Below, piece after piece: positions 1 through 64,000 of a DNA stretch of 64,000 nucleotides. The stretch covers positions 1 to 64,000 of the forward strand of contig CAVRCI010000002.1 of assembly GCA_963719495.1 (NCBI GenBank), written 5' to 3'. Source of the stretch: an uncultured Verrucomicrobiae bacterium. Its GTDB lineage: Bacteria > Verrucomicrobiota > Verrucomicrobiia > Chthoniobacterales > JAATET01. Each line of letters begins with the position of its first letter. Positions within the stretch are counted from its first letter, which is position 1. A program made the translations under genes and the position numbers. Below the pieces are notes generated by a model. The model ran no database searches and had not been told where the DNA came from. It was given only the letters and a program-made list of their open reading frames with translations.

Positions 1-199
1 GGCTCGCGCCGAAGGGAAGCGGGTGGCCGTAGCGGAGCTTGTGTTCGCCGTGGGTGTGGGTGTGGGTGAGGACGGGTCGATGCGGCATGGATGGCGGAGG
101 TTTCCCGAATTTACGTGTCGTGGCGAGCGTTGGTGTTGGGTGGCCGTCTGGTGGCGGGGGAGTCGCTCAGGCTTGCGCGGTGGGGTGGGGTCGGGGCAT

Positions 200-1530
200 A
201 CCGAGCGGCGCGATGGCGGCAACGTGCTTTTTTTGATGGCGGACGAGCTGCGGTTTGATTTGCCGGGGTTCATGGGGAACCCGGTGTCGGACCCCGAATC
301 TCGATGCCCTCGCGGAGGAGGCGGTCATTTTCGACAATGCTTACGCAGCGTCGCCGGTTTGCATCCCCGGGTGGCAGCGTCTGGCGACGGGTAAATATCC
401 GCTGCACATCGGGTGCGAGTATTTTGGCGATGACCTCGAGCCGGGTTCGGATACGTTCGCGCGGCGCTTTTCCGAGGCGGGTTATTACACCGTGGCGTGC
501 GGGAAGCTGCACCACCGGGGGCCGGATCAGATGCAGGGCTGGATGCACCGGATCGGATCGGAGGCGGCGGTGAATTGGCCGGATACCCCACCGAATCGGC
601 GGCGGGCACAGGTCGGTCGGATGAAATGGCGGGGGGGCGGAAGAACTGGCGTTGGCCGGGGTGGGGCGATTCGCCGCTCGAGATTCACGACGAGTACACG
701 GTCGACGGTGCGCTGGATTTCCTGCGGATGCATTTCGGTGGAATGTATCGGCGGGGTGAGACGAATCGCTCCGGTGCTGCTCAAGGTGAGTCTGCAGCAG
801 CCGCATTTCCCGCTGCTGGCGGATCGGGAGACGTTCGATTATTACCGCGAGCGGGTGAGGGCCCGGACGGACGAGGGGGTGCCGGGGTCATCCGGCGCTG
901 GCGATCGGCGCGTTGCCGTGCGGAGACGTCGTGACGGCGGAGCAGGTGCTCGACGCGACGGCGGCCTACTACGCGTTGGTGGAGCGGGTCGACGCGGAGT
1001 TTGGTCGAGTGCTCCAGGGGCTGCGGGACGAGGGGGAGGATCCGGACGAGTGGACCATCGTTTTCACGGCGGACCACGGCGAGATGTTGGGCGAGCATTC
1101 GCTCTGGGAGAAACGGAAATTTTACGAGGGAAGTGTGCGGGTGCCGCTGTTTGTGCGGGACGTCGAGCGGTTTGCGCCGGGACGGCGACGGCAGAACGTG
1201 AACCTCGTGGATGTGTATCCGACGCTGTGTGGGCTGGCCGGGATCGGCGTGCCGGATGATCTCGACGGACGGAGCTTGTTGCCGCTCCTCGAGGGGCGTG
1301 ACGGGCGGTGGGAGAACGAGACGTTTTCGCAATTCGAGGCGGATCATTTCATGATCAAGCGCGGCAATTTGAAATATCTCACCTTCGGGGAATGGGGTCC
1401 CGACGTGCTGTTCGATCTGGCAAGTGACCCGGGCGAATCGGAGAATCGGATCGGCGAGTATGATTACGGCAGCGACGTTGTGGTGATGCGGGAGCGGTTG
1501 CAGGAGTTCATGGCGACGCGAGTGCCGTAG
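200..1530 (+). CDS. Sulfatase (choline-sulfatase-like), frameshifted; start approximate
   Basis: Pieces in ORFs 23..394, 255..1259 and 913..1530 join into NVLFLMADELR..RTPNLDALA..SPVCIPG..GKLH..PHFP..FTADHGEMLGEHSLWEK..YEGSVRVPL, typical sulfatase motifs. Confidence 0.85.
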
Positions 1531-1564
1531 CGGATACGCGGTGGGGATTTGTTGCGACGGACAG

Positions 1565-1596
1565 CCGTTCGTCCGGGGTCTGCCTGCTGTTCGGCA
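1565..1596 (+). promoter_or_regulatory. Putative LytTR box: CCGTTCGTCC-N12-CTGTTCGGCA upstream of precursor 1
   Basis: 10-bp imperfect direct repeat, 22-bp period; same motif precedes the other three precursor units. Confidence 0.55.
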
Positions 1597-1652
1597 CAAA
1601 GGGGTGGTTTGGCTGCGATGGAGGAGGTCCAATCGGCTCGTCGAGAGATCGA

Positions 1653-2030
1653 ATGGACAAAAATCAAATCATGAATCCAAACATTGAAAAATTCAGCGCG
1701 GCGATCGCCAACGATCCCGAGCTCCAGGCGAAAGTTCAGGCAATCCACGCGGACGCGGCGAAGGCGGCGGCTGCAGACTTGGCGGACTTGTCGCGGGAAG
1801 TGGGAACTCCGTTCACCGGAGAAGAATTCCTCGCCAGCGCGGCGGCGACGACGCGGGAGTTGTCGGAAGAAGAGCTGGGAGCCGTCGCGGGTGGCGCGGG
1901 CTGGAAGGCGGACTCGCCGACCAACGTGATGGCGAGCCTTTTCTCTCTGGGGCTGATGTGTGCGATATCCGGGATCCTGACCGCGGCGGCTCCTGAGGTC
2001 ACGAACTGCCAGCCCAAGGACTGGCGTTGA
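1653..2030 (+). CDS. Nif11-like leader RiPP precursor 1 (start may be 1671)
   Basis: IEKF..DPELQAKV..FT.EEF..ELSEEELGAVAGG leader; core AGWKADSPTNVMASLFSLGLMCAISGILTAAAPEVTNCQPKDWR. Confidence 0.9.
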   Translation: MDKNQIMNPNIEKFSAAIANDPELQAKVQAIHADAAKAAAADLADLSREVGTPFTGEEFLASAAATTRELSEEELGAVAGGAGWKADSPTNVMASLFSLGLMCAISGILTAAAPEVTNCQPKDWR

Positions 2031-2042
2031 GATCCGGAGAGG

Positions 2043-5000
2043 TCACCTCGGTTGCAAACTGGCAACCGAGGGGAGGGAGGGATCGAGGAGCCGGAGGAAG
2101 GTGTAGCCAACCCCGGTGGTGCCGTGGGAGAAGGACGGGGCAAAGAGTCGCCCGCGGTCGGCACCCGTGAGCGGGAAATGACCGGCGTCGTTTCGCTGGG
2201 TGAGGATGGGGCGGGCGCGGGCGACCGCCGCTTCTCGCAGGTCGGAGTGCGGCGTGATTTTTGAGGCTTCGAGGAGGAGTTCGATGCGCGCGGATTCGCC
2301 GCAGCAGAGGTGGGTGGGGGTTAGCGCTGGACCGTGACGGGCGTCGGCGATGGCGACGTTGATTTCGGTGCGGGTTTCCGTGTCCGAAAATCCCTGCGCG
2401 ATTCGGGCCAGGCCGACGCCGGGAGCGCCGGAGCACCAACCCCACATGAAGGCGTCGCGATCGGTCGTGCACGCGCCGCGGCGGAAGTCGTGCTAGTTCC
2501 CCGGGTCGGGGCGGAACGTGGAGCGTTCGTAGGCGATGGCTTCGGTGGAGGCTTCGAGGAAGCGTGACTCTCCGGTGGCCTCGCCGAGTCCGGGCCGAGC
2601 GCCCAGGCGAATCCGGCGGCTCCGTGAGCGAGTCCGGTGAGCGGGCGGAGAGCGAACTCCGGCCGCCAGGCGCGGAGGCCGTCGCCGGAGGCGACGCGGC
2701 GGGCGACGAGGGTGTCGCCGAGCCGGATCGCGGACTCGAGGAGCGAGGGATCGCCGGTCTGCGCGTGGAGCTGGACGAGCGCGAGGATGGCCCCGGCCCC
2801 ACCACCGAGGAGGTCGTCGATGTCGCCGGGAGTGTCGGGACGCTCACCGATGAGTTTTGCAAAAAAGGCCGCGTCTTCGAGGTAGTCGTCCTGGCCGGTG
2901 AGATTGGCCAGGAGTTGGGAGCCGTAGAGGAGCGAGCCGAGGCCGGAGCCGACGCCAAGTGGCAGGTGCGTGAGGAAGGGGCGGTTGCGGTCGCGGCGCA
3001 TTTCGTCGAGGCGCGGGCGCGTCGAGTCGAGGGCGAGGTCGAGCCAACGGGATTCGCCGGTCACGCGAGCGAGGGCGGCAAGAAAGACGGCGACTCCCAG
3101 GGAACCGCTGTAGAGATCGAGGCCCATGAGGGAGGCCGTCTGCATCTTGCGCAGCGGATCGAAGCCGAACGAGAGCCACGAGATGCCGCCGTCGCGCAGC
3201 GGGATGGCGCGGGGGCGGCGAGGTCCCCGGCGATGGAGGTCGCGACGCCGAGCCAGTCGTCCGGCGGTGCGGGGTCTGATTTTGAGTAGCGAAGGGTGAG
3301 GCTGGCGCGCACGAGGGCGGCTTGTTCGGCGATGACGCTCGCGTCGAGCTGGCGGAGCTTGTCCTGAGCGTTCTGCCAGCCGGTGCGCCAGAAGTAATCG
3401 CGCACGGCGACGCCGCCGTCCCCGCGGAGGGTCGTCTCGTCGTTGTGCGCGTGGAAGATGGGGATGTCGCCATTCTCGAGGCCGCGACGTTCCGCTTCGT
3501 AGCATTTGAAGACCTCCGGGCAATCGGCGGCGGGGTCGGGTGGGAGAAAGGGCCGGGCCAGTTTCTCGATCTCATCGAGCGATCAATGGCGCTGGCGAGA
3601 AATTCCGGTCGTCCGAGGCGCTGGCGCATGACGCCGTAGATCTGGGTGTTTCGAACGAGGAAGCGAATCTCGGCACCCCGAAACGGCGCGAGCGGGAGGT
3701 CGTAGCGGGCGGCGAGCAGGGTGCGGGCCGCGGCGGTGAAGCCGGTGACGACCTCGTCGGCAAAAGGCGTGGCCGGGATGAGGTGGCCGGCGGCGTCGCG
3801 GGAATGTATTGCCCGGCTGCTGGTCGGGAGCGGGGCGCATTTCCTGGCGCATTCGGTCGGTGCCGAGGTCGAGCCAGGTCGGTTCGTGCCAACCCGCCGA
3901 AGCGCGTTGCGTCCCGCTGAAGCCGCTGAGGTCGCGGGCGTTGCCGCGTTCGTCGATCTGCCAGACGGGGAGCAGGAGGGTGGTGAGAACCCCCGTGTCG
4001 AAGTGGGCGCGTCGCCGGCGGCGGCGAGTTCTGCATCGGTCGCGCCGAACGGCCTCGGGGTGGGCGTGAAGAGGGTTTCCAGATCGATGAGGACGGGGCC
4101 GTTTGCGGTGGCGATGACGTTTTCCTCGTGAAAATCCGAGCCGCCACAGATCCAGGCGAGCGCGAGGAGTTCGCCGGCGCTGTGGTAGTAGGCCGCGGGA
4201 TCGGCGGGGGTGCCGGGGGCGACGAATTCCACCCAGCCGTAGTCGCCGCGGTCGAGCGCGTGAGGCGCGCGGAGTTGGCTGGCCGGATTGCGGATGCGCA
4301 GCCATTCGATGAGGTCGTGCCAGGCAACGTCCATCCGGAGGCCGCGGGGTTTGTAGATCAAGCGACGACCGTCCGCGAAGGTGAGGCCCATGACACGCCG
4401 ACCGCCGCGGTGGGCGTCGCCGAGTTGGCCGTCGATGGCGATGATGTCGCCCTCAGCCCCGGGGAACGTCTCCGCCAGTGCCTCACGATCCCGGGCGAGT
4501 CGGTCGAGAAACTCCGCTCGGTCGCCGGCGCCAGTGCTGCAGGGCGAGTGCGAGTTCGCGCGCGAGGACTGGCCAGCGGTCGAGGCGGGAGCGGAGACCG
4601 CCCGCTCGGAGGTCCACGGCGAGGCGGGCGTAGGGTTCCCGTCGAGGCGGGAGGAGGCCGAGGCTGTCCGCTGCTCAATTCGCTGATGAGCGCCGGGGCG
4701 GCGAGTTCGGCGAGCGTGCGGGTGAGTTCCCGGACGAGACTGAGGGGTAATCCGGCGAGGCCGTCGGCGGTCGCGTGGGCGAGCGGGCTGAGAATTTCGC
4801 CGAAGGGGACTTCGTCGTCGAGCGGCCCGAGCGGGGACGATTCGAGCCGCGCCAGTCCGCGTTGGAGGAGCGAGTGCGCTTTGTCTGGCGGCTGGGTCTC
4901 GAACAAGGCTGCTCCTGCGAGTCGGGTGCGCGCCTCGTCGGTCGACCAGCCCAGGTAGCGCCAACGCTGGGCGAGGCGCGCGGGGTTCGGCGAAGCCGAG

Positions 5001-5091
5001 ATGGCGCTCTCCCACGCTCGGAGGCGGTCGTCGACGAGCTTGGGATCCAGCGCCTTCACCGGACTCAAGGACGGGAGTTCGCTTTGTTCAT
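2043..5091 (-). CDS. lanM: Class II lanthipeptide synthetase LanM, multiple frameshifts
   Basis: Dehydratase motifs GDAHRGG, YKPR, DFHEENVIA, IDLETL, RFLVRNTQIY; cyclase motifs LYSGSLG, DLLGGGAG, GLAHGAAG, WCSGAPG, HLCCG, spread over ORFs 4358..5128, 2844..5015, 2321..3523 and 2043..2447. Confidence 0.9.
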
Positions 5092-5438
5092 GGACGACCG
5101 TCTTTCCGGAGCAGGTCAGCCAACTCACCGCCCTTCTCGGAACCGAACTTGGCGGGAATGCTGCCGCAACCCAGGTGGGTGTTGATGTAGATCGCGCTAT
5201 AGTTTGAGCCTCCGCCGGCGACCGCGCCGAGTTGCTCGTCCGATAGTCCGCGATGGTTGAGGTGGGTGGCTGCGAGGAAGTCGTCGGCGGTGAACGGAGT
5301 GCCGGTCTCGGAGGACAACGCGGCGATCCGGGCGGCGGCTTCGCGGGCGGCGGCGGCGTGGATGGATTGGACTTTCGCTTGAAGCTCGGGGCTGGCGGCG
5401 ACGGCTTCGGTGAACTTCGTGACGTTTTCGGTGCTCAT
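5088..5438 (-). CDS. Nif11-like leader RiPP precursor 2
   Basis: Leader ends LSDEQLGAVAGG; core GSNYSAIYINTHLGCGSIPAKFGSEKGGELADLLRKDGRP; stop overlaps an ATG at 5091. Confidence 0.88.
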   Translation of the reverse strand: MSTENVTKFTEAVAASPELQAKVQSIHAAAAREAAARIAALSSETGTPFTADDFLAATHLNHRGLSDEQLGAVAGGGSNYSAIYINTHLGCGSIPAKFGSEKGGELADLLRKDGRP

Positions 5439-5478
5439 GGTGTTTGGTTTGCTGGGTGGGGTGATGGGTCTCGGCGGA

Positions 5479-5845
5479 CTATTTCCCCCACTGCGAGGGT
5501 TGGCATTTGTCGGCTTCGTTGCCTTTGATCAAGGCGGAGGCCGAAGCGATGAAGGCGCAGCCGATGCCGAGGGTAATGATGCTGGCCATGACGTTGGCCT
5601 CCCCGGAGTTCCACCAGCCGCCGGAGACGGATTCGAGTTGTTCGTCGGAGAGTTCGCCTTGAGCGGATTGGGCGGAGGCGAGGAACTCGTCGGCGGTGAA
5701 CGGCGCGTCCGTCTCGGCGGAGAGGGCAGCGATTCGCACGGCGGTCTCTGCGGCGGCGGCGGCTTGGATGGCTGTGGATTTTGGCTTGGAGGTCGGGGCT
5801 GGCGGCGACGACTTCGGTGAATTTGGTGATGTTTTCGATGCTCAT
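5479..5845 (-). CDS. Nif11-like leader RiPP precursor 3 (frameshifted in leader)
   Basis: MSIENITKFTEVVAASPDLQAK in one frame, ELSDEQLESVSGG/WWNSGEANVMASIITLGIGCAFIASASALIKGNEADKCQPSQWGK in another. Confidence 0.85.
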
Positions 5846-5932
5846 GATTATGACTGATTGAGTGGGAATCGTGGTGGGCGTTCCCGATGGAGGGGAAATT
5901 TTCATCGGCGCGGGTTTTCGTCCAAGCGATTG

Positions 5933-5964
5933 GGATGAACGGCGGATGGGGGCTGGATGAGTGG
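5933..5964 (-). promoter_or_regulatory. Putative LytTR box: CCACTCATCC-N12-CCGTTCATCC upstream of precursor 3/2/lanM unit
   Basis: 10-bp direct repeat, 22-bp period. Confidence 0.65.
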
Positions 5965-6107
5965 TGGCGAGAAGCTTGGAAATTCTTTGTCGAGCCAGTT
6001 GGGTCGTCTGACGGCGAGGCGATCGTAGCGCAAGGTATCCTTTTCGAATGAGACCAGGATGAATAGCTTGGCGAGCCGTTCCAACCCGACCAACCTACCG
6101 AAAAAGC

Positions 6108-6945
6108 ATGACACCATTCACCCCCTACACCTTCGGCAGCATGTCGTTGGGGAGGAATCCCGCCGACATCAAAGACGACCTGGCCGTGGCCCGGCGGGCG
6201 ATGGAGGCGGGCGTCTGGTTTCACTCCAGCCCGACTTACAATAGTGGCTTCACCTACATGGTTTTGCGGACGGCATTTGATGAAGATCGAAGTGCAGTTC
6301 CGCCGATGATTCTGAAAGTGCGCGATGCGTCGGTGTCATTAATGCGGTTTGAAGTGGAGGACAGCTGCCGCCGTCTCGGACTGGAATCAATTGACGTGGC
6401 GCAGCTCGTTTCTGATGGATGCCAATCCGGGCAATCTGGTGGATCAACTGTGCGCCGGTGATGGCCCACTTGTTGAAGAACTCGATTCTCTTCGCTCACG
6501 GGGACTCATCCGACAGGCGGTGATCTTTTTGACTCCACAAAATTCCGATGCCGCCGTGCGGGCCGCCCGCAGCGAGCTGATCGACGGCGTCACCTTGTAT
6601 TGGAATGCCTGTCAGCGCGATTGCAGCGCCACGGCCTGGGCGACGATTCGTGAGAATCGGATCCCGACATTGGCCTTGCGCACTCTGGGTGGAGGGCCCG
6701 GTGACAAATCCAGCGCCGCCAAGGCGGACCTTCTCGATCAGCTCGTCGAATCGGTTGGTTGTCGCAATTTAACCGCGTTCAACCTCCGGTTGGCCGCCAG
6801 CGAGTCCGTCATCCAGACGACGATCGGCGGCACAGCCTCACTGGCCGGACCCTGCACTTCCGTGGCAGCCCGGGAAGCGCATCCGCTGCCGGACCAAGTC
6901 CTTCGCAGCGTCGAGCAACTGCAAACTGCTGCGACGGCGGAGTAA
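6108..6945 (+). CDS. Aldo/keto reductase family protein (one frameshift near 6410)
   Basis: FGSMSLG..ARRAMEAGVWFHSSPTYN..EDSCRRLGLESIDVAQL..LDSLRSRGLIR. Confidence 0.7.
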
Positions 6946-6992
6946 TTTCCGCCGACGCTCCTGCGGACTGGGCGCGGGAATGTTCGCGGGGA

Positions 6993-7332
6993 CTACATGC
7001 AATTCTGGGGGCGGTCACCGTTCTGCGAATTCTGATACATGATCAGGCAGGCCAGACCGGCGGTGAAGATGCTGGCGGCGACTCGGCCGAGAACCTCCCG
7101 GTTGCCACCGGCGACCGCTTCGAGTTGCTCGTCGGTGAGTTCGGCCTGGGCGGAGTTCGCGGAGGCGAGGAATTCTTCGACGGTGAAGGGTGCGTCGGTT
7201 TCGGCTCTACAACGCGGCGATCCGGGCGGCGGCATCGCGGGCGGTGGAGGCGTGGATGAACTGGACTTTTGCCTGCAGGTCGGGGCTGGCGGCAACGGCT
7301 TCGGAGAATTTGGTGATGTTTTCGGTGCTCAT
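6993..7332 (-). CDS. Nif11-like leader RiPP precursor 4 (frameshifted in leader)
   Basis: MSTENITKFSEAVAASPDLQAKV..ELTDEQLEAVAGG; core NREVLGRVAASIFTAGLACLIMYQNSQNGDRPQNCM. Confidence 0.85.
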
Positions 7333-7427
7333 GGTTGTGGTTGCGTTGGGTCGTTTGAACTCAGTGGTGGCTCGCGTTTCGATGGATGGAACGGTTTCAG
7401 CGGTTGGGAATTTCGTCCAAGTGTTTG

Positions 7428-7459
7428 GGACGAGTGGCGCCCGAGGGCCGGATGAATGG
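7428..7459 (-). promoter_or_regulatory. Putative LytTR box: CCATTCATCC-N12-CCACTCGTCC upstream of precursor 4
   Basis: 10-bp direct repeat, 22-bp period; flanks also resemble 5900-5965. Confidence 0.65.
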
Positions 7460-7592
7460 TCGCAGCAGGGAGATGGGCCGCATCGCCGGGCGGTTGTCTT
7501 CCCTTGGGAGGTATTTTTCTGAACGAAGGGTGTCAGAAGCGGTTGCTTCTTGACCTGGCAGGCAGCTTTCGCATGGATTTCGCAACGACCTA

Positions 7593-8413
7593 CATGCCAA
7601 GCGTGTCCGATCTTCGCCGCCGTCCGGGCGGAGTGCGCAGCTCCCGCTGGTGGCGGAGATTTTTTCGGCGGACCGGACGTTTCGGATCATTTGCAGCGGC
7701 TTTTGCTCCGGCGTCCGGCGATCTCGGTGACGCGGACGCCGGAGTCGCTGGGCGAGGTGTCGTGGTCGGGGCCCGGCTGTTGTTTTGTGATTCGGACGGG
7801 GAAAGTGAGCGCGTGCTTCGGATGCTGGGGGAGCGGCCTTCGTCGTTCGACGTGATCCTGCTGGCGGGTGAGGAGCGGTGCGGCGGCGGCGGCGTTTGAG
7901 GTGGACGCGTTGGATTTCCTGGTGAAGCCGGTGGAGAGCGATCGGGTCGGGCGGACGGTGCGGCGGTTGCTGCCGCTGGACTTCGGCGGCGGGGAGTGCG
8001 GAGGTGGCGGAGACCGTGCAGCGGTATCTTCGGTGCCGTTCGAGCGGGGCGGCGCTTGATCGCGATCGACGACATTTGCGCGATCCACGCCATTGGAAAT
8101 TACACGCAGGTGTTGCTGGCGGGCGGGGCGACGGAGGTGGTGATGCGGTCGCTGGTGCGGTGGGAGGCGACACTGGGCGGCGGGCGGTTTATTCGGGTTC
8201 GTCGGTCGAACGATCGCGGACGTGGCGCGGATCCGGCGGCTGGAGGTGTCGGCGAGCGGGGAGGGGGACTCGCGGAGATGGAGGGGTCTGAGCGAGGAGC
8301 AGGCCGTGAGTCGGCGCTGTCTGGCAGCGCTGCGGGCGGCGCTGGCAACCGCTCGTCAGCCGGGGACGACTCGTTCGTCCAAAACTCGTGGCACGGAGAG
8401 CGGTCCGACGTAA
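7593..8413 (+). CDS. LytR/AlgR (LytTR) family response regulator, frameshifted; start approximate
   Basis: AFEVDALDFLVKPV (receiver end), IDDICAIHAIGNYTQV..RSLVRWEATL..FIRVRRS, VSRR (LytTR domain). Confidence 0.8.
8349..8380 (+). promoter_or_regulatory. Putative LytTR box: CCGCTCGTCA-N12-TCGTTCGTCC upstream of NHLP precursor/export operon
   Basis: 10-bp imperfect direct repeat, 22-bp period. Confidence 0.55.
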
Positions 8414-8433
8414 GGTCGTGTGGAATTGCACCC

Positions 8434-8738
8434 ATGGACGGTCCGGATTTTCAGAACATGACCCGGCGCGAGATCGAGGATTACCTGATCGAGCGGAGTT
8501 TGGTGGACGCGTCGTTTCGCGACGGTTGATCCGGGAGCCGCGCGCGGCGTTGACCGAGTTCGGGCTGCCGCTGGGCGAGGATGTCGTGGTGAACGTGCAC
8601 GTCGAGGAGCCGGGGAGTTTCTCCATCGTGCTGCCGCGGGTGCTGTGGAAGGGCGGCGAGCTGAGTCCCGAGGAATCGAGTGGGGTGGCCGGCGGAGTGA
8701 CGGCTCCGGTGGAGCAGTTTTTTCGCGGCTACGTGTGA
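8434..8738 (+). CDS. NHLP (nitrile-hydratase-like leader) RiPP precursor, one frameshift near 8520
   Basis: TRREIEDYLIERSLVDASFR/RLIREPRAAL..VNVHVEEPGSFSIVLP..ELSPEESSGVAGG; core VTAPVEQFFRGYV. Confidence 0.8.
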
Positions 8739-10330
8739 GTGGGGCTGGGCGGGTCGCCTGGGTTCGCTGCCTCCTGATGCTGGCTGCGGGTCGGTGTCGG
8801 GTGCGGCGGCGAGTGGGGAGTTCACCCGGTCGGAATCTCGGATTCGACCTGCCACGGATCGATCCGACGGCGGCGGTCTTTGCCACGCTCGAAGACAGTC
8901 CGCAGATCGCGCTGCAGGAGGAACAGGTCGGACCTCGGATCGGTGGCGTCGTGATCGGCGGGGCCATTTGACACGACGGTGGTCGGGCGCGGGAGGATCC
9001 GCGGAGCGCGGAGGATCGCTCGGTGACGCCGCGGGAGGGGGCGTGCCGCGCGGGGCAGGCGGCGGGAGCGGATTTGCAGTTCGTTTGTGCGGCGGGATTC
9101 GCTGTATGATTACGAGGTGCGGATTGCGGAAGAAATTCCGCAACGGCGTGGTCGTCGAGCCGACGACGATTATCGCTTCGCGGGTGGGAGTGATTCCGGG
9201 AGAGTTGAATAATCGGAGCGAGTTTCGGTTTAATTTCGGCGTGACGATTCCGGCTGGTCGAGGGCTGGGGACGACGGTGAACGAGGCACCGGAGATGGGC
9301 GCAGGTCGATTGGCGGGCGAGTTGGTTTTCGTTGCGGAACGTGACGTCGCAGGCTGGTGACGACGGTCTCGACGTATTGGAGCTGCCGGGCAGCGGAGCG
9401 GCGGTATGAGCTGCTGGTCGAGAACGAGGAAATTTCCGCCGGGCTGGTCGGGACCGTGAGGCGATGGTCGAGGCGCAGGAGTTGGCGAGTTCGCCAGTTG
9501 TCGCAGTTCCGGGCGGATCAGCAGAGCACGGCGGCGCAGCGGATTCGGAACGGAACAGGTGTCCGTTCAGGCGAGGCAGCGGCTCGCGCTGGCGATCGGA
9601 TACGGTGCCGACCGGGTGGCGCTGGCTCGCTGACTTCGGCGGAGCTGCCGGTGCGGCCAAGCGATCCCGATTACCCGGAGCTGATCGACCTGACGACGGC
9701 GGCGCTGGCGTTGCGCGACGATTTGCACGCGGCGCGGTCGCTGGAGATTTCGCGGAAGGTGCTGGTGACGGCGTCGTTTCTGAATTTGCGCCCGATCATC
9801 GATCTGCGGCTGGACGCGGGATACGTGCCGTTCGACACGCGGTCGTCGGCGTCGACGGATCGCGGGGGGCAGTTCACCGGGGAGCGTCGGGCTGAACCTC
9901 GAGTGGCCCATCGAGAACAGTTTCCAGCGCGGAGGGTTGATCCAGGATCTGGCGACGTACGCGGACAGTCAGATTCGGGTGGAGGATCTGGAGCGCAACA
10001 TCGTGTCGTCGGTGATCTCGGACTTTGCGGAATTGCGGAGCGCGGCGGCGCAGGTGCTGCGGTTGCGGGAGGCGGCGCGGTTCAATCGTGAGGCGTTGTC
10101 GGCGCAGCAGGAACTCCTCTCCCTCGGGCAGGCTCCGATCACCGACGTCATCACCGCGCGGCAGCGATTGATCTCGGCCGAGCTTTCGTTCGTTGACGTG
10201 AGCAAGCGTTACGCGATCGGGATCGCGCAGTTGCGGTACAGACACGGGAACCCTCCTGCCGTGGGACGAGTCCGGGAGCTGGATCACGCCGTTGCTCTGG
10301 ACCACCATTCCGTTCGCGGCTCACACCCAA
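8735..10330 (+). CDS. TolC-family outer membrane efflux protein, heavily frameshifted
   Basis: Helical fragments (ALSAQQELLSLGQAPITDVITARQRLISAELS) and position directly before HlyD. Confidence 0.6.
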
Positions 10331-10336
10331 TAACCG

Positions 10337-11590
10337 ATGCAATCGAACCTTTTTCGCCAGAAGGCGCTGGACAAACTTTCGTCACCCGAGCGGCTTGATC
10401 AGTTGCTGGCGGTGACTCCGCGGCGGGCCTGGTTGGCGTTGGCCGCCATCGTTGGAATCCTCGTTGCGGCGCTGGCGTGGAGTCTGCTGGGATCGCTGCC
10501 GACGCGGGTGGCGGGGCCAGGGGTTTTTGTGCGGATGGGTGGGGCGTTTCAGATTGTTTCGCGCGGGGATGGCTCGGTGATCGACCTGACGGTGGGCGTC
10601 GGAGACATCGTGAGCAAGGGGGAGGTGATCGGGCACCTGGAGCTGCCCGAGCTGGAGGTGCGGGTGGAGAACGCGGCGGCGCGGCTGAAGGAATTGGAGA
10701 AGGCCGACGGGATCTCCGACGAGGCCGACGCGACGAATCTGCGTTTGACGGTCGCGGCGCTCGACGAGCGGAAGGAAACGTTGGAGCAATCGGCGGCCGA
10801 TTTCGACGAGCAGACGAAGGCGCTTTCCGAGCAGGTGGAGATCCAGCGGGATTTGCAAAAGCGGGGCCTGATTCCGCGGTCGACTTTGCTGGCGAACCAG
10901 ACGGCGCTGGCTTCCAGTCAGCAGAGCGCGTCGAACGCACGGGTGGAACTCGCGAACACGGAGACCAGCCGATCCGAGATGATGAATACGCTGCGCGAAA
11001 AGGACGAGGCGCGTCGGCTGGGCATCGCGGACGCGGAGCGCGAACTTCGCACGCTGCAGAAGCAATACGACGAGGCGATCAACATCCGGAGTCCGTTCGA
11101 CGGGCGGATCATTGAGATTCAGACGGACATTGGCGACGTGGTGCGGCGGGGCGAAAGCGTGCTGGCGCTCGAGAATACGCACGAGGCGCTGCAGTGCCTG
11201 TTGTTCATCCCGGCGGGCGAGGGTAAGAAGGTGAAGCCGGGTATGGCGGCGCAATTGGCACCTTCAGTGGCGAAGCGGGAGGAATACGGGTTTCTGAAGG
11301 GGACGGTGGTGAGCGTGAGCGGACTGCCAGCGACGGACGCGGCGGCGGAATCCATCCTCCACAATTCGCGGCTGGTCGAGCAGCTCTTTGCTCGCGGCAA
11401 TCCGATCATCGCGACTGTCGAATTGATTCCCGATGAAACGACGACGAGTGGGTTTGCGTGGTCGACCTCGCAGGGGCCGCCGACGGACATCACGTCGGGC
11501 ACGCTCGCCGAGGGTCAGATCGTCGTGCTACGGCAGCGGCCGATCACGCTCGTGCTGCCATTTTTGCGTCAGCTCTTCGGGGTTCACTAA
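10337..11590 (+). CDS. NHLP bacteriocin system secretion protein (HlyD family)
   Basis: LFRQKALDKLSSPERLDQL, IRSPFDGRI, FAWSTSQGPP, RPITLVLP; intact 417 aa. Confidence 0.93.
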   Translation: MQSNLFRQKALDKLSSPERLDQLLAVTPRRAWLALAAIVGILVAALAWSLLGSLPTRVAGPGVFVRMGGAFQIVSRGDGSVIDLTVGVGDIVSKGEVIGHLELPELEVRVENAAARLKELEKADGISDEADATNLRLTVAALDERKETLEQSAADFDEQTKALSEQVEIQRDLQKRGLIPRSTLLANQTALASSQQSASNARVELANTETSRSEMMNTLREKDEARRLGIADAERELRTLQKQYDEAINIRSPFDGRIIEIQTDIGDVVRRGESVLALENTHEALQCLLFIPAGEGKKVKPGMAAQLAPSVAKREEYGFLKGTVVSVSGLPATDAAAESILHNSRLVEQLFARGNPIIATVELIPDETTTSGFAWSTSQGPPTDITSGTLAEGQIVVLRQRPITLVLPFLRQLFGVH

Positions 11591-11602
11591 ACGAACGGTC
11601 TC

Positions 11603-13738
11603 GTGATTCGCACACCCACCGTCATCCAGATGGAAGCCGTCGAGTGCGGCGCGGCAGCGTTGGCCATTATCCTGGCGTATCACGGTCGGATCGTGCCGCT
11701 GGAGGAGTTGCGCATCGCGTGCGGGGTGTCGCGGGACGGGAGCAAGGCGAGCAATATCGTGAAGGCGGCACGGACCTACGGCCTCGCCCCGCGGGCGTTC
11801 CGGAAGGAGCCGGCGGAATTGCGGACCCTGCCGCTGCCGGCGATCATCTTCTGGGAGTTCAATCACTTCGTGGTGCTGGAGGGATTCCGGCGGGGGAAGG
11901 TCCACCTCAACGATCCGGCGATGGGGCCGCGGAAGGTGACGGACGAGGATTTCGACACGTCGTTCACGGGCGTGGTGATCACGTTCGAGAAAACGGCGGA
12001 CTTCCAGCGCGGCGGCGAGCGACCGAGTTTACTTCGGGCGCTCGGTGAGCGGTTGCACGGGTCGCGGCGGGATTTGCTCTACGTCGTCTGCGTGGGGCTG
12101 GCGCTGGTGGTGCCGGGGATGGTGTTGCCGGCGTTCATGCGGATCTTTCTCGATCAGATTTTGGTGCAGGGCGAACACTCTTGGCTGCGACCGATGCTGC
12201 TGGCGATGGGTGGCGTGATCCTCGTGCAGGCGGCGTTGACGTGGCTGCAGTCGAACTACCTGATGCGGCTGGAGACGAAGTTGGCGCTGCGGGCGTCGAG
12301 CCGTTTTTTCTGGCACGTTCTGTCGCTGCCGATCGAGTTCTTTGCCCAGCGTCACGGCGGAGAAATCGCGACGCGGGTCGCGATCAACGACCGGGTCGCA
12401 TCGCTGCTCTCCGGCCAGCTCGCGGCGGCGATGCTGGGGTGTTTCACGGCGGTCTTTTACCTCATTCTGCTGCTCCAGTACGACTGGGTGCTCACGGTCG
12501 TCGGCGTCACGGTGGCTGCGGCCAATGCCGGGCTGCTGGTGGCGGTGTCACGGGCTCGGAAGGACGGGAACCTGCGGGTGCTGCAGGAGAGCGGAAAGCT
12601 GTCGGGCGTGACGATCGGCGGGTTGCGCGGGATCGAGACGCTCAAGGCCTCGGGGGCGGAGGATTCGTTCTTCACGCGGTGGGCGGGTCACCACGCGAAG
12701 GCGCTCGTGGTGAAGCAGGAGTTGGCGACGTTTGACCAGATCCTGTTGAGCGTGCCGGCGTTGCTGCTGGCGTTGAATACGACGGCAATCCTCGTGATCG
12801 GCGGGCTGCGGGTGATGGATGGTCATCTGACGATTGGCACGCTGGTGGCGTTTCAGACGCTGATGGGGAGCTTCCTTGCGCCGGTCGCGACGCTGGTGAG
12901 TCTGGGCGGGGCGCTGCAGCAGACGGAGGGCGACGTGGGACGACTCGACGACGTGTTGCGGACCGGGAGCGCGCCGCATCTCACGGACGAGAACGCGGAC
13001 CCGGCGCTGGTGGAGAGGCCGCGGCTGTCGGGGCGGATTGAGTTTCGTAACGTCACGTTCGGCTACAGTCGACTGGAGCCGCCGCTGATCGAAAATTTCA
13101 ACCTGACGATCGGCGCGGGCGAACGCGTCGCGCTGATCGGGAGATCGGGGAGCGGGAAATCGACGTTGTCGAAGCTGGCGTCGGGACTTTACGAGCCGTG
13201 GTCCGGGGAGGTGTTGTTCGACGGGGTGCCGCGGCCGCGCGTGCCGCGGGATTTGCTCGTGGTGAGCGTCGGCGTGGTGGATCAGGACATCTTTCTCTTC
13301 GGTGGGACGATCCGGGAGAATCTCACGATGTGGGACGCGGGCATCCCGACGCAGCGAATGATCAAGGCCGCGTGGGACGCCGAGATTCATGATCTGATCA
13401 GTTCGCGGCCGGGAGGTTACGAGGCCGAGTTGACGGAGGGCGGGAGCAATCTGAGTGGCGGGCAGCGTCAACGTCTCGAGATCGCGCGAGCTCTCGTCGA
13501 GGATCCGAGCATTCTCATTCTCGACGAGGCGACGAGCGCACTCGATCCGTCGACGGAGGAAGCCATCACCGGAAATCTGCGGGCGCGGGGTTGCACGTGT
13601 CTGATCGTGGCGCACCGGCTGAGCACGATCCGGGACGCCGATCAGATCGTCGTTTTGGACAATGGCCGGATCGTGGAAAGCGGTCGGCACCGGGAGCTGA
13701 TCGAGGTCGGTGGAGCCTACGCGAGGTTAATGGAATGA
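11603..13738 (+). CDS. NHLP bacteriocin ABC transporter, C39 peptidase/permease/ATPase
   Basis: QMEAVECGAA (C39), HFVV, GRSGSGKST, LSGGQRQR, ILDEATSALD. Confidence 0.95.
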   Translation: MIRTPTVIQMEAVECGAAALAIILAYHGRIVPLEELRIACGVSRDGSKASNIVKAARTYGLAPRAFRKEPAELRTLPLPAIIFWEFNHFVVLEGFRRGKVHLNDPAMGPRKVTDEDFDTSFTGVVITFEKTADFQRGGERPSLLRALGERLHGSRRDLLYVVCVGLALVVPGMVLPAFMRIFLDQILVQGEHSWLRPMLLAMGGVILVQAALTWLQSNYLMRLETKLALRASSRFFWHVLSLPIEFFAQRHGGEIATRVAINDRVASLLSGQLAAAMLGCFTAVFYLILLLQYDWVLTVVGVTVAAANAGLLVAVSRARKDGNLRVLQESGKLSGVTIGGLRGIETLKASGAEDSFFTRWAGHHAKALVVKQELATFDQILLSVPALLLALNTTAILVIGGLRVMDGHLTIGTLVAFQTLMGSFLAPVATLVSLGGALQQTEGDVGRLDDVLRTGSAPHLTDENADPALVERPRLSGRIEFRNVTFGYSRLEPPLIENFNLTIGAGERVALIGRSGSGKSTLSKLASGLYEPWSGEVLFDGVPRPRVPRDLLVVSVGVVDQDIFLFGGTIRENLTMWDAGIPTQRMIKAAWDAEIHDLISSRPGGYEAELTEGGSNLSGGQRQRLEIARALVEDPSILILDEATSALDPSTEEAITGNLRARGCTCLIVAHRLSTIRDADQIVVLDNGRIVESGRHRELIEVGGAYARLME

Positions 13739-16290
13739 AGACGCTGGGGCTGCGGGATCACGTTTGGACGCTGGAGGCGGGGAGCGCGGAGCTTTTCCTG
13801 CTGCGCGGAGAATCGCAGCGTCCTCTCGGGTTGGTGGATGCGCCGGGCTGTCTGCCGGGGACGGGGACGGATGATCTCAAAATTGTGGCGAAATTCTCCG
13901 ACGACGCCGTGGTCGAGGCGGTTTCCTTCGAGGCGTTGGCGGCTGACCAGGCCACCCTGTCGGTTTACCGGATGGACACTCAGGTGCTCGCGGGGATGTT
14001 TTCGCGTCGGGCGCTTGAGTTGCCGCAGGTTGATTCCGTGGAATCGCTGCGTGAGCATCAGCGGGAATTCACCCGCGCGCTGTCCGAGGCCTTTGACGAG
14101 CTGGATCGCGGGGAGGTCGCGCGTCAGCAGACTCGCACGACCGATACCCAGGTGGCTCGACAGCGGGCCGCCGACGAATTGGCCGGCGTGTTGATGGGCC
14201 GGGCCGCGGACGGAGCGACGAATACGGGCGATCCGCTGATGGTCGCGATGAGCGCGGTGGGACGGGCGGTGGGCATCGAGATCGAGGCGCACCCGCTGGT
14301 GAATTCGTTCCCGTCCCTGCCGCTGCGCGTGCAGGCGATCGCGCGGGCGTCGCGGTGCCGGGCGCGGGTCGTGACCCTGGCGGGCGAGTGGTGGCGGGCG
14401 GAGAACGGACCGCTGCTGGCTTTCGCCGAAGACGGTCGACCGGTGGCGTTGATTGGGACGGTAGGCGGCTATCGTGTCGAGGATCCCAGCGGCGAGCTGT
14501 CGGGCCGGGTGACGAGGGAAGTCGCGGGGAAACTGGCACCGAGGGCGTTTGCGCTGTATCGACCCTTCCCGGACGAGGTGATCACGTGGAAGCGGATCGC
14601 GGCATTTGCGCTTCGCGACAACGTGCCGGATATCGGGCTGATTCTTTGTCTCGGGGCATTGGTGGGATTGCTGAGTCTGGTGACGCCGTTCGTGACTCAG
14701 TTGATCTTCGACTACGCGATTCCGGGCGGTCTGGACGAGCAGATGTGGGCGCTGGGGGCGGCGATGCTCGTTGCGGCGCTGGGGACGGCGTCGTTCAGTC
14801 TGGCGCAAGGGTTTTTAACCCTGAGGATCGAGACGAAGGCGGATCGCGACGTGCAGTCGGCGGTGATCGACCGGATTCTCCGGCTGCCCGCGCCATTTTT
14901 CCGACTCTACAGCGTGGGCGATCTGGCGAGCCGGACGATGAGCGTGGACGCGATCCGGCAGATTATTTCCGGCATCGGAATCACGACGTTGCTGGGAGCG
15001 ATCTCGTCGCTGTTCAATTTCTTCATCCTCTTCCGCTACGGGTGGCAGCTCGGCGCGCTGGCGATCGGGCTGGGGGTGACGGCGTTGGTCGTGACGGTCT
15101 CGGTGAATCTTTACGCGCTGCGGTACGCGCGGCAGACCGAGGACCTGGAGGGTGCGATCAATGGATTGGTCAATCAGCTGATCGCGGGAATGGCGAAGCT
15201 GCGGGTGACCGGGGCGTCGGCGCAGGCGTTCGCCGTGTGGGCGGGGAAGTTCGCGGAAAAGACGCGGCTGCGACTGCGGATGCGCAGGATTCAGAATCTG
15301 CTCGCGGTGTTCAACGGCGCTTTCCCGGCGGTGTCGACGCTGCTGATTTTCTGGTTCGCGTTTCAGCGAATCACGACGGGGGAGGGGGGATTTTCGACCG
15401 GGGATTTTCTCGCCTACAACGCGGCGTTTGGCGCTTTCCTGGGAGCGGCGCTGGCGTTCTCGGGCGCGACGATTCAGGCGATCATGGTGATCCCGCTTTA
15501 CGAGCGGGCGCGCCCGATCCTGCACGAGCTGCCGGAGTCCAGCGCGGCGCAGGCGTGGCCGGGGGAGCTGACCGGCGACATCGATCTGCGGCACGTGAGT
15601 TTCCGCTACAACGAAGACGGACCCTTGGTGCTCGACGACTTGAATCTGACGATCCGACCGGGGGAATTCGTGGCGGTCGTCGGGCCGTCGGGCAGCGGGA
15701 AGTCGACTCTGCTCCGGCTGTTGCTGGGGTTTGAGCAACCGGCGGCGGGTTCGATTTTTTTCAATGGTCAAGCGCTCGACACGCTCGATCGAACGGAGGT
15801 GCGGCGGCAGATCGGCGTGGTGCTGCAGACGAGTCAGCCGATTTCCGGCGACATCTACAGCAACATTGCAGCGACTTCGGGCGCGTCGATGGAGCAGGCC
15901 TGGGCGGCGGTGGAATTGGCCGGTCTCACGGCGGACATCCGCGCGCTGCCGATGGGGATGCACACGGTCGTCAGCGAGGAGGGCGGCGGGCTATCGGGCG
16001 GGCAGCGTCAGCGATTGATGATCGCGCGGGCGGTGGTGGGCGATCCGCGGATTCTGTTTTTCGACGAGGCGACGAGCGCGCTGGATAACGAGACGCAGGC
16101 GCACGTGGCGGCCGGCTTGGAAAACCTCAAGGCAACGCGACTCGTGATCGCGCATCGGCTGAGCACGGTCGAGCAGGCGGACCGGATCATCGTCCTGCGC
16201 GGGGGCCGAATCGAAGAGCAGGGGACGCACGCGCAGCTTATCGAGCGGCGTGGGCTGTATCACGCGATGGCGAGTCGCCAGGAAGCGTGA
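13735..16290 (+). CDS. NHLP bacteriocin ABC transporter, permease/ATPase
   Basis: ATG overlaps upstream stop; WW..NGPLLAF, GPSGSGKST, LSGGQRQR, FDEATSALD. Confidence 0.93.
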   Translation: MKTLGLRDHVWTLEAGSAELFLLRGESQRPLGLVDAPGCLPGTGTDDLKIVAKFSDDAVVEAVSFEALAADQATLSVYRMDTQVLAGMFSRRALELPQVDSVESLREHQREFTRALSEAFDELDRGEVARQQTRTTDTQVARQRAADELAGVLMGRAADGATNTGDPLMVAMSAVGRAVGIEIEAHPLVNSFPSLPLRVQAIARASRCRARVVTLAGEWWRAENGPLLAFAEDGRPVALIGTVGGYRVEDPSGELSGRVTREVAGKLAPRAFALYRPFPDEVITWKRIAAFALRDNVPDIGLILCLGALVGLLSLVTPFVTQLIFDYAIPGGLDEQMWALGAAMLVAALGTASFSLAQGFLTLRIETKADRDVQSAVIDRILRLPAPFFRLYSVGDLASRTMSVDAIRQIISGIGITTLLGAISSLFNFFILFRYGWQLGALAIGLGVTALVVTVSVNLYALRYARQTEDLEGAINGLVNQLIAGMAKLRVTGASAQAFAVWAGKFAEKTRLRLRMRRIQNLLAVFNGAFPAVSTLLIFWFAFQRITTGEGGFSTGDFLAYNAAFGAFLGAALAFSGATIQAIMVIPLYERARPILHELPESSAAQAWPGELTGDIDLRHVSFRYNEDGPLVLDDLNLTIRPGEFVAVVGPSGSGKSTLLRLLLGFEQPAAGSIFFNGQALDTLDRTEVRRQIGVVLQTSQPISGDIYSNIAATSGASMEQAWAAVELAGLTADIRALPMGMHTVVSEEGGGLSGGQRQRLMIARAVVGDPRILFFDEATSALDNETQAHVAAGLENLKATRLVIAHRLSTVEQADRIIVLRGGRIEEQGTHAQLIERRGLYHAMASRQEA

Positions 16291-16535
16291 GAGGCTGGAT
16301 GCACGGGGCCCGGAGAGTTGTCGGATGAGTAACAAGCTTCGCGCGGGGTGCGTCTGCCGAGGTGATTGCTTGATGCGCCCACGTTGCTGCACGGGGCGTC
16401 GAAAAAAAGCGATTTAGCGAATTGATCTGACTGCGCTTTGATTCATTCAGGCTCGACGGCGATTCTCGCCCTCAGGATTGCTTCGGGGATCCGAAAGTCC
16501 TTCCAATTTCGGACTGCCTCGGGCTTATCGGTAGC

Positions 16536-17939
16536 ATGGATTCGCCGAACGATCCCGCGTTGATTGAGCCTCACCCGCACGAGGAAATCGAGTCGCTCGT
16601 CCGGGCTCGCGATCTCACCGGACTGCGTCGACTTTGCGAATGCTGGGAGCCCTTTGACCTCGCGCATTTGCTCTCGGAACTCCCGCCGGAGCTCGAAGCC
16701 GTGGCGTTTCGCACCCTTCCCAAGCACCTTGCGGCCGACGCCTTCGAGTATCTCGAATTCGATCAGCAAGAGCGCCTCCTCCACGCCCTCGGACTCCCGG
16801 CTGCTGCCGGGATCCTCGACGAAATGGCCCCCGACGACCGCACCGCCCTGCTCGAGGAGGTCCCGTCGCGCGTCCAGAAGCAGCTCATCAGTTTGCTGGA
16901 CGTGAAGGAGCGTGAAATCGCGACCCAACTCCTTGGCTACGACGAGAAGAGTATCGGCCGGCTGATGACGCCGGATTACATGGCGCTCAACGAGGAGATG
17001 ACCGTCGCCGAGGCCCTCGCTGACATTCGCGTCAACGGGGAGGATAGCGAAACGCTCAACGTTGTTTACGTCGTCAATGACCGCGGGACGCTGATTGACG
17101 GCGTCCGCATCCGCAAGCTTCTCCTTGCCGATCCGGACTGCAGGATCGGTGACATTGTCACCCACACGCTCGTGTGTCTCCCCGCCGGGGATTCCGCCGA
17201 AAGCGCCGTCGAGGTTTCCCGCCAAACCGATCTCTACGCGCTTCCCGTGACGAGTTCGACTGGGAAGATTCTCGGGATTGTCACCCTCGACGACGTTCTT
17301 GACGTCGCCGAGCGCCGCGCCACCGACGACATGCAGCTTGTCGGCGGATCCGCTCGGCTCGAGTTGCCCTACCTGGAGCTTTCCGTCTGGCGCATGCTGC
17401 TCAAGCGGGGTCCGTGGCTCGTCATTCTCTTTATCGGCGGCCTACTTACGGCCAACGCGATGGCGTTCTACGACGGCGAGATTGAGAAGGCCGCCGTCCT
17501 GGTGATCTTCCTGCCCCTCATCATCGCAAGCGGCGGGAATTCCGGCTCCCAGGCCGCAACGCTGATCATCCGCGCGCTCGCTGTCGGCGAGGTTCGGCTC
17601 GTCGACTGGCTCACCGTGCTGCGGCGCGAGGTTCTGAATGGACTCACGATTGGTGCGGTGCTCGGAGTGATCGGACTGACGATCGTCACTGTGGGCGCAC
17701 AATTCAGCCCGATCTTCACGGAATATTGGCCGCGCGTTGCGGCCTCCGTTGGTCTGGCACTCACCGGAGTCGTTCTCTGGGGCAGTCTCGTTGGCAGCAT
17801 GCTTCCATTCATTCTGAAAAAGATCGGCCTCGACCCGGCAACGTCGAGCGCACCCTTCGTCGCCACGTTCGTGGACGTCACGGGCATCGTCATCTATTTC
17901 ACCGTTGCATCAGCCCTCCTCAGCGGGACGCTCCTTTAA
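16536..17939 (+). CDS. mgtE: Magnesium transporter MgtE
   Basis: MAPDDR, IGRLMTPDY CBS pair, SGGNSGSQA, DPATSSAPFVATFVDVTG. Confidence 0.95.
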   Translation: MDSPNDPALIEPHPHEEIESLVRARDLTGLRRLCECWEPFDLAHLLSELPPELEAVAFRTLPKHLAADAFEYLEFDQQERLLHALGLPAAAGILDEMAPDDRTALLEEVPSRVQKQLISLLDVKEREIATQLLGYDEKSIGRLMTPDYMALNEEMTVAEALADIRVNGEDSETLNVVYVVNDRGTLIDGVRIRKLLLADPDCRIGDIVTHTLVCLPAGDSAESAVEVSRQTDLYALPVTSSTGKILGIVTLDDVLDVAERRATDDMQLVGGSARLELPYLELSVWRMLLKRGPWLVILFIGGLLTANAMAFYDGEIEKAAVLVIFLPLIIASGGNSGSQAATLIIRALAVGEVRLVDWLTVLRREVLNGLTIGAVLGVIGLTIVTVGAQFSPIFTEYWPRVAASVGLALTGVVLWGSLVGSMLPFILKKIGLDPATSSAPFVATFVDVTGIVIYFTVASALLSGTLL

Positions 17940-18212
17940 TGAGATTGAGTGGGTGGATGGTGAAGATTTGATCGGGTTCTGCCGGTCGCCCCCATTTTTT
18001 CTCCCGTAGAAACGCTCTCAGAGCCCGGCCGGCCGCCGCCGGCGATTCTGGCCTCAGCTAGGGGTGACTGGCGCTGAATCCGCATTCGTCCCGTGCGCGA
18101 GCCATCCCGCCCGGTCTACTACGATCCGCACTACAATCAGAAGAAAATCTACCGCGAACCTCGTTACTACGAGGACACGAAAAAGAAAAAGAAGAAGAGA
18201 AAAGACTGAGCC

Positions 18213-18545
18213 ATGAGCAAATACTTTCTCTTTTTCTGCATCGGCCTTCTCAGCCTCGGTTGCGCATGCGCCTCTGATCTGGATTTCACGATTGTCAGCC
18301 AAACCAGCCGAAGCTTCGAAGCGATTTACATCTCCGCCTCAGACGATCCCGATTGGGACGGGAATCTCCTCTCGAATCAACAGACGCTCGCCGAGGGTGG
18401 AAAGCTCGCGGTGAAATTTGACGAAACTGAGGAGTCAGAGACGTGGGACCTTAAGGTAGTGGATTCAGACGGTGTGACGGTGACGTTTAAAGACGTGAAT
18501 CTCACCGAGGTGGACATCGTTACCCTGAACGGGCGCGGACGGTAG
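18213..18545 (+). CDS. Small secreted hypothetical protein
   Basis: Signal peptide then DFTIVSQT..IYISAS..WDGNLL..WDLKVVD. Confidence 0.65.
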   Translation: MSKYFLFFCIGLLSLGCACASDLDFTIVSQTSRSFEAIYISASDDPDWDGNLLSNQQTLAEGGKLAVKFDETEESETWDLKVVDSDGVTVTFKDVNLTEVDIVTLNGRGR

Positions 18546-18951
18546 TTTTGCCGCCGAAGTTGACTAAAGGATCGATTCGTCGGACGCCTGGAGAGATCCC
18601 TAAGTTTACCGGCGAGCACATCGCCAGCAAGTTGTTCAGCCTTCAACCCGAGGCGGACGCAAACGAGCGACAACGTTATCGGAGCCAAGCGCGTCGAAAT
18701 CGACGACTTCAAACATGGCGGCTGCGGTTCTAGGCCAGACAGCCAATGGAGGACAGAGCGTTTTCACCGGGATCGAGGCAGAATATCGTGGTCTCAGGCG
18801 ACTGAGCTTCAAAAGGGAGTTGGTAGGTAGCTGGGCCGGAAGCTGGGATGCAAAATCGACAGACTATGAGCGTCTAATCTGACAGCAGAAATGCCGCCGG
18901 CGTAGGCCCTTTTCTGCTGACTTCAGGGCGGGAGGTGGGTAGACCCTTCGC

Positions 18952-20488
18952 ATGGCAGAAAAGACCCCTTTGACCGGCCACGATCGGCCCGGTGATCCGT
19001 GCACGATTGTCATTTTTGGCGCTTCGGGCGACCTGACGAAGCGCAAGCTGATGCCGGCGCTCTACAATCTGAAGGCGCTGCGCCTGATGCCGGAGAAATT
19101 CTCGGTCATCGGCTGCGCGTCTACGCCGGGTGACGATCAGTCGATCCAGGCGAAAGCGACGGAGGACATCAAGGAATTCGCGACGCGGCCGTTTGACGAG
19201 ACGATCTGGGGAGATTTTGCCAAGCGACTGTATTACGTCCCGGGCGATTTCAACGACGTGAAGACCTTCGAAACGTTAAAGGCGCGGATCGAGGATGCTC
19301 AGAAGGCGTGGGACATCCCGGGAAACGTGCTGTTTTACCTGGCGATCTCGCCATCGTTTTTCGCGAAGGTGGTGGATCAGTTGGCTGCGGTCGGATTGAC
19401 CGACGAGGTCGATGGCGCGTGGAGGCGCGTGATCGTCGAGAAGCCTTTCGGGCACGATCTGGACAGTGCGCGGGCATTGAACAAGGAGCTGACGAAGACG
19501 CTGGACGAATCGCAGATCTACCGGATCGACCATTACCTCGGGAAGGAAACTGTGCAAAACATCATGGTCTTCCGGTTTGGGAATTCCATTTTCGAGCCGG
19601 TGTGGAACCGGCGTTACATCGAGTACGTGCAGATCACCGTCGCGGAGGAACTGGGGGTCGAAATGCGCGGTGGGTATTACGATCACTCCGGTGTGTTGCG
19701 CGACATGGTGCAGAATCACATTCTCTCCGTTCTGTCGTTGATCGCCATGGAGCCGCCGAGTTCGGTGAGCGGCGATGCGGTTCGGAACGAGAAGGTCAAG
19801 GTGCTTGAGGCGATCCGCCCGATGGACCCGCAGGAGGTGATTGAGAACACGGTGCGCGGGCAGTATGATGCCGGGCAGATCGACGGCAAGGACGTGGCGG
19901 CCTACCGCACCGAGCCGGACGTGAATCCGCAATCGAACACCGAGACGTTCGTCGCGATGAAGCTGATGGTGGAGAACTGGCGCTGGGCCGAGGTGCCGTT
20001 TTACATTCGTTCCGGAAAGCGGCTGGCCGCGCACGCGACGGAGGTCGTGATCGGATTTCGGCGGGCACCGTTGCTGTTGTTTGGGGCGGAGGTGGAACAA
20101 CAGATTCCGCCGAACCGGCTGGTGATGCACATTCAGCCCGAGGAAGGAATCACGCTCGACATCCACGCCAAGCGACCTGGACCGAAGATCAAGATCGCGA
20201 ACGTGCCGCTGAATTTTAATTACAATGAATTCGGCGAAGAGATGGCGGCGACGGGTTACGAGACGCTGCTCTACGACTGCATGATCGGAGAGACGACGTT
20301 GTTCCATCGCTACGACTCGGTTGACGCCTCGTGGCAAATCGTGAACCCCATTCTCGACGTTTGGAAGGCGCTGCCGCCGCGGAAGTTTCCCGAATTACGC
20401 CGCCGGTTCCTGGGGCCCGCCGGAGTCGGACGAGCTCGTCGAGCGCGACGGTCACAAGTGGCATCACTATCCCCAGGGGGAGCAGTAA
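18952..20488 (+). CDS. zwf: Glucose-6-phosphate 1-dehydrogenase (frameshift near 20390)
   Basis: [24 protein letters not shown]; conserved tail NYAAGSWGP is in another frame ending TAA 20488. Confidence 0.95.
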
Positions 20489-20491
20489 ATC

Positions 20492-21496
20492 ATGTCGACC
20501 AAGACGACCTATTTGCTGGCGGGTGACGTCGGTGGGACCAAGGCGAATCTCGCGCTCTTCGAGCACGGCAAAGGCGGCAAACTGACCCTCGTCCGCAACA
20601 AGCGGTATCCGAGCGCGGACTACGGCGGGCTCGAGGAAATCGTCGCGAAGTTTCTCGCGAAGTCGGGCGACCGGGTGCAAGGCGTCTGCTTCGGCGTCCC
20701 CGGAGTCGTCCGTAACAACCGGGCGCAGCCGACCAACCTCAAATGGGAAATCGACGGCGCGTCTCTCGCGTCGGAGCTCGGGACGAACCACGTCGTGCTC
20801 ATCAACGACCTCGCGGCCAACGCGGCGGGCATCGCCGAGCTGGCCGACGACGATTTCGAGACCTTGCAGGACGGACTCGTCTCGCCGGTCGGGAACCGGT
20901 GCATCATTTCGCCCGGCACCGGCCTCGGGGAGGCCGGGCTGTTCTGGGACGGCACCCGGCATCTGCCGTGGGCCTCGGAGGGCGGGCACGCGAATTTCGC
21001 GCCGCGCTCCGAACTGGAGATCGAGCTGCTCTGCTACCTGCAAGCCCGCTTCGGCCACGTCAGCATCGAGCGGGTCGCCTCCGGCTTGGGCATCCAGAAT
21101 ATCTACGCCTTCCTGCGCGATTCCGGCCACGGTCAGGAGACTCCGGCCGTCGTCGAGGCCTTCAAAAAAGACGACCCGGGCAAGGTGATCGAAGGAGCCG
21201 CCGAGGAAGGGACGTGCAAAATGTGTTCGCAAGCGATCGAAATCTTCGCCCACGCGCTGGCCAACGAGGCGGCCAATCTCGCGCTCAAGACGATGGCGAC
21301 CGGCGGCGTCTATTTCGGCGGCGGGATCCCGGCGAAAATGCTGTGGAAGCTGCGCGGCTCGGCGTTCATCTCGGACTTCAACGCCAAGGGGCGCCTGGAA
21401 TCCCTCATGGAATCGATGCCGGTGAAGGTCGTGCTCAACGATCAAGCGGCCCTGCTCGGCGCGGCGCGGATCGCGGCGAATTCGCTCGTCGACTGA
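20492..21496 (+). CDS. glk: Glucokinase
   Basis: GDVGGTK, LINDL, GTGLGEA, SEGGH, GGGI. Confidence 0.95.
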   Translation: MSTKTTYLLAGDVGGTKANLALFEHGKGGKLTLVRNKRYPSADYGGLEEIVAKFLAKSGDRVQGVCFGVPGVVRNNRAQPTNLKWEIDGASLASELGTNHVVLINDLAANAAGIAELADDDFETLQDGLVSPVGNRCIISPGTGLGEAGLFWDGTRHLPWASEGGHANFAPRSELEIELLCYLQARFGHVSIERVASGLGIQNIYAFLRDSGHGQETPAVVEAFKKDDPGKVIEGAAEEGTCKMCSQAIEIFAHALANEAANLALKTMATGGVYFGGGIPAKMLWKLRGSAFISDFNAKGRLESLMESMPVKVVLNDQAALLGAARIAANSLVD

Positions 21497-21524
21497 CCCG
21501 CAATCTCCAACCGATAGTCGAAGG

Positions 21525-22286
21525 ATGGACATGGATTTTTCTTCGATGCTGGCCAACGCGATGACGCTCGACGCGCTCGCGACGTTGGCCCTCCTCATCG
21601 GTCTCGAGCTCGTGCTCGGGATCGACAACATCCTTGTCATCTCGCTGGTCGTTGATCGGCTGCCCGACGCCCAGCGGCAACGGGCTCGGATGATCGGCCT
21701 GCTGCTCGCGATGGTGCTGCGGCTGGTCTTCGTCGCCGGGGCGTTTCTGCTGGTGCAAATGACCGACCCCGTGCTGATGGGACTCTCGGTGAAAGACCTG
21801 ATCCTGCTCGCGGGCGGGCTGTTTCTCATGTGGAAAGCGGTGCGGGAGATCCACCACATCGTCGAATTCAAGGAGCACCACGGCGGTCGGACCATGGCGG
21901 TCAAGGGTGCGTTTGCGGCGGCGATCTTTCAGATTGTCCTGCTGGACATGGTCTTTTCGGTGGATTCGGTCATCACCGCGGTCGGGCTGACCCAGAATCT
22001 CCTCATCATCGGCTTCGCGGTGATCGTGTCCTTCGGCGGCCTGCTGATCTACGCCGGACCGATCGGAGAGTTCATCCTGCGGCACCCCGCTTTGAAGATT
22101 CTCGCCCTCTCGTTCCTCGTGACGATCGGCGTGACGTTGGTGCTCGAAGGAATCGGACAGCACGTCGAGAAGGGTTACATCTACCTGCCGATGGGCTTCG
22201 CGCTGCTGGTCGAGCTGCTGCAGATGCGGTTCCTTTCGAACTCGAAGAAGGGCGATGGGGCGGGGCACATCGACGCGGGGGAGTGA
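21525..22286 (+). CDS. TerC family membrane protein
   Basis: LELVLGIDN, DMVFSVDSVITAVG. Confidence 0.9.
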   Translation: MDMDFSSMLANAMTLDALATLALLIGLELVLGIDNILVISLVVDRLPDAQRQRARMIGLLLAMVLRLVFVAGAFLLVQMTDPVLMGLSVKDLILLAGGLFLMWKAVREIHHIVEFKEHHGGRTMAVKGAFAAAIFQIVLLDMVFSVDSVITAVGLTQNLLIIGFAVIVSFGGLLIYAGPIGEFILRHPALKILALSFLVTIGVTLVLEGIGQHVEKGYIYLPMGFALLVELLQMRFLSNSKKGDGAGHIDAGE

Positions 22287-22565
22287 GGCTTCGCCCACGG
22301 ATTGGTGCGGCGGCTGGAAGCGCGCCGTTCCTTGATGCCCCCCTCGACTTTCAACTGGGGCCAGGGGGAATCCAGAGGCTTCGCCTTTTGGCTGGTTCGG
22401 CGATTGCAAATCGCCGCTCCTTGAAATACTGCTCGGATCTATGAAAAATGCGTTCTATCTCGTGGCTGGTGTTTTGGCTTTGGCGTTCGTGACCGGTTGC
22501 TGCTGCAACTATTGACCGCTCGAGTGGCGTTGCGGGCTGACGACGCGTCGCGGTAGGGTCGCCGC

Positions 22566-23441
22566 GTGAATCGAGAAACGCGATGGGTGGCCTGGGCCCT
22601 GTTGGCTCCAGCCTTGCTGCTGGTCGCGGTCGTCGCCGTGTATCCGGTGGTCCGCACGGTCACGCTGAGTTTTTTTTCGCAGAATCTCGGGACGGAGCTG
22701 CAGCCGGTCTTCACGGGGCTGCTGAATTACCAGCGGCTCTGGGCGGACGCGCATTTCTGGGAAACGGTCGGGCGCACGCTCGTTTTCACGGGCTTGGCGG
22801 TCGGGGCGGAGGTCGTTCTGGGCTTGGCCGTCGCGCTGGCGGTGCACCATTCGCCCTTCGGACGCGGGCTCGCTCGCACGGCGGCGCTGGTGCCGTGGGT
22901 GCTGCCGACGTCCGCGCTGGCGCTGGGGTGGATCTGGATCTTCAACGATCAATTCGGCGTCGTGAACGACCTGCTGCGCGGAGCGGGACTCATCGAGCGT
23001 CCGGTGGTGTGGCTCGGACGACCGGGCACGGCGTTTTCAGCCCTCGTGCTGGCGGACGTGTGGAAGACGACGCCGTTCATCGCGATTCTGGTGCTCGCTG
23101 GATTACAGACGATCCCGGGTCAGCTCTACGAAGCGGCGGCCATCGACGGGGCGGGGCGGGTGCAGCAATTTGCGCGCATCACGCTGCCGATGCTGCGACC
23201 GACGATCTTCGTTGCGGTGCTCTTCCGGGCTCTGCAGTCGTTCGGGATTTTTGACCTCGTCTACGTGATGACCGGCGGCGGTCCGGGCGGGGCGACGGAG
23301 ACGGTGGCGGTCTACACGTATCGGAATTTCATGCGCTACCTCGACTTCGGCTACGGCTCGGCTCTACTGGTCGTGGGGGCCGGCGTGATGGCGGTAATGA
23401 CCGTCGCAATCTGGGCCGTGCTGGGGAGGGAGCGGGCGTGA
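22566..23441 (+). CDS. Carbohydrate ABC transporter permease
   Basis: DVWKTTPF, LYEAAAIDGA EAA loop. Confidence 0.92.
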   Translation: MNRETRWVAWALLAPALLLVAVVAVYPVVRTVTLSFFSQNLGTELQPVFTGLLNYQRLWADAHFWETVGRTLVFTGLAVGAEVVLGLAVALAVHHSPFGRGLARTAALVPWVLPTSALALGWIWIFNDQFGVVNDLLRGAGLIERPVVWLGRPGTAFSALVLADVWKTTPFIAILVLAGLQTIPGQLYEAAAIDGAGRVQQFARITLPMLRPTIFVAVLFRALQSFGIFDLVYVMTGGGPGGATETVAVYTYRNFMRYLDFGYGSALLVVGAGVMAVMTVAIWAVLGRERA

Positions 23442-24262
23442 GGGGCCGGATCTGGGGGGCGCTCATTCTGCTCGGGCTGCTGCTCTGGTGCCTGGGGCCG
23501 CTTTGGTGGCAGTTCGTGACGGCGGTGAAAACCAACGCCGAGATCACGGCGCTGCCGGTCACCTATTTCCCGCGCGACTGGAGCTTCGAACACTTCGCCG
23601 ATCTTTTCGCCCGGCGGCCCTTCGCGCGGTTTCTGTGGAACAGCTTTTTCATCAGCTCGTGCGCGACGGTGCTGTGTCTGGCGGTGAGCGTGCCGGCGGC
23701 GTATTCGTTCGCCCGGCTGCGGCCGCGGGGTGGGCCGGTGATCGTGGGGCTTCTGATCGCGATCTCGTTCTTTCCGATGATCGCTTTCTTCTTTCCGCTC
23801 TACGAAGTCGTGCGCTGGGCGGGTCTCACGAACAACCCGCTGTCGCTCATCGTTCCCTACGCGGCCTTCAATCTGCCGATCGGGATCCTCTTTCTCACGG
23901 CGTTCTTCCGGACCATCCCGAGGGAAATCGACGAGGCCGGAATCATGGACGGCCTCGGGCGGGTCCAGACGCTCTGGCATCTCATCCTGCCGCTATCGGG
24001 CCCTGGGCTGGTCACGTCGGGGTTGCTCGTCTTCATCGCGTCGTGGAACGAGTTTCTGCTGGCTCTGACGTTTCTGCCTCGAGCGGAGGCTCAGACGGTC
24101 ACGGTCGCAATCGCGGGCTTGAGCGGCGGTAGCCTCTTCGAGCTGCCGTGGGGCCTGATCGGTGCCGCGATCGTCGTCAGCGTCGCGCCGCTGCTCGTGC
24201 TCGTGGCTTTTTTCCAGCGGAGGATCGTGGAAGGCCTGACGACCGGGACAACGGCGAATTGA
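23438..24262 (+). CDS. Carbohydrate ABC transporter permease
   Basis: IPREIDEAGIMDG, SWNEFL, FQRRIVEGLT. Confidence 0.92.
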   Translation: MRGRIWGALILLGLLLWCLGPLWWQFVTAVKTNAEITALPVTYFPRDWSFEHFADLFARRPFARFLWNSFFISSCATVLCLAVSVPAAYSFARLRPRGGPVIVGLLIAISFFPMIAFFFPLYEVVRWAGLTNNPLSLIVPYAAFNLPIGILFLTAFFRTIPREIDEAGIMDGLGRVQTLWHLILPLSGPGLVTSGLLVFIASWNEFLLALTFLPRAEAQTVTVAIAGLSGGSLFELPWGLIGAAIVVSVAPLLVLVAFFQRRIVEGLTTGTTAN

Positions 24263-24610
24263 CGGCCATTTCCGATCAGTCGCCAGCCGCGGATGTCCTG
24301 AAAAGTCAGAGATTTCCTTTCGGAAGAGGGCAAAGAAGTGAAAGGCGGTCGATCGCTCTTCGTCTTACCTTGGAATGACAGCCGAGAGAGGACTGCGCCA
24401 TCATCGTTGCGGAGCAACGCTTTCGTTTCGACCTGTCATCCTGACTGCAATGAAGAGCCGAGCGAATGCGAGACAGCGTTCTTATTTTTCGTTAATAGGC
24501 AACCTCCGTTCTATCGCAAACGAAGCGCCGCCGCCCAGAAATCTCCTACCGATCCTTCCCGGAAATTCGGTCTCGAACCCTCGATGCTCAGCGGTTCAAA
24601 TGAGAAAGCG

Positions 24611-25180
24611 ATGAAATGCCCGACTGAGAAATCTGGCGGCAAGCCGGACACTCGCTCCCGACTGAGCCCTTGTCTGAACATTGCCGTAATGGCAGTTGTG
24701 ACTTTGGCGTCCCTGTCGGTGATTTGGAGTCTCGCGGTTCCGGCGGTTTCCAGTGGGCCGGTTCGTGGCGAGATCGTTCGAAAATTGAACAACGCACGGC
24801 AATTTCAGATCGTGGCGCAAACGATGGCTTTGGATGGTTCGACGACAGGCGATCTCCGATTGCAGTGGCCCGCAGATTCCGGGGTGACTTCACTGGCGGA
24901 GTATTGCGATCGGATGGTCGAGGGAAGGTATCTCACCGAAAGCGATCTGGAGAAGCTGGAGATCGAGAAGCATTTCGTCGTGACGAACCTTTCCGCGGAA
25001 GACGGTGCGGAGACGGCTTTCGTGGTCAGCAAGACATACTCCGAGGCGGATCCGCCGAGGTGGAAGCCGGATGTCGTGGTTCTTCAAAAGGGGGGTAACG
25101 GGAATTTTGCGAGGGGCTCCGAGAAACCTTTCGAAGTCGTGCTGCCGGATCGGGAGCCAGCGATTTTGCCGCCGGAGTGA
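24611..25180 (+). CDS. Hypothetical protein with one TM helix (pseudopilin-like)
   Basis: Hydrophobic segment followed by LNNARQFQIV; start chosen at ATG 24611. Confidence 0.5.
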   Translation: MKCPTEKSGGKPDTRSRLSPCLNIAVMAVVTLASLSVIWSLAVPAVSSGPVRGEIVRKLNNARQFQIVAQTMALDGSTTGDLRLQWPADSGVTSLAEYCDRMVEGRYLTESDLEKLEIEKHFVVTNLSAEDGAETAFVVSKTYSEADPPRWKPDVVVLQKGGNGNFARGSEKPFEVVLPDREPAILPPE

Positions 25181-25600
25181 TCCGCAATCTCACGGGTTGC
25201 CCGACAGAGGCTTCGGCGCGGTGGCGGTTTTGTGATCCTGCAATTGCACCGAAACCGCAGGGCGAGGCTCCAGCCAAGCCGTGGCCTTGCCCGCGGACCG
25301 CCCAAATCTATCATTTGACGACGATTCGGGGACAACATGGATCGGTAGGAGCCTCGCGCTCTATTGAGAGGGTGTGAAGGGGACGGTCATGAATGGCGTT
25401 AAGATAAGGCGGATCTGGGATCAAAATACTCTGTAATCAGCTGAACGCCGTATCCCAAACATCGCTTGACTCAACGCCATTCGGGACGGTCATTCATCTG
25501 GGCAAAATGCGCTTTTGATAAAAAGCGATTCGCTGGCTGCGAGATTCTTCGATCTGCGGATGAATTTGGAAGATGTGTCAATATGAATGACCCCCTTTTG

Positions 25601-26924
25601 CAGGGCCGCCGCATCAAAAAAGATCGCGATAGAAGAAGTTTGGTCTGGTACGATATTTTAATCTGCCTAGATGGAGTGTATGCCCGAAACGCATCCCATC
25701 CAAAAAAGCCTGATCGAAGAGTTCAAAACCATCGAAGACCCGCGAATTTCGCGCACTCGCTATCATGAGTTGAGCGACATTCTGGTGATTGCGATCTCGA
25801 CACTTTTGTGCGCAGGCACGTCTTTCTACGACATGGGAGAGTTCGGTCGGGCCAAGGGAAAATGGTTCCGAACGTTTCTGAAGTTACCCAACGGCATCCT
25901 CAGCCACGACACTTTCAATCGCGTGTTTTCGTTGATCGATCCAGCGAGTTTCCACGAGTGTTTCATGAGGTGGACGCAGACCGTGCGCGAACACATCGAC
26001 CGGGAAATCATCGCCGTTGACGGCAAAGCCCTCCGCGCAGCCTGCCAGGACGGAGGGAACGTGCGCTCCATCGTCAATGCTTAGGCCAGCAGCAATCGAC
26101 GCGTCCCGAGTCAGCTCGAAGTGCCCGACAAAACCAACGAACCGACCAAAGGGAGATGGCCTGCGGCAGGCAGCCCGCAGGGCGGAGCGAAGCGACGGCA
26201 AATCACGGCGGTTCCCACGCTACTGCAAGCGTTGGAACTCGGTGGCTGCATCGTGAGCACCGATTAGGGTGGGGTGCCAGAAAGAGATCGCCCGAGAATT
26301 CATCGAGGCCGACGCCGACTACGTTCTCGCTCTCAAAAGCAATCGTCAGACCATCCACGCGGAGGTCAAAAGCTTCCTCGATGCCGAATTCGACCGTGAG
26401 CTCCAGAGCCTTGCGGCACCCAAACCATCCACGAAGAAGCTGCAAACCGCCCCCAATTTTCCATTTTGGAAACCGCCGACAAAGGCCACGGGCGATTGGA
26501 AATCCGACGCTATTTCCAAAGCGTCGCCATCGACTGGTTCGAAGACGTCAGCCAATGGGAAGGTCTGCAAAGCGTCGGAATGGTCGAATCCAGCCGCGAA
26601 ATCAAAGGTCAAATCAGCATCGAAAGACGCTACTTCCTGAGCAGCCTGCCCCTCGACGTCGAACTCTTCGCTCAAGCCGTCCGCGGACATTGGGGCGTGG
26701 AAAACTTCTGCCACTGGGTGTGGGACGTCATCCTGCGCGAAGATGGTTCCCGCGCTTCGAACCGCTCATGCCGCCGAAAATCTCGCCACCCTGCGCCGCC
26801 TAGCTTTGAATCTGCTCTCTCGCGAAAAGTCCAAAAAACGTAGCATCAAGACCAAGCAACTCGTCGCCGCCTGGGATCACGACTTCCTCCTGCACCTTCT
26901 CAATTTTTAGATGCGTCGGCCCAT
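25601..26924 (+). mobile_element. ISAs1-family IS, decayed (transposase pseudogene ~25680-26910)
   Basis: IR CAGGGCCGCCGCATCAAAAA / TTTTTAGATGCGTCGGCCC; DPR, SHDTFNRVF, AVDGK, HGRLEIR, RGHWGVEN; internal stops and frameshifts. Confidence 0.88.
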
Positions 26925-27081
26925 CCTCCTTTTGGGAATTCGGAGTTAGAAAGGGTATGCGAACTACGGGTTGTGATCAACGGGAGGAAAGTCGTTGAGC
27001 AAAGTTGGCGGCGGAGCGGCTAGGGGTTGGCTGCAGCGCCTTGTTCGGCTATAACCGCACAAGCTACGAAGGGTGTTGCAA

Positions 27082-27342
27082 TCACGATGCCAACCCCTCC
27101 TTGAATTTGACCGTATGCATTTTACTATTGGCCGTTCGGATAAGGGGAATGCCGTAAACTAGATGAAACTGAGCAGCGTGTGGAATGAGATATGACTGGA
27201 ACCGCAGTCTAAAAGTGGGACCTGAGAATGACCAAAAAATTTCGATTTCGCTTCGCGAAAGAATGCGGATGAAGGACTGATGTTGGAATTTCGGTGATCT
27301 TCGCCGACGGTTCATCTTCGGAGCACTGCCGGGCAACACCAT
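27082..27342 (-). CDS. Cassette hypothetical protein
   Basis: Only ORF in cassette 27050-27415; no recognisable motif. Confidence 0.3.
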   Translation of the reverse strand: MVLPGSAPKMNRRRRSPKFQHQSFIRILSRSEIEIFWSFSGPTFRLRFQSYLIPHAAQFHLVYGIPLIRTANSKMHTVKFKEGLAS

Positions 27343-27542
27343 ATTTTATAGTTCCGTCAAGCGGTGTTGGGAGCGATCAACAAGTTGCTCAGACGATATC
27401 ATCCGCCGGAGGAAAGCCGAACGTCAAGCTCAGCCACCCTGAGAGGGCAATCAAGCCAACCCTGAGGTGAGCTGCCAATAGCGGGAACGAGCAACCCCAG
27501 CCAGCGAAGCGGCTAGGGGTTGGCTGCAGCGCCTTGTTCGGA

Positions 27543-27598
27543 TCCGCCCGTCCGTGGTCCCGTCAGATCTGCTATCTACAGCCTTGCTGATTGTCTAG
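27543..27598 (-). repeat. Gene-less cassette family B, truncated by IS1182
   Basis: Near-identical to 59601-59656 up to CTAG. Confidence 0.8.
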
Positions 27599-29199
27599 CA
27601 GCCTGTCGGACTTAGACGCGCGACAAAACCCAAGAAACCTGGCAGACAGGGAAGATGGCAGTGAGAAACGTCAACGTCGATCATGAGACCCCGCTACTGT
27701 TACCGCCGGACCTTCGGGACTGGGTTCCGGCAGGGCACATGGTTCATTTCGTGATGGACGCGGTAGGGGCGTTGAATCTTGGGGCGGCGAAGAAGAACGA
27801 ACGGGGGACGGGCTCGGCGCAGTATCCGCCGTCGATGATGCTTGGGTTGCTGATTTACAGCTACGCGACGGGGATCTTTGGGAGTCGGCGCATCGAAACG
27901 CTCACGCACGAGAATGTGGCCGTGCGCTACCTGTGTGCTGGACACCATCCTGACCACGACTCGATCTGCAAATTCCGCCGAGAGAACGCGGAACTGCTGA
28001 GCAGTTGCTTTCATCAGGTTCTTGAACTGGCGGCAGGATCAGGAGTGTTGAAGGTGGGAGATTTGACCATCTCGCTGGACGGCACCAAGCTTCTGGCCAA
28101 CGCAAGTCGCCACAGCGCGATGAGTCACGGTCGAATCGAAGAGCAGATGACGCTGGCCAGCGAGCAAATCCAAGAGTTGCTGGCTAAAGCCGAGAATGTC
28201 GACAGCACCCCACTACTGGCCGACGGGCTGGAGATCCCGCAGGAAATCAAACGTCGCGAGGATCGACTGGCCAAGCTTGCGCAAGCCAAGGCCGCTCTGG
28301 AAGCTCGCGCCAAAGTCCGCTTCGAGCAGGAAAGCGCGGCCCACACCGAAAAGCTCGCCGCCCGCGCACGAAGCGAGCAGAGCACCGGTCGCAAAGCACG
28401 TGGCAAAGCACCGGATCCGCCCACCGAAGGCCCTCGTCCCAAGGACCAATATAATTTCACCGATCCCGAGAGCCGGATTATGAAAGACAAAAGCGGCTTC
28501 GCGCAGTGCTACAACGCGCAGGCCGCCGTGGAGGTCGACACCATGCTCATCGTCGGAGCCCATCTCACCGACGCACCCAACGACAAGCAACAACTCCAAC
28601 CCGGAGTGGAGTCCGTGAGCCCGACCGTCGGCAACGTCAGCCAAGTCCTCGTCGACAGTGGCTACTACAGCCAGGAAGCAGTTGCGAGCGTGGAAGCCCG
28701 AGACGGGAACCCGAAAGTTTACGCCGCGCAAAAGCGCCAGCCACACGGGCGCACAATTGCTGATCTGGAACTCCGAGCCGACCCGCCCGCACCGCCACCC
28801 GATGCTCCGCCTACCGAAATCATGGCCCACCGACTCACCACCGCGGCTGGGCGCAAACTTTACGCCCTGCGCAAACAAACCGTCGAACCCGCCTTCGGCA
28901 TTATCAAAGAAGCCATGGGATTCCGACGCCTGCTCCTACGCGGCAAAGAGAAGGCTGCCTTGGAATGGTCATTGGTCACTACCTCCTACAACCTCAAACG
29001 CCTCTTCGGACTCGGAATGAGGATCGCAAGGGCGTAAGCAGCCCGCTATCACGCCCTCATGGATGATGGCAGCCGGTCTCAACTCCTCACGCTGACTCCT
29101 CGGCAGTCATCGGACTCTCCGAACCGCTCGCCAACCGCCAATCCTAACTTAACCAACAAAATCCGCCGCCAAACTGGCAGCTCCAAGTCCGACGGGCTG
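27599..29199 (+). mobile_element. IS1182-family IS
   Basis: IR CAGCCTGTCGGACTT / AAGTCCGACGGGCTG, CTAG on both sides. Confidence 0.9.
27655..29037 (+). CDS. IS1182-family transposase
   Basis: PDHDSICKFR, LDGTKL.ANAS, TDPESRIMK, YNAQAAV, DSGY, RKQTVEPAFG. Confidence 0.93.
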   Translation: MAVRNVNVDHETPLLLPPDLRDWVPAGHMVHFVMDAVGALNLGAAKKNERGTGSAQYPPSMMLGLLIYSYATGIFGSRRIETLTHENVAVRYLCAGHHPDHDSICKFRRENAELLSSCFHQVLELAAGSGVLKVGDLTISLDGTKLLANASRHSAMSHGRIEEQMTLASEQIQELLAKAENVDSTPLLADGLEIPQEIKRREDRLAKLAQAKAALEARAKVRFEQESAAHTEKLAARARSEQSTGRKARGKAPDPPTEGPRPKDQYNFTDPESRIMKDKSGFAQCYNAQAAVEVDTMLIVGAHLTDAPNDKQQLQPGVESVSPTVGNVSQVLVDSGYYSQEAVASVEARDGNPKVYAAQKRQPHGRTIADLELRADPPAPPPDAPPTEIMAHRLTTAAGRKLYALRKQTVEPAFGIIKEAMGFRRLLLRGKEKAALEWSLVTTSYNLKRLFGLGMRIARA

Positions 29200-29233
29200 C
29201 TAGGGGTTGGCTGCAGCGCCTTGTTCGGTCGTA

Positions 29234-29446
29234 TTATGCCGCATATTCGAACACTGGAGTTTCGATTGTTCTTGCGGGTTTACCGTCGCCCAGAATCAAC
29301 TTGTGAAGCTCTTCAACAGTAGAGGGGGAGAAGAATTGTTCGCCTGTATTCACAGATACCTTTGCAGGAACGTTCTCAATGATGAAAAAACGCCCAAGTC
29401 GCTCAAGTGTGTAGTTGACCAGCTCGTCTTTGGTTGAATCGTTCAT
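29234..29446 (-). CDS. YgiT-type/MqsA-like small protein (putative antitoxin)
   Basis: IIENVPAKV..TGEQFFSP; follows DUF4258 gene. Confidence 0.75.
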   Translation of the reverse strand: MNDSTKDELVNYTLERLGRFFIIENVPAKVSVNTGEQFFSPSTVEELHKLILGDGKPARTIETPVFEYAA

Positions 29447-29450
29447 ATAT

Positions 29451-29759
29451 TTATTTTACTCGTCTGACGCGGAAATCAACCCAAATATTCGGGTCCGGTT
29501 CATACGCGGTGATCACCTTCAACGTTGGTCGGCTGGGATAACTGATTTGTAAATGAATCGGTCGCTCAGTTTGTGTCATGCCGAACAAAAGACAACTCGG
29601 GCCATACTTGTCATTCGGATAATCTTCGATGATCTGTCCTTGAGAGACGGCCTCCCGCAATTCAGAGACCGAGATGTTGCGCAGTATCGTTTGATCGACA
29701 GCGTGTTTTGAGAACTCGAACTGATCGCATAAAAATTTCTCTCTGATGGCTTGGATCAC
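29451..29759 (-). CDS. DUF4258 protein (putative toxin)
   Basis: FSKHA, IIEDYPNDKYGPSCLLFG, RPIH, VITAYEPD. Confidence 0.85.
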   Translation of the reverse strand: MIQAIREKFLCDQFEFSKHAVDQTILRNISVSELREAVSQGQIIEDYPNDKYGPSCLLFGMTQTERPIHLQISYPSRPTLKVITAYEPDPNIWVDFRVRRVK

Positions 29760-30254
29760 TTCTCAGGTATCGCATCTTGCCGCGCGGATATGCGAGACGG
29801 AATTTCACTGGACCGAACGTCAAGCTCAACCACCCCGAACGGGGAACCGAATTTGTCTGGTGATCTTCTGGAAGTTTTGGGTCCGCGCAACCCCAAGAGC
29901 GAAGCGGCTAGGGGTTGGCTGCAGCGCCTTGTTAGGTCTCACCAGCTACCTCTGTCGAGCCTGGCCTAAAATGCGACATGAGGTAAAGACACCGCTTGCC
30001 ATATGCAACCGAACGATCAAGGAATATTTCTTTTGCGTAGCCGGACCATACCTCGTTGTGCTCTCCCATCAAAAGATAAGCTGATGGATGGGCATATTTC
30101 GAAAATAGCTTATAGAAACTCTCGTATTCTTCGATCTCCCTAGTGAGTATTGCTAGCTCTTTGTAGACTGGTGTCCGCTTACCGACAATCGAACTCCTAC
30201 CAGAGTGCGAATCGTGAAGATGCTGATTTGAAGGATTTGGCGGTCCTAGAAAAT

Positions 30255-30557
30255 TTAGGGCTCACTCCACATAACATCGAACATCACCTGTGGCTCTAAT
30301 CTACGATAATACAGGAGCATAAGATTTGATTTAAATATGCATCTTGATGAGTATGCAATTAGGTCGATGTCGTCTACGCCTCCCGAAGTAGCCCACCCTT
30401 GGATCTGAATCACGTGGTTCGCGCAATACCCTCCTATGTTCGATAGTAGTCCTATTAATGTCGGGACGTGCTCCTGAACTGCTATTTGTATCAGTAGCGA
30501 CTGCAAATCGGCTCTGATGGTAGCAAGTTCAGCGATTGACTCGTTTGTCGAGAGCAT
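30255..30557 (-). CDS. Cassette hypothetical protein (covers half of cassette; probably broken)
   Basis: ATG just after R'; ORF ends ~320 bp before attC. Confidence 0.4.
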   Translation of the reverse strand: MLSTNESIAELATIRADLQSLLIQIAVQEHVPTLIGLLSNIGGYCANHVIQIQGWATSGGVDDIDLIAYSSRCIFKSNLMLLYYRRLEPQVMFDVMWSEP

Positions 30558-30702
30558 TTTTTGTATCTGGACTTAACGTCAAGCCCAGCCACCCTGAGCG
30601 GGCAATCAAGCCAACCCCGAGGTGAGCTGCCAGTAGCGGGACCGAGCAACCCCAGCCAGCGAAGCGGCTAGGGGTTGGCTGCAGCGCCTTGTTGGGCCGC
30701 AT

Positions 30703-31095
30703 TCATTCGCAAACTCGGAGTCCGCAAACCTGCTGAATGTAATCGTAATCTCGGTCTTGGTGGTGAACCTCGCAGTCAACCTCAAGAGCGCAGGCCGCGA
30801 CCAAGCAATCGATTGCGCTGCGGACGGTATACCCATGTGAACGACAGTCGCGATAGATCTTGCCAGCTAAACGATATGTAGACCTCTGTGGGAAGATCTC
30901 AATGTAGGGTGCAAAATGGACTTCAATGGAATGCGCCTGTGTCTCGGTCTTGCATCCTTGCATCAGTTCCTGGAGGACAACCCCAGTAAAACAGATTGTC
31001 TGATCCGCCTCTAATAGTTGGACCAATGTGGAGACCTTCTGCGATTGGACGTCTTTGAACAAGTCGATCCAGACTCCGGTATCAACCAGAGTCAT
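30703..31095 (-). CDS. vapC: VapC PIN-domain toxin
   Basis: LVDTGVWID, ELMQG, IDCLVAACA, DRDY. Confidence 0.9.
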   Translation of the reverse strand: MTLVDTGVWIDLFKDVQSQKVSTLVQLLEADQTICFTGVVLQELMQGCKTETQAHSIEVHFAPYIEIFPQRSTYRLAGKIYRDCRSHGYTVRSAIDCLVAACALEVDCEVHHQDRDYDYIQQVCGLRVCE

Positions 31096-31292
31096 TTGAA
31101 TCGGTTCTGGCGCATTAGGTTGAGGTCTCCTTCCCACTGGATCTTACCTCGGAGTTCAAGAATCTTCTTTTGATCGCTTCTTCGGACGAATTCACGAAGG
31201 GCTGTGTTCACAAGATCCTTCTTCGTCCGCAATCCAGAGATCTGTAGACCCTGCGATACCAATTCGTCATCAAGTTCAATATTTGTCCGCAT
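31092..31292 (-). CDS. vapB: VapB antitoxin
   Basis: MRTNIELDDELV..TKKDLVNTALREFVR..WEGDL; ATGA overlap with toxin. Confidence 0.9.
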   Translation of the reverse strand: MRTNIELDDELVSQGLQISGLRTKKDLVNTALREFVRRSDQKKILELRGKIQWEGDLNLMRQNRFK

Positions 31293-31436
31293 ACACAAAG
31301 ATTGGGCAAGCTGGTGTGGATTGCAAGGACGAAATGGCCCAACGTCAAGCTCAGCCACCCTGAGCGGGCAATCAAGCCAACCCTGAGGTGAGCTGCCAGT
31401 AGCGGGACCGAGCAACCCCAGCCAGCGAAGCGGCTA

Positions 31437-32650
31437 GTATCCTGTAACGACTAAAGCTGCGGATATAACCGTCTCAATTTGACCCGCGCGTCGGCGGTGG
31501 CGAAGCGCCACGAAGTGGTGCGGGCGGCTTCGTTCCGGGCGGCCTCCCAAGCCGCGACTTCCGAGCGCAGCGTTTCAATGTTAGGAATGCGACGATTCAG
31601 GCATTGGGACTGAAGGACACTGAACTCGATCTCGGCGACATTGAGCCAACTGCCATGTTTTGGGGTGTAGTGGATCTCAAGGCGTTGGGCCAGTCGGCGA
31701 GCTTCCTGGGGAGGGAAGGCTTCGTAGAGCGAAGCGATGTTGTGCGTATTGAGGTTGTCCATGACCAAGCGCACCTTGGTCGCGTGGGGATAGCGTTCGT
31801 CGAGCATGCTGCGAATGAACTGAGCCCATTGGATGCGGGTGCGGCGTTCGGTGATTTCCAGATGTCTGCGTCCGCCCAGCGGCTCGACTTCGAGGAAAAT
31901 TTCGGCCACGCCGTTGCGGACGTATTCGTGGTCTTCGATCCGCGCCCTGCCGGGAGCGCTGGCGATGGGCGCGTGGACTTCGCCAACGAGTTGCTTGCTC
32001 GACTCATCCATACAGACGAGGGGGAAGCGCGCATCGTAGGGTGCGTGATAGAGTTCGAGAACGTCCTCCATGCAAGCAACGAAAGCGGCGCTGCCGTCTG
32101 GAGGGATCTTCCAATATTTGCTCAGATGAGGGCGTAATTCGTTTTTTTTAGAGACCGCTGAATGGTCATCGTCGAAACGCTGGGGGCAATCTTGAGTTCC
32201 ACGACTTTGTCGGCGAGAAGACGGACGGTCCACCGGGCGCGTCCATCGGGAGGATCGGAGCACGCCAAGGCGGTCACCCTCGCGTCAAAGGCTCCATCGA
32301 AGGTAATCCTCGGAGGACCGGTTCTCGGCTTGCGTCCAAGCGCTGCCTCCAACCCATCCTCCACGAAGCGCTCCTTGATGTGTTCGACGGTGCGAACACC
32401 GATTCCCAGAGCGCTGGCGACATCCGCCACCTTCCATGCTACGCCACTCGGCGCGTGCTCGCCAACGTCGCAAAGTAAAAGCGTTCGAGCATGCACATAT
32501 CGCCTGGCGTCGGTTTTGGAAGTCCGGCCCAGCGCGCTCAAATACTCACGTTCGGACTCGGTTAAAGTGATGCGGTATCGATTTGCCATCCACCCACATA
32601 CCGCTCCGATGAGCGCGACTCAATACGCAATATAGCGCGTTACAGTATAC
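31437..32650 (-). mobile_element. IS630-family IS inserted inside an attC site
   Basis: IR GTATCCTGTAACG / CGTTACAGTATAC, TA duplication; removal restores CGGCTAGGGGTTGG. Confidence 0.92.
31451..32589 (-). CDS. IS630 transposase, orfA (32122..32589) + orfB joined by -1 frameshift
   Basis: HTH orfA; A8 slippery run at ~32142-32149; orfB MDE, MDNLNTH, HYTPKHGSWLNVAE. Confidence 0.9.
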
Positions 32651-32673
32651 TAGGGGTTGGCTGCAGCGCCTTG

Positions 32674-33138
32674 TTAGGCCGAATTTTCAGCTTCTTCGTT
32701 TCGGATTGGGTAGTCTCTCAGAATTCGATTTAATTGAAGCAGTGCGTCATTGAGATATGACTGATCAATATCAAAAAAGAATTTGTGACTTTGAATCAAT
32801 GCATCAGGAGTGATTGAGCAAGTCACTTGGATTTGTCCGAGCCGGTTGCAATTGAGTAATACAGTCAAATTTGGTTATATTGTTTGTAAAGCTGCCTTTC
32901 CCTCACACGCGCCATTCATAATCTGAGCCCCATTTCGCAGAATTTCAATTTCGTCGATCCGGATAAACGCTCCTTGAATGGAGACAGCCGCTCCCTGATC
33001 TGAGCAATTCGCGATTATATTCAGCCAGTTGCCGTCCCAAAAGTCTGATGAATCGGAAAATTGCCTTCCCGTAATCCATATTTTCAGACGTCCGATTTGA
33101 AAATCAGGGCTTGAGGCTGGAAGCTGACTCATTTTCAC
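32674..33138 (-). pseudogene. WapI-like immunity protein with premature TAA at 32875-32877
   Basis: Two in-frame ORFs: FWDGNWL..LQTI*PNL..FDIDQSYL..YPIR; family call from recognition only. Confidence 0.55.
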
Positions 33139-33476
33139 TTTTATGGCCTAACGTCAAGCTCAGCCACCCTGAGCGGGCAATCGAGCCAACCCCATGGTGA
33201 GCTGCCGATAGGGGGACCGAACAACCCCAGCCAGCGAAGCGGCTAGGGGTTGGCTGCAGCGCCTTGTTCGGCTCATATCTTAACCTCAATGTATGTTCCT
33301 ATGCCGGAGTTTGCGATGGCTTCGTTGATCTCAGTAATTCGTTTTTGTATTCGTGGCCAGCTTGTAGAGAGAAGGACAATGATGGCAATCCGTCTGCTTT
33401 TCAGATTTTGCTGATACTTTAGATTTTGGTCTGTCGTCATGAGGAGATTGTAACCGTCTCTCTCAGCGGCTGAGAT

Positions 33477-34785
33477 GGCTCTTCTGGGTTTACAGTGGGA
33501 AAGTGAAGAGGGTTTGAACGGAGGTGGTGGATGCGGGTAGGAAGGAGGGCGATGAAGGATACAGAGTTTTACACGCAGATCCTGGGATTGAAGAGTCCAT
33601 GGGCGGTTGAAGAGGTGGACTTGGCCGTGAGCGAGAAGCGGGTGGTGGTCCGGCTCGGATATGAGCCGGGGACGTTGTGGGCCAGTGAGGATGGGGAGCA
33701 TCGACTTCCGTGCCACGACCATGTCGAACGCTTCTGGAAGCACATGGATACGTGCGGGTTCGAGACGTTGCTGGCGGCGCGAGTGCCGCGGCTGCGGCTA
33801 CCGGATGGGCGGGTGGAAAGCGTGCCGGTGCCGTGGGCGGGGAAGGGCAGCCGCTTTACGCTGCTCTACGAGCGTTTTGCCATCGAAGTGATCCGAGCGT
33901 GCTCGACGGTGAGTGCGGCGGCACGACTGCTGGGACTGAGCTGGGATCAAGTTCACGGGATCATGCGACGGGCCGTCGAGCGGGGGCTTGAGCGTCGCGA
34001 TCTGAGTGGATTGCGCTACGCCGGACTCGATGAAAAGAGCTTCGGCGGTGGGCAGAGCTACATTTCGCTCATGACTGATCTGGAAGGCAGCCGGGTGCTG
34101 GAAGTCACTGACGGCAACGACAAGCAGAGCGCGGCAGTCCTTTGGCAATGCCTGCCCGAGGATGTCACCGCGGACTTGAAAGCCGTGGCCGCCGACATGA
34201 GCGGGCATTTTGGTGCCAGCGTCGCAGACTACGCCCCGCAGGCTGATCTGGTCCACGACCGCTACCACATCAGCGCCCATCTCAACAAAGCGGTGAGCCA
34301 GGTCGTGCGCGCCGAAAACAAACGCCTGCAAGCCATGGGAGACGAACGCCTCAAAGGCACCCAGCGCCTCTTCGGCTACAACCCCGATCATCTCAGAGAG
34401 GAGGATGTTGCTCGCTTTTCTCAACTGCGTGACTCCGATCTCAAGAGCGCTCGCGCCTGGGCCATCAAGGAAAACCTCCGCCGCTTCTGGAACTTCCGCT
34501 ACGAGGCCAATGCCCGCAAGTTCTTCGCGGCTTGGTATGGCTGGGCTCGCCGCTCCCAGCTTGAACCCATCAAGAAGGTGGCCAAAACCCTCAAAAACCA
34601 CTTTGAGAACATCATCACCTTCCTGCGCCATCGCATCACCAACGCGGCTACCGAAGCTCTCAATTCACGAATCCAATCCCTCAAGTCCGCCGCCCGTGGG
34701 TTCCGTTCCTTCCTCAACTACCGAACCAGAATCCTCTTCTTCCTCGGTAAGCTCGATCTTTTCCCACTGTAATCCCAAAAGAGCC
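33477..34785 (+). mobile_element. ISL3-family IS (1309 bp), copy 1
   Basis: IR GGCTCTTCTGGGTTTACAGTGGGAAA; TSD GCTGAGAT. Confidence 0.95.
33531..34772 (+). CDS. ISL3 transposase
   Basis: GLDEKSF, ADMS, HDRYHI, TNAATEALNSRIQ. Confidence 0.93.
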   Translation: MRVGRRAMKDTEFYTQILGLKSPWAVEEVDLAVSEKRVVVRLGYEPGTLWASEDGEHRLPCHDHVERFWKHMDTCGFETLLAARVPRLRLPDGRVESVPVPWAGKGSRFTLLYERFAIEVIRACSTVSAAARLLGLSWDQVHGIMRRAVERGLERRDLSGLRYAGLDEKSFGGGQSYISLMTDLEGSRVLEVTDGNDKQSAAVLWQCLPEDVTADLKAVAADMSGHFGASVADYAPQADLVHDRYHISAHLNKAVSQVVRAENKRLQAMGDERLKGTQRLFGYNPDHLREEDVARFSQLRDSDLKSARAWAIKENLRRFWNFRYEANARKFFAAWYGWARRSQLEPIKKVAKTLKNHFENIITFLRHRITNAATEALNSRIQSLKSAARGFRSFLNYRTRILFFLGKLDLFPL

Positions 34786-34911
34786 GCTGAGATCAGGGTG
34801 CCATTCTCAAGCTGATTCCAACTGATCTGATAGACTGTCGTGACAGTGTGTCCGGGAAGATGCTTTCGAAGTGGGACTGGCGCTCCCTGATCGAAAAGAA
34901 TTCGCATTCAA

Positions 34912-35139
34912 TTACGCTGGCTCAGACTCCAATAGGCTGTTCTCTGTAAACTCAAGAACTCCATCTACCTGATGCCGGGACACACCGGGAAACCAATCCA
35001 GAAAATCAGTGATTGTTGCTCCGTCTTCGATGTTCTGAAACAGAGCCACCACCGGAACCCGCGTGTTGGAAAAAACCCAAGTTCCGCTTACTTTCGTGGG
35101 TGAACGCTCTACTACGGGACATGTTGACCAATCGATCAT
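34912..35139 (-). CDS. DUF433 antitoxin
   Basis: SGTWVFSNTRVPV..NIEDG..FLDWFPGV. Confidence 0.88.
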   Translation of the reverse strand: MIDWSTCPVVERSPTKVSGTWVFSNTRVPVVALFQNIEDGATITDFLDWFPGVSRHQVDGVLEFTENSLLESEPA

Positions 35140-35314
35140 GGAAGAAACGGTAGATCAGTAGTTTGACTGGCGCAATTCCGGATTCACAAGCCGAACGTCA
35201 AGCTCAGCCACCCTGAGCGGGAATCAAGCCAACCCTGAGGTGAGCTGCCGATAGCGGGTCCGCGCAACCCCCGCCGCGAAGCGGCTAGGGGTTGGCTGCA
35301 GCGCCTTGTTCGGA

Positions 35315-35583
35315 TCCGCCCGCCCGTGGTCCGGTCAGATGGTCAATCTACAGCCTTGCTCATTGCAATGCCGACTGATGATCAAACCATACCAGCGAGT
35401 CAAGCTAATCCGGTTTGGTTCTGAAATAGGCGCTGAATATGCTGTGCGAAAATAGCTTGGTTTGGGCGTCCAAATACGGAAATCAGCCTCGTTATGGACA
35501 ACTTCCAAATACCCCAATTTTATACAAAGCAAATTACGAACGATGTTATTTGAAATTTGGGCTTCGAGAAAATGGGGCATAGG
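35315..35583 (-). repeat. Gene-less cassette family B (269 bp)
   Basis: Homologous to 39522-39790 and 59601-59869. Confidence 0.85.
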
Positions 35584-35709
35584 TCCGAACGTCAAGCTCA
35601 TCCACCCTGAACGGGTGTCAGAACTGCGCAACGCAGTTGCGCCACGAAGCGGATACAAGTTTGATGTGACAGCAAGAGGTTAGGGGTTGGCTGCAGCGCC
35701 TTGTTCGGA

Positions 35710-35979
35710 TCCGCTCGTTCGTGGTCCCGAAGGTCGTGTCTTCCACTGCCTGACACTTGTTCCGTTGGAACGGAGAAACTCTTGAAATCGCTTGTTGGTG
35801 ATCATGGCTGATTACGAACTACAGAAGTGCTTCCGTGGTCCGGTCCTTTGATGAAGTGAACGTGGCCTTCCGCAAAGTGAATCTTGAGACGAAGGCGAGC
35901 GCATACGCCAAATTCAGATTCAAGCGTAGGAGAGTTAAGTTGTTGGTCCGGTCCGACGTGAAGAAACGCTGAGAATAGG
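35710..35979 (-). repeat. Diverged family-B-like gene-less cassette (270 bp)
   Basis: Shares ends GGATCCGC..CGTGGTCC and ATAGGTCCGAAC and length with family B; interior diverged. Confidence 0.55.
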
Positions 35980-36108
35980 TCCGAACGTCAAGCTCAGCCA
36001 CCCTGAGCGGGGCAACGAACGTCTAGGAAAGGTGTTTGCGGGAAGGGGATCGGTCGGCCAAGGCTTGCCTCAGGCCGGCTAGGGGTTGGCTGCAGCGCCT
36101 TGTTCGTC

Positions 36109-36444
36109 GGAAGAGGTGACTGCACAATGGAGGACCCGATCGTCCGACAGGTCGACGATGGTCAAACCCAGCAAGCGGCTTCGTTAGAGCATTCAGTAGA
36201 AGAAACTTCCGAGGTCCAGATTGACTCCGCATTATTAATATATTGCTCACGACAGGAGCCGGGCGTAACGGATTTTGGATTGATCTACTCTTGCCGCGTG
36301 AGCGCCCCATGAGTACATGGCAGGGGAATAACCGTTGGCGTCGAATCGGGAAAGATCAATGGAAAACCAGAATCGTGCTCAATCGTATGCCGAAGGGAAT
36401 CGAGCAACCCTGAACTTGCCCTTGATCTCAACTTCAATAAATCA
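36109..36444 (-). repeat. Gene-less cassette family A (336 bp)
   Basis: One of 8 homologous copies. Confidence 0.9.
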
Positions 36445-36565
36445 GGCGAACGTCAAGCTCAGCCACCCTGAGCGGGCAATCAAACCAACCCTGAGGTGAG
36501 TTGCCAATAGCGGGACCGAGCAACCCCAGCCAGCGAAGCGGCTAGGGGTTGGCTGCAGCGCCTTG

Positions 36566-36871
36566 TTAGCCCTGTATTCTTCCTGAGCGCTTGATCCAAT
36601 ACTCAGGTTTTCGAGATGCATGAGCGACCGCGAGAATCCAAAGAGTATCCTTTCTGACGATGTATGGGATGTAGTATGGAAATCGTTTAAAGTTTATTCT
36701 TCGATGACCGGACGCTCGAACGCTCAAGAGATCTGGTCGGTCGGATATCCACCTGATGCAGTCATCTGCCTCGTTCCTGAAGCGCCGACCGAGATCAACG
36801 GTGATACCAGAATAGTAGGTGATTGCAGAGAGGAACTCTTTCTCGGCCTCTTCGATGAAGACGACCGTCAC
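36566..36871 (-). CDS. parE: ParE/RelE family toxin
   Basis: EAEKEF..YY..LGRRF..RFPYYIPY..ILAVAHASRKPEYW. Confidence 0.88.
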   Translation of the reverse strand: MTVVFIEEAEKEFLSAITYYSGITVDLGRRFRNEADDCIRWISDRPDLLSVRASGHRRINFKRFPYYIPYIVRKDTLWILAVAHASRKPEYWIKRSGRIQG

Positions 36872-37101
36872 CGTTCTAAGATCGAGTCTGCCTTGGCTAG
36901 CACATGTTCATATGCGACAGGGATGGCTGATCCAGAATCGACGGCCTGTATACGCGCGCTGATCTCGCGATCCCAGGCCGACTCTGCAGAAGGACCGTCA
37001 CATGAATCCTCTAAATCGAGTAAAAACGAGGCGAGTGTCAGCCTCTGACGGTGCGAAAGCTGAAGAGCTTCTTGCGTCAAGTGTTCAAGTGCCATTGCCA
37101 T
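36868..37101 (-). CDS. Addiction-module antitoxin
   Basis: EALQLS..R..LA..AWDREISARI..SG; overlaps ParE. Confidence 0.85.
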   Translation of the reverse strand: MAMALEHLTQEALQLSHRQRLTLASFLLDLEDSCDGPSAESAWDREISARIQAVDSGSAIPVAYEHVLAKADSILER

Positions 37102-37279
37102 ACAGGAGTTTCGACCGGAGCGGGGCTTGTGGTCAACTTGTATTTCATGGGGCTAACGTCAAGCTCAGCCACCCTGAGCGGAGCAACGAACGTCCAGGCA
37201 AGGTGTTTGCTGGAGGGGGATCGGTCGGCCAAGGCTTGCCTCAGGCCGGCTAGGGGTTGGCTGCAGCGCCTTGTTCGTC

Positions 37280-37615
37280 GGAAACGGTGACTGCACAATG
37301 GAGGACCAGAGCGTCCGACAGGCTGAGGATGATCAAATCCAGCAAACGGCTTCGTTAGAGCATTCAGTAGAAGATGCTTCTGAGGTCCAGATTGACTCCG
37401 CATTATAAATATATTGCTCGTGATAGGAGCAGGCCGGAACGGAATTTGGATGGATCTACTCATGCCGCGTGAGCGCCCCAAGCGTGCATGGCAGGCGAAT
37501 AATTCTTTGCGTCGAATCGGGAGTGATCAATGGAAAACCAGAATCGTGCTCAATCGTATGCCGAAGTGAATCGAGCAAATCTGAAATTTTCCTTGATCTA
37601 AACCCCAATATATCA
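37280..37615 (-). repeat. Gene-less cassette family A
   Basis: One of 8 copies. Confidence 0.9.
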
Positions 37616-37745
37616 GGCGAACGTCAAGTTCAGCCACCCTGAGCGGGGCAACGAACGTCTAGGCAAGATGTTTGCTGGAAGGGGGATCGGTCGGCCAAGG
37701 CTTGCCGGTGATCGGCTAGGGGTTGGCTGCAGCGCCCTGGTCGTC

Positions 37746-38013
37746 GTGACGGGTCGCAGCGGAAGTGGCAATCAATAGCGTCCGGCAGGAACACGATACG
37801 GAAGTCGGGAAGAGCGCGATTTGCTGTAGGAGGTCCGAGTCACTGAGGGCATGCACATATCTCCTCGTGATGGCGAAAGCGTGGCCGAAAATGACAGACA
37901 AACGAGATTACCAGGAAAGCAGAGGGATGCGGAACGATTAGGAGATGATGAGAACGATACTCGGACGAATAAAATAGTAAGGTCCTAAACCGGGCGTTCA
38001 AATCAATATATTA
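37746..38013 (-). repeat. Cassette family C (268 bp), GGTCGCC/GACGACC core
   Basis: Homologous to 53064-53331 and split copy 46624-46665 + 55394-55635. Confidence 0.88.
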
Positions 38014-38141
38014 GGCGACCGTCAAGCTCAGCTACCCTGAGCGGACGACCAAGCCAACCCTAAGGTGAGCTGCCGATAGCGGGTTCGAGCAACCCCAGCC
38101 AGCGAAGCGGCTAGGGGTTGGCTGCAGCGCCTTGTTCGGTC

Positions 38142-38438
38142 TCACTTCACCCGCTTTCTCCAGTAACCAGGTTCACGACTGAGGTGCATGACAGCCCAGA
38201 TTACAACTTGAGACGGTTCAACCGTATAGTAGATTCCATAGGGAAATCGGCGTATGAGGTATCGCCTAACATCGTCTTCCGCAATTGGCCAAGTCATCGG
38301 TCGAAGGCGAATGTCAGCAATACCCTTTTCGATCTGCTCGACGAAGGCCAAACCGAGACTGTCGGTGACTCCAGAATAATACCGGATGGCGTTCGTATAC
38401 TCTCGCTTCGCCGCAGGGTGGAAACTGAACCCTGTCAC
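38142..38438 (-). CDS. parE: ParE/RelE family toxin
   Basis: FHPAAKREY..LGLAF..RRFPYGIYY..AVMHLSREPGYW. Confidence 0.9.
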   Translation of the reverse strand: MTGFSFHPAAKREYTNAIRYYSGVTDSLGLAFVEQIEKGIADIRLRPMTWPIAEDDVRRYLIRRFPYGIYYTVEPSQVVIWAVMHLSREPGYWRKRVK

Positions 38439-38671
38439 CGGGCGATGGTCACCTTGCGGGCGTCTTGTAGCACTTCTTCGCCAGGTAGAAGTTGGACGGT
38501 GCCACTGTCGACCTCCGCTCGACGGGACTTGATCTCGTCAAGGTGTCGGCGCTCCAGTGATGGATCAATATCCGTTGCGATGCTCTGAACGATTCTGTCA
38601 ACCAAGTCGGACCTCATCGAAGGAGAAAGCTCAAGCGACTTCGTCAGGATTTCATCAGCGGTGATTGTCAT
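38435..38671 (-). CDS. Addiction-module antitoxin
   Basis: LELSPSMRSDLV..EIKSRRAEVDSG..PGEEV. Confidence 0.85.
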   Translation of the reverse strand: MTITADEILTKSLELSPSMRSDLVDRIVQSIATDIDPSLERRHLDEIKSRRAEVDSGTVQLLPGEEVLQDARKVTIAR

Positions 38672-38839
38672 GCTGCTAGAGTAATTCTTGCGCTTGGTGT
38701 TGGCAATCGAATCATTGGACCGAACGTCAAGCTCAGCCACCCTGAGCGGGCAACCGAGCCAACCCCAAGGTGAGCTGCCAATGGCGGGACCGAGCAACCC
38801 CAGCCAGCGAAGCGGCTAGGGGTTGGCTGCAGCGCCTTG

Positions 38840-39157
38840 TTAGGGCTGTATTTTTATGTAGCCTCCGGGTTCAGAGTCATGAACAGCAGAGACAATCCGA
38901 TCAATATATCTTGGAATGTCCTTTTTCTGAATGAGGGGGATCTCAACAATCGAGATCTTGCGTCCCAATAGGTTCTGCTGATAGCGCAATTTGGAGTCAG
39001 CCGTGACGAAAACGTCATATTGAGAATCGATCAGTTGGATCAATTGCCCATTTTGAACTCCCGCCCAGCCCTTGAAGTAGACGGTGACAACTGTGAACTC
39101 TTTGAGAAAATGGCGAAGAACTACAGGAAGGTTCTCGTCAAGAATTACTGTCTTCAC
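38840..39157 (-). CDS. DUF5615 PIN-like toxin
   Basis: ILDENLP, GWAGVQNG, FVTAD..YQQNL. Confidence 0.85.
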   Translation of the reverse strand: MKTVILDENLPVVLRHFLKEFTVVTVYFKGWAGVQNGQLIQLIDSQYDVFVTADSKLRYQQNLLGRKISIVEIPLIQKKDIPRYIDRIVSAVHDSEPGGYIKIQP

Positions 39158-39350
39158 GAGTCATTTCTAAAAATTGAATAGCTTGCTCCCTTTCCACAGA
39201 TGGGAAGTCTTCTAGAAACTCGTCAATTGAGTTTCCCGAGTTGATATAGTCCAGCAGACTCTGAGCAAACACTCTTGTGTTTCGAAACACTAATGCTCCG
39301 CTTACAATGCGAGGGTCAGAATGAACTGGACTGTGTTCGATTGCTGTCAT
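39138..39350 (-). CDS. DUF433 antitoxin
   Basis: DPRIVSGALVFRNTRV..DEFLEDFPSV. Confidence 0.88.
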   Translation of the reverse strand: MTAIEHSPVHSDPRIVSGALVFRNTRVFAQSLLDYINSGNSIDEFLEDFPSVEREQAIQFLEMTREDSNS

Positions 39351-39521
39351 TCGAGAAGGTTATCGGCGATGCGTTGTTTTGCAACTGTATTGAGCCCTAA
39401 CGTCAAGCTCAGCCACCCTGAGCGGGCAATCAAGCCAACCCTGAGGTGAACTGCCGATAGTGGGTCCGAGCAACCCCAGCCAGCGAAGCGGCTAGGGGTT
39501 GGCTGCAGCGCCTTGTTCGGA

Positions 39522-39790
39522 TCCGCCCGCCCGTGGTCCGGTCCGATGGTCAATCTAAAGCCTTGCTCATTGCCATGCCGACTGATGATCAAACCATATC
39601 AGCAAGTCAAACTGATCCGGTTAGGTTCGAAAATAGGCACTGAATATGCTGTGCGAAAATAGCTTGATTTGGGCTTCCAGATAGGGAAATCAACCTCATT
39701 GTGGACAACATCCAAATACGCCAATTTTATACAAAGCAAATTACGAACGATGTTGTTTGCAATTTGGGCGTTGAGAAACTGGGGCATAGG
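39522..39790 (-). repeat. Gene-less cassette family B
   Basis: 269-bp homologue. Confidence 0.85.
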
Positions 39791-39912
39791 TCCGAACCGT
39801 CAAGCTCAGCCACCCTGAGCGGGCAATCAAGCCAACCCCGAGGTGAGCTGCCGGTAGCGGGTCCGAGCAACCCCAGCCAGCGAAGCGGCTAGGGGTTGGC
39901 TGCAGCGCCTTG

Positions 39913-40101
39913 TTAGGCTTTCACGGATCGATCAACAATGGGATGTCCCAAAAGAGCCTGACGCTGACGAGCATCACGGACCATTGCATCTATGTCGAAT
40001 GAGAACTGTTTCAAGAGCTTGAGTTTTGCCTGGCGGACCTCAGCCATTACGGGATCAAGTGGCTTCTTGTGAATCGTCTTATGCGTCAGTGTCTTCTTCA
40101 T
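39913..40101 (-). CDS. Small protein coupled to PIN gene (putative antitoxin)
   Basis: DPVMAEVRQAK..FSFDIDAMV; overlaps PIN gene end. Confidence 0.65.
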   Translation of the reverse strand: MKKTLTHKTIHKKPLDPVMAEVRQAKLKLLKQFSFDIDAMVRDARQRQALLGHPIVDRSVKA

Positions 40102-40570
40102 CGATGTAGAACTGTTGAGGTGTGCATGTAACTGGAAGATGCACCTGAAAATCAGAAAAGCAACGCTGTAATCTTTCGGATATGAATGGATTCGCAATAT
40201 GCTTGCAGTTCCAAGTCAGCAAGAAATTTATCTGATGGATGCCCGCGACGGCTAAGTGAACCGCGTCTCGCCCCGCAATGTCGGGAAGAATACCTTTCAC
40301 GATCAAAGCTTTCGCTAGCTCTGTTACGTCATCGGTAAGATCGAGAAGAGATATGCCATTAAGCAAATTTATGCGCTCTGCAGCTTTGATGGGATCACCC
40401 TGCGAAGCTTCGGCGATCACCAGCTGAGATGTGTAGAGGTCAAACTGATCTCTCTGATTATCCCACCATTGGCGGGTCAACTCCTGACGTGCAAGTAGAA
40501 GCACATTTTGAGAAGGCTTCGATGTGTAATAGCTTGGAATCGTAGTCTCGATGAAAAGTGTAATGCCCAT
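40079..40570 (-). CDS. PIN-domain (VapC-like) protein
   Basis: FIETTIPSY, TRQWW, DAVHLAVA, LLTWNCKHIAN. Confidence 0.85.
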   Translation of the reverse strand: MGITLFIETTIPSYYTSKPSQNVLLLARQELTRQWWDNQRDQFDLYTSQLVIAEASQGDPIKAAERINLLNGISLLDLTDDVTELAKALIVKGILPDIAGRDAVHLAVAGIHQINFLLTWNCKHIANPFISERLQRCFSDFQVHLPVTCTPQQFYIDEEDTDA

Positions 40571-40743
40571 GTCGACAAACTTGATCCACATGTCGCCCGA
40601 GTTCAAGCTCTCTAGCCGAACGTCAAGCTCAGCCACCCTGAGCGGGGCAACGAACGTCTAGGAAAGGTGTTTGCGGGAAGGGGATCGGTCGGCCAAGGCT
40701 TGCCTCAGGCCGGCTGGGGGTTGGCTGCAGCGCCTTGTTCGTC

Positions 40744-41081
40744 GGAAGAGGTGACTGCACAATGGAGGACCCGATCGTCCGACAGGCCGACGATGGTCAA
40801 ACCCAGCAAGCGGCTTCGTTAGAGCATTCAGTAGAAGAGGCTTCTGTGGTCCAGATTGACTACGCAGTATAAATATATATTGCTCGCGACAAGAGCAGGC
40901 CGGAACGGATTCTGGATGGATCTACTCATGCCGCGTGAGCGCCCCAAGCGTGCATGGCAGGCGAATAATCGTTGGCGTCGAATCGGGAGTGATCAATGGA
41001 AAACCAGAATCGTGCTCAATCGTATGCTGAAGGGAATCGAGCAACTCTGAACTTTCCCTTGATCTCAACTCCAATAGATCA
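40744..41081 (-). repeat. Gene-less cassette family A (338 bp)
   Basis: One of 8 copies; 2-nt insertion in AT tract. Confidence 0.9.
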
Positions 41082-41210
41082 GGCGAACGTCAAGCTCAGC
41101 CACCCTGAGCGGGGCAACGAACGTCTAGGCAAGGTGTTTGCGGGAAGGGGATCGTTCGGCCAAGGCTTGCCGCTGGTCGGCTAGGGGTTGGCTGCAGCGC
41201 CTTGTTCGTC

Positions 41211-41546
41211 GGAAACGGTGACTGCACAATGGAGGAGCCGAGCGTCCGACAGGCTGACGATGGTCAATTCCAGCAAGCGGCTTCGTCAGAGCATTCAGTA
41301 GAAAATGCCTCTGTGGTCCAGATCGACTCCGCATTATAAATATACTGCTCGTGACAAGAGCAGGGCGGAACGGATCGTGGATGGATCTACTCTTGCCGCG
41401 TGAGCGCCCCAAGCGTGCATGGCAGGCGAATAACCGTTGGCGTCGAATCGGGAGTGATCAATGGAAAACCAGAATCGTGCTCAATCGTATGCGGAAGGGA
41501 ATCGAGCAACTCTGAACTTTCCCTTGATCTCAACCCCAATAGATCA
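41211..41546 (-). repeat. Gene-less cassette family A
   Basis: One of 8 copies. Confidence 0.9.
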
Positions 41547-41736
41547 GGCGAACGTCAAGCTCAGCCACCCTGAGCGGGCAACCGAGCCAACCCCCAGGTG
41601 AGCTGCCAATGGCGGGACCGAGCAACCCCAGCCAGCGAAGCGGCTAGGGGTTGGCTGCAGCGCCTTGTTCGGGCCTTCAGTGCACAAGTTTCTGTAGGAG
41701 ATCTTATCATGTTCCCAGCATTGGCTAAGAATGAAT

Positions 41737-42036
41737 CTAAAAAGAAAGAGCTAATAGTATCCGAACACTATAATTTCTGATTGATGGATGTGCCGCACTT
41801 CTTACGGTTTTAATGCGCGGACGAGGAATACGATAAACAGAATCCAGAACGGAAATGACAGCAACAGAAGAAATGGCCAGATGTATGGCCACGACATCGC
41901 AAACAAAGTAGTGGATAGCGCTAGTATTCCGAAAGTGACCGCGCCGATCGATTTCATCGGATACTTCGGCATAGGAACCGATTTGAATTCTTGGTGCCAG
42001 CAGCAAAAGACGGACCACCAAATACGGACTCAACAA
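41737..42036 (-). CDS. Cassette hypothetical protein (boundaries uncertain)
   Basis: Longest cassette-strand ORF in 41674-42112. Confidence 0.3.
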   Translation of the reverse strand: MLSPYLVVRLLLLAPRIQIGSYAEVSDEIDRRGHFRNTSAIHYFVCDVVAIHLAISSVAVISVLDSVYRIPRPRIKTVRSAAHPSIRNYSVRILLALSF

Positions 42037-42241
42037 GTTTCAGCAAGGCAGTAGTCATGGCTTAGAAACTGGCGGGTCACAATGAAAGCGCTCATGAAGT
42101 CAGGATTCAGTGCCCGACCGTCAAGCTCAGCCACCCTGAGCGGGGCAACGAACGTCTAGGAAAGGTGTTTGCGGGAAGGGGATCGGTCGGCCAAGGCTTG
42201 CCTCAGGCCGGCTAGGGGTTGGCTGCAGCGCCTTGTTCGTC

Positions 42242-42577
42242 GGAAGAGGTGACTGCACGATGGAGGACCCGATCGTCCGACAGGCCGACGATGGTCAAAC
42301 CCAGCAAGCGGCTTCGTTAGAGCATTCAGTAGAAGATGCTTCTGTGGTCCAGATTGACTCCGCAGTATAAATATATTGTTCGTGACACGAGAAGTGCGGA
42401 ACGGATTCTAGATGGATCTACTCATGCCGCGTGAGCGCCCCAAGCGTGCATGGCAGGCGAATAATTCTTGGGGTCGAATCGGGAGTGATCAATGGAAAAC
42501 CAGAATCGTGCTCAATCGTATGCCGAAGGGAATCGAGCAAATCTGAACTTTTCCTTGATCTAAACTCCAATAAATCA
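42242..42577 (-). repeat. Gene-less cassette family A
   Basis: One of 8 copies. Confidence 0.9.
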
Positions 42578-43445
42578 GTCTAACGTCAAGCTCAGCCACC
42601 CTGAACGGGAGTTCGGATTTGACTGGTGATCATCTGCCCGTGGCGGGTGGCGCAACCCGGCCGCGAAGCGGCTAAGGGTTGGCTGCAGCGCCTTGTTCGG
42701 CCAGAAACGCCCAAGCAACGAAGGACTCCGCTATCTCGATGCCAACCCGTCTGTATTGATTGCATAGTTTCTCTATATCCAATTGCAATTGACGCGGAAT
42801 GGGGAAGTGGCTGATGGAGGAAAATGGTCTAGGAATGGAATCGACAGTCGGTAGTAGGAGAGGGGAATGCCGGTCTTGAAGAAGCGGCTCACATCAAAAG
42901 TGATTGGCAGTAACATCCATTGTTGGACATTCGATCAGGTCTTTCATCAACGAATCGACTTGCGAGATTTGAAACCGTAATTATGCGGAAGAATGTTCAC
43001 CCCGGGCTGATCGCTCCATGTTGGTATGAAATCACCGTGCTATTGCAATAGTGTTGATCAGGCAAAAATATTTTTTTTCGCTCCGCGAAAAGAGATGAGG
43101 AGAATGCTGGATGCTGGTTGAAAGTAATAACTGAATTCCCGCACGAACTTCCGAATACTCGAACACCCTGATCTACAGCATATTTTTTTAGATCGCCGTG
43201 CCGAGATGGTGTTGAAAGACAAGTGGCTCAGAATAGTTCATCCGCCGGAGGCTGCATGCCGGACGTCAAGCTCAGCCACCCTGAACGGGAGTCCGAATTT
43301 GTCTGGTGATCTTCTGGAAGTTGAGGGTCCGCGCAACCCCAAGAGCGAAGCGGCTAGGGGTTGGCTGCAGCGCTTTGTTAGCCTGTATTTTTACCTTAGA
43401 CAATTTAAGAGATTCTGAAAAAAGCGAGGGAATACTGTGTTGTGA

Positions 43446-45195
43446 GGGTGCAGGACAAAAATCTCTGAAAAAGCATTTGAGCGAGGTATTTTTACTGCCA
43501 AAGTATATGCGTTTACATATACGTTTGATTGATGAACCCAAATACCGCACCTCGTGCCATCCTTGATCAAATCGCGGCCATCGACCGCATGGAGCGAGGA
43601 AAGCTCTCGGTGATCCGTCAAGGCCAGAGCGGATCTTACTTCAATCTCCAGCGTAGGGAGGGTGGGCGAAACGTGACCGAATACGTCCCGGCCGATCAGG
43701 TGGCCCAAGCCCAGGAGAACATTGATGCCCATCATCGCTTCCAGTCTCTTGTCGGCGAGTATGCGGACTTGATCACCGCGCAGAGCAGGCAGGATCGCAA
43801 GGCCGGGGCTAAAAAAAAACGCCCGACCCAAACATCTGCCTCGCCCAGGAAGCGGAAATCCAAGACCTGATCGCCGCGTTCCGCAGCAAAGAGCCAGCCG
43901 GAACTGCCGTCGCCGAGTTGGAAGTCCTCGTGCGCACAGCCATCTTCAAACCAGCCAACGAACTGGTGGCCATGCTCCTGCAGCAAGCCGCCGAGCGCAT
44001 TGACGCGGCCTACCTCCCCAAGCCCGGCGAACAAGCCAAGGGGCGCGAGGTTCTCATGGTCCAGGGCATGTTCGGCTCCTTCGCGCTGCTGCGCCAATAC
44101 TACTACCATCCCGGGAAAAAATGCGGCCACTTCCCGGCCGATTCGGCCCTCGGTCTGGAAGGGGCCTACACCCCCGCCCTGGCCCGGCTCATCTGCTTGG
44201 AGGGAGCGGATGAAAGCAGCTTCCAGCAGGCTTGCTTCCACCTCGCGGAAACTGGCGGCATCTCCGTCTCCGAGCGCCAGATCCAGCGTGTGGTTGGCCG
44301 CACGGGCGAGTGCGCCGTGGCGTGGCAAAAACGAGAATCGGCCCCCGGCCCCTGCGAGGCCAGGATCCTCTACGTCAGCGCGGACGCCACCGGAGTGCCC
44401 ATGCGCCGGGAAGAGCTCGCTGGCCGCAAAGGCAAAGCCCCCGACGCAAAAGCCAAAACCCGCATGGCCACGCTCGGTTGCGTCTTCACCCAGACCAAAG
44501 AAGATGACCAAGGTCGCCCCCTGCGCGACCACGACTCCACCACCTACCTCTCCGCCTTCCAGAGCCCCTCGGACTTTGGAATCAGCCTGCGTCGCGAGGC
44601 CATTCGGCGCGGCTTGTTCTCGGCCCCGGAAACCGTCCTGCTCATCGACGGAGCCCCCGGCTTGGAAAAGCTCGGGCACGATTACTTTCCGGATGCCGTC
44701 CAAATCGTGGACTTCTACCACGCCATGGAACACCTCCAGACCCTGATCGAAACCCTCTGGGGCAAAGCGGAGCAGGCCCGCAACAAGCGCCGCAGACATC
44801 ACTGGAAAAAACTCCTCGCTCACGACGGGGTCGAGCGCATCATCAAGCAGGCGCGCCAGGAAGCCCTCCTTCGCGGCAATGTGGCACAGGTGGAAACCAC
44901 TTTGGGCTACTTCGTGAACAACATCCCGCGCATGCAATACGGAACCTTCCGGGCCAGAAAATACTTCATCGGCTCCGGAGTCGTCGAAGCCGGCTGCCGC
45001 TCACTCATCGGAAAGCGATGCAAGCAATCGGGCATGTTCTGGGGCGAGCCTGGCGCGGACAAAGTCCTCGCCTTCCGCTGCATCCATGCCAGCCGCAGAA
45101 CGGACTCGTTCTGGAAATACCACCTCAACTCACGCGCCGCTGAGAACGACACGCTCCCCCTCGCCGCATGATTTGAAGAATTTTGTCCTGCACCC
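43446..45195 (+). mobile_element. ISKra4-family IS (1750 bp)
   Basis: IR GGGTGCAGGACAAAA / TTTTGTCCTGCACCC; 9-bp TSD GTGTTGTGA. Confidence 0.88.
43529..45171 (+). CDS. ISKra4 transposase (orfA 43529..43870 + orfB; A9 slippery run 43811-43819)
   Basis: ADATGVPMR, IDGA, DFYHA.EHL, IGSGVVEAGC..RCKQSGMFW. Confidence 0.85.
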
Positions 45196-45707
45196 GTGTT
45201 GTGATAGCGGTCATGGCAGGGCTTGCAAACAGCAATCAACTCAAATAAGATTTCTTCACCTACGTTTTCGTATGTTTTGTGATGTGCCTGAGTAGCGCGA
45301 CGGCTTCTGCATCCCTCGCATATTCCTTGGGAGCGTTGAATCACAAGTTCGCGTTTCGCAAGCCACTCGTCACTTTGGAGATACTCCTCATACTGAGCGT
45401 TCCAGGCTTCACGTAGCTTTCCGCGTTCATCCTCCTGAATCTGCTCAAATCGTTCTCGGAACAGAGCCCAAACTCTATCAGCGATTTCTAAATCAAAATC
45501 GGGAATTACTAAGGGATCGGCAATCTTGCTCTTCGGAATTCGATTCCCAGTCTTTGATCCGCATTTTAGACATTGATTCCAATACCATTTTTGACCGCTT
45601 TCCGTAACCTTGACGCGAATTTCCGTTAATTGATGTTCGCACAGACTCGGGCAGTCGGCCCGTCGCCTGAGTGACTCATAGTCAAGATCGAGTCTCGTGA
45701 ACTTCAT
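44907..45707 (-). CDS. HNH/zinc-finger endonuclease-like cassette protein, C-terminus replaced by ISKra4
   Basis: YEEYLQSDEW..CEGC..HHKTY..CKPCHDRYH; native tail (HNT)VFPRFFQNLLNCLR lies at 43391-43445. Confidence 0.75.
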   Translation of the reverse strand: MKFTRLDLDYESLRRRADCPSLCEHQLTEIRVKVTESGQKWYWNQCLKCGSKTGNRIPKSKIADPLVIPDFDLEIADRVWALFRERFEQIQEDERGKLREAWNAQYEEYLQSDEWLAKRELVIQRSQGICEGCRSRRATQAHHKTYENVGEEILFELIAVCKPCHDRYHNTGAGQNSSNHAARGSVSFSAARELRWYFQNESVLRLAWMQRKARTLSAPGSPQNMPDCLHRFPMSERQPASTTPEPMKYFLARKVPYCMRGMLFTK

Positions 45708-45832
45708 TTTAGGCTAACGTCAAGCTCAGCCACCCTGAGCGGGTAATCGAGCTAACCCTGAGGTGAACTGCCGGTAGCGGGTTCGAACAACCCCAGCCAG
45801 CGAAGCGGCTAGGGGTTGGCTGCAGCGCCTTG

Positions 45833-46168
45833 TTAGCCCTCAGGAGTATTTTGAATGGCTGTCTTCATCAGAGGAGTGTCTTCAATTGCGGTTCCCCATA
45901 CCATGTCGAGATCCACTCCAAAGTATTGATGTATCAATTTGTCTCGCATGCCCGCTATGTTCTTCCATGGAATGTTCGGGCGGTGGTCCCGAAAGTCCAT
46001 CGAGAGCATTTTGGTGGCTTCACCGATAATTTCAAGCTGCCGAATAATTGCATGTTGCATCATAGGTGTAGAATAAAATACCGAACGCTCAATGCCTGCC
46101 GTATAGAGTTCGATCCGTGAAATAGCGTCTAGGATATGCTGCGCATAGATTTCGTCATCACGCTCCAT
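45833..46168 (-). CDS. HEPN ribonuclease toxin (DUF86/HepT-like)
   Basis: LEIIGEA, IPWKNIAGMRDKLIHQY (RX4HXY). Confidence 0.92.
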   Translation of the reverse strand: MERDDEIYAQHILDAISRIELYTAGIERSVFYSTPMMQHAIIRQLEIIGEATKMLSMDFRDHRPNIPWKNIAGMRDKLIHQYFGVDLDMVWGTAIEDTPLMKTAIQNTPEG

Positions 46169-46445
46169 AAAGCAGAGTCATATTAGATAAAACACTATTA
46201 CGAAGGTGCTTATTCAATGAATTCCTTGTGACTAGGTCGACTGGGCGTTCGGCCAAATCGGATAGGTCTCTCTCAAGTTCGATGAACGCAAGAAGGCTCT
46301 TGGGTGTGGCGAAATCGACTAGGAGATCAATGTCGCTCTCCTCTGTGTCATCTCCTCGCGCTGTCGAACCAAAAAGAGCGACCATTGTCGCGCCTTCCGA
46401 GCGACATCGGTCGACTAGTGGAGCCAGACGTTCTTTTGCGATCAT
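46158..46445 (-). CDS. Minimal nucleotidyltransferase antitoxin (MntA-like)
   Basis: LFGSTARGD..SDIDLLV..VDLVT. Confidence 0.92.
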   Translation of the reverse strand: MIAKERLAPLVDRCRSEGATMVALFGSTARGDDTEESDIDLLVDFATPKSLLAFIELERDLSDLAERPVDLVTRNSLNKHLRNSVLSNMTLLYGA

Positions 46446-46623
46446 CCCGCAAGATTACCGAATGTGGTCTTGCGGGCGAGCATTGTTTTCATGGGGCTAA
46501 CGTCAAGCTCAGCCACCCCGAACGGGGATCCGAACTCTGAAGAAGGATGTGAACTGCCAGCCGGAAGTCAGTGCAACAGCGGCCGGTGATCGGCTAGGGG
46601 TTGGCTGCAGCGCCCTGGTCGTC

Positions 46624-46665
46624 GTGACGGGTCGCGGCGGAAGTGGCAATTAATAGCGTCCGGCA
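46624..46665 (-). repeat. Cassette family C, 3' part (split by IS and inversion)
   Basis: Continues at 55635-55394 via shared 16-mer. Confidence 0.85.
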
Positions 46666-47433
46666 TGTCGGCGACTGTTCAAAAGCGGAATTCTCGCCTG
46701 TTCAAAAGCGAACAGCGATTTTAGAGGCTGAAGTGGCCTAGAATGGGGGGCCAGACGGTTTTGGGAGGGTGTTCGACGACCCAGAAACGGCTTCCGGGAT
46801 GGTGGACGATGGTGACGCTCTTGCGCTGGGTGTTGGAGATCTCGTAGTTGGAGCCATCGAAGTCGATGGTGTGGTCATTGTTCACCCGGCGGGAGCAGCG
46901 GATTGAGAGGTGTAAGTCTAGGAGCGCGGAAGGCGGGATGGGGCGCATGCGCCCGCTGTCGCCAAGCGACTGCGCTTCCCACAGATGGAGCGGGACCTTG
47001 CCGGTGGAGCGATTGACGGTACGGTTCTGCCTGGCAATCTCCATCTGAAGAATTTCGTCGGCCTGGGGCCAAGTTTTGGCGCTGGCATGGGCGAGTAGTG
47101 TGACGAGCCGTCTCTGGAAAGTCCCGAAACGGCGCTCGATCTTACCCTTAGCTTGTGGGGTCGGTGCCACTAAGTGAGCGACGCCGAGTCCGCGGAGGGC
47201 GCGTTGGAATTCACTCTTAGGATCGCAGTGATCGCCGCTGGAACTTGGCCCGAAGAGGCTGAGGCCATCAGTGTAAACGATCTGCGGCAGGCCCCAGGTC
47301 TCGAAGGATTCGCGGAAATGTCCGAAATGGTTCCAAGTGGTATCGGATTCCACGAAGCGACCTGCTAGATTCAGGCCCGAATGGTCGTCGACGGTGAGCA
47401 GTAAAGTCTGTTTAGCGGCGGCGGGCCACCATT

Positions 47434-48742
47434 GGCTCTTCTGGGATTACAGTGGGAAAAGATCGAGCCTACCGAGGAAGAAGAGGATTCTGGTTCGGTA
47501 GTTGAGGAAGGAACGGAACCCACGGGCGGCGGACTTGAGGGATTGGATTCGTGAATTGAGAGCTTCGGTAGCCGCGTTGGTGATGCGATGGCGCAGGAAG
47601 GTGATGATGTTCTCAAAGTGGTTTTTGAGGGTTTTGGCCACCTTCTTGATGGGTTCAAGCTGGGAGCGGCGAGCCCAGCCATACCAAGCCGCGAAGAACT
47701 TGCGGGCATTGGCCTCGTAGCGGAAGTTCCAGAAGCGGCGGAGGTTTTCCTTGATGGCCCAGGCGCGAGCGCTCTTGAGATCGGAGTCACGCAGTTGAGA
47801 AAAGCGAGCAACATCCTCCTCTCTGAGATGATCGGGGTTGTAGCCGAAGAGGCGCTGGGTGCCTTTGAGGCGTTCGTCTCCCATGGCTTGCAGGCGTTTG
47901 TTTTCGGCGCGCACGACCTGGCTCACCGCTTTGTTGAGATGGGCGCTGATGTGGTAGCGGTCGTGGACCAGATCAGCCTGCGGGGCGTAGTCTGCGACGC
48001 TGGCACCAAAATGCCCGCTCATGTCGGCGGCCACGGCTTTCAAGTCCGCGGTGACATCCTCGGGCAGGCATTGCCAAAGGACTGCCGCGCTCTGCTTGTC
48101 GTTGCCGTCAGTGACTTCCAGCACCCGGCTGCCTTCCAGATCAGTCATGAGCGAAATGTAGCTCTGCCCACCGCCGAAGCTCTTTTCATCGAGTCCGGCG
48201 TAGCGCAATCCACTCAGATCGCGACGCTCAAGCCCCCGCTCGACGGCCCGTCGCATGATCCCGTGAACTTGATCCCAGCTCAGTCCCAGCAGTCGTGCCG
48301 CCGCACTCACCGTCGAGCACGCTCGGATCACTTCGATGGCAAAACGCTCGTAGAGCAGCGTAAAGCGGCTGCCCTTCCCCGCCCACGGCACCGGCACGCT
48401 TTCCACCCGCCCATCCGGTAGCCGCAGCCGCGGCACTCGCGCCGCCAGCAACGTCTCGAACCCGCACGTATCCATGTGCTTCCAGAAGCGTTCGACATGG
48501 TCGTGGCACGGAAGTCGATGCTCCCCATCCTCACTGGCCCACAACGTCCCCGGCTCATATCCGAGCCGGACCACCACCCGCTTCTCGCTCACGGCCAAGT
48601 CCACCTCTTCAACCGCCCATGGACTCTTCAATCCCAGGATCTGCGTGTAAAACTCTGTATCCTTCATCGCCCTCCTTCCTACCCGCATCCACCACCTCCG
48701 TTCAAACCCTCTTCACTTTCCCACTGTAAACCCAGAAGAGCC
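47434..48742 (-). mobile_element. ISL3-family IS copy 2
   Basis: Same IRs as copy 1; TSD CCACCATT. Confidence 0.95.
47447..48688 (-). CDS. ISL3 transposase
   Basis: 413 aa, identical to copy 1 except K to R near the C-terminus. Confidence 0.93.
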   Translation of the reverse strand: MRVGRRAMKDTEFYTQILGLKSPWAVEEVDLAVSEKRVVVRLGYEPGTLWASEDGEHRLPCHDHVERFWKHMDTCGFETLLAARVPRLRLPDGRVESVPVPWAGKGSRFTLLYERFAIEVIRACSTVSAAARLLGLSWDQVHGIMRRAVERGLERRDLSGLRYAGLDEKSFGGGQSYISLMTDLEGSRVLEVTDGNDKQSAAVLWQCLPEDVTADLKAVAADMSGHFGASVADYAPQADLVHDRYHISAHLNKAVSQVVRAENKRLQAMGDERLKGTQRLFGYNPDHLREEDVARFSQLRDSDLKSARAWAIKENLRRFWNFRYEANARKFFAAWYGWARRSQLEPIKKVAKTLKNHFENIITFLRHRITNAATEALNSRIQSLKSAARGFRSFLNYRTRILFFLGRLDLFPL

Positions 48743-49469
48743 CCACCATTGGTGGATCGAACTGTCGTGCTGCCAAAGTTCGCCGATGCGAGCGCGACGG
48801 AAGCGCCGATAAACGCGAGGCTTGCGGGTCGGCGAGGGCACCAGATGGGCGTAGCGCGCTTTGACGTGGGTCTCGACGACCGAGCGCGCCCGAACGAATC
48901 CGCAGAGTCGCTCAAGTTCGTCGGCGACTAACTGGTAATTGGGTGGGTTCTGAAGCGGCAGAAACTCTTGGAGAAAGCGTTCAACTTCGGGCGGCCAGTC
49001 GGCGCGACGAGCGCCCCCGCTGGCAGCCGGGGCGTAGGAATTACGATTTGCGAGGTAGGCCGTGCGGAGTTCATAGAGCCTGGTTTTGCCGATGCCTAAC
49101 TGGCTTGCGGCATTGCTGGCATCGAGAAGTCCTGCATTGAAATCTGCAAGTGTGCGACGGACAAAATCTGGCGGGAGACGGTGGGTAATCTGCTTCTTTT
49201 CAATCCGGGATAATCGACCAGGCGAGCGCGCAAGCCAGCGCGTTCCACAAACGCTTCACCCCAACGGCTGGTATCCTTGGGGCACTGGGGCCGGGGAGCA
49301 GGCGCGCACGCGGGAAGCGCCTCTCCGTCAGCCTCCGCTACGCTCCGGCCTCCTCCGAGGCGCTTCCCGCGTCTCCCAATACAACGCCCCAAAACCCCCA
49401 ATCCACTTTTGAACAGTCTCTCATTCCGCTTTTGAACAGTCTCCGTTCACTTTTGAACAGGCCCCGACA

Positions 49470-49727
49470 CTTTATGGTGTAGATGATGCTGGAAAAAGCC
49501 ATTTCATTCCATTCGATCAGCCGCAGTTCGAGTCGCACCAACCACTAAGAGTTACACAAGCACAGATCGTCGCCATTCATACGTCGTTTCCCAAATCATA
49601 TTTTCGGAGCTTCAGTAGCTTCTACGTCGCAGTTCCTGTTATCTTGGATGGGAACTTATGGTATATTCCATCGCAAGTAGAGTCGATATCGATGAAAGCC
49701 GAACAAGGCGCTGCAGCCAACCCCTAG
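49470..49727 (+). pseudogene. 3' half of secreted-protein cassette gene whose 5' half is 57123..57390 (-)
   Basis: Open frame LYGVDDAGKSHF..MKAEQGAAANP* continues ..FQGLQLYGVD. Confidence 0.85.
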
Positions 49728-49864
49728 CCGCTTCGCTGGCTGGGGTTGCTCGAACCCTCTACTGGCAGTTCACCTCAGGGTTGGCTTGATTGCCCGCTCA
49801 GGGTGGCTGAGCTTGACGTTAGCCATATTCTACACAATGATAACACACGTATATTACCAACACC

Positions 49865-50332
49865 ATGATCACTAAACTCCTTCTGATCTCAACGATTGCT
49901 CTCGCACTGCTCCAGCCGACACAGGCGCAGGATACCGAGAAAGCATCTTTTAATTTCGTGTATAGAACCGATCGAACTGGCGGAAACTTCCTTACGTTGA
50001 GCGCCCGGCAATCTATTACTGTATCAGGAAAGTTACGCTTTCGCAAATCCCGCGCGGATTCAGGAATCTACAAGTTCGAAGGACGCGTGCTATCGTCCCG
50101 TCTAGATGCAATGGGCAATACTCGATTCCGAGTCATACTTTCGGACGGCAATGGCCTAAAACTTAAGGGAACGGCATGGCAGGAGCTCCGCTTGGTTGGG
50201 TCTGAAGATTTCGTAATTGGAGGAGAGTATTTCAACCTATTTAAAGGCCGAACAAACGAACCGAGACTTTTTAATCAGAGGGCGAAGCGGCTTGATCTTG
50301 AACACAAGGCAGGAACTGTGTTTTTCGATTAG
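49865..50332 (+). CDS. Cassette secreted hypothetical protein
   Basis: Signal peptide ending TQA; ORF fills cassette. Confidence 0.75.
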   Translation: MITKLLLISTIALALLQPTQAQDTEKASFNFVYRTDRTGGNFLTLSARQSITVSGKLRFRKSRADSGIYKFEGRVLSSRLDAMGNTRFRVILSDGNGLKLKGTAWQELRLVGSEDFVIGGEYFNLFKGRTNEPRLFNQRAKRLDLEHKAGTVFFD

Positions 50333-50468
50333 AATCAATGCGGCTAACAAGGCGCTGCAGCCAACCCCTAGCCGCTTCGCTGGCTGGGGTTGCTCGGTCC
50401 CGCTACCGGCAGCTCACCTCAGGGTTGGCTCGGCCACCCGCTCAGGGTGGCTGAGCTTGACGGTCGCC

Positions 50469-50848
50469 TTATACAAAAAATAACGATTTAGTTCGGTTTA
50501 GGAACGCTCGCTTTCGATTCGATCGGGCGACTGAGCCGAGGGAATTCGACTGGATGCCCCTTTCCCCTTCCATCCGCCGACTCCCCTCGTCACAGACGCC
50601 CTCTTCCACCTCTCCGATCTCACTTCGCCGTTCCGGGTCTCGCCGCTCCACCCGCAGAGCCGGGTCGAGCTTGCGCCTCCGCGACTTCGCTGATTGATCT
50701 GTTTCGATTACATTTTCACCATCACGAGGAAATATTGCCACGACCAGTCTGGCTCGAGCCTCGGTCCATGTGGTTGAATTGTTCCTGACTTCCACGGTTT
50801 CGCCCCTGTCGGATGCTACGGTCGGCCATCTTGTCCACGAGCCGTCCC
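50469..50848 (+). repeat. Diverged family-C-like gene-less cassette (380 bp)
   Basis: GGTCGCC/GACGACC core and TTTTCACCATCACGAGGAAATAT block. Confidence 0.7.
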
Positions 50849-51018
50849 GACGACCAGAGCGCTGCAGCCAACCCCTAGCCGTCACCCGGCGCTCTTGTTC
50901 TGACTTCCGTCCAGTCCATCACATCAAGCTCAGAATTTGGTCCCCCGTTCGGGGTGGCTGAGCTTGGCGTTAGGCGATACAGAATTGCGCGAAGCTGAAT
51001 ATCCGATACACTCCTTTC

Positions 51019-51237
51019 ATGATCGCAATAGATGAAATACAGCAAATGCCTCTGCACGAAAAACTTGTGGTTATGGAAGCAATATGGTCAAACATATCCC
51101 AAGTTGAGGCTTCAATCGACGTTCCCCAATGGCACAAGGACTTGCTTGACGAACGGGAAGCGTTGATTTCGGGAGGCAAGGCACAGTTCATTGATTGGGA
51201 CGACGCCAAAAAACAGATTGAGGCCGCTACTCGATGA
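51019..51237 (+). CDS. Addiction-module antitoxin
   Basis: EKLVVMEAIW..PQWHKDLLDER..FIDWDDAK. Confidence 0.85.
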   Translation: MIAIDEIQQMPLHEKLVVMEAIWSNISQVEASIDVPQWHKDLLDEREALISGGKAQFIDWDDAKKQIEAATR

Positions 51238-51533
51238 AGCTGCAGATTCTCGACCTCGCGCGCAACGATCTCATTGATGGCTATCACTATTACGAAGACA
51301 AAGAAGATGGACTTGGGTCTTACTTCCTGACAAACCTCTATTCAGACATCGAGACACTCAAGGTATTCGGTGGGATTCATTCAAAGCCTCATAAGGATTT
51401 TCATCGAGCACTCTCTAAGCGCTTCCCTTTTGCAATCTATTATACGGTGGCCGACAGCACAGTTCAGATCAGGGCCGTGATTGATTGTAGACGAAAGCCA
51501 ACTTGGATTCGAAAGCACTTGAGGAACGCCTAA
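51234..51533 (+). CDS. parE: ParE/RelE family toxin
   Basis: ARNDL..YE..GLGSYF..RFPFAIYY..DCRRKP.W. Confidence 0.88.
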   Translation: MKLQILDLARNDLIDGYHYYEDKEDGLGSYFLTNLYSDIETLKVFGGIHSKPHKDFHRALSKRFPFAIYYTVADSTVQIRAVIDCRRKPTWIRKHLRNA

Positions 51534-51654
51534 CAAGGCGCTGCAGCCAACCCCTAGCCGCTTCGCTGGCTGGGGTTGCTCGAACCCGCAAGTGGCAGCT
51601 CACCTCAGGGTTGGCTCGATTGCTAGCTCAGGGTGGCTGAGCTTGACGTTCGCC

Positions 51655-51990
51655 TGATTTATTGGAGTTAAGATCAAGGGAAAGTTCAGAGTTGCTCGAT
51701 TCCCTTTGGCATACGATTGAGCACGATTCTGGTTTTTCATTGATCACTCCCGATTCGGCCCCAAGAATTATTCGCCTGCCATGCACGCTTGGGGCGCTCA
51801 CGCGGCCTGAGTAGATCCATCCAGAATCCGTTCCGCCCTTCTCGTGTCACGAGCAATATATTTATAATGCGAAGTCAATCTGGACCACAGAAGCCTCTTC
51901 TACTGAATGCTCTAACGAAGCCGCTTGCTGGATTTGACCATCGTCGGCCTGTCGGACGCTCTGGTCCTCCATTGTGCAGTCACCGTTTCC
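51655..51990 (+). repeat. Gene-less cassette family A
   Basis: One of 8 copies. Confidence 0.9.
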
Positions 51991-52126
51991 GACGAACAAG
52001 GCGCTGCAGCCAACCCCTAGCCGACCAGAGGCAAGCCTTGGCCGACCGATCCCCTTCCGGCAAACACCTTGCCTAGACGTTCGTTGCCCCGCTCAGGGTG
52101 GCTGAGCTTGACGTTAGCTGATTACA

Positions 52127-52942
52127 ATGCCTCAGGTCGTAAGCCAAAATGGAGTTCGGTTAAATTCCGACTACAAGCTCGGAGAGATTCAGGGCATCTG
52201 CGGCCTGATCCTCGAATCGTGGGTTCCCTCGGACCGCAACGCGGATTACAATCGTGCACTTGACACCCTGATCGAAAGACTTGCAATTTATGGACTCGAG
52301 GAGATTTCAGTGAATGTGATATCCCGGGATTTAATGAGCAAGTTTCCTGTTTTTTCGGATCGATCGCTCAAGGTTCGGGATTCGACTGCCATTTCGATCT
52401 CGACGGTCGACATTAAGGATCAAAGACTTCGGATCGGACGATTGCAGGCTGAAATGAAGGTCGATCCGGATGTTCGAGGCGGAAACAGGACTAAACGCAT
52501 ATTACTTTACAACCACGCGATTGACGCCACATCTTGGGAACGCATTGCAGAAGGCTTTTCCCCTGATTCCAAACAAGATCGGATTGATCGTCGCGTAGAA
52601 TATGGTGATGCACTTCCCACTGGTAATGTATCTCCCACTCGCACCCGTCACAGCACAGTGACTGTCGACCGAGATCCTTTTGTTCGCTCTTGGATTCTCC
52701 ATAATGCGAGCGGTGTTTGCGAACTCTGTGGTTTTACAGCGCCGTTCTTTAATGATGCTGGCCTCCCATTCCTCGAGGTTCACCACGTTTTTCCGCTCGC
52801 CGCCGGCGGACCTGACACCGTCGACAACGCTGTCGCGTTGTGCCCGAACTGCCATAGAGAATTACATCACGGAGTTGATCGGACTGCCAAGACCGCAGAC
52901 CTTATTCGATTGATTGGTCGGTTGGATTCAATACACAGCTAA
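52127..52942 (+). CDS. HNH endonuclease (McrA-like C-terminus)
   Basis: RDPFVR..CELC..PFLEVHHV..GGPDTVDNAVALCPNCHRELH. Confidence 0.9.
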   Translation: MPQVVSQNGVRLNSDYKLGEIQGICGLILESWVPSDRNADYNRALDTLIERLAIYGLEEISVNVISRDLMSKFPVFSDRSLKVRDSTAISISTVDIKDQRLRIGRLQAEMKVDPDVRGGNRTKRILLYNHAIDATSWERIAEGFSPDSKQDRIDRRVEYGDALPTGNVSPTRTRHSTVTVDRDPFVRSWILHNASGVCELCGFTAPFFNDAGLPFLEVHHVFPLAAGGPDTVDNAVALCPNCHRELHHGVDRTAKTADLIRLIGRLDSIHS

Positions 52943-53063
52943 CAAGGCGCTGCAGCCAACCCCTAGCCGCTTCGCTGGCTGGGGTTGCTCGGACCCGCCT
53001 CCGGCAGCTCACCTAGGGGTTGGCTCAGTCGCCCGCTCAGGGTGGCTGAGCTTGACGGTCGCC

Positions 53064-53331
53064 TAATATATCTGTTTTGAACGCCCGGTTTACGACCTTC
53101 AGATCTTATTCGTCCGAGTATCGTTCTCATCATCTCCTCATCGTTCCGCGTCCCTCTGCTTTGCTGGTAATCTCGTTTGTCTGTCTTTTTTGCCACGCTT
53201 TCGCCATCACGAGGAGATATGTGCATGCCATCAGTGACTCGGACCTCTTGCAGCAAATCACCCCCTTCCCAACTTCCTTATCTTGTTCCTGCCGGACGCT
53301 ATCGATTGCCACTTCCGCTGCGACCCGTCCC
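53064..53331 (+). repeat. Cassette family C (268 bp)
   Basis: GGTCGCC/GACGACC core. Confidence 0.88.
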
Positions 53332-53467
53332 GACGACCAGGGCGCTGCAGCCAACCCCTAGCCGATCACCGGCCGCTGTTGCACTGACTTCCGGGTGGCA
53401 GTTTACATCCTTCTTCAGAGTTCGGATCCCCGTTCGGGGTGGCTGAGCTTGGCGTTCGGCAAATGAT

Positions 53468-53986
53468 ATGAAACGACCATTCGTTACAAATGCCACTTAT
53501 CTGGAAAGACCTTTTTTCGTGCGCCAAGTCGAGAGTCATCTCTTTTTTGGTCCGGTATCTCGTTTTTTCGATTTGGCGTATCTCGTTTTCGCCGTTGCAG
53601 CCGGAAGTCTAGTCTATTTCCTTTTTCTCACTGAGAAATCAATCTTTCAGTATATTTCAAGTTTAGCGGACAAACTCGTGTTTCTAGCTGTCCCATTTGT
53701 CATGCTCGGTTTGACGCGTCGCCAACAAGCAGTTCTAGGTTGGATATCAGTAAAAGTTTCGTTTGCGATCGCCGCGTTAATCATGGCTACGGTCGGCAGT
53801 ATAACGAGCTTTTCCAAAAATCAAACTGACGCACTACCCAATCTGTTTCTTGGATTGATTTGGATCCCATGGATAGAGTTTATCCCTTCCGTCACATCGT
53901 CACAGTGGCTTGTTACTAGTAGTCGGTTTATCCTTTCACTCCCATGCGTCTATTTCGGGATTCAAAGCGGCTATTGGCATTGGTAA
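53468..53986 (+). CDS. Cassette multi-pass membrane protein
   Basis: About 5 hydrophobic segments; ORF fills cassette. Confidence 0.7.
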   Translation: MKRPFVTNATYLERPFFVRQVESHLFFGPVSRFFDLAYLVFAVAAGSLVYFLFLTEKSIFQYISSLADKLVFLAVPFVMLGLTRRQQAVLGWISVKVSFAIAALIMATVGSITSFSKNQTDALPNLFLGLIWIPWIEFIPSVTSSQWLVTSSRFILSLPCVYFGIQSGYWHW

Positions 53987-54165
53987 ATACATGCCGAACA
54001 GGGCGCTGCAGCCAACCCCTAGCCGCTTCGCTGGCTGGGGTTGCTCGAACCCGCTATCGGCAGTTCACCTCAGGGTTGGCCCGGTTGCCCGTTCAGGGTG
54101 GCTGAGCTTGACGTTCGGTCATAAAGAGTTCGATTCGCACGGTTTGTCTTGCTGTAATCCAGTAA

Positions 54166-54726
54166 ATGACCGCGAAACGCTTCTATGACTGGCAGACCGC
54201 CGGTGGCACTGACGATGTGATGCGTCTCACATCCTGCCTTGAGCGGGCAGATATTGCTTGGTGCGCAATCGGAGGTGTCGCCGTGAATCACTGGGCCGAC
54301 GAGCCAATGGTGACTCAGGATGTTGATTTTGTTGTAGCGACTGAATCAATCCAGTCGACGGTCTACGCGCTTGAGAGGGAAGGATTCAGGAGCAAGACTT
54401 TTGAGTGGTCGATCAATTTTACCGGATCATCTCGGGTGAGCATTCAGCTCAGCACGGAGGACTTCTATCGAGAGTTCCCCGCACGCGCGGTCCCAGCAGA
54501 TGTTCACGGAATCCTTCTCAGAGTAGCATCGTTGGCTGATACTCTCTCCGGCAAGATCAAGGCTTGGTCGGCGCCGGAACGCAGACAAAGCAAGCGAATC
54601 AAAGATCTCGGGGATATCTCAAGACTCGTTGAGGCACACCCTCACTTGTGGAAGATGCTTCCAACAAAGCTGCAGGCACAAATTGATAATCCTGAGACCG
54701 AACAAGGCGCTGCAGCCAACCCCTAG
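54166..54726 (+). CDS. Nucleotidyltransferase-family protein (AbiEii-like fold)
   Basis: AIGGVAVN..TQDVDFVV..K..R..K..KDLGDI. Confidence 0.75.
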   Translation: MTAKRFYDWQTAGGTDDVMRLTSCLERADIAWCAIGGVAVNHWADEPMVTQDVDFVVATESIQSTVYALEREGFRSKTFEWSINFTGSSRVSIQLSTEDFYREFPARAVPADVHGILLRVASLADTLSGKIKAWSAPERRQSKRIKDLGDISRLVEAHPHLWKMLPTKLQAQIDNPETEQGAAANP

Positions 54727-54831
54727 CCGCTTCGCTGGCTGGGATTGCTCGGTCCCGCTACCGGCAGCTCACCTCAAGGTTGGCTTGGTCGCCCGCTCAG
54801 GGTGGCTGAGCTTGACGTTCGGTCATATACT

Positions 54832-55296
54832 ATGAATACCAGCAAACGAGCATTCTTGTGCGCAGCACTTGCATCAATGGCGCTTTCAATTTCTGCAGAG
54901 GACAACGCCCACGATTATGTCAAGCCAAACTACGAAGTGGAATTGGCTAGGAGAGAGTATCAAACTAAACTGTATGCCGCATTTCGCAGCGATTCGATCA
55001 TATCAAAAGAACTTCCTGAAGATTTCCGGTTAAGTGGTTTAGCATACGGAGGCCTTGAAATCCAATTTTACAGGACCACATCTACGGAAGCACAACAGAA
55101 AATTATTGAGATCATACAAGCTACGATAAGCGACAGTCTTTTCCTCAATGCACGGATTGAATTCTATGAAGACCGCATCACAACCTCTAGTCCTGGACGC
55201 AATGGCAGACAATTCGAATCGCTATTGAGGACGATTTCAATCGGGGAACCATACGAACACAATTCGACCGAACAAGGCGCTGCAGCCAACCCCTAG
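54832..55296 (+). CDS. Cassette secreted hypothetical protein
   Basis: Signal peptide; stop inside attC. Confidence 0.7.
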   Translation: MNTSKRAFLCAALASMALSISAEDNAHDYVKPNYEVELARREYQTKLYAAFRSDSIISKELPEDFRLSGLAYGGLEIQFYRTTSTEAQQKIIEIIQATISDSLFLNARIEFYEDRITTSSPGRNGRQFESLLRTISIGEPYEHNSTEQGAAANP

Positions 55297-55393
55297 CCGC
55301 TTCGCTGGCTGGGGTTGATCGGTCCCGCTACTGGCAGCTCACCTCAAGGTTGGCTTGGTTGCCCGCTCAGGGTGGCTGAGCTTGACGGTCGCC

Positions 55394-55635
55394 TAATATA
55401 TAGATTTGAACGCCCGGTTTAGGAACATCACGGTTGGATTCTCCAAGTATTGTTCTCCTTATCTCTGCTCCGTTCGGCGCTACGCTGCTCTACTGGTGAC
55501 CTCGTTTGTCTGTCTTCTTCAGCCACGTTTTCACCATCACGAGGAGATATTTGAACGCCTCTAGTGATTCGGACCTCACTCAGCAAATCACCCTCTTCCC
55601 AACTTCCGTATCTTGTTCCTGCCGGACGCTATTAA
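55394..55635 (+). repeat. Cassette family C, 5' part
   Basis: Homologous to 53064-53305; ends at IS. Confidence 0.85.
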
Positions 55636-57122
55636 TGTCGGGGCCTGTTCAAAAGTGAACGGAGACTGTTCAAAAGCGGAATGAGAGACTGTTCAAAAGT
55701 GGATTGGGGGTTTTGGGGCGTTGTATTGGGAGACGCGGGAAACGCCTCGGAGGAGGCCGGAGCGTAGCGGAGGCTGACGGAGAGGCGCTTCCCGCGTGCG
55801 CGCCTGCTCCCCGGCCCCAGTGCCCCAAGGATACCAGCCGTTGGGGTGAAGCGTTTGTGGAACGCGCTGGCTTGCGCGCTCGCCTGGTCGATTATCCCGG
55901 ATTGAAAAGAAGCAGATTACCCACCGTCTCCCGCCAGATTTTGTCCGTCGCACACTTGCAGATTTCAATGCAGGACTTCTCGATGCCAGCAATGCCGCAA
56001 GCCAGTTAGGCATCGGCAAAACCAGGCTCTATGAACTCCGCACGGCCTACCTCGCAAATCGTAATTCCTACGCCCCGGCTGCCAGCGGGGGCGCTCGTCG
56101 CGCCGACTGGCCGCCCGAAGTTGAACGCTTTCTCCAAGAGTTTCTGCCGCTTCAGAACCCACCCAATTACCAGTTAGTCGCCGACGAACTTGAGCGACTC
56201 TGCGGATTCGTTCGGGCGCGCTCGGTCGTCGAGACCCACGTCAAAGCGCGCTACGCCCATCTGGTGCCCTCGCCGACCCGCAAGCCTCGCGTTTATCGGC
56301 GCTTCCGTCGCGCTCGCATCGGCGAACTTTGGCAGCACGACAGTTCGATCCACCAATGGTGGCCCGCCGCCGCTAAACAGACTTTACTGCTCACCGTCGA
56401 CGACCATTCGGGCCTGAATCTAGCAGGTCGCTTCGTGGAATCCGATACCACTTGGAACCATTTCGGACATTTCCGCGAATCCTTCGAGACCTGGGGCCTG
56501 CCGCAGATCGTTTACACTGATGGCCTCAGCCTCTTCGGGCCAAGTTCCAGCGGCGATCACTGCGATCCTAAGAGTGAATTCCAACGCGCCCTCCGCGGAC
56601 TCGGCGTCGCTCACTTAGTGGCACCGACCCCACAAGCTAAGGGTAAGATCGAGCGCCGTTTCGGGACTTTCCAGAGACGGCTCGTCACACTACTCGCCCA
56701 TGCCAGCGCCAAAACTTGGCCCCAGGCCGACGAAATTCTTCAGATGGAGATTGCCAGGCAGAACCGTACCGTCAATCGCTCCACCGGCAAGGTCCCGCTC
56801 CATCTGTGGGAAGCGCAGTCGCTTGGCGACAGCGGGCGCATGCGCCCCATCCCGCCTTCCGCGCTCCTAGACTTACACCTCTCAATCCGCTGCTCCCGCC
56901 GGGTGAACAATGACCACACCATCGACTTCGATGGCTCCAACTACGAGATCTCCAACACCCAGCGCAAGAGCGTCACCATCGTCCACCATCCCGGAAGCCG
57001 TTTCTGGGTCGTCGAACACCCTCCCAAAACCGTCTGGCCCCCCATTCTAGGCCACTTCAGCCTCTAAAATCGCTGTTCGCTTTTGAACAGGCGAGAATTC
57101 CGCTTTTGAACAGTCGCCGACA
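55636..57122 (+). mobile_element. IS1202-family (IS481-related) IS copy 2, intact (1487 bp)
   Basis: TGTCGGGGCC/TGTCGGCGAC ends, 3 left + 2 right CTGTTCAAAAG boxes, 16-bp target duplications. Confidence 0.88.
55901..57067 (+). CDS. IS1202/IS481-type DDE transposase (inferred ATT start)
   Basis: Frame open from 55850; HTH AASQLGIGKTRLYEL; GELWQHDSS, VDDHS, YTD, PQAKGKIERRFGTFQRRL. Confidence 0.8.
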   Translation: MEKKQITHRLPPDFVRRTLADFNAGLLDASNAASQLGIGKTRLYELRTAYLANRNSYAPAASGGARRADWPPEVERFLQEFLPLQNPPNYQLVADELERLCGFVRARSVVETHVKARYAHLVPSPTRKPRVYRRFRRARIGELWQHDSSIHQWWPAAAKQTLLLTVDDHSGLNLAGRFVESDTTWNHFGHFRESFETWGLPQIVYTDGLSLFGPSSSGDHCDPKSEFQRALRGLGVAHLVAPTPQAKGKIERRFGTFQRRLVTLLAHASAKTWPQADEILQMEIARQNRTVNRSTGKVPLHLWEAQSLGDSGRMRPIPPSALLDLHLSIRCSRRVNNDHTIDFDGSNYEISNTQRKSVTIVHHPGSRFWVVEHPPKTVWPPILGHFSL

Positions 57123-57390
57123 CATCTACACCATAAAGTTGTAAACCCTGGAATTTTCTGGTTCGCTTGTCGATGATAGCGCCATCTGGATTCGTGGCCT
57201 TAATGTAGACGGAAACCGAAACTGAATTGAACGTATTTTGATCAATATTCAACAATACTAAAAATGATCCAATTGGTCTTTCCCAATTCAATTCTGCGGG
57301 CGGAGAATCTAAAATGTAAAAGGACGATTCATTGGCGAAAGATATCTGAGTGAAAGTGACAAAGGTGAGTATCGGTAAAAAGAATCGCAT
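57123..57390 (-). pseudogene. 5' half of secreted-protein cassette gene split by IS and inversion
   Basis: Signal peptide MRFFLPILTF..; ends LYGVD at the 16-bp duplication. Confidence 0.85.
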
Positions 57391-57590
57391 GAGGAAAGAT
57401 TTAAACAGCTAGTTTCGAGATTTAGTATTATCCGCCGGAGGCTACTGAATTGTGTATAGCCGAACGTCAAGCTCAGCCACCCTGAGCGGGCAATCAAGCC
57501 AACCCTGAGGTGAGCTGCCAGTAGCGGGACCGAGCAACCCCAGCCAGCGAAGCGGCTAGGGGTTGGCTGCAGCGCCTTGTTCGGCTCATT

Positions 57591-58073
57591 TTATTCGAAG
57601 AGATGGTCACGCAACCGGGGAACAGGCTCATTTGGAAACAACTTTGTAAAACGCTTGATGTATTTGGTTGAGAGTTTTGACTGTCCCGACAATTGAAGCA
57701 CGGATATGAGTTCAAGATGTGCGTCGTGCTCTTTCGGGTAGTGCTCTAGAAGCTTCTGATACTCTTGTATAGCCTCTGGATATCTCCTCTCTTTAGCATA
57801 GAGGCAAGGAAGGATATATGAGAGCTTTGGTTTTTTAAAGCGGGCGTCGGGGAAGACCAATGTTGTGAATAATCGGCTGCAAAATTCGCACAACCTCGTA
57901 ACGGTCTCAGGAGCAACCAATAAGACTGCTGCGATTAACGCAGCAAACCCAATGATTAGATAACCCGCGGCTCCCAAACCTGGTATCTTCAAAGCTCGGC
58001 CCATTGAACTCACGAAAAAGTAAGAGCACCCTGCGGCGGCACCCCAGCGGAATATCACGGATGCATTTCTCAT
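57591..58073 (-). CDS. Cassette membrane protein with TPR-like C-terminus
   Basis: Two TM segments; RYPEAIQEYQKLLEHYPKEHDAHLEL. Confidence 0.7.
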   Translation of the reverse strand: MRNASVIFRWGAAAGCSYFFVSSMGRALKIPGLGAAGYLIIGFAALIAAVLLVAPETVTRLCEFCSRLFTTLVFPDARFKKPKLSYILPCLYAKERRYPEAIQEYQKLLEHYPKEHDAHLELISVLQLSGQSKLSTKYIKRFTKLFPNEPVPRLRDHLFE

Positions 58074-58211
58074 TGTATTCAGAGCCGAACGTCAAGCTCA
58101 GCCACCCCGAACGGGTATTTGAGCCAATCCTGAGGTGAGCTGCCGGTGGCGGGTTCGAGCAACCCCAGCCAGCGAAGCGGCTAGGGGTTGGCTGCAGCGC
58201 CTTGTTCGGCT

Positions 58212-58709
58212 TCAGAATCCCGTCATCTTTTCGGAAATAGACTTCAAGAAATCCCTGCGTTCCGCGAGACGTTGATCGGATTCAGGAGTGATGAGTCCGT
58301 CGGCATTTATAAAGTAGAGCTCAAATAACATATCTCCGGAGTCGAGTAGCGAGATGCTGTCGAAACGCCCATCCGCATCAATGTCGGAGCGAGTCAGTCT
58401 CATGGTCGCATCGGGATAATACAACTCGGAACGCTTTCCATCTGCCTCCGTTGCGTAGAAAATCTTCGAATCTCCTCTGTAAATAATCTGTTCGATGTGA
58501 ATGTAACGCGGCGGACCTGAGTGTGTTGTAATAACGCGCGATAGAATAACGACTCCATTACGTTTCCAAGTCCAGCGCTCAACATCTTGTTCTTTCGGGA
58601 GGAAAGCAACTTTGCCTTTCATGTCTTTGGAATCAGAGTGTTCAAGCTCCAGTTGCGCAGGCATGGTCAGAGGAAATAGTCCGAAGATTGCCAAAATGAG
58701 GATTTTCAT
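58212..58709 (-). CDS. Cassette secreted hypothetical protein
   Basis: MKILILAIFGLF signal; DIDADGRFD motif. Confidence 0.72.
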   Translation of the reverse strand: MKILILAIFGLFPLTMPAQLELEHSDSKDMKGKVAFLPKEQDVERWTWKRNGVVILSRVITTHSGPPRYIHIEQIIYRGDSKIFYATEADGKRSELYYPDATMRLTRSDIDADGRFDSISLLDSGDMLFELYFINADGLITPESDQRLAERRDFLKSISEKMTGF

Positions 58710-58814
58710 ATCATTGAGCCGAACGTCAAGCTCAGCCACCCTGAGCGGGTGATCGAGCCAACCCTGAGGTGAACTGCCGGTAGCGGGTTCGAGCAACCCC
58801 AGCCAGCGAAGCGG

Positions 58815-59087
58815 CTAGGGGTTGGCTGCAGCGCCTTGTTGGACACGCATTTCATTCTGTCCAAAGTCGCCAAATGCAATCCCTCGAAATGACAGGTCTT
58901 CGTCAAGCTCGGACCAATGGATACCAAATGGTGAAAGCTCGTATTGTCTGAGCTGTGTGTCTGTTGCTGACGCTAATCGTGGATTCTCCGAAACTGGAAA
59001 CTTCAACTTGCTGCCATCCGTCATTGAAATGATAACATGACGATTGGAGATCAGTGCTGACAATGGTCTATTGATTAAGGTGTTCAT
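58815..59087 (-). CDS. DUF2442 protein (TA partner)
   Basis: PRLASAT..GIHWSELDEDLS. Confidence 0.88.
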   Translation of the reverse strand: MNTLINRPLSALISNRHVIISMTDGSKLKFPVSENPRLASATDTQLRQYELSPFGIHWSELDEDLSFRGIAFGDFGQNEMRVQQGAAANP

Positions 59088-59304
59088 TCCAAACTTTGAC
59101 GATGAGTTCCTTGTTTTCCTCTGCGAGTTCTTGCGCTTTCGATAATTCTTTAACCTTCAGTCCAGATGATTCACGCAACTCCACAATAATATCAAGGTTA
59201 AAAACCGCTTCCCCTCCACCCTTTCGGACGTGAACGTGAATCGGTTCATGATCATTGCTGTAGAAAAAGAATTTGAATCCGTCTTTTTTGAAAACAACAG
59301 GCAT
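59068..59304 (-). CDS. DUF4160 protein (TA partner)
   Basis: MPVV..GFKFFFYSNDHEPIHVHV..WNEH. Confidence 0.9.
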   Translation of the reverse strand: MPVVFKKDGFKFFFYSNDHEPIHVHVRKGGGEAVFNLDIIVELRESSGLKVKELSKAQELAEENKELIVKVWNEHLNQ

Positions 59305-59600
59305 ATTTGAGAAATACAGTCTTACCTGTGCCCGCGCACGTAAATTCTCGTGGCGGGCTTCCCCCAGTGCTGCCTGATTAATTTGCGCGATGTAATTGCG
59401 TCTTGTCGGCTCGGCGGCTGCACTTCATCCGCCAGGGGCTGTCCAACGTCAAGCTCAGCCACCCTGAGCGGGCAATCAAGGTCAAGCTCAGCCACCCTGA
59501 GCGGGCAATCAAGCCAACCCTGAGGTGAGCTGCCAATAGCGGGACCGAGCAACCCCAGCCAGCGAAGCGGCTGGGGGTTGGCTGCAGCGCCTTGTTCGGA

Positions 59601-59869
59601 TCCGCCTGTCCGTGGTCCCGTCGGATCTGCTATCTACAGCCTTGCTCATTGTCTAGCCGACTGATGATCGAGCCATACCAACGAGTGACACTGATGCGGG
59701 TTGATGGGGAAATACGCTACGCATGGGCTGGGTAAAAATACCTTGGTTTGGGCTTTCGGATACTCAAAGCAACCTCATTGTGAACACCTTCCGAATACGC
59801 CAATTTTATACAAAGCAAATCACGAACGATCTATTTTGCAATTTGGGCGTCCAGAAACTGGGGCATAGG
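59601..59869 (-). repeat. Gene-less cassette family B
   Basis: 269-bp homologue. Confidence 0.85.
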
Positions 59870-59999
59870 TCCGAACGTCAAGCTCAGCCACCCTGAGCGG
59901 GGCAACGAACGTCTAGGCAAGGTGTTTGCTGGAAGGGGGATCGGTCGGCCAAGGCTTGCCGCAGGCCGGCTAGGGGTTGGCTGCAGCGCCTTGTTCGTC

Positions 60000-60335
60000 G
60001 GAAACGGTGACTGCACAATGGAGGACCTGAGCGTCCGACAGGCTGACGATGATCAAATCCAGCAAGCGGCTTCGTTAGAGCATTCAGTCGAAGAGGCCTC
60101 TGTGGTCCAGATTGACGACGCATTATAACTATATTGCTCGTGACACGAGAAGGGCGGAACGGATTCTGGATTGGTCTACTCTTGCCGCGTGAGCGCCCCA
60201 AGCGTGCATGGCAGGCGAAAAACCCTTGGGGTCGAATCGGGAGTGATCAATGGAAAGCCAGAATCGTGCTCAATCGTATGCCGAAGGGAATCGAGCAACT
60301 CTAAACTTTCCCTTGATTTCAACCCCAATAAATCA
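60000..60335 (-). repeat. Gene-less cassette family A
   Basis: One of 8 copies. Confidence 0.9.
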
Positions 60336-60464
60336 GGCGAACGTCAAGCTCAGCCACCCTAAGCGGAGCAACGAACGTCTAGGCAAGGTGTTTGCCGGAA
60401 GGGGATCGGTCGGCCAAGGCTTGGCGCAGGCCGGCTAGGGGTTGGCTGCAGCGCCTTGTTCGTC

Positions 60465-60800
60465 GGAAACGGTGACTGCACAATGGATGACCCGATCGTC
60501 CGACAGGCCGACGATGGTCAAACCCAGCAAGCGGCTTCGTTAGAGCATTCAGTAGAAGAGGCTTCTGTGGTCCAGATTGACTTCGCATTATGAATATATT
60601 GCTCGTGACACGAGAAGGGCGGAACGGATTCTGGATGGATCTACTCATGCCGCGTGAGCGCCCCAAGCGTGCATGGCAGGCGAATAATTCTTGGGGTCGA
60701 ATCGGGAGCGATCAATAGAAAACCAGAATCGTGCTCAACCGTATGCCGAAGGGAATCGAACAACTCTGAACCTTCCCTTGATCTCAACCCCAATAAATCA
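60465..60800 (-). repeat. Gene-less cassette family A
   Basis: One of 8 copies. Confidence 0.9.
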
Positions 60801-60934
60801 GGCGAACGTCAAGCTCAGCCACCCTGAGCGGGCAATCAAGCCAACCCTGAGGTGAGCTGCCGGTAGCGGGTCCGAGCAACCCCAGCCAGCGAAGCGGCTA
60901 GGGGTTGGCTGCAGCGCCTTGTTCGGCTGTATTT

Positions 60935-61315
60935 TTATGCTGCAAGTAGTGGTCCTGAGGCGACAAGCTTCTTTTTCCGAGGATCTACTACAAGCGTGAG
61001 TCCTTCAAGCGTTCGAGCACCGAGCAACGTCATATCTCCTGGTTCGGCAAATACTACTTCGTCGATAGTGAAAAACTTATTTACTCTGACGACGGCGAAT
61101 CCAACACTTCGTGTTATTCTTTGTCCATTTGCCATGACAAATGATAAGTCCTTCTTTTCTCGAGTAACTCCTATTTTCTCAAGAGTCTTTGAACGAATCC
61201 ATGTATATTCGCTTCCTGTGTCCACCAACGCACGAGGAATCGTGGTTGTTTGGTCGCGATTAATATGATTCTCCAGCTTGCAGCCGACGTGAAATGTGCC
61301 CATACGAAAAGTCAT
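60935..61315 (-). CDS. Clan AA (retropepsin-like) aspartyl protease
   Basis: ALVDTGS, ANG, LLGARTLEGL..DP. Confidence 0.85.
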   Translation of the reverse strand: MTFRMGTFHVGCKLENHINRDQTTTIPRALVDTGSEYTWIRSKTLEKIGVTREKKDLSFVMANGQRITRSVGFAVVRVNKFFTIDEVVFAEPGDMTLLGARTLEGLTLVVDPRKKKLVASGPLLAA

Positions 61316-62123
61316 ACGGGAAGTTCACATGGAGCGCAAGGGCGATTGAGATTTCTGTCGGCGACTGTTCAAAAGCGGAATTCTCGCCTGTTCAAAAGCG
61401 AACAGCGATTTTAGAGGCTGAAGTGGCCTAGAATGGGGGGCCAGACGGTTTTGGGAGGGTGTTCGACGACCCAGAAACGGCTTCCGGGATGGTGGACGAT
61501 GGTGACGCTCTTGCGCTGGGTGTTGGAGATCTCGTAGTTGGAGCCATCGAAGTCGATGGTGTGGTCATTGTTCACCCGGCGGGAGCAGCGGATTGAGAGG
61601 TGTAAGTCTAGGAGCGCGGAAGGCGGGATGGGGCGCATGCGCCCGCTGTCGCCAAGCGACTGCGCTTCCCACAGATGGAGCGGGACCTTGCCGGTGGAGC
61701 GATTGACGGTACGGTTCTGCCTGGCAATCTCCATCTGAAGAATTTCGTCGGCCTGGGGCCAAGTTTTGGCGCTGGCATGGGCGAGTAGTGTGACGAGCCG
61801 TCTCTGGAAAGTCCCGAAACGGCGCTCGATCTTACCCTTAGCTTGTGGGGTCGGTGCCACTAAGTGAGCGACGCCGAGTCCGCGGAGGGCGCGTTGGAAT
61901 TCACTCTTAGGATCGCAGTGATCGCCGCTGGAACTTGGCCCGAAGAGGCTGAGGCCATCAGTGTAAACGATCTGCGGCAGGCCCCAGGTCTCGAAGGATT
62001 CGCGGAAATGTCCGAAATGGTTCCAAGTGGTATCGGATTCCACGAAGCGACCTGCTAGATTCAGGCCCGAATGGTCGTCGACGGTGAGCAGTAAAGTCTG
62101 TTTAGCGGCGGCGGGCCACCATT

Positions 62124-63432
62124 GGCTCTTCTGGGATTACAGTGGGAAAAGATCGAGCCTACCGAGGAAGAAGAGGATTCTGGTTCGGTAGTTGAGGAAG
62201 GAACGGAACCCACGGGCGGCGGACTTGAGGGATTGGATTCGTGAATTGAGAGCTTCGGTAGCCGCGTTGGTGATGCGATGGCGCAGGAAGGTGATGATGT
62301 TCTCAAAGTGGTTTTTGAGGGTTTTGGCCACCTTCTTGATGGGTTCAAGCTGGGAGCGGCGAGCCCAGCCATACCAAGCCGCGAAGAACTTGCGGGCATT
62401 GGCCTCGTAGCGGAAGTTCCAGAAGCGGCGGAGGTTTTCCTTGATGGCCCAGGCGCGAGCGCTCTTGAGATCGGAGTCACGCAGTTGAGAAAAGCGAGCA
62501 ACATCCTCCTCTCTGAGATGATCGGGGTTGTAGCCGAAGAGGCGCTGGGTGCCTTTGAGGCGTTCGTCTCCCATGGCTTGCAGGCGTTTGTTTTCGGCGC
62601 GCACGACCTGGCTCACCGCTTTGTTGAGATGGGCGCTGATGTGGTAGCGGTCGTGGACCAGATCAGCCTGCGGGGCGTAGTCTGCGACGCTGGCACCAAA
62701 ATGCCCGCTCATGTCGGCGGCCACGGCTTTCAAGTCCGCGGTGACATCCTCGGGCAGGCATTGCCAAAGGACTGCCGCGCTCTGCTTGTCGTTGCCGTCA
62801 GTGACTTCCAGCACCCGGCTGCCTTCCAGATCAGTCATGAGCGAAATGTAGCTCTGCCCACCGCCGAAGCTCTTTTCATCGAGTCCGGCGTAGCGCAATC
62901 CACTCAGATCGCGACGCTCAAGCCCCCGCTCGACGGCCCGTCGCATGATCCCGTGAACTTGATCCCAGCTCAGTCCCAGCAGTCGTGCCGCCGCACTCAC
63001 CGTCGAGCACGCTCGGATCACTTCGATGGCAAAACGCTCGTAGAGCAGCGTAAAGCGGCTGCCCTTCCCCGCCCACGGCACCGGCACGCTTTCCACCCGC
63101 CCATCCGGTAGCCGCAGCCGCGGCACTCGCGCCGCCAGCAACGTCTCGAACCCGCACGTATCCATGTGCTTCCAGAAGCGTTCGACATGGTCGTGGCACG
63201 GAAGTCGATGCTCCCCATCCTCACTGGCCCACAACGTCCCCGGCTCATATCCGAGCCGGACCACCACCCGCTTCTCGCTCACGGCCAAGTCCACCTCTTC
63301 AACCGCCCATGGACTCTTCAATCCCAGGATCTGCGTGTAAAACTCTGTATCCTTCATCGCCCTCCTTCCTACCCGCATCCACCACCTCCGTTCAAACCCT
63401 CTTCACTTTCCCACTGTAAACCCAGAAGAGCC
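62124..63432 (-). mobile_element. ISL3-family IS copy 3
   Basis: Same IRs; TSD CCACCATT. Confidence 0.95.
62137..63378 (-). CDS. ISL3 transposase
   Basis: Identical protein to 47447..48688. Confidence 0.93.
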   Translation of the reverse strand: MRVGRRAMKDTEFYTQILGLKSPWAVEEVDLAVSEKRVVVRLGYEPGTLWASEDGEHRLPCHDHVERFWKHMDTCGFETLLAARVPRLRLPDGRVESVPVPWAGKGSRFTLLYERFAIEVIRACSTVSAAARLLGLSWDQVHGIMRRAVERGLERRDLSGLRYAGLDEKSFGGGQSYISLMTDLEGSRVLEVTDGNDKQSAAVLWQCLPEDVTADLKAVAADMSGHFGASVADYAPQADLVHDRYHISAHLNKAVSQVVRAENKRLQAMGDERLKGTQRLFGYNPDHLREEDVARFSQLRDSDLKSARAWAIKENLRRFWNFRYEANARKFFAAWYGWARRSQLEPIKKVAKTLKNHFENIITFLRHRITNAATEALNSRIQSLKSAARGFRSFLNYRTRILFFLGRLDLFPL

Positions 63433-64000
63433 CCACCATTGGTGGATCGAACTGTCGTGCTGCCAAAGTTCGCCGATGCGAGCGCGACGGAAGCGCCGAT
63501 AAACGCGAGGCTTGCGGGTCGGCGAGGGCACCAGATGGGCGTAGCGCGCTTTGACGTGGGTCTCGACGACCGAGCGCGCCCGAACGAATCCGCAGAGTCG
63601 CTCAAGTTCGTCGGCGACTAACTGGTAATTGGGTGGGTTCTGAAGCGGCAGAAACTCTTGGAGAAAGCGTTCAACTTCGGGCGGCCAGTCGGCGCGACGA
63701 GCGCCCCCGCTGGCAGCCGGGGCGTAGGAATTACGATTTGCGAGGTAGGCCGTGCGGAGTTCATAGAGCCTGGTTTTGCCGATGCCTAACTGGCTTGCGG
63801 CATTGCTGGCATCGAGAAGTCCTGCATTGAAATCTGCAAGTGTGCGACGGACAAAATCTGGCGGGAGACGGTGGGTAATCTGCTTCTTTTCAATCCGGGA
63901 TAATCGACCAGGCGAGCGCGCAAGCCAGCGCGTTCCACAAACGCTTCACCCCAACGGCTGGTATCCTTGGGGCACTGGGGCCGGGGAGCAGGCGCGCACG

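Follow-up and report, generated by a model that had tools for sequence, protein, structure and literature searches.

A predicted class II lanthipeptide locus with a recurrent Ser/Cys core scaffold and a candidate NHLP regulatory peptide in Chthoniobacterales

The window (the whole stretch of 64,000 nucleotides that was analysed) belongs to a member of the Chthoniobacterales, which supports the Verrucomicrobiota host proposed in an earlier note on this DNA. All genes named in that note were found at the positions it gave (Table 1). Four open reading frames (ORFs) with Nif11 leaders, one on the forward and three on the reverse strand, surround a single full-length LanM, as the note had described. 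We are highly confident that this gene cluster, which is predicted to make class II lanthipeptides, is a real system. Several genes are frameshifted in the window. Positions 1-13779 match C3:1-13737 (97.4% identity, 162 gap openings), and LanM, P3 and P4 are in frame in the overlapping contig copy. The frameshifts are read errors. At three indels the window also disagrees with low-depth contigs from run X1; this run, possibly the source sample, contains 0.18 of the words and covers 13/30 bins, and so lends weak support. Among the sequencing runs listed, none with RNA contained the sequence. Since the two copies are broken at different points and the genes are in frame in the related genome G004, a pseudogene reading was rejected. 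An apparent second lanthipeptide locus on C3 was likewise discarded, as it is the duplicate contig end. No LanM relative was found in viral contigs.

Table 1. Predicted genes and direct repeats of the locus (window positions)
Feature	Position	Strand	Remarks
Direct repeat before P1 (10 bp, 12-bp spacer, 10 bp)	1564..1595	+	22.6 bits in C3 copy
P1, Nif11-leader precursor	1671..2030	+	TIGR03798 32.1 bits; PF07862 above cut-off
LanM, class II lanthipeptide synthetase, CCG zinc site	2043..5128	-	frameshifted in window by read errors
P2, Nif11-leader precursor	5088..5438	-	TIGR03798 37.5-41.4 bits
P3, Nif11-leader precursor	5479..5845	-	frameshifted in window; intact L001:7899-8264
Direct repeat before P3-P2-lanM unit	5934..5965	-	20.3 bits; both contig copies and G004
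Degenerate aldo/keto-reductase-like gene	6108..6945	+	PF00248 16.3 bits, below cut-off 24
P4, Nif11-leader precursor	6993..7332	-	frameshifted in window; intact L001:6411-6749; orthologue in G013
Direct repeat before P4	7429..7460	-	18.0 bits; both copies and G004
Receiver-LytTR regulator, atypical receiver	7573..8413 (ends approximate)	+	frameshifted; G004 orthologue PF04397 49 bits
Direct repeat before NHLP-exporter operon, inside LytTR 3' end	8348..8379	+	17.8 bits
NHLP-leader protein	8434..8738	+	frameshifted in window; G004 orthologue TIGR03793 56.8 bits
TolC-family outer membrane channel	8739..10333 (ends approximate)	+	TIGR01844, PF02321 on fragment
NHLM-type HlyD adaptor	10337..11590	+	TIGR03794 335.9 bits, cut-off 156.2
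C39 peptidase-containing ABC transporter	11603..13738	+	TIGR03796 1069 bits, cut-off 853; PF03412
Second ABC subunit, without peptidase	13735..16290	+	TIGR03797 864 bits, cut-off 709

In the window, HMM matches to LanM are split into 6 pieces; the gene is intact as a 1,026-aa ORF at L001:8615-11695, whose start possibly lies 23 codons later than annotated. The intact protein reached 635 bits with TIGR03897 (cut-off 304) and also matched PF13575 and PF05147. Enzymes of this family carry out dehydration and thioether formation. Aligned with LicM2 and CylM, the catalytic residues of the dehydratase and of the LanC-like cyclase are all present, including the two cyclase motifs WCSGAPG and HLCCG that had been read before. 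The CCG zinc site is kept in 4/4 aligned LanM orthologues. No other full LanM was found in the genome; contig C13 carries a LanC-like gene that stands alone. In a FastTree phylogeny (70 sequences, 4 CHG outgroups, ProcM and SyncM left out, deep branches long), LanM fell into the CCG group that also contains NpuM (support 0.97), and there it has its own subclade (support 1.0). The phylogeny thus agreed with the clade part of the earlier proposal that the CCG site marks a ProcM-like, substrate-tolerant enzyme. The tolerance does not follow, since CCG occurs in 112 of the 120 closest LanM homologues and the motif alone is no predictor of promiscuity.

Downstream of the NHLP gene, the adjacent TIGR03794, TIGR03796 and TIGR03797 proteins all score above cut-off and constitute an NHLM export cassette, confirming the proposed TolC/HlyD/C39-ABC/ABC operon. 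TolC is heavily frameshifted and still recognisable (54% identity over 180 aa to the intact TolC of G013). C39 domains cleave leaders at GG, and the C39 Cys and His motifs are present in the translation. The gene taken for an aldo/keto reductase lies where it had been placed, although its assignment proved weak, with a marginal PDB match (E 0.014). The tetrad of aldo/keto reductases is Asp-Tyr-Lys-His, and in this weak alignment the Asp and His columns are replaced. No match was seen in the G072, G089, L067 and L068 regions, nor among the ORFs listed for G013. The gene is accessory, degenerate and not conserved in the system; a conserved tailoring enzyme, e.g. a dehydroalanine reductase, is not supported.

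The LytTR regulator remains recognisable as such despite its frameshifts. Its orthologues form a tight group (E <= 1e-95 within, >= 1e-53 to other LytTRs). In 4/6 orthologues the acidic pair of the receiver domain is absent, and the other 2 carry Glu at the phospho-site, so that the receiver looks non-phosphorylatable in all 6. No sensor kinase is encoded in the locus, and the one LytS-type kinase of the genome adjoins a different LytTR. The half-site of the direct repeats matches the AlgR core and their 12-bp spacer is that of LytTR boxes (comparison: PMC4064291, PMC6193735). With a matrix trained on other genomes, the 4.5 Mb scanned gave 6 distinct period-22 sites of at least 15 bits, of which 4 belong to the locus, one per transcription unit; the scan is only partly independent because the consensus was first picked by eye with these sites in view. 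Elsewhere in the genome 10 other repeat hits reached at least 15 bits, 8 with period 21. The P1 repeat in the C3 copy is the top score genome-wide; in the window, its second half-site differs by a single base. The repeat before the NHLP operon scores 27.1 bits in G004 and 23.7 in G013, and is found at the same position in G148, G114 and G240. Altogether, a LytTR-type repeat directly precedes NHLP in G000, G004, G013, G148, G114 and G240, and none does in G394, G009, G072 and G089. As an AlgR-like repeat lies ahead of all four transcription units, LytTR very probably controls the cluster through these predicted sites.

The four Nif11 precursors lie within 6 kb, and the genome has no further Nif11 match outside the locus and its duplicate copy. 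Their TIGR03798 scores span 27.8-41.4 bits. Only P2 exceeds the cut-off of 32.3, the others reaching 32.1, 30.3 and 27.8 bits; the profile check suggested earlier was therefore passed for TIGR03897 and, by the G004 orthologue, for TIGR03793, and by one of the four for TIGR03798. P1 most likely starts at 1671, as the ATG at 1653 is missing from the second copy. All leaders end in GG, and each of the 4 cores that follow contains Ser/Thr and Cys. The P1 core (44 aa, 2 Cys) has Ser at Cys1-8 and Thr at Cys1+7, and the cores of P3 (45 aa) and P4 (36 aa) share this two-Cys scaffold. The best 19-residue hydropathy of these three precursors is 1.9-2.0. The P2 core (40 aa) is polar and off-scaffold with one Cys, and is identical in G004 at 40/40 positions. 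Across seven related loci, the pattern S-x7-C-x6-[S/T]-x8-10-C occurs in 29/47 cores, which are not independent (G000 and G004 are near-identical; G089, L067 and L068 are close kin). Ser at Cys1-8 in 29/47 cores compares with a mean of 2.7 and a maximum of 10 in 2,000 shuffles. Among those 29, Cys1+7 is Ser in 27 and Thr in 2, and Cys2 falls at +16 to +18 in every one. For P3, whose core is predicted at pLDDT < 50 (uninformative on ring pairing) behind a confidently folded leader, the core is more conserved towards the G013 orthologue (38/45 identical, 84%) than the leader (51/76, 67%). Between genera, a dN of 0.11 against a dS of 0.61 indicates purifying selection on this core.

Both copies of the NHLP ORF in this genome carry frameshifts; the presence of an NHLP peptide was borne out by the intact G004 orthologue from the same genus, which passes TIGR03793 (cut-off 50.9 bits). 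The protein thus has the NHLP leader and GG. It lacks the hypervariable Cys/Ser/Thr-rich core and the paralogous expansion of NHLP RiPP precursors, and a modifying enzyme nearby is not a constant feature of its carriers. Its tail is 13 aa long, Cys-free, and ends in F-F-R-G-Y-V. Among full-length homologues, the F-x-G-Y-x ending was found in 82/83 and GG at 8-16 residues from the end in 80/83; Cys occurs in 3 of these 80 tails, always within the last two positions. NHLP is single-copy, with one strong match per genome. It adjoins the LytTR orthologue in 7/10 genomes, and in 2 others the two genes are 19-23 kb apart; G009 (81% complete) has NHLP without a LytTR orthologue, and G147 has the LytTR orthologue without an NHLP match, with the LytTR gene ending 120 bases from a contig end. 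NHLP was found without a LanM match in 4/5 further carriers. The claim that Nif11 and NHLP leaders mark two types of LanM substrate is consequently not supported: the tail has no Cys, which excludes ring formation, and NHLP travels with LytTR rather than with LanM. As a LanM substrate it was rejected, and it is very probably not one. A regulatory role seems reasonably likely, with an exported signal somewhat preferred to an intracellular partner.

We consider the best explanation of the whole, held with moderate confidence, to be fixed-scaffold lanthipeptides combined with a LytTR switch and an NHLP signal. One CCG-clade LanM would dehydrate and cyclise the four Nif11-leader precursors. P1, P3 and P4, with their fixed Ser/Cys register, are predicted to form two thioether rings each, most simply Ser(-8)-Cys1 and Ser/Thr(+7)-Cys2, or alternatively Cys1-(+7) and Cys2-(-8). 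The lanthipeptides would then be processed and exported by the C39-ABC/ABC/HlyD/TolC cassette and may act on membranes, since the cores are hydrophobic and nearly uncharged. LytTR is likely to switch all four transcription units by binding the direct repeat. The Cys-free NHLP peptide would be the signal of this switch, not a lanthipeptide; its tail (8-16 aa, with an invariant aromatic end) would be released by cleavage at GG, leave the cell through the same cassette and feed back on LytTR like an autoinducer. More tentatively, and with the balance somewhat against it, the NHLP leader may have been co-opted to carry an autoinducer (…F-F-x-G-Y-x), short and unmodified, for the control of a LytTR regulator without a kinase. 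This would be a peptide switch of the quorum-sensing type in the Gram-negative Chthoniobacterales, one that can be transferred between fixed-scaffold lanthipeptides and unrelated secreted proteins.

The cluster had been pictured as combinatorial in the manner of the prochlorosins, with a promiscuous LanM that produces many ring topologies from Nif11 and NHLP precursors of unrelated sequence. Consistent with this are the CCG site and clade, the number of precursors per LanM (4 here, up to 19 in the G089 region read) and the 18/47 cores, P2 included, that are off-scaffold. The paralogous cores of P3 and P4 are strongly divergent (28% identical, dN 1.01, dS 0.76), and in the P1 pair the core is less conserved (36%) than the leader (53%), so some diversification is real. 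In the available text on prochlorosins and synechococsins (PMC10783134, PMC10027976), ProcM and SyncM are likewise CCG enzymes serving several Nif11 precursors with conserved leaders; there, however, the cores are non-conserved and the genes scattered, whereas here the genes are clustered, most cores share a register and a LytTR-type repeat precedes each unit. Together with the selection on the P3 core and the Cys-free NHLP tail, this makes the combinatorial system improbable, and a fixed Ser/Cys scaffold is the probable arrangement.

Two other readings concern NHLP. It could be an intracellular partner that directly inhibits or co-activates the atypical LytTR, in which case its removal by the exporter could report a finished export machine. 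The seemingly non-phosphorylatable receiver and the missing kinase speak for this, as do an NHLP body as conserved as LanM (47-64% each) and predicted to fold (pLDDT 85-96, residues 11-60), 3/83 homologues that lost GG and kept the tail, and G240, where no gene for an exporter accompanies the LytTR-NHLP pair within the 20 kb read. Two-gene systems of LytTR and inhibitor with such repeats exist, as the accessible part of PMC6193735 describes. Yet GG and the leader helix are kept in 80/83, those inhibitors are membrane proteins, and the repeat sits between LytTR and NHLP, unlike in LytTR Regulatory System operons, so that it would drive NHLP and not LytTR; an intracellular partner is therefore unlikely. 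Alternatively, NHLP might be an accessory of the NHLM exporter, a trans-acting LanM leader or an unmodified exported product, its linkage to LytTR being mere operon history. NHLP does open the exporter operon in G000, G004 and G013 and lies next to lanM in G089, L067 and L068, and NHLP leaders track the NHLM exporter in the text available of PMC2887384. In G072, G114 and G240, however, it stands beside LytTR and apart from exporter genes, and it persists in the near-complete, LanM-less genomes G148 (98% complete) and G394 (96%), both with a TIGR03796 exporter above cut-off. We regard this reading as very improbable, and the exported signal of the LytTR switch is preferred.

The regulatory circuit recalls known ones. 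ComCDE/BlpCHR pheromone circuits are LytTR-controlled bacteriocin systems that depend on a sensor kinase and whose GG leaders are short. Here LytTR and predicted repeats before target and signal genes are shared with the ComCDE/Blp type, whereas a cognate kinase and a canonical phosphorylation site are absent; compared with LytTR bacteriocin circuits in general, the receiver is atypical and the host Gram-negative. The LytTR Regulatory Systems, as far as the consulted text of PMC6193735 goes, share LytTR, repeats with 12-bp spacers before bacteriocin genes and a small partner gene under the same repeat, but their repeats precede the LytTR operon and the partner is a membrane inhibitor; here the partner is soluble NHLP and the repeat is situated downstream of the start of the LytTR gene.

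Victivallis vadensis is placed in Verrucomicrobiota by GTDB. It is listed by Haft et al. 2010 (PMC2887384), in whose available text NHLP and N11P precursors cluster together, with LanM and the NHLM cassette. This architecture of Nif11, NHLP, LanM and NHLM exporter is thus already described there, and LanM lies above cut-off in 30/401 genomes of the order Chthoniobacterales, so the rarity claimed earlier was overstated. In a known case where NHLP and N11P leaders share a cluster, each leader type has its own LanM, one of them CHG and the other CCG, whereas here there is one LanM and the NHLP is Cys-free. The NHLP cores in the text of Haft et al. are hypervariable, Cys/Ser/Thr-rich and form paralogous families, in contrast to the single-copy, regulator-linked protein with a conserved Cys-free tail found here; the candidate regulatory peptide is the novel part of the system. 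As presumed, no characterised example from Verrucomicrobiota was found in the literature searched; the survey of CCG LanMs by Zhang et al. 2014 and the supplements of PMC7268733 and PMC2887384 could list clusters from this phylum. The nostolysamide (npu) cluster of Nostoc punctiforme PCC 73102 (locus L146), in the portion of PMC13060382 at hand, shares a ProcM-clade LanM and a Nif11 precursor with GG, and its characterised product is membrane-active. It also shares the TIGR03794/03796/03797 exporter and an adjacent response regulator. It differs in its cyanobacterial host, in NpuM (29% identity), and in having one annotated four-Cys precursor and a GNAT acyltransferase, with no NHLP annotated in the 17 kb shown.

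The locus gives access to a lanthipeptide family that can be put to the test, in a lineage that is abundant and hardly represented in culture. Some 30 natural variants on one Ser/Cys register could show whether promiscuity of the CCG clade is innate or arises only where cores diversify. An NHLP gene beside LanM is not necessarily a substrate; if NHLP is a signal or regulator partner, its leader family would have a function beyond biosynthesis and give a hint of how clusters of this kind are activated, the usual obstacle to isolating their products. The ESM Atlas returned only generic NHLP or Nif11 clusters (0.87-0.90). Promoters in the window, G004 and G013 contain no fossils of the NHLP tail, and NHLP-tail-like fragments are present in promoters of the G089 array.

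All genes that the earlier note had named in the window were found. The window is a contig end and rich in indels. Its first part is a reversed duplicate of the start of contig C3 (97.4% identity, 162 gap openings). In the C3 copy, LanM is a single 1,026-aa open reading frame and P3 and P4, two of the four Nif11-leader precursors (P1-P4), are in frame. Genome G004 of the same genus carries an in-frame LanM, four precursors, the LytTR regulator, the NHLP gene and a reductase-like gene on a contig that stops within TolC. The frame breaks in the window genes are therefore read errors. C3 and the window's contig, C2, are contiguous and overlap unmerged at their ends, so that the assembly counts the cluster twice. 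The exporter genes scored over the HMM cut-offs of TIGR03794, TIGR03796 and TIGR03797.

LanM (TIGR03897, 635 bits) is the sole full LanM found in the host genome. Alignment to LicM2 and CylM places its dehydratase and cyclase motifs, catalytic residues included, opposite theirs. The zinc site reads WCSG…HLCCG, as the earlier note had it. In a FastTree tree of 70 sequences (some of the 120 homologues listed, LanMs of the order and four plasmid references) the protein fell among CCG LanMs together with NpuM, the nostolysamide (npu) LanM (support 0.97), in a subclade of its own (support 1.0) with 29% identity to NpuM. CCG occurs in 112 of 120 homologues among the matches listed. The one match among genome contigs, a 95% identical LanM, comes from an uncultured Verrucomicrobiae genome; a 50%-identical relative is labelled Chthoniobacterales and an NHLP family member Terrimicrobiaceae. 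The host therefore most probably belongs to Chthoniobacterales. LanM is not rare in the order Chthoniobacterales, being over cut-off in 30 of 401 genomes; the precursor profile matched in eight. LanM, Nif11 array, NHLP, LytTR and TolC/HlyD/ABC/ABC are all present in the host and in G013, G072 and G089 (three families); the same system is truncated in G004 and partial on two metagenome contigs. Chthoniobacterales also has other CCG LanM clades (loci L116-L131), several of them with ordinary NHLP genes nearby, and the host has a stand-alone LanC-like gene (Table).

For the precursors, 47 cores from seven loci were compared, leaving out one leader fragment without GG. Two Cys are present in 38 cores and none in three. 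Ser stands exactly eight residues ahead of the first Cys in 29/47 (2,000 shuffles: mean 2.7, maximum 10), a count drawn from kindred loci whose cores are not independent draws. In these 29, position +7 after Cys1 is Ser (27) or Thr (2), Cys2 always lies at +16 to +18, Gly is found at -3 in 28, and Thr or Ser at -5 in 24. P1, P3 and P4 follow this register (S-x7-C-x6-[S/T]-x8-10-C); P2, polar and with one Cys, is off it, though G004 carries the same P2 core unchanged. The P3 core has 84% identity between genera, compared with 67% in the leader (dN 0.11, dS 0.61); core and leader are about equal for P4 (54% versus 58%), and for P1 the core is lower (36% versus 53%). The paralogues P3 and P4 share 28% core identity. 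Judged from their sequences, the cores are variations upon one fixed pattern. Two consecutive rings are the simplest reading and are predicted here; the reverse pairing also fits the core spacing. NpuM cyclises in both directions according to the accessible text of PMC13060382. Ser-x7-Cys cores with different second halves occurred among the best 150 of 4,342 profile matches.

Locus L056 (C5:578000-597999 of G089) holds 19 arrayed Nif11 precursors, the majority of them preceded by a direct repeat each, and NHLP gene fragments in the spacers. One off-scaffold polar precursor, often with an x-G-C motif, lies at or near lanM in each locus and could be a second component. Next to lanM, G013 and G072 have another repeat-led unit, with genes for a Cys-free Nif11 peptide, a monofunctional transglycosylase and an S9-type hydrolase. 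A GNAT acetyltransferase gene beside LytTR in the G072 cluster recalls the lipidating NpuN.

That genes for NHLP and N11P precursors occur together, and alongside those for LanM and this exporter, is known (Haft et al. 2010; accessible text of PMC2887384). The characterised npu cluster, as described in the accessible text of PMC13060382, combines a Nif11 precursor, a ProcM-clade LanM (NpuM), the same exporter and a response regulator; the accession in that paper agrees with our reference locus L146. In contrast, cores are non-conserved and genes scattered in prochlorosin-type systems (accessible texts of PMC10783134 and PMC10027976), and neither of these defining traits applies to this cluster. 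Of the earlier proposal, one LanM with several Nif11 precursors is supported, but a prochlorosin-type combinatorial system is not, since 29 of 47 cores share one register. The cluster is a member of class II and is predicted to work like a ProcM-clade multi-precursor system. On this ordinary class II chassis, the conserved core register and the regulator-linked NHLP peptide merit specialist testing. In agreement with the earlier note, literature searches, most subscription papers being outside their reach, found no characterised Verrucomicrobiota lanthipeptide. The main text of PMC7268733 does not mention Verrucomicrobia, and in the accessible part of PMC4289311 the two genomes have no RiPP cluster listed; PMC12537861 likewise gives none in its accessible part.

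A direct repeat of 10 bp, its halves separated by 12 bp, stands upstream of P1, P3-P2-lanM, P4 and NHLP-tolC-hlyD-abc-abc. To train a matrix, 24 pairs of other genomes were used, mostly G089-type copies. The genome scan, partly circular because the seed consensus was picked with the host's own sites in view, gave 16 matches of at least 15 bits; eight had period 22 and represent six distinct sites, four in the cluster. A strict pattern gave two distinct genome sites, both in the cluster, and zero when the spacer was set to any of six alternative lengths. In sequence, the half-site agrees with the AlgR core CCGTTCGTC (accessible text of PMC4064291), and LytTR boxes ahead of bacteriocin genes have the same spacing (accessible text of PMC6193735). 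This repeat also lies ahead of the NHLP gene in G004, G013, G148, G114 and G240; in G148 and G240 it is found in front of large, unrelated ORFs of about 1,000 aa as well. In genomes lacking this LanM, the LytTR orthologue adjoins a ~1,000-aa protein without clear Pfam family.

The intact NHLP orthologue passes TIGR03793 and has a 13-residue, Cys-free tail past GG. A profile search gave 91 proteins, of which 83 full-length ones were kept (dropped: fragments, two broken own copies and distant matches, eight in all). F-x-G-Y-x ends 82 of the 83. GG is retained 8-16 residues from the end in 80, with Cys in three of these tails, within the last two positions; the other three lost GG and retained the tail. 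Strong matches (E <= 1e-28) occur in 10/401 genomes of the order, where a further 20 matches are weaker and represent ordinary NHLPs. A set of 400 additional genomes from the phylum gave none at 1e-15. NHLP adjoins the LytTR orthologue in seven of the ten and lies 23 kb away in G089 and 19 kb in G394; in the fragmented G009 the two were not seen together. Members of the LytTR orthologue group (E <= 1e-95) are present in 7/305 other genomes, six with NHLP and one (G147) without. Five genomes carry NHLP but not the full system. A LanM is present in just one of them, G114, and belongs to a distant clade; G148 (98% complete) and G394 (96% complete) have no LanM and do have a TIGR03796 exporter. 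The NHLP gene therefore tracks the regulator, not the synthetase.

LanM enzymes phosphorylate Ser/Thr, eliminate the phosphate and then add Cys, while the C39 domain cleaves after GG and the cassette exports via TolC. The gene parts, core register, repeats and NHLP-LytTR linkage were observed; in the proposed mechanism, LytTR would activate the four transcription units, LanM would make two-ring hydrophobic products acting on membranes, and the NHLP tail would be cleaved, exported and then feed back. This predicted role of the tail as an exported signal is favoured because GG is retained in nearly all homologues, the aromatic tail end is invariant and its start variable, and the gene lies under the repeat. 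NHLP may instead be an intracellular partner. Such a candidate role is supported by the GG-less members and by the regulator itself: no kinase accompanies it, the sole LytS-type kinase of the genome adjoining a different LytTR, and its receiver departs from the canonical domain (acidic pair SA, SS, DA or DS in four orthologues, Glu as phospho-site in the other two). The searchable text passages of the literature yielded no NHLP with a regulatory role.

Beyond the cluster, C2 carries a 127-bp attC-like repeat array and an integron-type integrase, which together are a large chromosomal integron. Two multi-copy insertion-sequence-like elements lie at the edge of a low-GC region.

Table. Positions of features in the host genome (C2, C3, C13) and in extracted loci of related genomes (L numbers)
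Feature	Sequence	Position	Remark
Reversed duplicate	C2 (window)	1-13,779	
Reversed duplicate	C3	1-13737	
Off-scaffold polar precursor	C2 (window)	5088-5438	
Off-scaffold polar precursor	L056	15678	
Off-scaffold polar precursor	L068	9571	
Off-scaffold polar precursor	L059	8084-8455	
Further repeat-led unit	L023	9633-12129	G013
Further repeat-led unit	L059	1278-3738	G072
GNAT acetyltransferase	L059	10359-11372	
~1,000-aa protein	L110	6634-9861	
~1,000-aa protein	L114	6013-8988	
~1,000-aa protein	L156	1399-2373	
LanC-like gene	C13	280429-281574	without dehydratase or obvious precursor
Insertion-sequence-like element	C2 (window)	25601-26922	
Insertion-sequence-like element	C2 (window)	27595-29204	
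attC-like repeats	C2	27-174 kb	161 matches
attC-like repeats	C2 (window)	27011-64000	28 copies, 7 inverted at 49.7-55.3 kb
Integrase	C2	177194

Follow-up and report, generated by a model that had tools for sequence, protein, structure and literature searches.

Among known integrons, the GTT/AAC triplet at the attC crossover was called absolutely conserved (Frumerie 2010, PMC2811028). Table 4 of the same paper reports that a compensated attC-GGT site recombined with attI1 at a relative value of 1.0, that attC recombined with attI1-GGT at 0.96 and two GGT partners at 0.71, and that the corresponding values for GAT and GCT were 1.9 and 0.15. A published single T-T mismatch at position 2 reduced attC x attI recombination by IntI1 from 2.2e-3 to 6e-6 (approximately 370-fold), and the accessible text of Larouche and Roy 2011 (PMC3053210) contains no core-mismatch test. 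Natural attC families lacking GTT were not found in the literature searched, most subscription journals and supplements being outside it.

The 64,000-nucleotide stretch of DNA analyzed here (the window) represents the distal end of a chromosomal integron of approximately 200 cassettes, which reside on an 828-kb contig. Within the window, the array occupies positions 26910..60927 (minus strand) and runs on to about C2:175,500, and the intI gene is located beyond the window at C2:176417-177349. The encoded integrase scored 426.8 bits against TIGR02249 (cut-off 265), and an attI junction, G|TTCGCC, precedes the first cassette. With integrase, attI and a long homogeneous attC array, the locus is a sedentary chromosomal integron. 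Matching attC arms were detected in all five congeners analyzed (63-408 each), which thus share this array type. In total, 1076 cassettes from six genomes were compared, namely the window's genome (G000) and congeners G001-G005. Core counts leave out orphan-arm cassettes (6, 3, 1, 0, 9 and 15 for G000-G005) and cassettes spanning the edges of 20-kb pieces, and cover the arrays of G001, G004 and G005 partially.

Instead of the conserved triplet, a set of cassettes termed C carries GGT/ACC cores. A C-short cassette of 398 bp (37622..38019, minus strand), whose attC interior is mosaic and resembles that of another family, B, begins with R' G|GTCGCC at 38014..38020 (minus strand), the crossover following G 38020. 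Owing to this R', the attC upstream of it (R'' at 38140) is an AAC/GGT hybrid, and its own attC (37616..37745, minus strand; R'' GACGACC at 37739-37745) is an ACC/GTT hybrid, the R' with GTT being that of the next cassette. On the plus strand, a C-long cassette of 507 bp (50463..50969; R' G|GTCGCC at 50462-50468, R'' GACGACC at 50849-50855) and a C-short cassette of 397 bp (53058..53454; R' at 53057-53063, R'' at 53332-53338) were identified. The fourth copy, C-short, was broken by a 1487-bp ISNCY-like element (16-bp target duplication) and an inversion of positions 49470-55635. Its 5' half is located at 55388..55635 (plus strand; R' G|GTCGCC at 55387-55393) and its 3' half with the attC at 46501..46665 (minus strand; R'' GACGACC at 46617-46623). 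One end of the inverted block (49470..55635, plus strand) is marked by an ISNCY-like element with a nested ISL3 (46666..49469) and the other by a second, inverted 1487-bp copy (55636..57122), both given without strand. The original prediction had placed all eight half-sites correctly, and the GGT/ACC core proved wider than it had noted: of the 197 intact G000 cassettes, 9 carry it, as does the IS-split copy. Uncompensated departures were also observed in the window. One of them, G|GTCGGG at 42119, belongs to a single-copy cassette (41553..42119, minus strand) with a G|GTCGGG / CCCGAAC core; the others are an extra G at 39798 and GTC at 43264.

The cassettes originally treated as one family fall into a C-short (397-398 bp) and a C-long (506-509 bp) subfamily, with identities of 83-100% within each, 56-65% overall between them and homology over the final approximately 130 nt of the body. 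An altered spacer had also been proposed; AGGGC is indeed present in three copies and AGAGC in one, but the central spacer is unpaired and varies between copies, other parts of the genome having AAGGC and AGAAC, and AGGGC also occurs in a canonical site at 53993. By alignment, the arms of C sites form the inverted repeat R''-spacer-L'' ... L'-spacer-R' with two unpaired extrahelical bases. The expectation that covariance-model tools miss such sites was not borne out, since a local model built on 27 canonical sites, an easier case than the general model of IntegronFinder, detected 8/8 of them, scoring four own C sites at 71-104 bits and four upstream hybrids at 129-139 bits.

Chance pairing of the two changed halves was rejected: GGT starts occur in 9/10 cassettes ending in ACC compared to 11/197 overall (hypergeometric 5e-13, a value that is too strong because the C copies descend from one origin). 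Base-calling error was likewise rejected, as one contig from each of two short-read metagenome runs spans a C-short copy whose GGT and ACC are intact, both runs being from one study that may include the source sample.

The C bodies appear to be devoid of genes. On inspection, neither subfamily has a forward frame with a start that recurs in every one of its copies, and the three frames tried gave no Pfam match; a conserved protein was therefore dismissed. Structured RNA was not indicated either, folding z-scores of the bodies being near zero, with no conserved inverted repeat and no Rfam match. In the region 50300-53500, harboring two C copies, no sigma-70-like sites were counted versus 1.9 in shuffled sequences.

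Among the 1076 cassettes, compensated core changes comprised GGT/ACC (9) and GAT/ATC (68) and nothing else; compensated changes at core position 1 or 3 and the GCT/AGC pair were absent (0 of 1076 each). Related arrays were searched, as originally suggested. GGT/ACC was present in none of the five congeners, the same type of pattern recovering the G000 copies, but a separate compensated GAT/ATC change was present in three of them (28 copies in G002, 14 in G003 and 26 in G004). Altogether, 77 intact variant copies are distributed over four of the six genomes, two being without any variant. The C-long body was absent from all 40 relatives searched, and the exact R''-to-L'' pattern gave no match in metagenome contigs. 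A scan of genome contigs returned 73 loci, comprising the G004 array and others; seven of the latter were inspected and contained no compensated cassette, three being attC-like sites with another spacer register.

A common origin of the GGT and GAT families was discarded in the absence of homology, which makes the origins independent. Family B (465 bp, 29 copies, GTTCGCC/GACGAAC) was considered as a canonical sister of C, as the outer core letters are alike, a relationship not supported by BLAST and nhmmer, which revealed no body homology. For the GAT cassettes, an ATG provided by G|ATG was rejected as a general start: a 30-residue frame occurs in 25/28 G002 copies and different frames in G004. 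Each change originated among gene-less cassettes of multi-copy families, a coincidence that may be due to chance because such families already hold 360 of the 1076 cassettes.

Natural markers place the attC crossover between G1 and position 2. TTGGC was found in the own attC of 7/9 intact C copies and in 1/188 other G000 sites, and the upstream attC carries TTGAC in 9/9 cases; the exchange point is confined to the 2 nt that separate position -2 from core position 2. Furthermore, no two C copies have a common neighbor, and copy pairs sharing both neighbors numbered 0/10, 0/6, 0/406 and 0/231. The C-short copy at 53057 is 100% identical to that at C2:117012, again with different neighbors. The predicted spread of the GGT family is thereby substantiated as movement of single copies by site-specific recombination. 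In G002, a GAT cassette is second in the array, after a canonical one.

The most probable reading, to which we assign a probability of about 0.6, is that these are ordinary attC cassettes handled by an ordinary integrase, the compensated change at position 2 being tolerated and nearly neutral. GTT/AAC would have changed to GGT/ACC once, in both arms, in a gene-less lineage from which the two subfamilies later arose. By analogy, IntI would nick between A and C of the folded bottom strand. A match to the partner should then be required at G1 only, and position 2 should travel with the downstream cassette, as the natural markers indicate and as is known for IntI1. The R box of the excised circle would therefore be fully paired, and, judging from the IntI1 data, the circle would enter attI at a normal rate. 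After insertion, position 2 is mismatched in the cassette's own attC (ACC/GTT) as well as in the one upstream (AAC/GGT), as observed for the inserted variants. Excision between mismatched sites would probably be slower, yet twins with new neighbors suggest that enough monomer circles re-insert. The change would persist because reversion takes two steps, and the independent GAT/ATC change would have followed the same course in three congeners. Counting against near-neutrality, the loss of approximately 370-fold seen with IntI1 upon a position-2 mismatch would, by analogy, be hard to square with it.

That loss also speaks for a less probable alternative, in which the compensated change would be favored, the circle entering at full rate and leaving two crippled attC sites behind. 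The cassette and its two neighbors might then resist excision, a gene-less cassette gaining persistence and perhaps stabilizing the array. The T-T mismatch concerned is the arrangement upstream of every GAT cassette. The originally predicted pairing of the changed halves holds at six of seven positions and leaves one G-T wobble in the bottom strand, but it exists only in the excised circle and never in the array. Folding predictions gave median pairing probabilities of 0.96-0.97 at positions 1-5 for the nine GGT circles, and R-box pairing of approximately 0 at sites flanking variants, 0.6 at canonical in-array sites and 0.9 in circles. Position-2-mismatched attC make up 11-46% of in-array sites in G002, G003 and G004, with a maximum of 27/59 in one congener. 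The two independent origins each gave rise to many copies (10 in G000 besides the congener counts above), GAT was retained across subfamilies approximately 70% alike, and variant-variant tandems were depleted (4 observed versus 9.2 by permutation, P=0.03; canonical same-family tandems 43 versus 38.5 expected), in a test chosen post hoc with 4-5 events behind it. However, recent twins of at least 99% identity are about as common among variants (19/75) as among canonical gene-less copies (82/254; Fisher p=0.32), and variant copies are no more diverged (mean within-family identity 0.88-0.92 versus 0.78-0.97). Identical twins are also explicable by gene conversion, which counts against the near-neutral reading. 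Families of gene-less cassettes that keep the canonical core reached 79, 38, 32 and 29 copies, and two of six genomes do without any variant. It is conceivable, with considerable reserve, that gene-less cassettes twice arrived at an easy-in, hard-out design, acting as selfish or array-stabilizing locks at up to 46% of sites. That the change might tune the excision rate, as suggested, is favored by folding and the published mismatch result and not by twin counts or copy divergence.

Formation of circles without IntI, by homologous recombination between similar attC repeats with the integrase acting in insertion alone, is unlikely; a circle of this kind would be compensated automatically. Mosaic attC interiors, observed in variant and canonical families alike, would fit, as would the family B-like interior lacking the -2 marker in two of nine intact C copies (the split copy also lacks the marker) and attC less than 90% identical in 6/135 canonical and 1/19 GAT twin pairs. 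Pop-out would, however, replace the -2 marker that 7/9 C copies retained, and attC were identical in 12/19 GAT twin pairs, similar to 82/135 canonical pairs. The twins at 53057 and C2:117012 are identical through the entire attC and overlap the upstream attC by 2 terminal nt; two twin pairs show such overlaps of 2-3 nt, and identity of this length is too short for RecA.

Still less likely is a genus integrase of changed or relaxed specificity, perhaps acquired through the N-terminal extension, that tolerates GGT, GAT and mismatched R boxes. The four full-length main integrases possess a conserved extension of approximately 230 residues before the SAM-like domain, position 4 is paired in just 43% of in-array sites, so that the integrase often meets weak R boxes, and SCI integrases are sometimes more site-specific than IntI1 (PMC12614218). 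Against this, the positions matching VchIntIA Y18, T22, Y26, K160 and H271 (counted on the alignment) are conserved, the comparison revealed no altered cleavage-site contact residue, variant-free congeners encode an integrase of the same type, and a single D/E column distinguishes integrases of variant-bearing from those of variant-free genomes. The idea that GGT recombination is particular to this integrase is not supported, given these residues and IntI1, which handles compensated GGT at 1.0x wild type, and GAT as well, according to Table 4 of PMC2811028. Segmental duplication or assembly error can be dismissed: long-repeat arrays are hard to assemble and IS-driven rearrangement is present, but neighbors are never shared, within-subfamily identity is 83-100%, short-read contigs carry the same cores and the pattern recurs in parallel in three further genomes.

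Position 2 is tolerant in the laboratory even though the triplet is called absolutely conserved (PMC2811028), and nature uses both of the changes listed there as harmless. Each variant cassette produces two mismatched attC of a type on which IntI1 hardly acted, and still these cassettes continue to move. This would mean that excision depends less on R-box pairing than has been assumed or else that variants act as locks, helping large arrays to persist; such locks, if real, would represent a sequence-level counterpart to toxin-antitoxin cassettes. Primers and pattern searches requiring GTT/AAC would overlook variant sites, covariance models probably not.

In comparison to known systems, the engineered attCaadA7-GGT and -GAT sites recombined by IntI1 (PMC2811028) carry the same compensated position-2 changes, functioned at 1.0x and 1.9x and, as described there, must match at G1 only. 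In G000 and its congeners, by contrast, the changes are natural and fixed in multi-copy chromosomal families, and the cited table concerns attC x attI, hybrid in-array sites being outside it. For attG sites (10.1101/2022.09.11.507474), the reported consensus GWT implies that IntI takes GAT like GTT, which might offer a one-step origin for the GAT start; attG are, however, double-stranded genomic targets, and GGT falls outside GWT. The gene-less cassettes of Vibrionaceae described by Blanco et al. (10.1101/2023.11.21.568050) are likewise short and without a conserved reading frame, but are reported there to have promoter activity and the GTT core; over the two C copies, as given above, the count of sigma-70-like sites was zero. 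The locus resembles a Vibrio-type superintegron in its intI, attI, approximately 200 cassettes, 120-bp attC, toxin-antitoxin cassettes and IS insertions, and differs from it in the position-2-mismatched attC, which reach 46% in a congener, and in the long N-terminal extension of its integrase.

Cassettes with a compensated change at position 2 of the attC core, the middle letter of the canonical GTT/AAC triplet, are a real natural exception to a triplet termed absolutely conserved, and such an exception occurs twice in one genus. All eight R' and R'' positions originally given for the gene-less GGT/ACC (C) cassettes were correct. In total, 180 of 197 intact cassettes of the genome under study (six of 203 were left out for an orphan arm) carry GTT/AAC, nine GGT/ACC and eight a one-sided change. 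A tenth GGT/ACC copy is in two pieces, interrupted by an ISNCY-like element and by an inversion whose ends are two copies of that element. The ten comprise five C-long, four C-short and one split C-short copy. Both subfamilies share 56-65% identity, with homology near the 3' end (E-values 4e-8 and 8e-9; controls gave no match), and neither has a conserved reading frame. Moreover, C-short variants with both cores intact were found on contigs of two short-read runs. The ISNCY-like element (1487 bp, TGT...ACA ends, terminal repeats, 16-bp target duplication) is present in ten genomic copies, two with a nested ISL3, and was located at C2 46666-49469, 55636-57122 and 61356-64159.

The distal end of the cassette array, with 120-bp attC repeats, lies in the window, C2:1-64000, from about 26,900 on, and the array extends to about C2:175,500 on the same contig, C2. 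The integron integrase gene was found at C2:176417-177349 (TIGR02249 score above cut-off), and the attI junction sequence is G|TTCGCC. Arrays with the same attC type were present in all five congeners. The integrase (IntI) features an N-terminal extension of ~230 residues (L001:787-2433, on C2 outside the window) that has no Pfam match and is kept in congeners G002, G004 and G005; on C5 (L111), G004 encodes a second integron integrase, which is more distant, with 57-66% identity to the others. In the genome under study, the same attC also occurs in small clusters outside the main array (C7:38058-40950 and C4:228875-229432), and an attC right arm is duplicated in tandem (33 bp, 59443-59513). 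Attc-like sites whose spacer is longer in each arm were detected among other Verrucomicrobia and in one Pirellulaceae genome (L156, L159, L165). Multi-copy gene-less families dominate the arrays (35982-61000 and beyond; 360 of 1076 cassettes). One of them has 79 copies in G004, and the canonical family B, with 29 copies in the genome under study, also occupies the first array position. Toxin-antitoxin cassettes (ParE with antitoxin, HepT with nucleotidyltransferase, AbiEii, PIN; 38142-38797, 45833-46445, 54166-54726, 40079-40636) were likewise observed, two of them directly adjoining C copies.

No GGT/ACC core was found in the five congeners. GAT/ATC accounts for 28/182 cassettes in G002, 14/59 in G003 and 26/373 in G004, and is absent from G001 (131 cassettes) and G005 (134 cassettes). 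These gene-less cassettes of 437-442 bp are related to each other and to canonical GTT families. A single lineage of C and GAT/ATC cassettes was rejected, and since the two are unrelated in sequence, the compensated change has two origins. Among 1076 cassettes (533 families), neither a compensated change at positions 1 or 3 nor a GCT/AGC pair occurs. An internal 19-bp imperfect inverted repeat, ~58 nt apart, is shared by the 92 cassettes of the GAT superfamily together with its canonical sisters. Its invariant 7-bp ends resemble a GAT/ATC R box; pairing holds in 88% of cells, and both sides are changed in three pairs. The repeat ranges over G001-G005 (e.g., L075:13308-13415(-) and L223:11579-11687(+)), is absent from the genome under study and has no Rfam match.

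No upstream or downstream neighbour is common to any two C copies, and the copy at 53057 is identical to that at C2:117012 in a different context. Segmental duplication with shared neighbours, named beforehand as part of the refuting condition, is thereby out as their source. Two natural markers delimit the exchange: position 2 goes with the downstream cassette and position -2 with the upstream site (TTGGC in 7/9 own C sites but 1/188 other sites; TTGAC in 9/9 sites upstream of C copies). The crossover thus falls within two bases around G1, the first triplet letter, the place of the IntI cut.

Because R' positions 2-7 are supplied by the next cassette, compensation in a GGT cassette is confined to its circular form. 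The original reading that both halves changed and still pair holds for the circle and fails in the array, where the cassette's own site is ACC/GTT and the upstream site AAC/GGT. Predicted R-box pairing drops from ~0.9 in circles to ~0 in the sites next to a variant, against ~0.6 in canonical sites of the array; in-array position-2 mismatches affect 22/197, 53/182, 27/59 and 50/373 sites. In Loot 2017 (PMC5371416), the recombinogenic fold presupposes R-box pairing, and Nivina 2020 (PMC7439510) counts the AAC triplet among the essential elements.

The variant is most likely tolerated and near-neutral (probability roughly 0.6). A ratchet, in which mismatched flanking sites lock variant cassettes into the array, is a doubtful alternative. 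In its favour, variant-variant tandems, which alone provide a matched site, are depleted (4 vs 9.2, P=0.03, in a small post hoc test; canonical same-family tandems: 43 vs 38.5). However, twins at ≥99% are similarly frequent among variants (19/75) and canonical gene-less copies (82/254; p=0.32), divergence is similar, and a GAT cassette holds second place in the G002 array. Furthermore, two twin pairs have only 2-3 terminal bases in common with the upstream site, which points to IntI excision over pop-out, although gene conversion could mimic it; exit by pop-out is quite improbable. Uptake of cassettes from incoming single-stranded DNA (PMC12614218) could be a source of circles that costs the host array nothing, but would still require excision between mismatched sites.

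Relaxed enzyme specificity is the least probable of these readings: VchIntIA cleavage-site contact residues are kept in this IntI (counted on the alignment) and are the same in congeners with and without variants. According to Frumerie et al. 2010 (PMC2811028), IntI1 requires only G1 to match between partners. Given this tolerance and the conserved residues, a special enzyme for GGT sites would be unnecessary. The possible blind spot of covariance models is not borne out by a local model built from 27 canonical window sites, which found all eight affected sites (71-139 bits).

The literature, as far as it was covered, yielded no description of multi-copy attC families with a natural non-GTT core. 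Laboratory work had already proved the change feasible, which makes it less surprising, and the mismatch paradox, open to direct test, raises the value of the finding. In the IntI1 tests of PMC2811028, compensated attC x attI1 rates were 1.0x for GGT, 1.9x for GAT and 0.15x for GCT; the natural spectrum comprises the two best-tolerated position-2 changes, with two origins as a small sample. These attC x attI data do not extend to the two mismatches that arise in the GGT family, C-T and A-G. The upstream site of each GAT cassette corresponds to the GTT-opposite-ATC arrangement of the same study, which recombined with IntI1 at 6e-6 vs 2.2e-3 in attC x attI assays, as distinct from excision.

Follow-up and report, generated by a model that had tools for sequence, protein, structure and literature searches.

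Swapped target duplications point to an IS-mediated inversion of ten attC sites in a very large verrucomicrobial integron

Introduction

In the current model of chromosomal integrons, large cassette reservoirs result because the direction of replication prevents the folding of attC sites and because the reverse orientation is penalized by toxin-antitoxin cassettes. In the survey of Loot et al. (2017; PMC5371416), 25 of 30 sedentary integrons have attC bottom strands that belong to the leading-strand template, the five lagging ones, all from Xanthomonas, hold at most 22 cassettes each, and the largest entry marked "Lagging" in rows 19 to 138 of 138 of Data Set S1, plus a few earlier rows, is a CALIN of 25 attC sites. 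The closest described rearrangement comes from laboratory evolution of Vibrio cholerae, in which recombination between inverted IS3 copies turned 79 kb inside the array, or 63% of it, from the lagging to the leading template while the integrase stayed intact (Richard et al., 2024; PMC11023631). A second parallel, from Vibrio anguillarum, consists of two table rows (Loot Data Set S1, rows 373 and 374) that list, beside the integron of a natural genome, CALIN blocks of 11 and 9 attC sites on the other strand from the main array. Compared with the present case the roles are exchanged, a leading array being accompanied by lagging blocks.

Here we analyze a stretch of 64,000 nucleotides (the window) on contig C2 of an uncultured Verrucomicrobiae bacterium (genome G000; relatives in its genus are G001 to G005). 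Ten sites run one way and two hundred the other, which makes the orientation rule measurable within one chromosome. The inversion is of a known kind, a cleanly recorded natural case of the V. cholerae event. What is unusual is the host array, very large despite an orientation that erodes arrays elsewhere.

Results and Discussion

The host integron and its orientation

The window covers the far end of a chromosomal integron whose integrase gene lies further along the contig.

27020..64000, minus strand, distal part of the array within the window
C2:175745-177352, plus strand, intI (outside the window)

The whole array spans about 27 to 175.5 kb of C2, with attI near C2:175490, and holds about 210 attC sites, including 207 complete ones (R''-L''-L'-R'), 168 of them with all 10 tested pairs. 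Several features of a sedentary chromosomal integron (an integrase, attI beside intI, more than 19 attC sites and presence across relatives) are found here. IntI has 535 aa and no internal stop, scores 425 bits against TIGR02249 (cut-off, 265) and carries a second, duplicated N-terminal DNA-binding domain; motifs located by eye are presumably its catalytic R-K-H-R-H-Y residues. The first cassette opens at a GTT core about 255 bp from the intI start, with no attC body preceding it, and about 15 to 23 cassettes across the whole array are of the toxin-antitoxin type. R'' agrees at all four variable positions with the R' at the start of its own cassette in 145 of 196 cases, versus 24 of 196 for the R' at the cassette end, and in 15 of 19 repeated families the attC body accompanies the gene upstream of it. 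The cassettes thus have standard polarity, an architecture that fits bottom-strand recombination by IntI. As to SOS (LexA) control of intI, a LexA-like gene scored below its cut-off, and a Verrucomicrobia motif has no exact match in the genome and none with one mismatch near intI. As in Vibrio integrons (PMC5371416), intI is divergent from attI, the array is long, the attC sites are uniform at about 127 bp, and toxin-antitoxin and gene-less cassettes are many.

Judged by GC skew and by the direction of genes, rRNA and ribosomal operons, the attC bottom strands of the main array form part, we infer, of the lagging-strand template. C2's plus strand is G-rich, and also T-rich, on both flanks of the array. 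Across the genome the G-rich strand carries 1753 of 2943 scored predicted genes, a majority on 16 of 16 contigs, as well as 31 of 48 tRNA/tmRNA genes; the rRNA operon, rpoB and the S10 clusters share the direction of the G-rich strand of their flanks. The attC bottom strand is the G-rich strand in G000 and in G001 to G005, a departure from the usual leading-template trend (25 of 30). By the convention of the Loot data set, V. cholerae at +1 in a G-rich plus stretch is "Leading" and X. campestris at -1 is "Lagging" (PMC5371416), and this array matches the latter.

Some observations count against this assignment. In six of six genomes dnaA is on the C-rich strand, and in G000 some 260 kb separate it from the skew switch, so that no origin was pinned; the skew at rpoB itself is near zero or slightly C-rich in five of five relatives. 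A search for dif gave nothing convincing, and repeated cassettes show no signal of strand-biased mutation (C>T, 299/2077; G>A, 271/1793; p=0.55). The G002 array ends about 45 kb from a plus/minus switch, and the fork direction is less certain there. A recent flip of the whole integron is disfavored: the third-position skew of intI is +0.66, and such skew is positive at 11 of 11 loci of the family and at 6 of 9 in other families.

An inverted block between two IS copies

The block and its surroundings comprise the following features.

46624..46665, minus strand, 3' remnant of a 268-bp C cassette, split and without a gene, that ends at attC 46495-46623
46650..46665, plus strand, duplication X, outer copy, 16 bp
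46666..49469, minus strand, IS copy A, similar to IS1202/ISTde1, with TGT...ACA ends and a transposase that ISL3 interrupts
47434..48742, minus strand, ISL3 inside copy A, flanked by an 8-bp duplication of its own; the transposase is at 47447-48688
49470..49485, plus strand, duplication Y, inner copy, 16 bp
49470..55635, plus strand, inverted segment of 6166 bp, with 10 attC sites, 9 complete cassettes and two junction fragments
49470..49700, plus strand, C-terminal 76 aa of a split 160-aa cassette gene (coding part, 49470-49697)
49698-49824, 50342-50468, 50849-50975, 51528-51654 and 51991-52119, plus strand, attC 1 to 5 of the block
52937-53063, 53332-53460, 53993-54119, 54697-54823 and 55267-55393, plus strand, attC 6 to 10 of the block
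51019..51533, plus strand, cassette with an addiction module (toxin-antitoxin type), in which Unstab_antitox overlaps a 99-aa partner
52127..52942, plus strand, HNH endonuclease cassette
54166..54726, plus strand, AbiEii-like nucleotidyltransferase cassette
55394..55635, plus strand, 5' part of the split C cassette
55620..55635, minus strand, duplication X, inner copy (reverse complement)
55636..57122, plus strand, IS copy B, 1487 bp
57123..57138, minus strand, duplication Y, outer copy (reverse complement)
57139..57390, minus strand, N-terminal part (84 aa) of the split 160-aa cassette gene
61356..64000, minus strand, IS copy C, with the same nested ISL3 and its own 16-bp duplication intact (continues to C2:64159)

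The earlier note had placed two 16-mers at 46650-46665 and 49470-49485, with their reverse complements at 55620-55635 and 57123-57138, and all of these coordinates were verified. Each 16-mer occurs at just its two places in the 4.54-Mb genome and adjoins one end of a 1487-bp IS; the chance of one such match at a fixed place is about 2e-10 (4^-16). IS copies A and B are mutually inverted. Among the 10 copies genome-wide, seven are flanked by a 16-bp duplication of their own, A and B each have that of the other, and the tenth (C14:208060) has an aberrant right end; the unswapped copies (seven of the other eight) include further inverted pairs and close pairs. All copies are about 99.5 to 100% alike. 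Apart from ISL3, A and B differ by one base, with uninterrupted shared stretches of 768 and 727 bp, and copy C is identical to A over 2645 bp. In A, the end upstream of the transposase lies at 49469, towards the block; B has an open transposase frame at 55853-57067 (404 codons, with an ambiguous start codon position). The nested ISL3 transposase scores 282.5 bits against NF033550 (cut-off, 180).

The reversal of ten sites was likewise confirmed, as the attC motif gives 10 plus-strand matches (49707-55373) versus 201 minus-strand matches in the remaining C2 array. Counting from attI, the block holds numbers 176 to 185 of the 207 complete sites. The 99-aa partner of Unstab_antitox matched no family.

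Flipping 49470-55635 had been said to restore a 268-bp C cassette and one continuous open reading frame; it does so once the IS copies are also removed and not by itself. Once flipped, the left junction agrees at 85% with other 268-bp C cassettes over 380 to 400 bp. The two gene halves align end to end, with 31% and 37% identity, on a single intact paralogous cassette at C2:122919-123404, so that they were once a single gene. The N-terminal half is hydrophobic, with a putative signal-peptide-like start by eye; a search of 300 other genomes from the order did not find it.

The bounding IS resembles the ISTde1 subgroup of the IS1202 family in its length of about 1.5 kb, its TGT ends, its 16-bp duplications, its DDE transposase with an extra DD and its top profile, ISNCY_2 (10.1101/2022.12.17.520857). 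It differs in that its NF033594 score of 160.7 bits falls below the cut-off of 250 and in that its ends bear two or three short internal repeats (10.1101/2022.12.17.520857). The competing profiles score lower (IS481, 65.7; IS21, 31), and a comparison of the transposase with Pfam gave no match. Duplications of 15 to 17 bp typify the subgroup; here 7 of 10 copies and the swapped pair show 16 bp, as do 19 of the 22 related loci with a detectable duplication (66 examined). TGT stands at both ends in 8 of 10 copies, with TAT in one and an aberrant end in another.

Origin of the inversion

We consider it likely that this is a real, unprogrammed inversion at the far end of a giant chromosomal integron, produced by two IS insertions and subsequent RecA-type recombination. 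The IS entered two sites separated by 6.2 kb, in opposite orientations, duplicating 16 bp each time, once in a gene-less cassette and once in a 160-aa gene. RecA-type recombination between the copies would then have flipped the segment and swapped the duplications; recA scored above its cut-off. Recombination between two inverted IS copies, as the earlier note proposed, is supported by the swapped duplications together with the unswapped state of seven of the other eight copies, by the intact paralogue of the split gene, by the V. cholerae precedent and by a second block in the relative G001, described below. The V. cholerae inversion reportedly involved IS3 with no target duplications (PMC11023631), whereas in the present array swapped duplications of an IS1202-like element record the event.

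Swapped duplications of this sort also arise by one-step intramolecular transposition. An IS copy would attack a target 6.2 kb away, creating the second copy and the inversion together, with ISL3 entering A afterwards and the composite then being copied to C. The one-base distance between A and B, ISL3 aside, agrees with this, but identity between sisters is uninformative because all copies are so alike. Seven copies resemble simple insertions, and in the IS1202 study missing duplications are attributed to intra-replicon recombination (10.1101/2022.12.17.520857). A relative argues in the same direction: in G001:C3, 19 of 148 attC sites are reversed between inverted copies of the unrelated ISL3, which favors a route independent of IS family, even though a flip there reunites one of two 8-bp duplications and thus yields half the swap, which counts against the parallel. 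A one-step origin is unlikely.

Inverted near-identical repeats are also a classic cause of misassembly, and the assembler could have crossed over between A and B or recorded a minority arrangement. Three sequencing runs were available, the best containing 0.36 of the words, with no RNA run among them; their contigs are short and fragmented, and among the pieces listed none bridges either junction. One 24-bp flank, searched for exactly, gave 0 matches in metagenome contigs. Against an artifact, uninterrupted sharing between A and B is limited to the two stretches given above, the same contig resolves the 2.8-kb A/C repeat and a 148-kb repeat-rich array, and no other IS copy is swapped. We judge this explanation to be quite improbable, and two insertions followed by recombination remain our preferred account.

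Consequences of the inversion

Given a main array in the lagging-template orientation, the ten flipped sites now face the stable way, and moving their bottom strands to the leading-strand template should lower excision. A change of attC orientation relative to replication is supported, and the predicted direction of its effect on excision, which the earlier note had not seen, is downward. Each of the two IS-bearing junctions is now flanked by attC sites of opposite orientation and would not be excisable as an ordinary single cassette.

A switch in cassette expression, also proposed, is not borne out. The same IS end, upstream of the transposase, faces the block from both A and B, so that a crossover within the IS leaves at least 727 bp of block-flanking sequence unchanged in either state. 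A sigma-70 consensus scan found 6 sites (5.4 expected), with none reading from the IS into the block, and the distance to attI, 120 to 126 kb, also counts against an expression switch. The expression context would be essentially unchanged by the flip. As for reversibility, only generic recombination over 768 or 727 bp could undo the inversion, and the analogous V. cholerae event had a very low frequency (PMC11023631). A dedicated invertase and short recombination sites, as in a programmed switch, are missing, as the boundaries are full IS copies and no recombinase was found among 46 window proteins scanned.

It could still be asked whether selection maintains the flip, or whether it reverses often, either to alter expression or to protect toxin-antitoxin cassettes as a natural "escape" like that of V. 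cholerae. The direction of the flip, towards low excision, would suit this, as would a comparable block in two of six genus genomes (in the stretches covered) and the observation that the part re-inverted in the laboratory contained most toxin-antitoxin cassettes (PMC11023631). Yet just 10 of about 211 attC sites are flipped, both junction cassettes remain broken, the IS end next to the block is the same in both states, promoters are not in excess, and toxin-antitoxin-type cassettes are not enriched inside (1 of 9 complete ones versus about 14 to 22 among about 195 outside). The V. cholerae inversion took 63% of its array and this one about 5%, and the lagging orientation that was engineered and toxic there is native here (PMC11023631). 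A selected or frequently reversing switch is very unlikely, and the flip is probably near neutral.

Large arrays across the genus

Large arrays occur in five of five genus relatives, all in the same orientation as in G000 and with up to 193 attC sites. Beside intact intI genes, 201 (G000), 191 (G002) and 193 (G004) attC sites are in the lagging-template orientation. Arrays of up to about nine times the published lagging maximum, in six related genomes, would be a clear counter-example to the current model and would suggest that excision is held back in another way or that turnover is high. Our tentative proposal, which we hold to be possible and short of probable, is that the genus keeps integrons of about 190 to 380 attC sites, which combine an intact integrase with numerous toxin-antitoxin cassettes, in the orientation that destabilizes the Vibrio array, and does so by controlling excision in some other way. 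The duplicated N-terminal DNA-binding domain of IntI is a candidate for such control. If the proposal is true, the IS-flipped blocks serve as internal controls made by nature, a single array presenting sites of both orientations to the same integrase. Literature searches, with subscription papers outside their coverage, returned no report of such arrays or of such an integrase form.

Two other explanations of array survival were tried. Poor attC folding is not supported, as the bottom-strand folding probability, by a rough definition of our own that differs from the exact one of Loot, has a median of 0.012 and exceeds 0.1 in 60 of 207 sites. Nor is the integrase inactivated, with 0 internal stops in 14 of 14 aligned sequences. 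The single stops in the intI genes of G001 and G004 are, by their coordinates, the terminal codons.

Orientation of the array relative to replication

The host array is a chromosomal integron on C2, the contig that holds the window, with 207 complete attC sites and an integrase gene that diverges from attI:

C2:175745-177352 (locus L001:829-2436), + strand, intI; 425 bits (cut-off 265); no internal stop

The cassettes have the usual polarity: in 145 of 196, R'' pairs with the start of the same cassette, against 24 of 196 in which it pairs with the end, and among 19 repeated families the attC body goes with the upstream gene in 15, the clearest case being the largest family (29 copies, 0.94 versus 0.68). 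This places the bottom strand of the main array on +, a strand that on C2 is rich in G to either side of the array and onward over 650 kb.

We read the G-rich strand as leading because it carries the majority of genes (1753 of 2943 scored with an analysis-specific gene caller, and a majority on all 16 contigs), because the rRNA operon, rpoB and S10 clusters agree, and because dnaA and two perfect palindromes, which we take from the motif to be parS-like, lie about 210-260 kb from the single strong -/+ switch of the source genome. Against this reading stand the position of dnaA on the C-rich strand in six of six genomes (C13:403289-404611 in the source genome; 200-260 kb from the skew switch where mapped, in the source genome and relative G003), a skew near zero at rpoB's own locus in relatives, the failure of dif searches to find dif, and the absence of strand bias from cassette polymorphisms. 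The same G-over-C rule was applied by Loot et al., in whose table V. cholerae is 'Leading' and X. campestris 'Lagging' (PMC5371416); the geometry of the present array equals that of Xanthomonas.

The attC sites in the stretches fetched from five genus relatives (G001-G005) are as follows:

G001: 129 attC, plus 19 inverted
G002: 191 attC
G003: 63 attC, array truncated at the end of the contig; stretch without intI
G004, C7:1118268-1434675: arrays of 193 and 188 attC, the second without intI in the fetched stretch
G004, C5:141684-164865: array of 32 attC, a second integron
G005: 97 attC; 82 on another contig

In all five, the top strand of the arrays lies on the C-rich strand of the flanks, with weak skew at G005:C16 and G004:C5. 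On G004:C7, 16S, rpoB and intI run in the same direction and + is G-rich at 11 of 11 sampled points. In G002, about 45 kb separate the array end from the +/- switch. The six genomes are kin, so that together they weigh as a single lineage rather than as six tests.

Lagging-template sedentary arrays in print hold at most 22 cassettes, and the biggest lagging entry in rows 19-138 of 138, plus a few earlier rows, of the Loot data set is 25 (PMC5371416). The orientation predicted here from sequence contradicts a published trend, and on it rests the interest of the locus. Inversion of the V. cholerae array impaired growth and increased excision, from <7e-5 to 3e-2 (PMC13108822). Low integrase expression would be the simplest explanation, albeit hypothetical, for the array's persistence. 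A further candidate reason, not a finding, is an extra domain: the 535-aa IntI has an N-terminal extension, present at 130-253 aa in 13 of the 14 integrases aligned for the order, with a second copy of the SAM-like domain inside it (95% profile match, E 2e-8). In one literature search on this duplicated form, the sole match was an IntI1 paper.

An inverted block between two IS copies

The four 16-mers that the earlier note took as swapped target duplications (46650-46665 with 55620-55635; 49470-49485 with 57123-57138) each occur genome-wide only at these two places, and they border two mutually inverted copies of a 1487-bp IS:

46666-49469, IS copy A, inverted relative to B; nested ISL3 at 47434-48742
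57122-55636, IS copy B, inverted relative to A

Ten attC sites lie on + between A and B, and the rest of the C2 array comprises 201 attC motif matches on -. The pre-insertion order does restore a 268-bp gene-less cassette and a 160-aa gene, but flipping suffices only if both IS copies are also removed. The rebuilt cassette is 85% similar to sibling cassettes, and the gene halves align end to end with an intact paralogue (C2:122919-123404).

The IS is bounded by TGT ends, and its DDE transposase frame spans 404 codons and has ISNCY_2 as top profile (160.7 bits, below the cut-off of 250). Of 66 related loci examined, 62 carry Verrucomicrobiota titles, and a 16-bp duplication is found in 19 of the 22 with a detectable duplication. 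The ISTde1 subgroup of IS1202 generates 15-17-bp duplications (10.1101/2022.12.17.520857). By its ends, DDE frame and 16-bp duplications, the IS fits as a candidate member of this subgroup. Of its ten copies in the genome, seven are each flanked by a 16-bp duplication of their own; A carries that of B, and B that of A. The remaining copy, at C14:208060 of the source genome, is aberrant at its right end, where the final bases are missing and 19 bp of the left flank recur next to the IS.

Two IS insertions, then recombination between the copies, would account for everything observed. The genome has recA, and A and B share 768 and 727 bp on the two sides of ISL3; in V. cholerae, the equivalent event was selected between two IS3 copies and is very rare without selection (PMC11023631). 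One-step intramolecular transposition is a conceivable alternative, as it yields an identical product. Misassembly is likewise conceivable, given that the runs examined are fragmented contigs and a metagenome flank search gave no match; against it, none of the other IS copies is swapped. A second block, with 19 of 148 attC sites, lies between inverted ISL3 copies on contig C3 of G001, where flipping rejoins one of its two 8-bp duplications; no such block occurs in the fetched stretches of the G002-G005 arrays. The inversion is, in our judgement, very probably genuine, and its type is already known.

A and the third copy, C, are direct repeats of one IS::ISL3 composite (46666-49469 and 61356-64000), and recombination between them would remove 14.7 kb, including the entire inverted block. 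A second pair that could undergo inversion is B and C, at present unflipped.

Predicted consequences of the inversion

The proposal of a reversible expression switch fares poorly. The same IS end faces the block from A and B, with the transposase reading away; whichever way the block lies, its neighbourhood is therefore alike. A distance of 120-126 kb separates the block from attI, promoter-like sites in the scan are no commoner than chance, and the junction cassettes are interrupted in either state. The case for a switch is weak. In Vibrio, gene-less cassettes can serve as internal promoters (10.1101/2023.11.21.568050); three complete ones inside the block would turn over with it. Through the flip, the ten attC sites would change replication polarity, and the two IS-bearing junctions would be locked between opposed attC sites.

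Cassette content and possible turnover

The attC sites fold reasonably and the integrase is intact. Ongoing turnover is suggested by the 19 repeated cassette families, several with identical attC. Named toxin or antitoxin domains occur in about 15 cassettes (family scans, some matches below cut-off) and DUF433-type pairs in 8 further ones, a count based on manually chosen ORFs of the window plus 134 from outside it, with repeated gene-less cassettes, 10 intervals >1.5 kb and ORFs across locus borders omitted. V. cholerae has 19 toxin-antitoxin among 179 cassettes (PMC11023631). Within the block, one of nine cassettes is of this type.

Gene-less families on C2 have 29, 12, 7, 5 and 4 copies; the 336-bp family, which supplies the first cassette at attI, is distinct in attC type. 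Repeated gene-less cassettes at window 37746-38013, 50469-50848 and 53064-53331, and others in the G002:C4, G003:C1 and G004:C7 arrays, have non-canonical cores, each matched by the R'' of the same cassette. Among listed cassettes, GGT/ACC cores number 9 in the source genome and GAT/ATC cores about 28 in G002, 25 in G004 and 13 in G003, with no non-canonical core among those listed for G001. Such a cassette creates a mismatch, next to the cut site, in the attC of the cassette upstream, and may serve as a brake.

IS1182 and IS630 lie within attC sites, and ISL3 and ISKra4 within cassettes (window 27600-29200, 31436-32652, 33477-34785 and 43420-45200). One cassette protein has a SeqA C-terminal domain (locus L212:5101-5604, at about 165 kb of C2). 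Detached from the main array are a five-attC cluster (C7:38067-40936) and a short fragment (C4:228866-229446) of the source genome. Elsewhere, window 2844-16290 encodes a DUF4135 protein, HlyD and a peptidase C39 ABC transporter pair, presumably a lanthipeptide-type cluster by its domains, inside which three short related repeats lie near 5212-7463.
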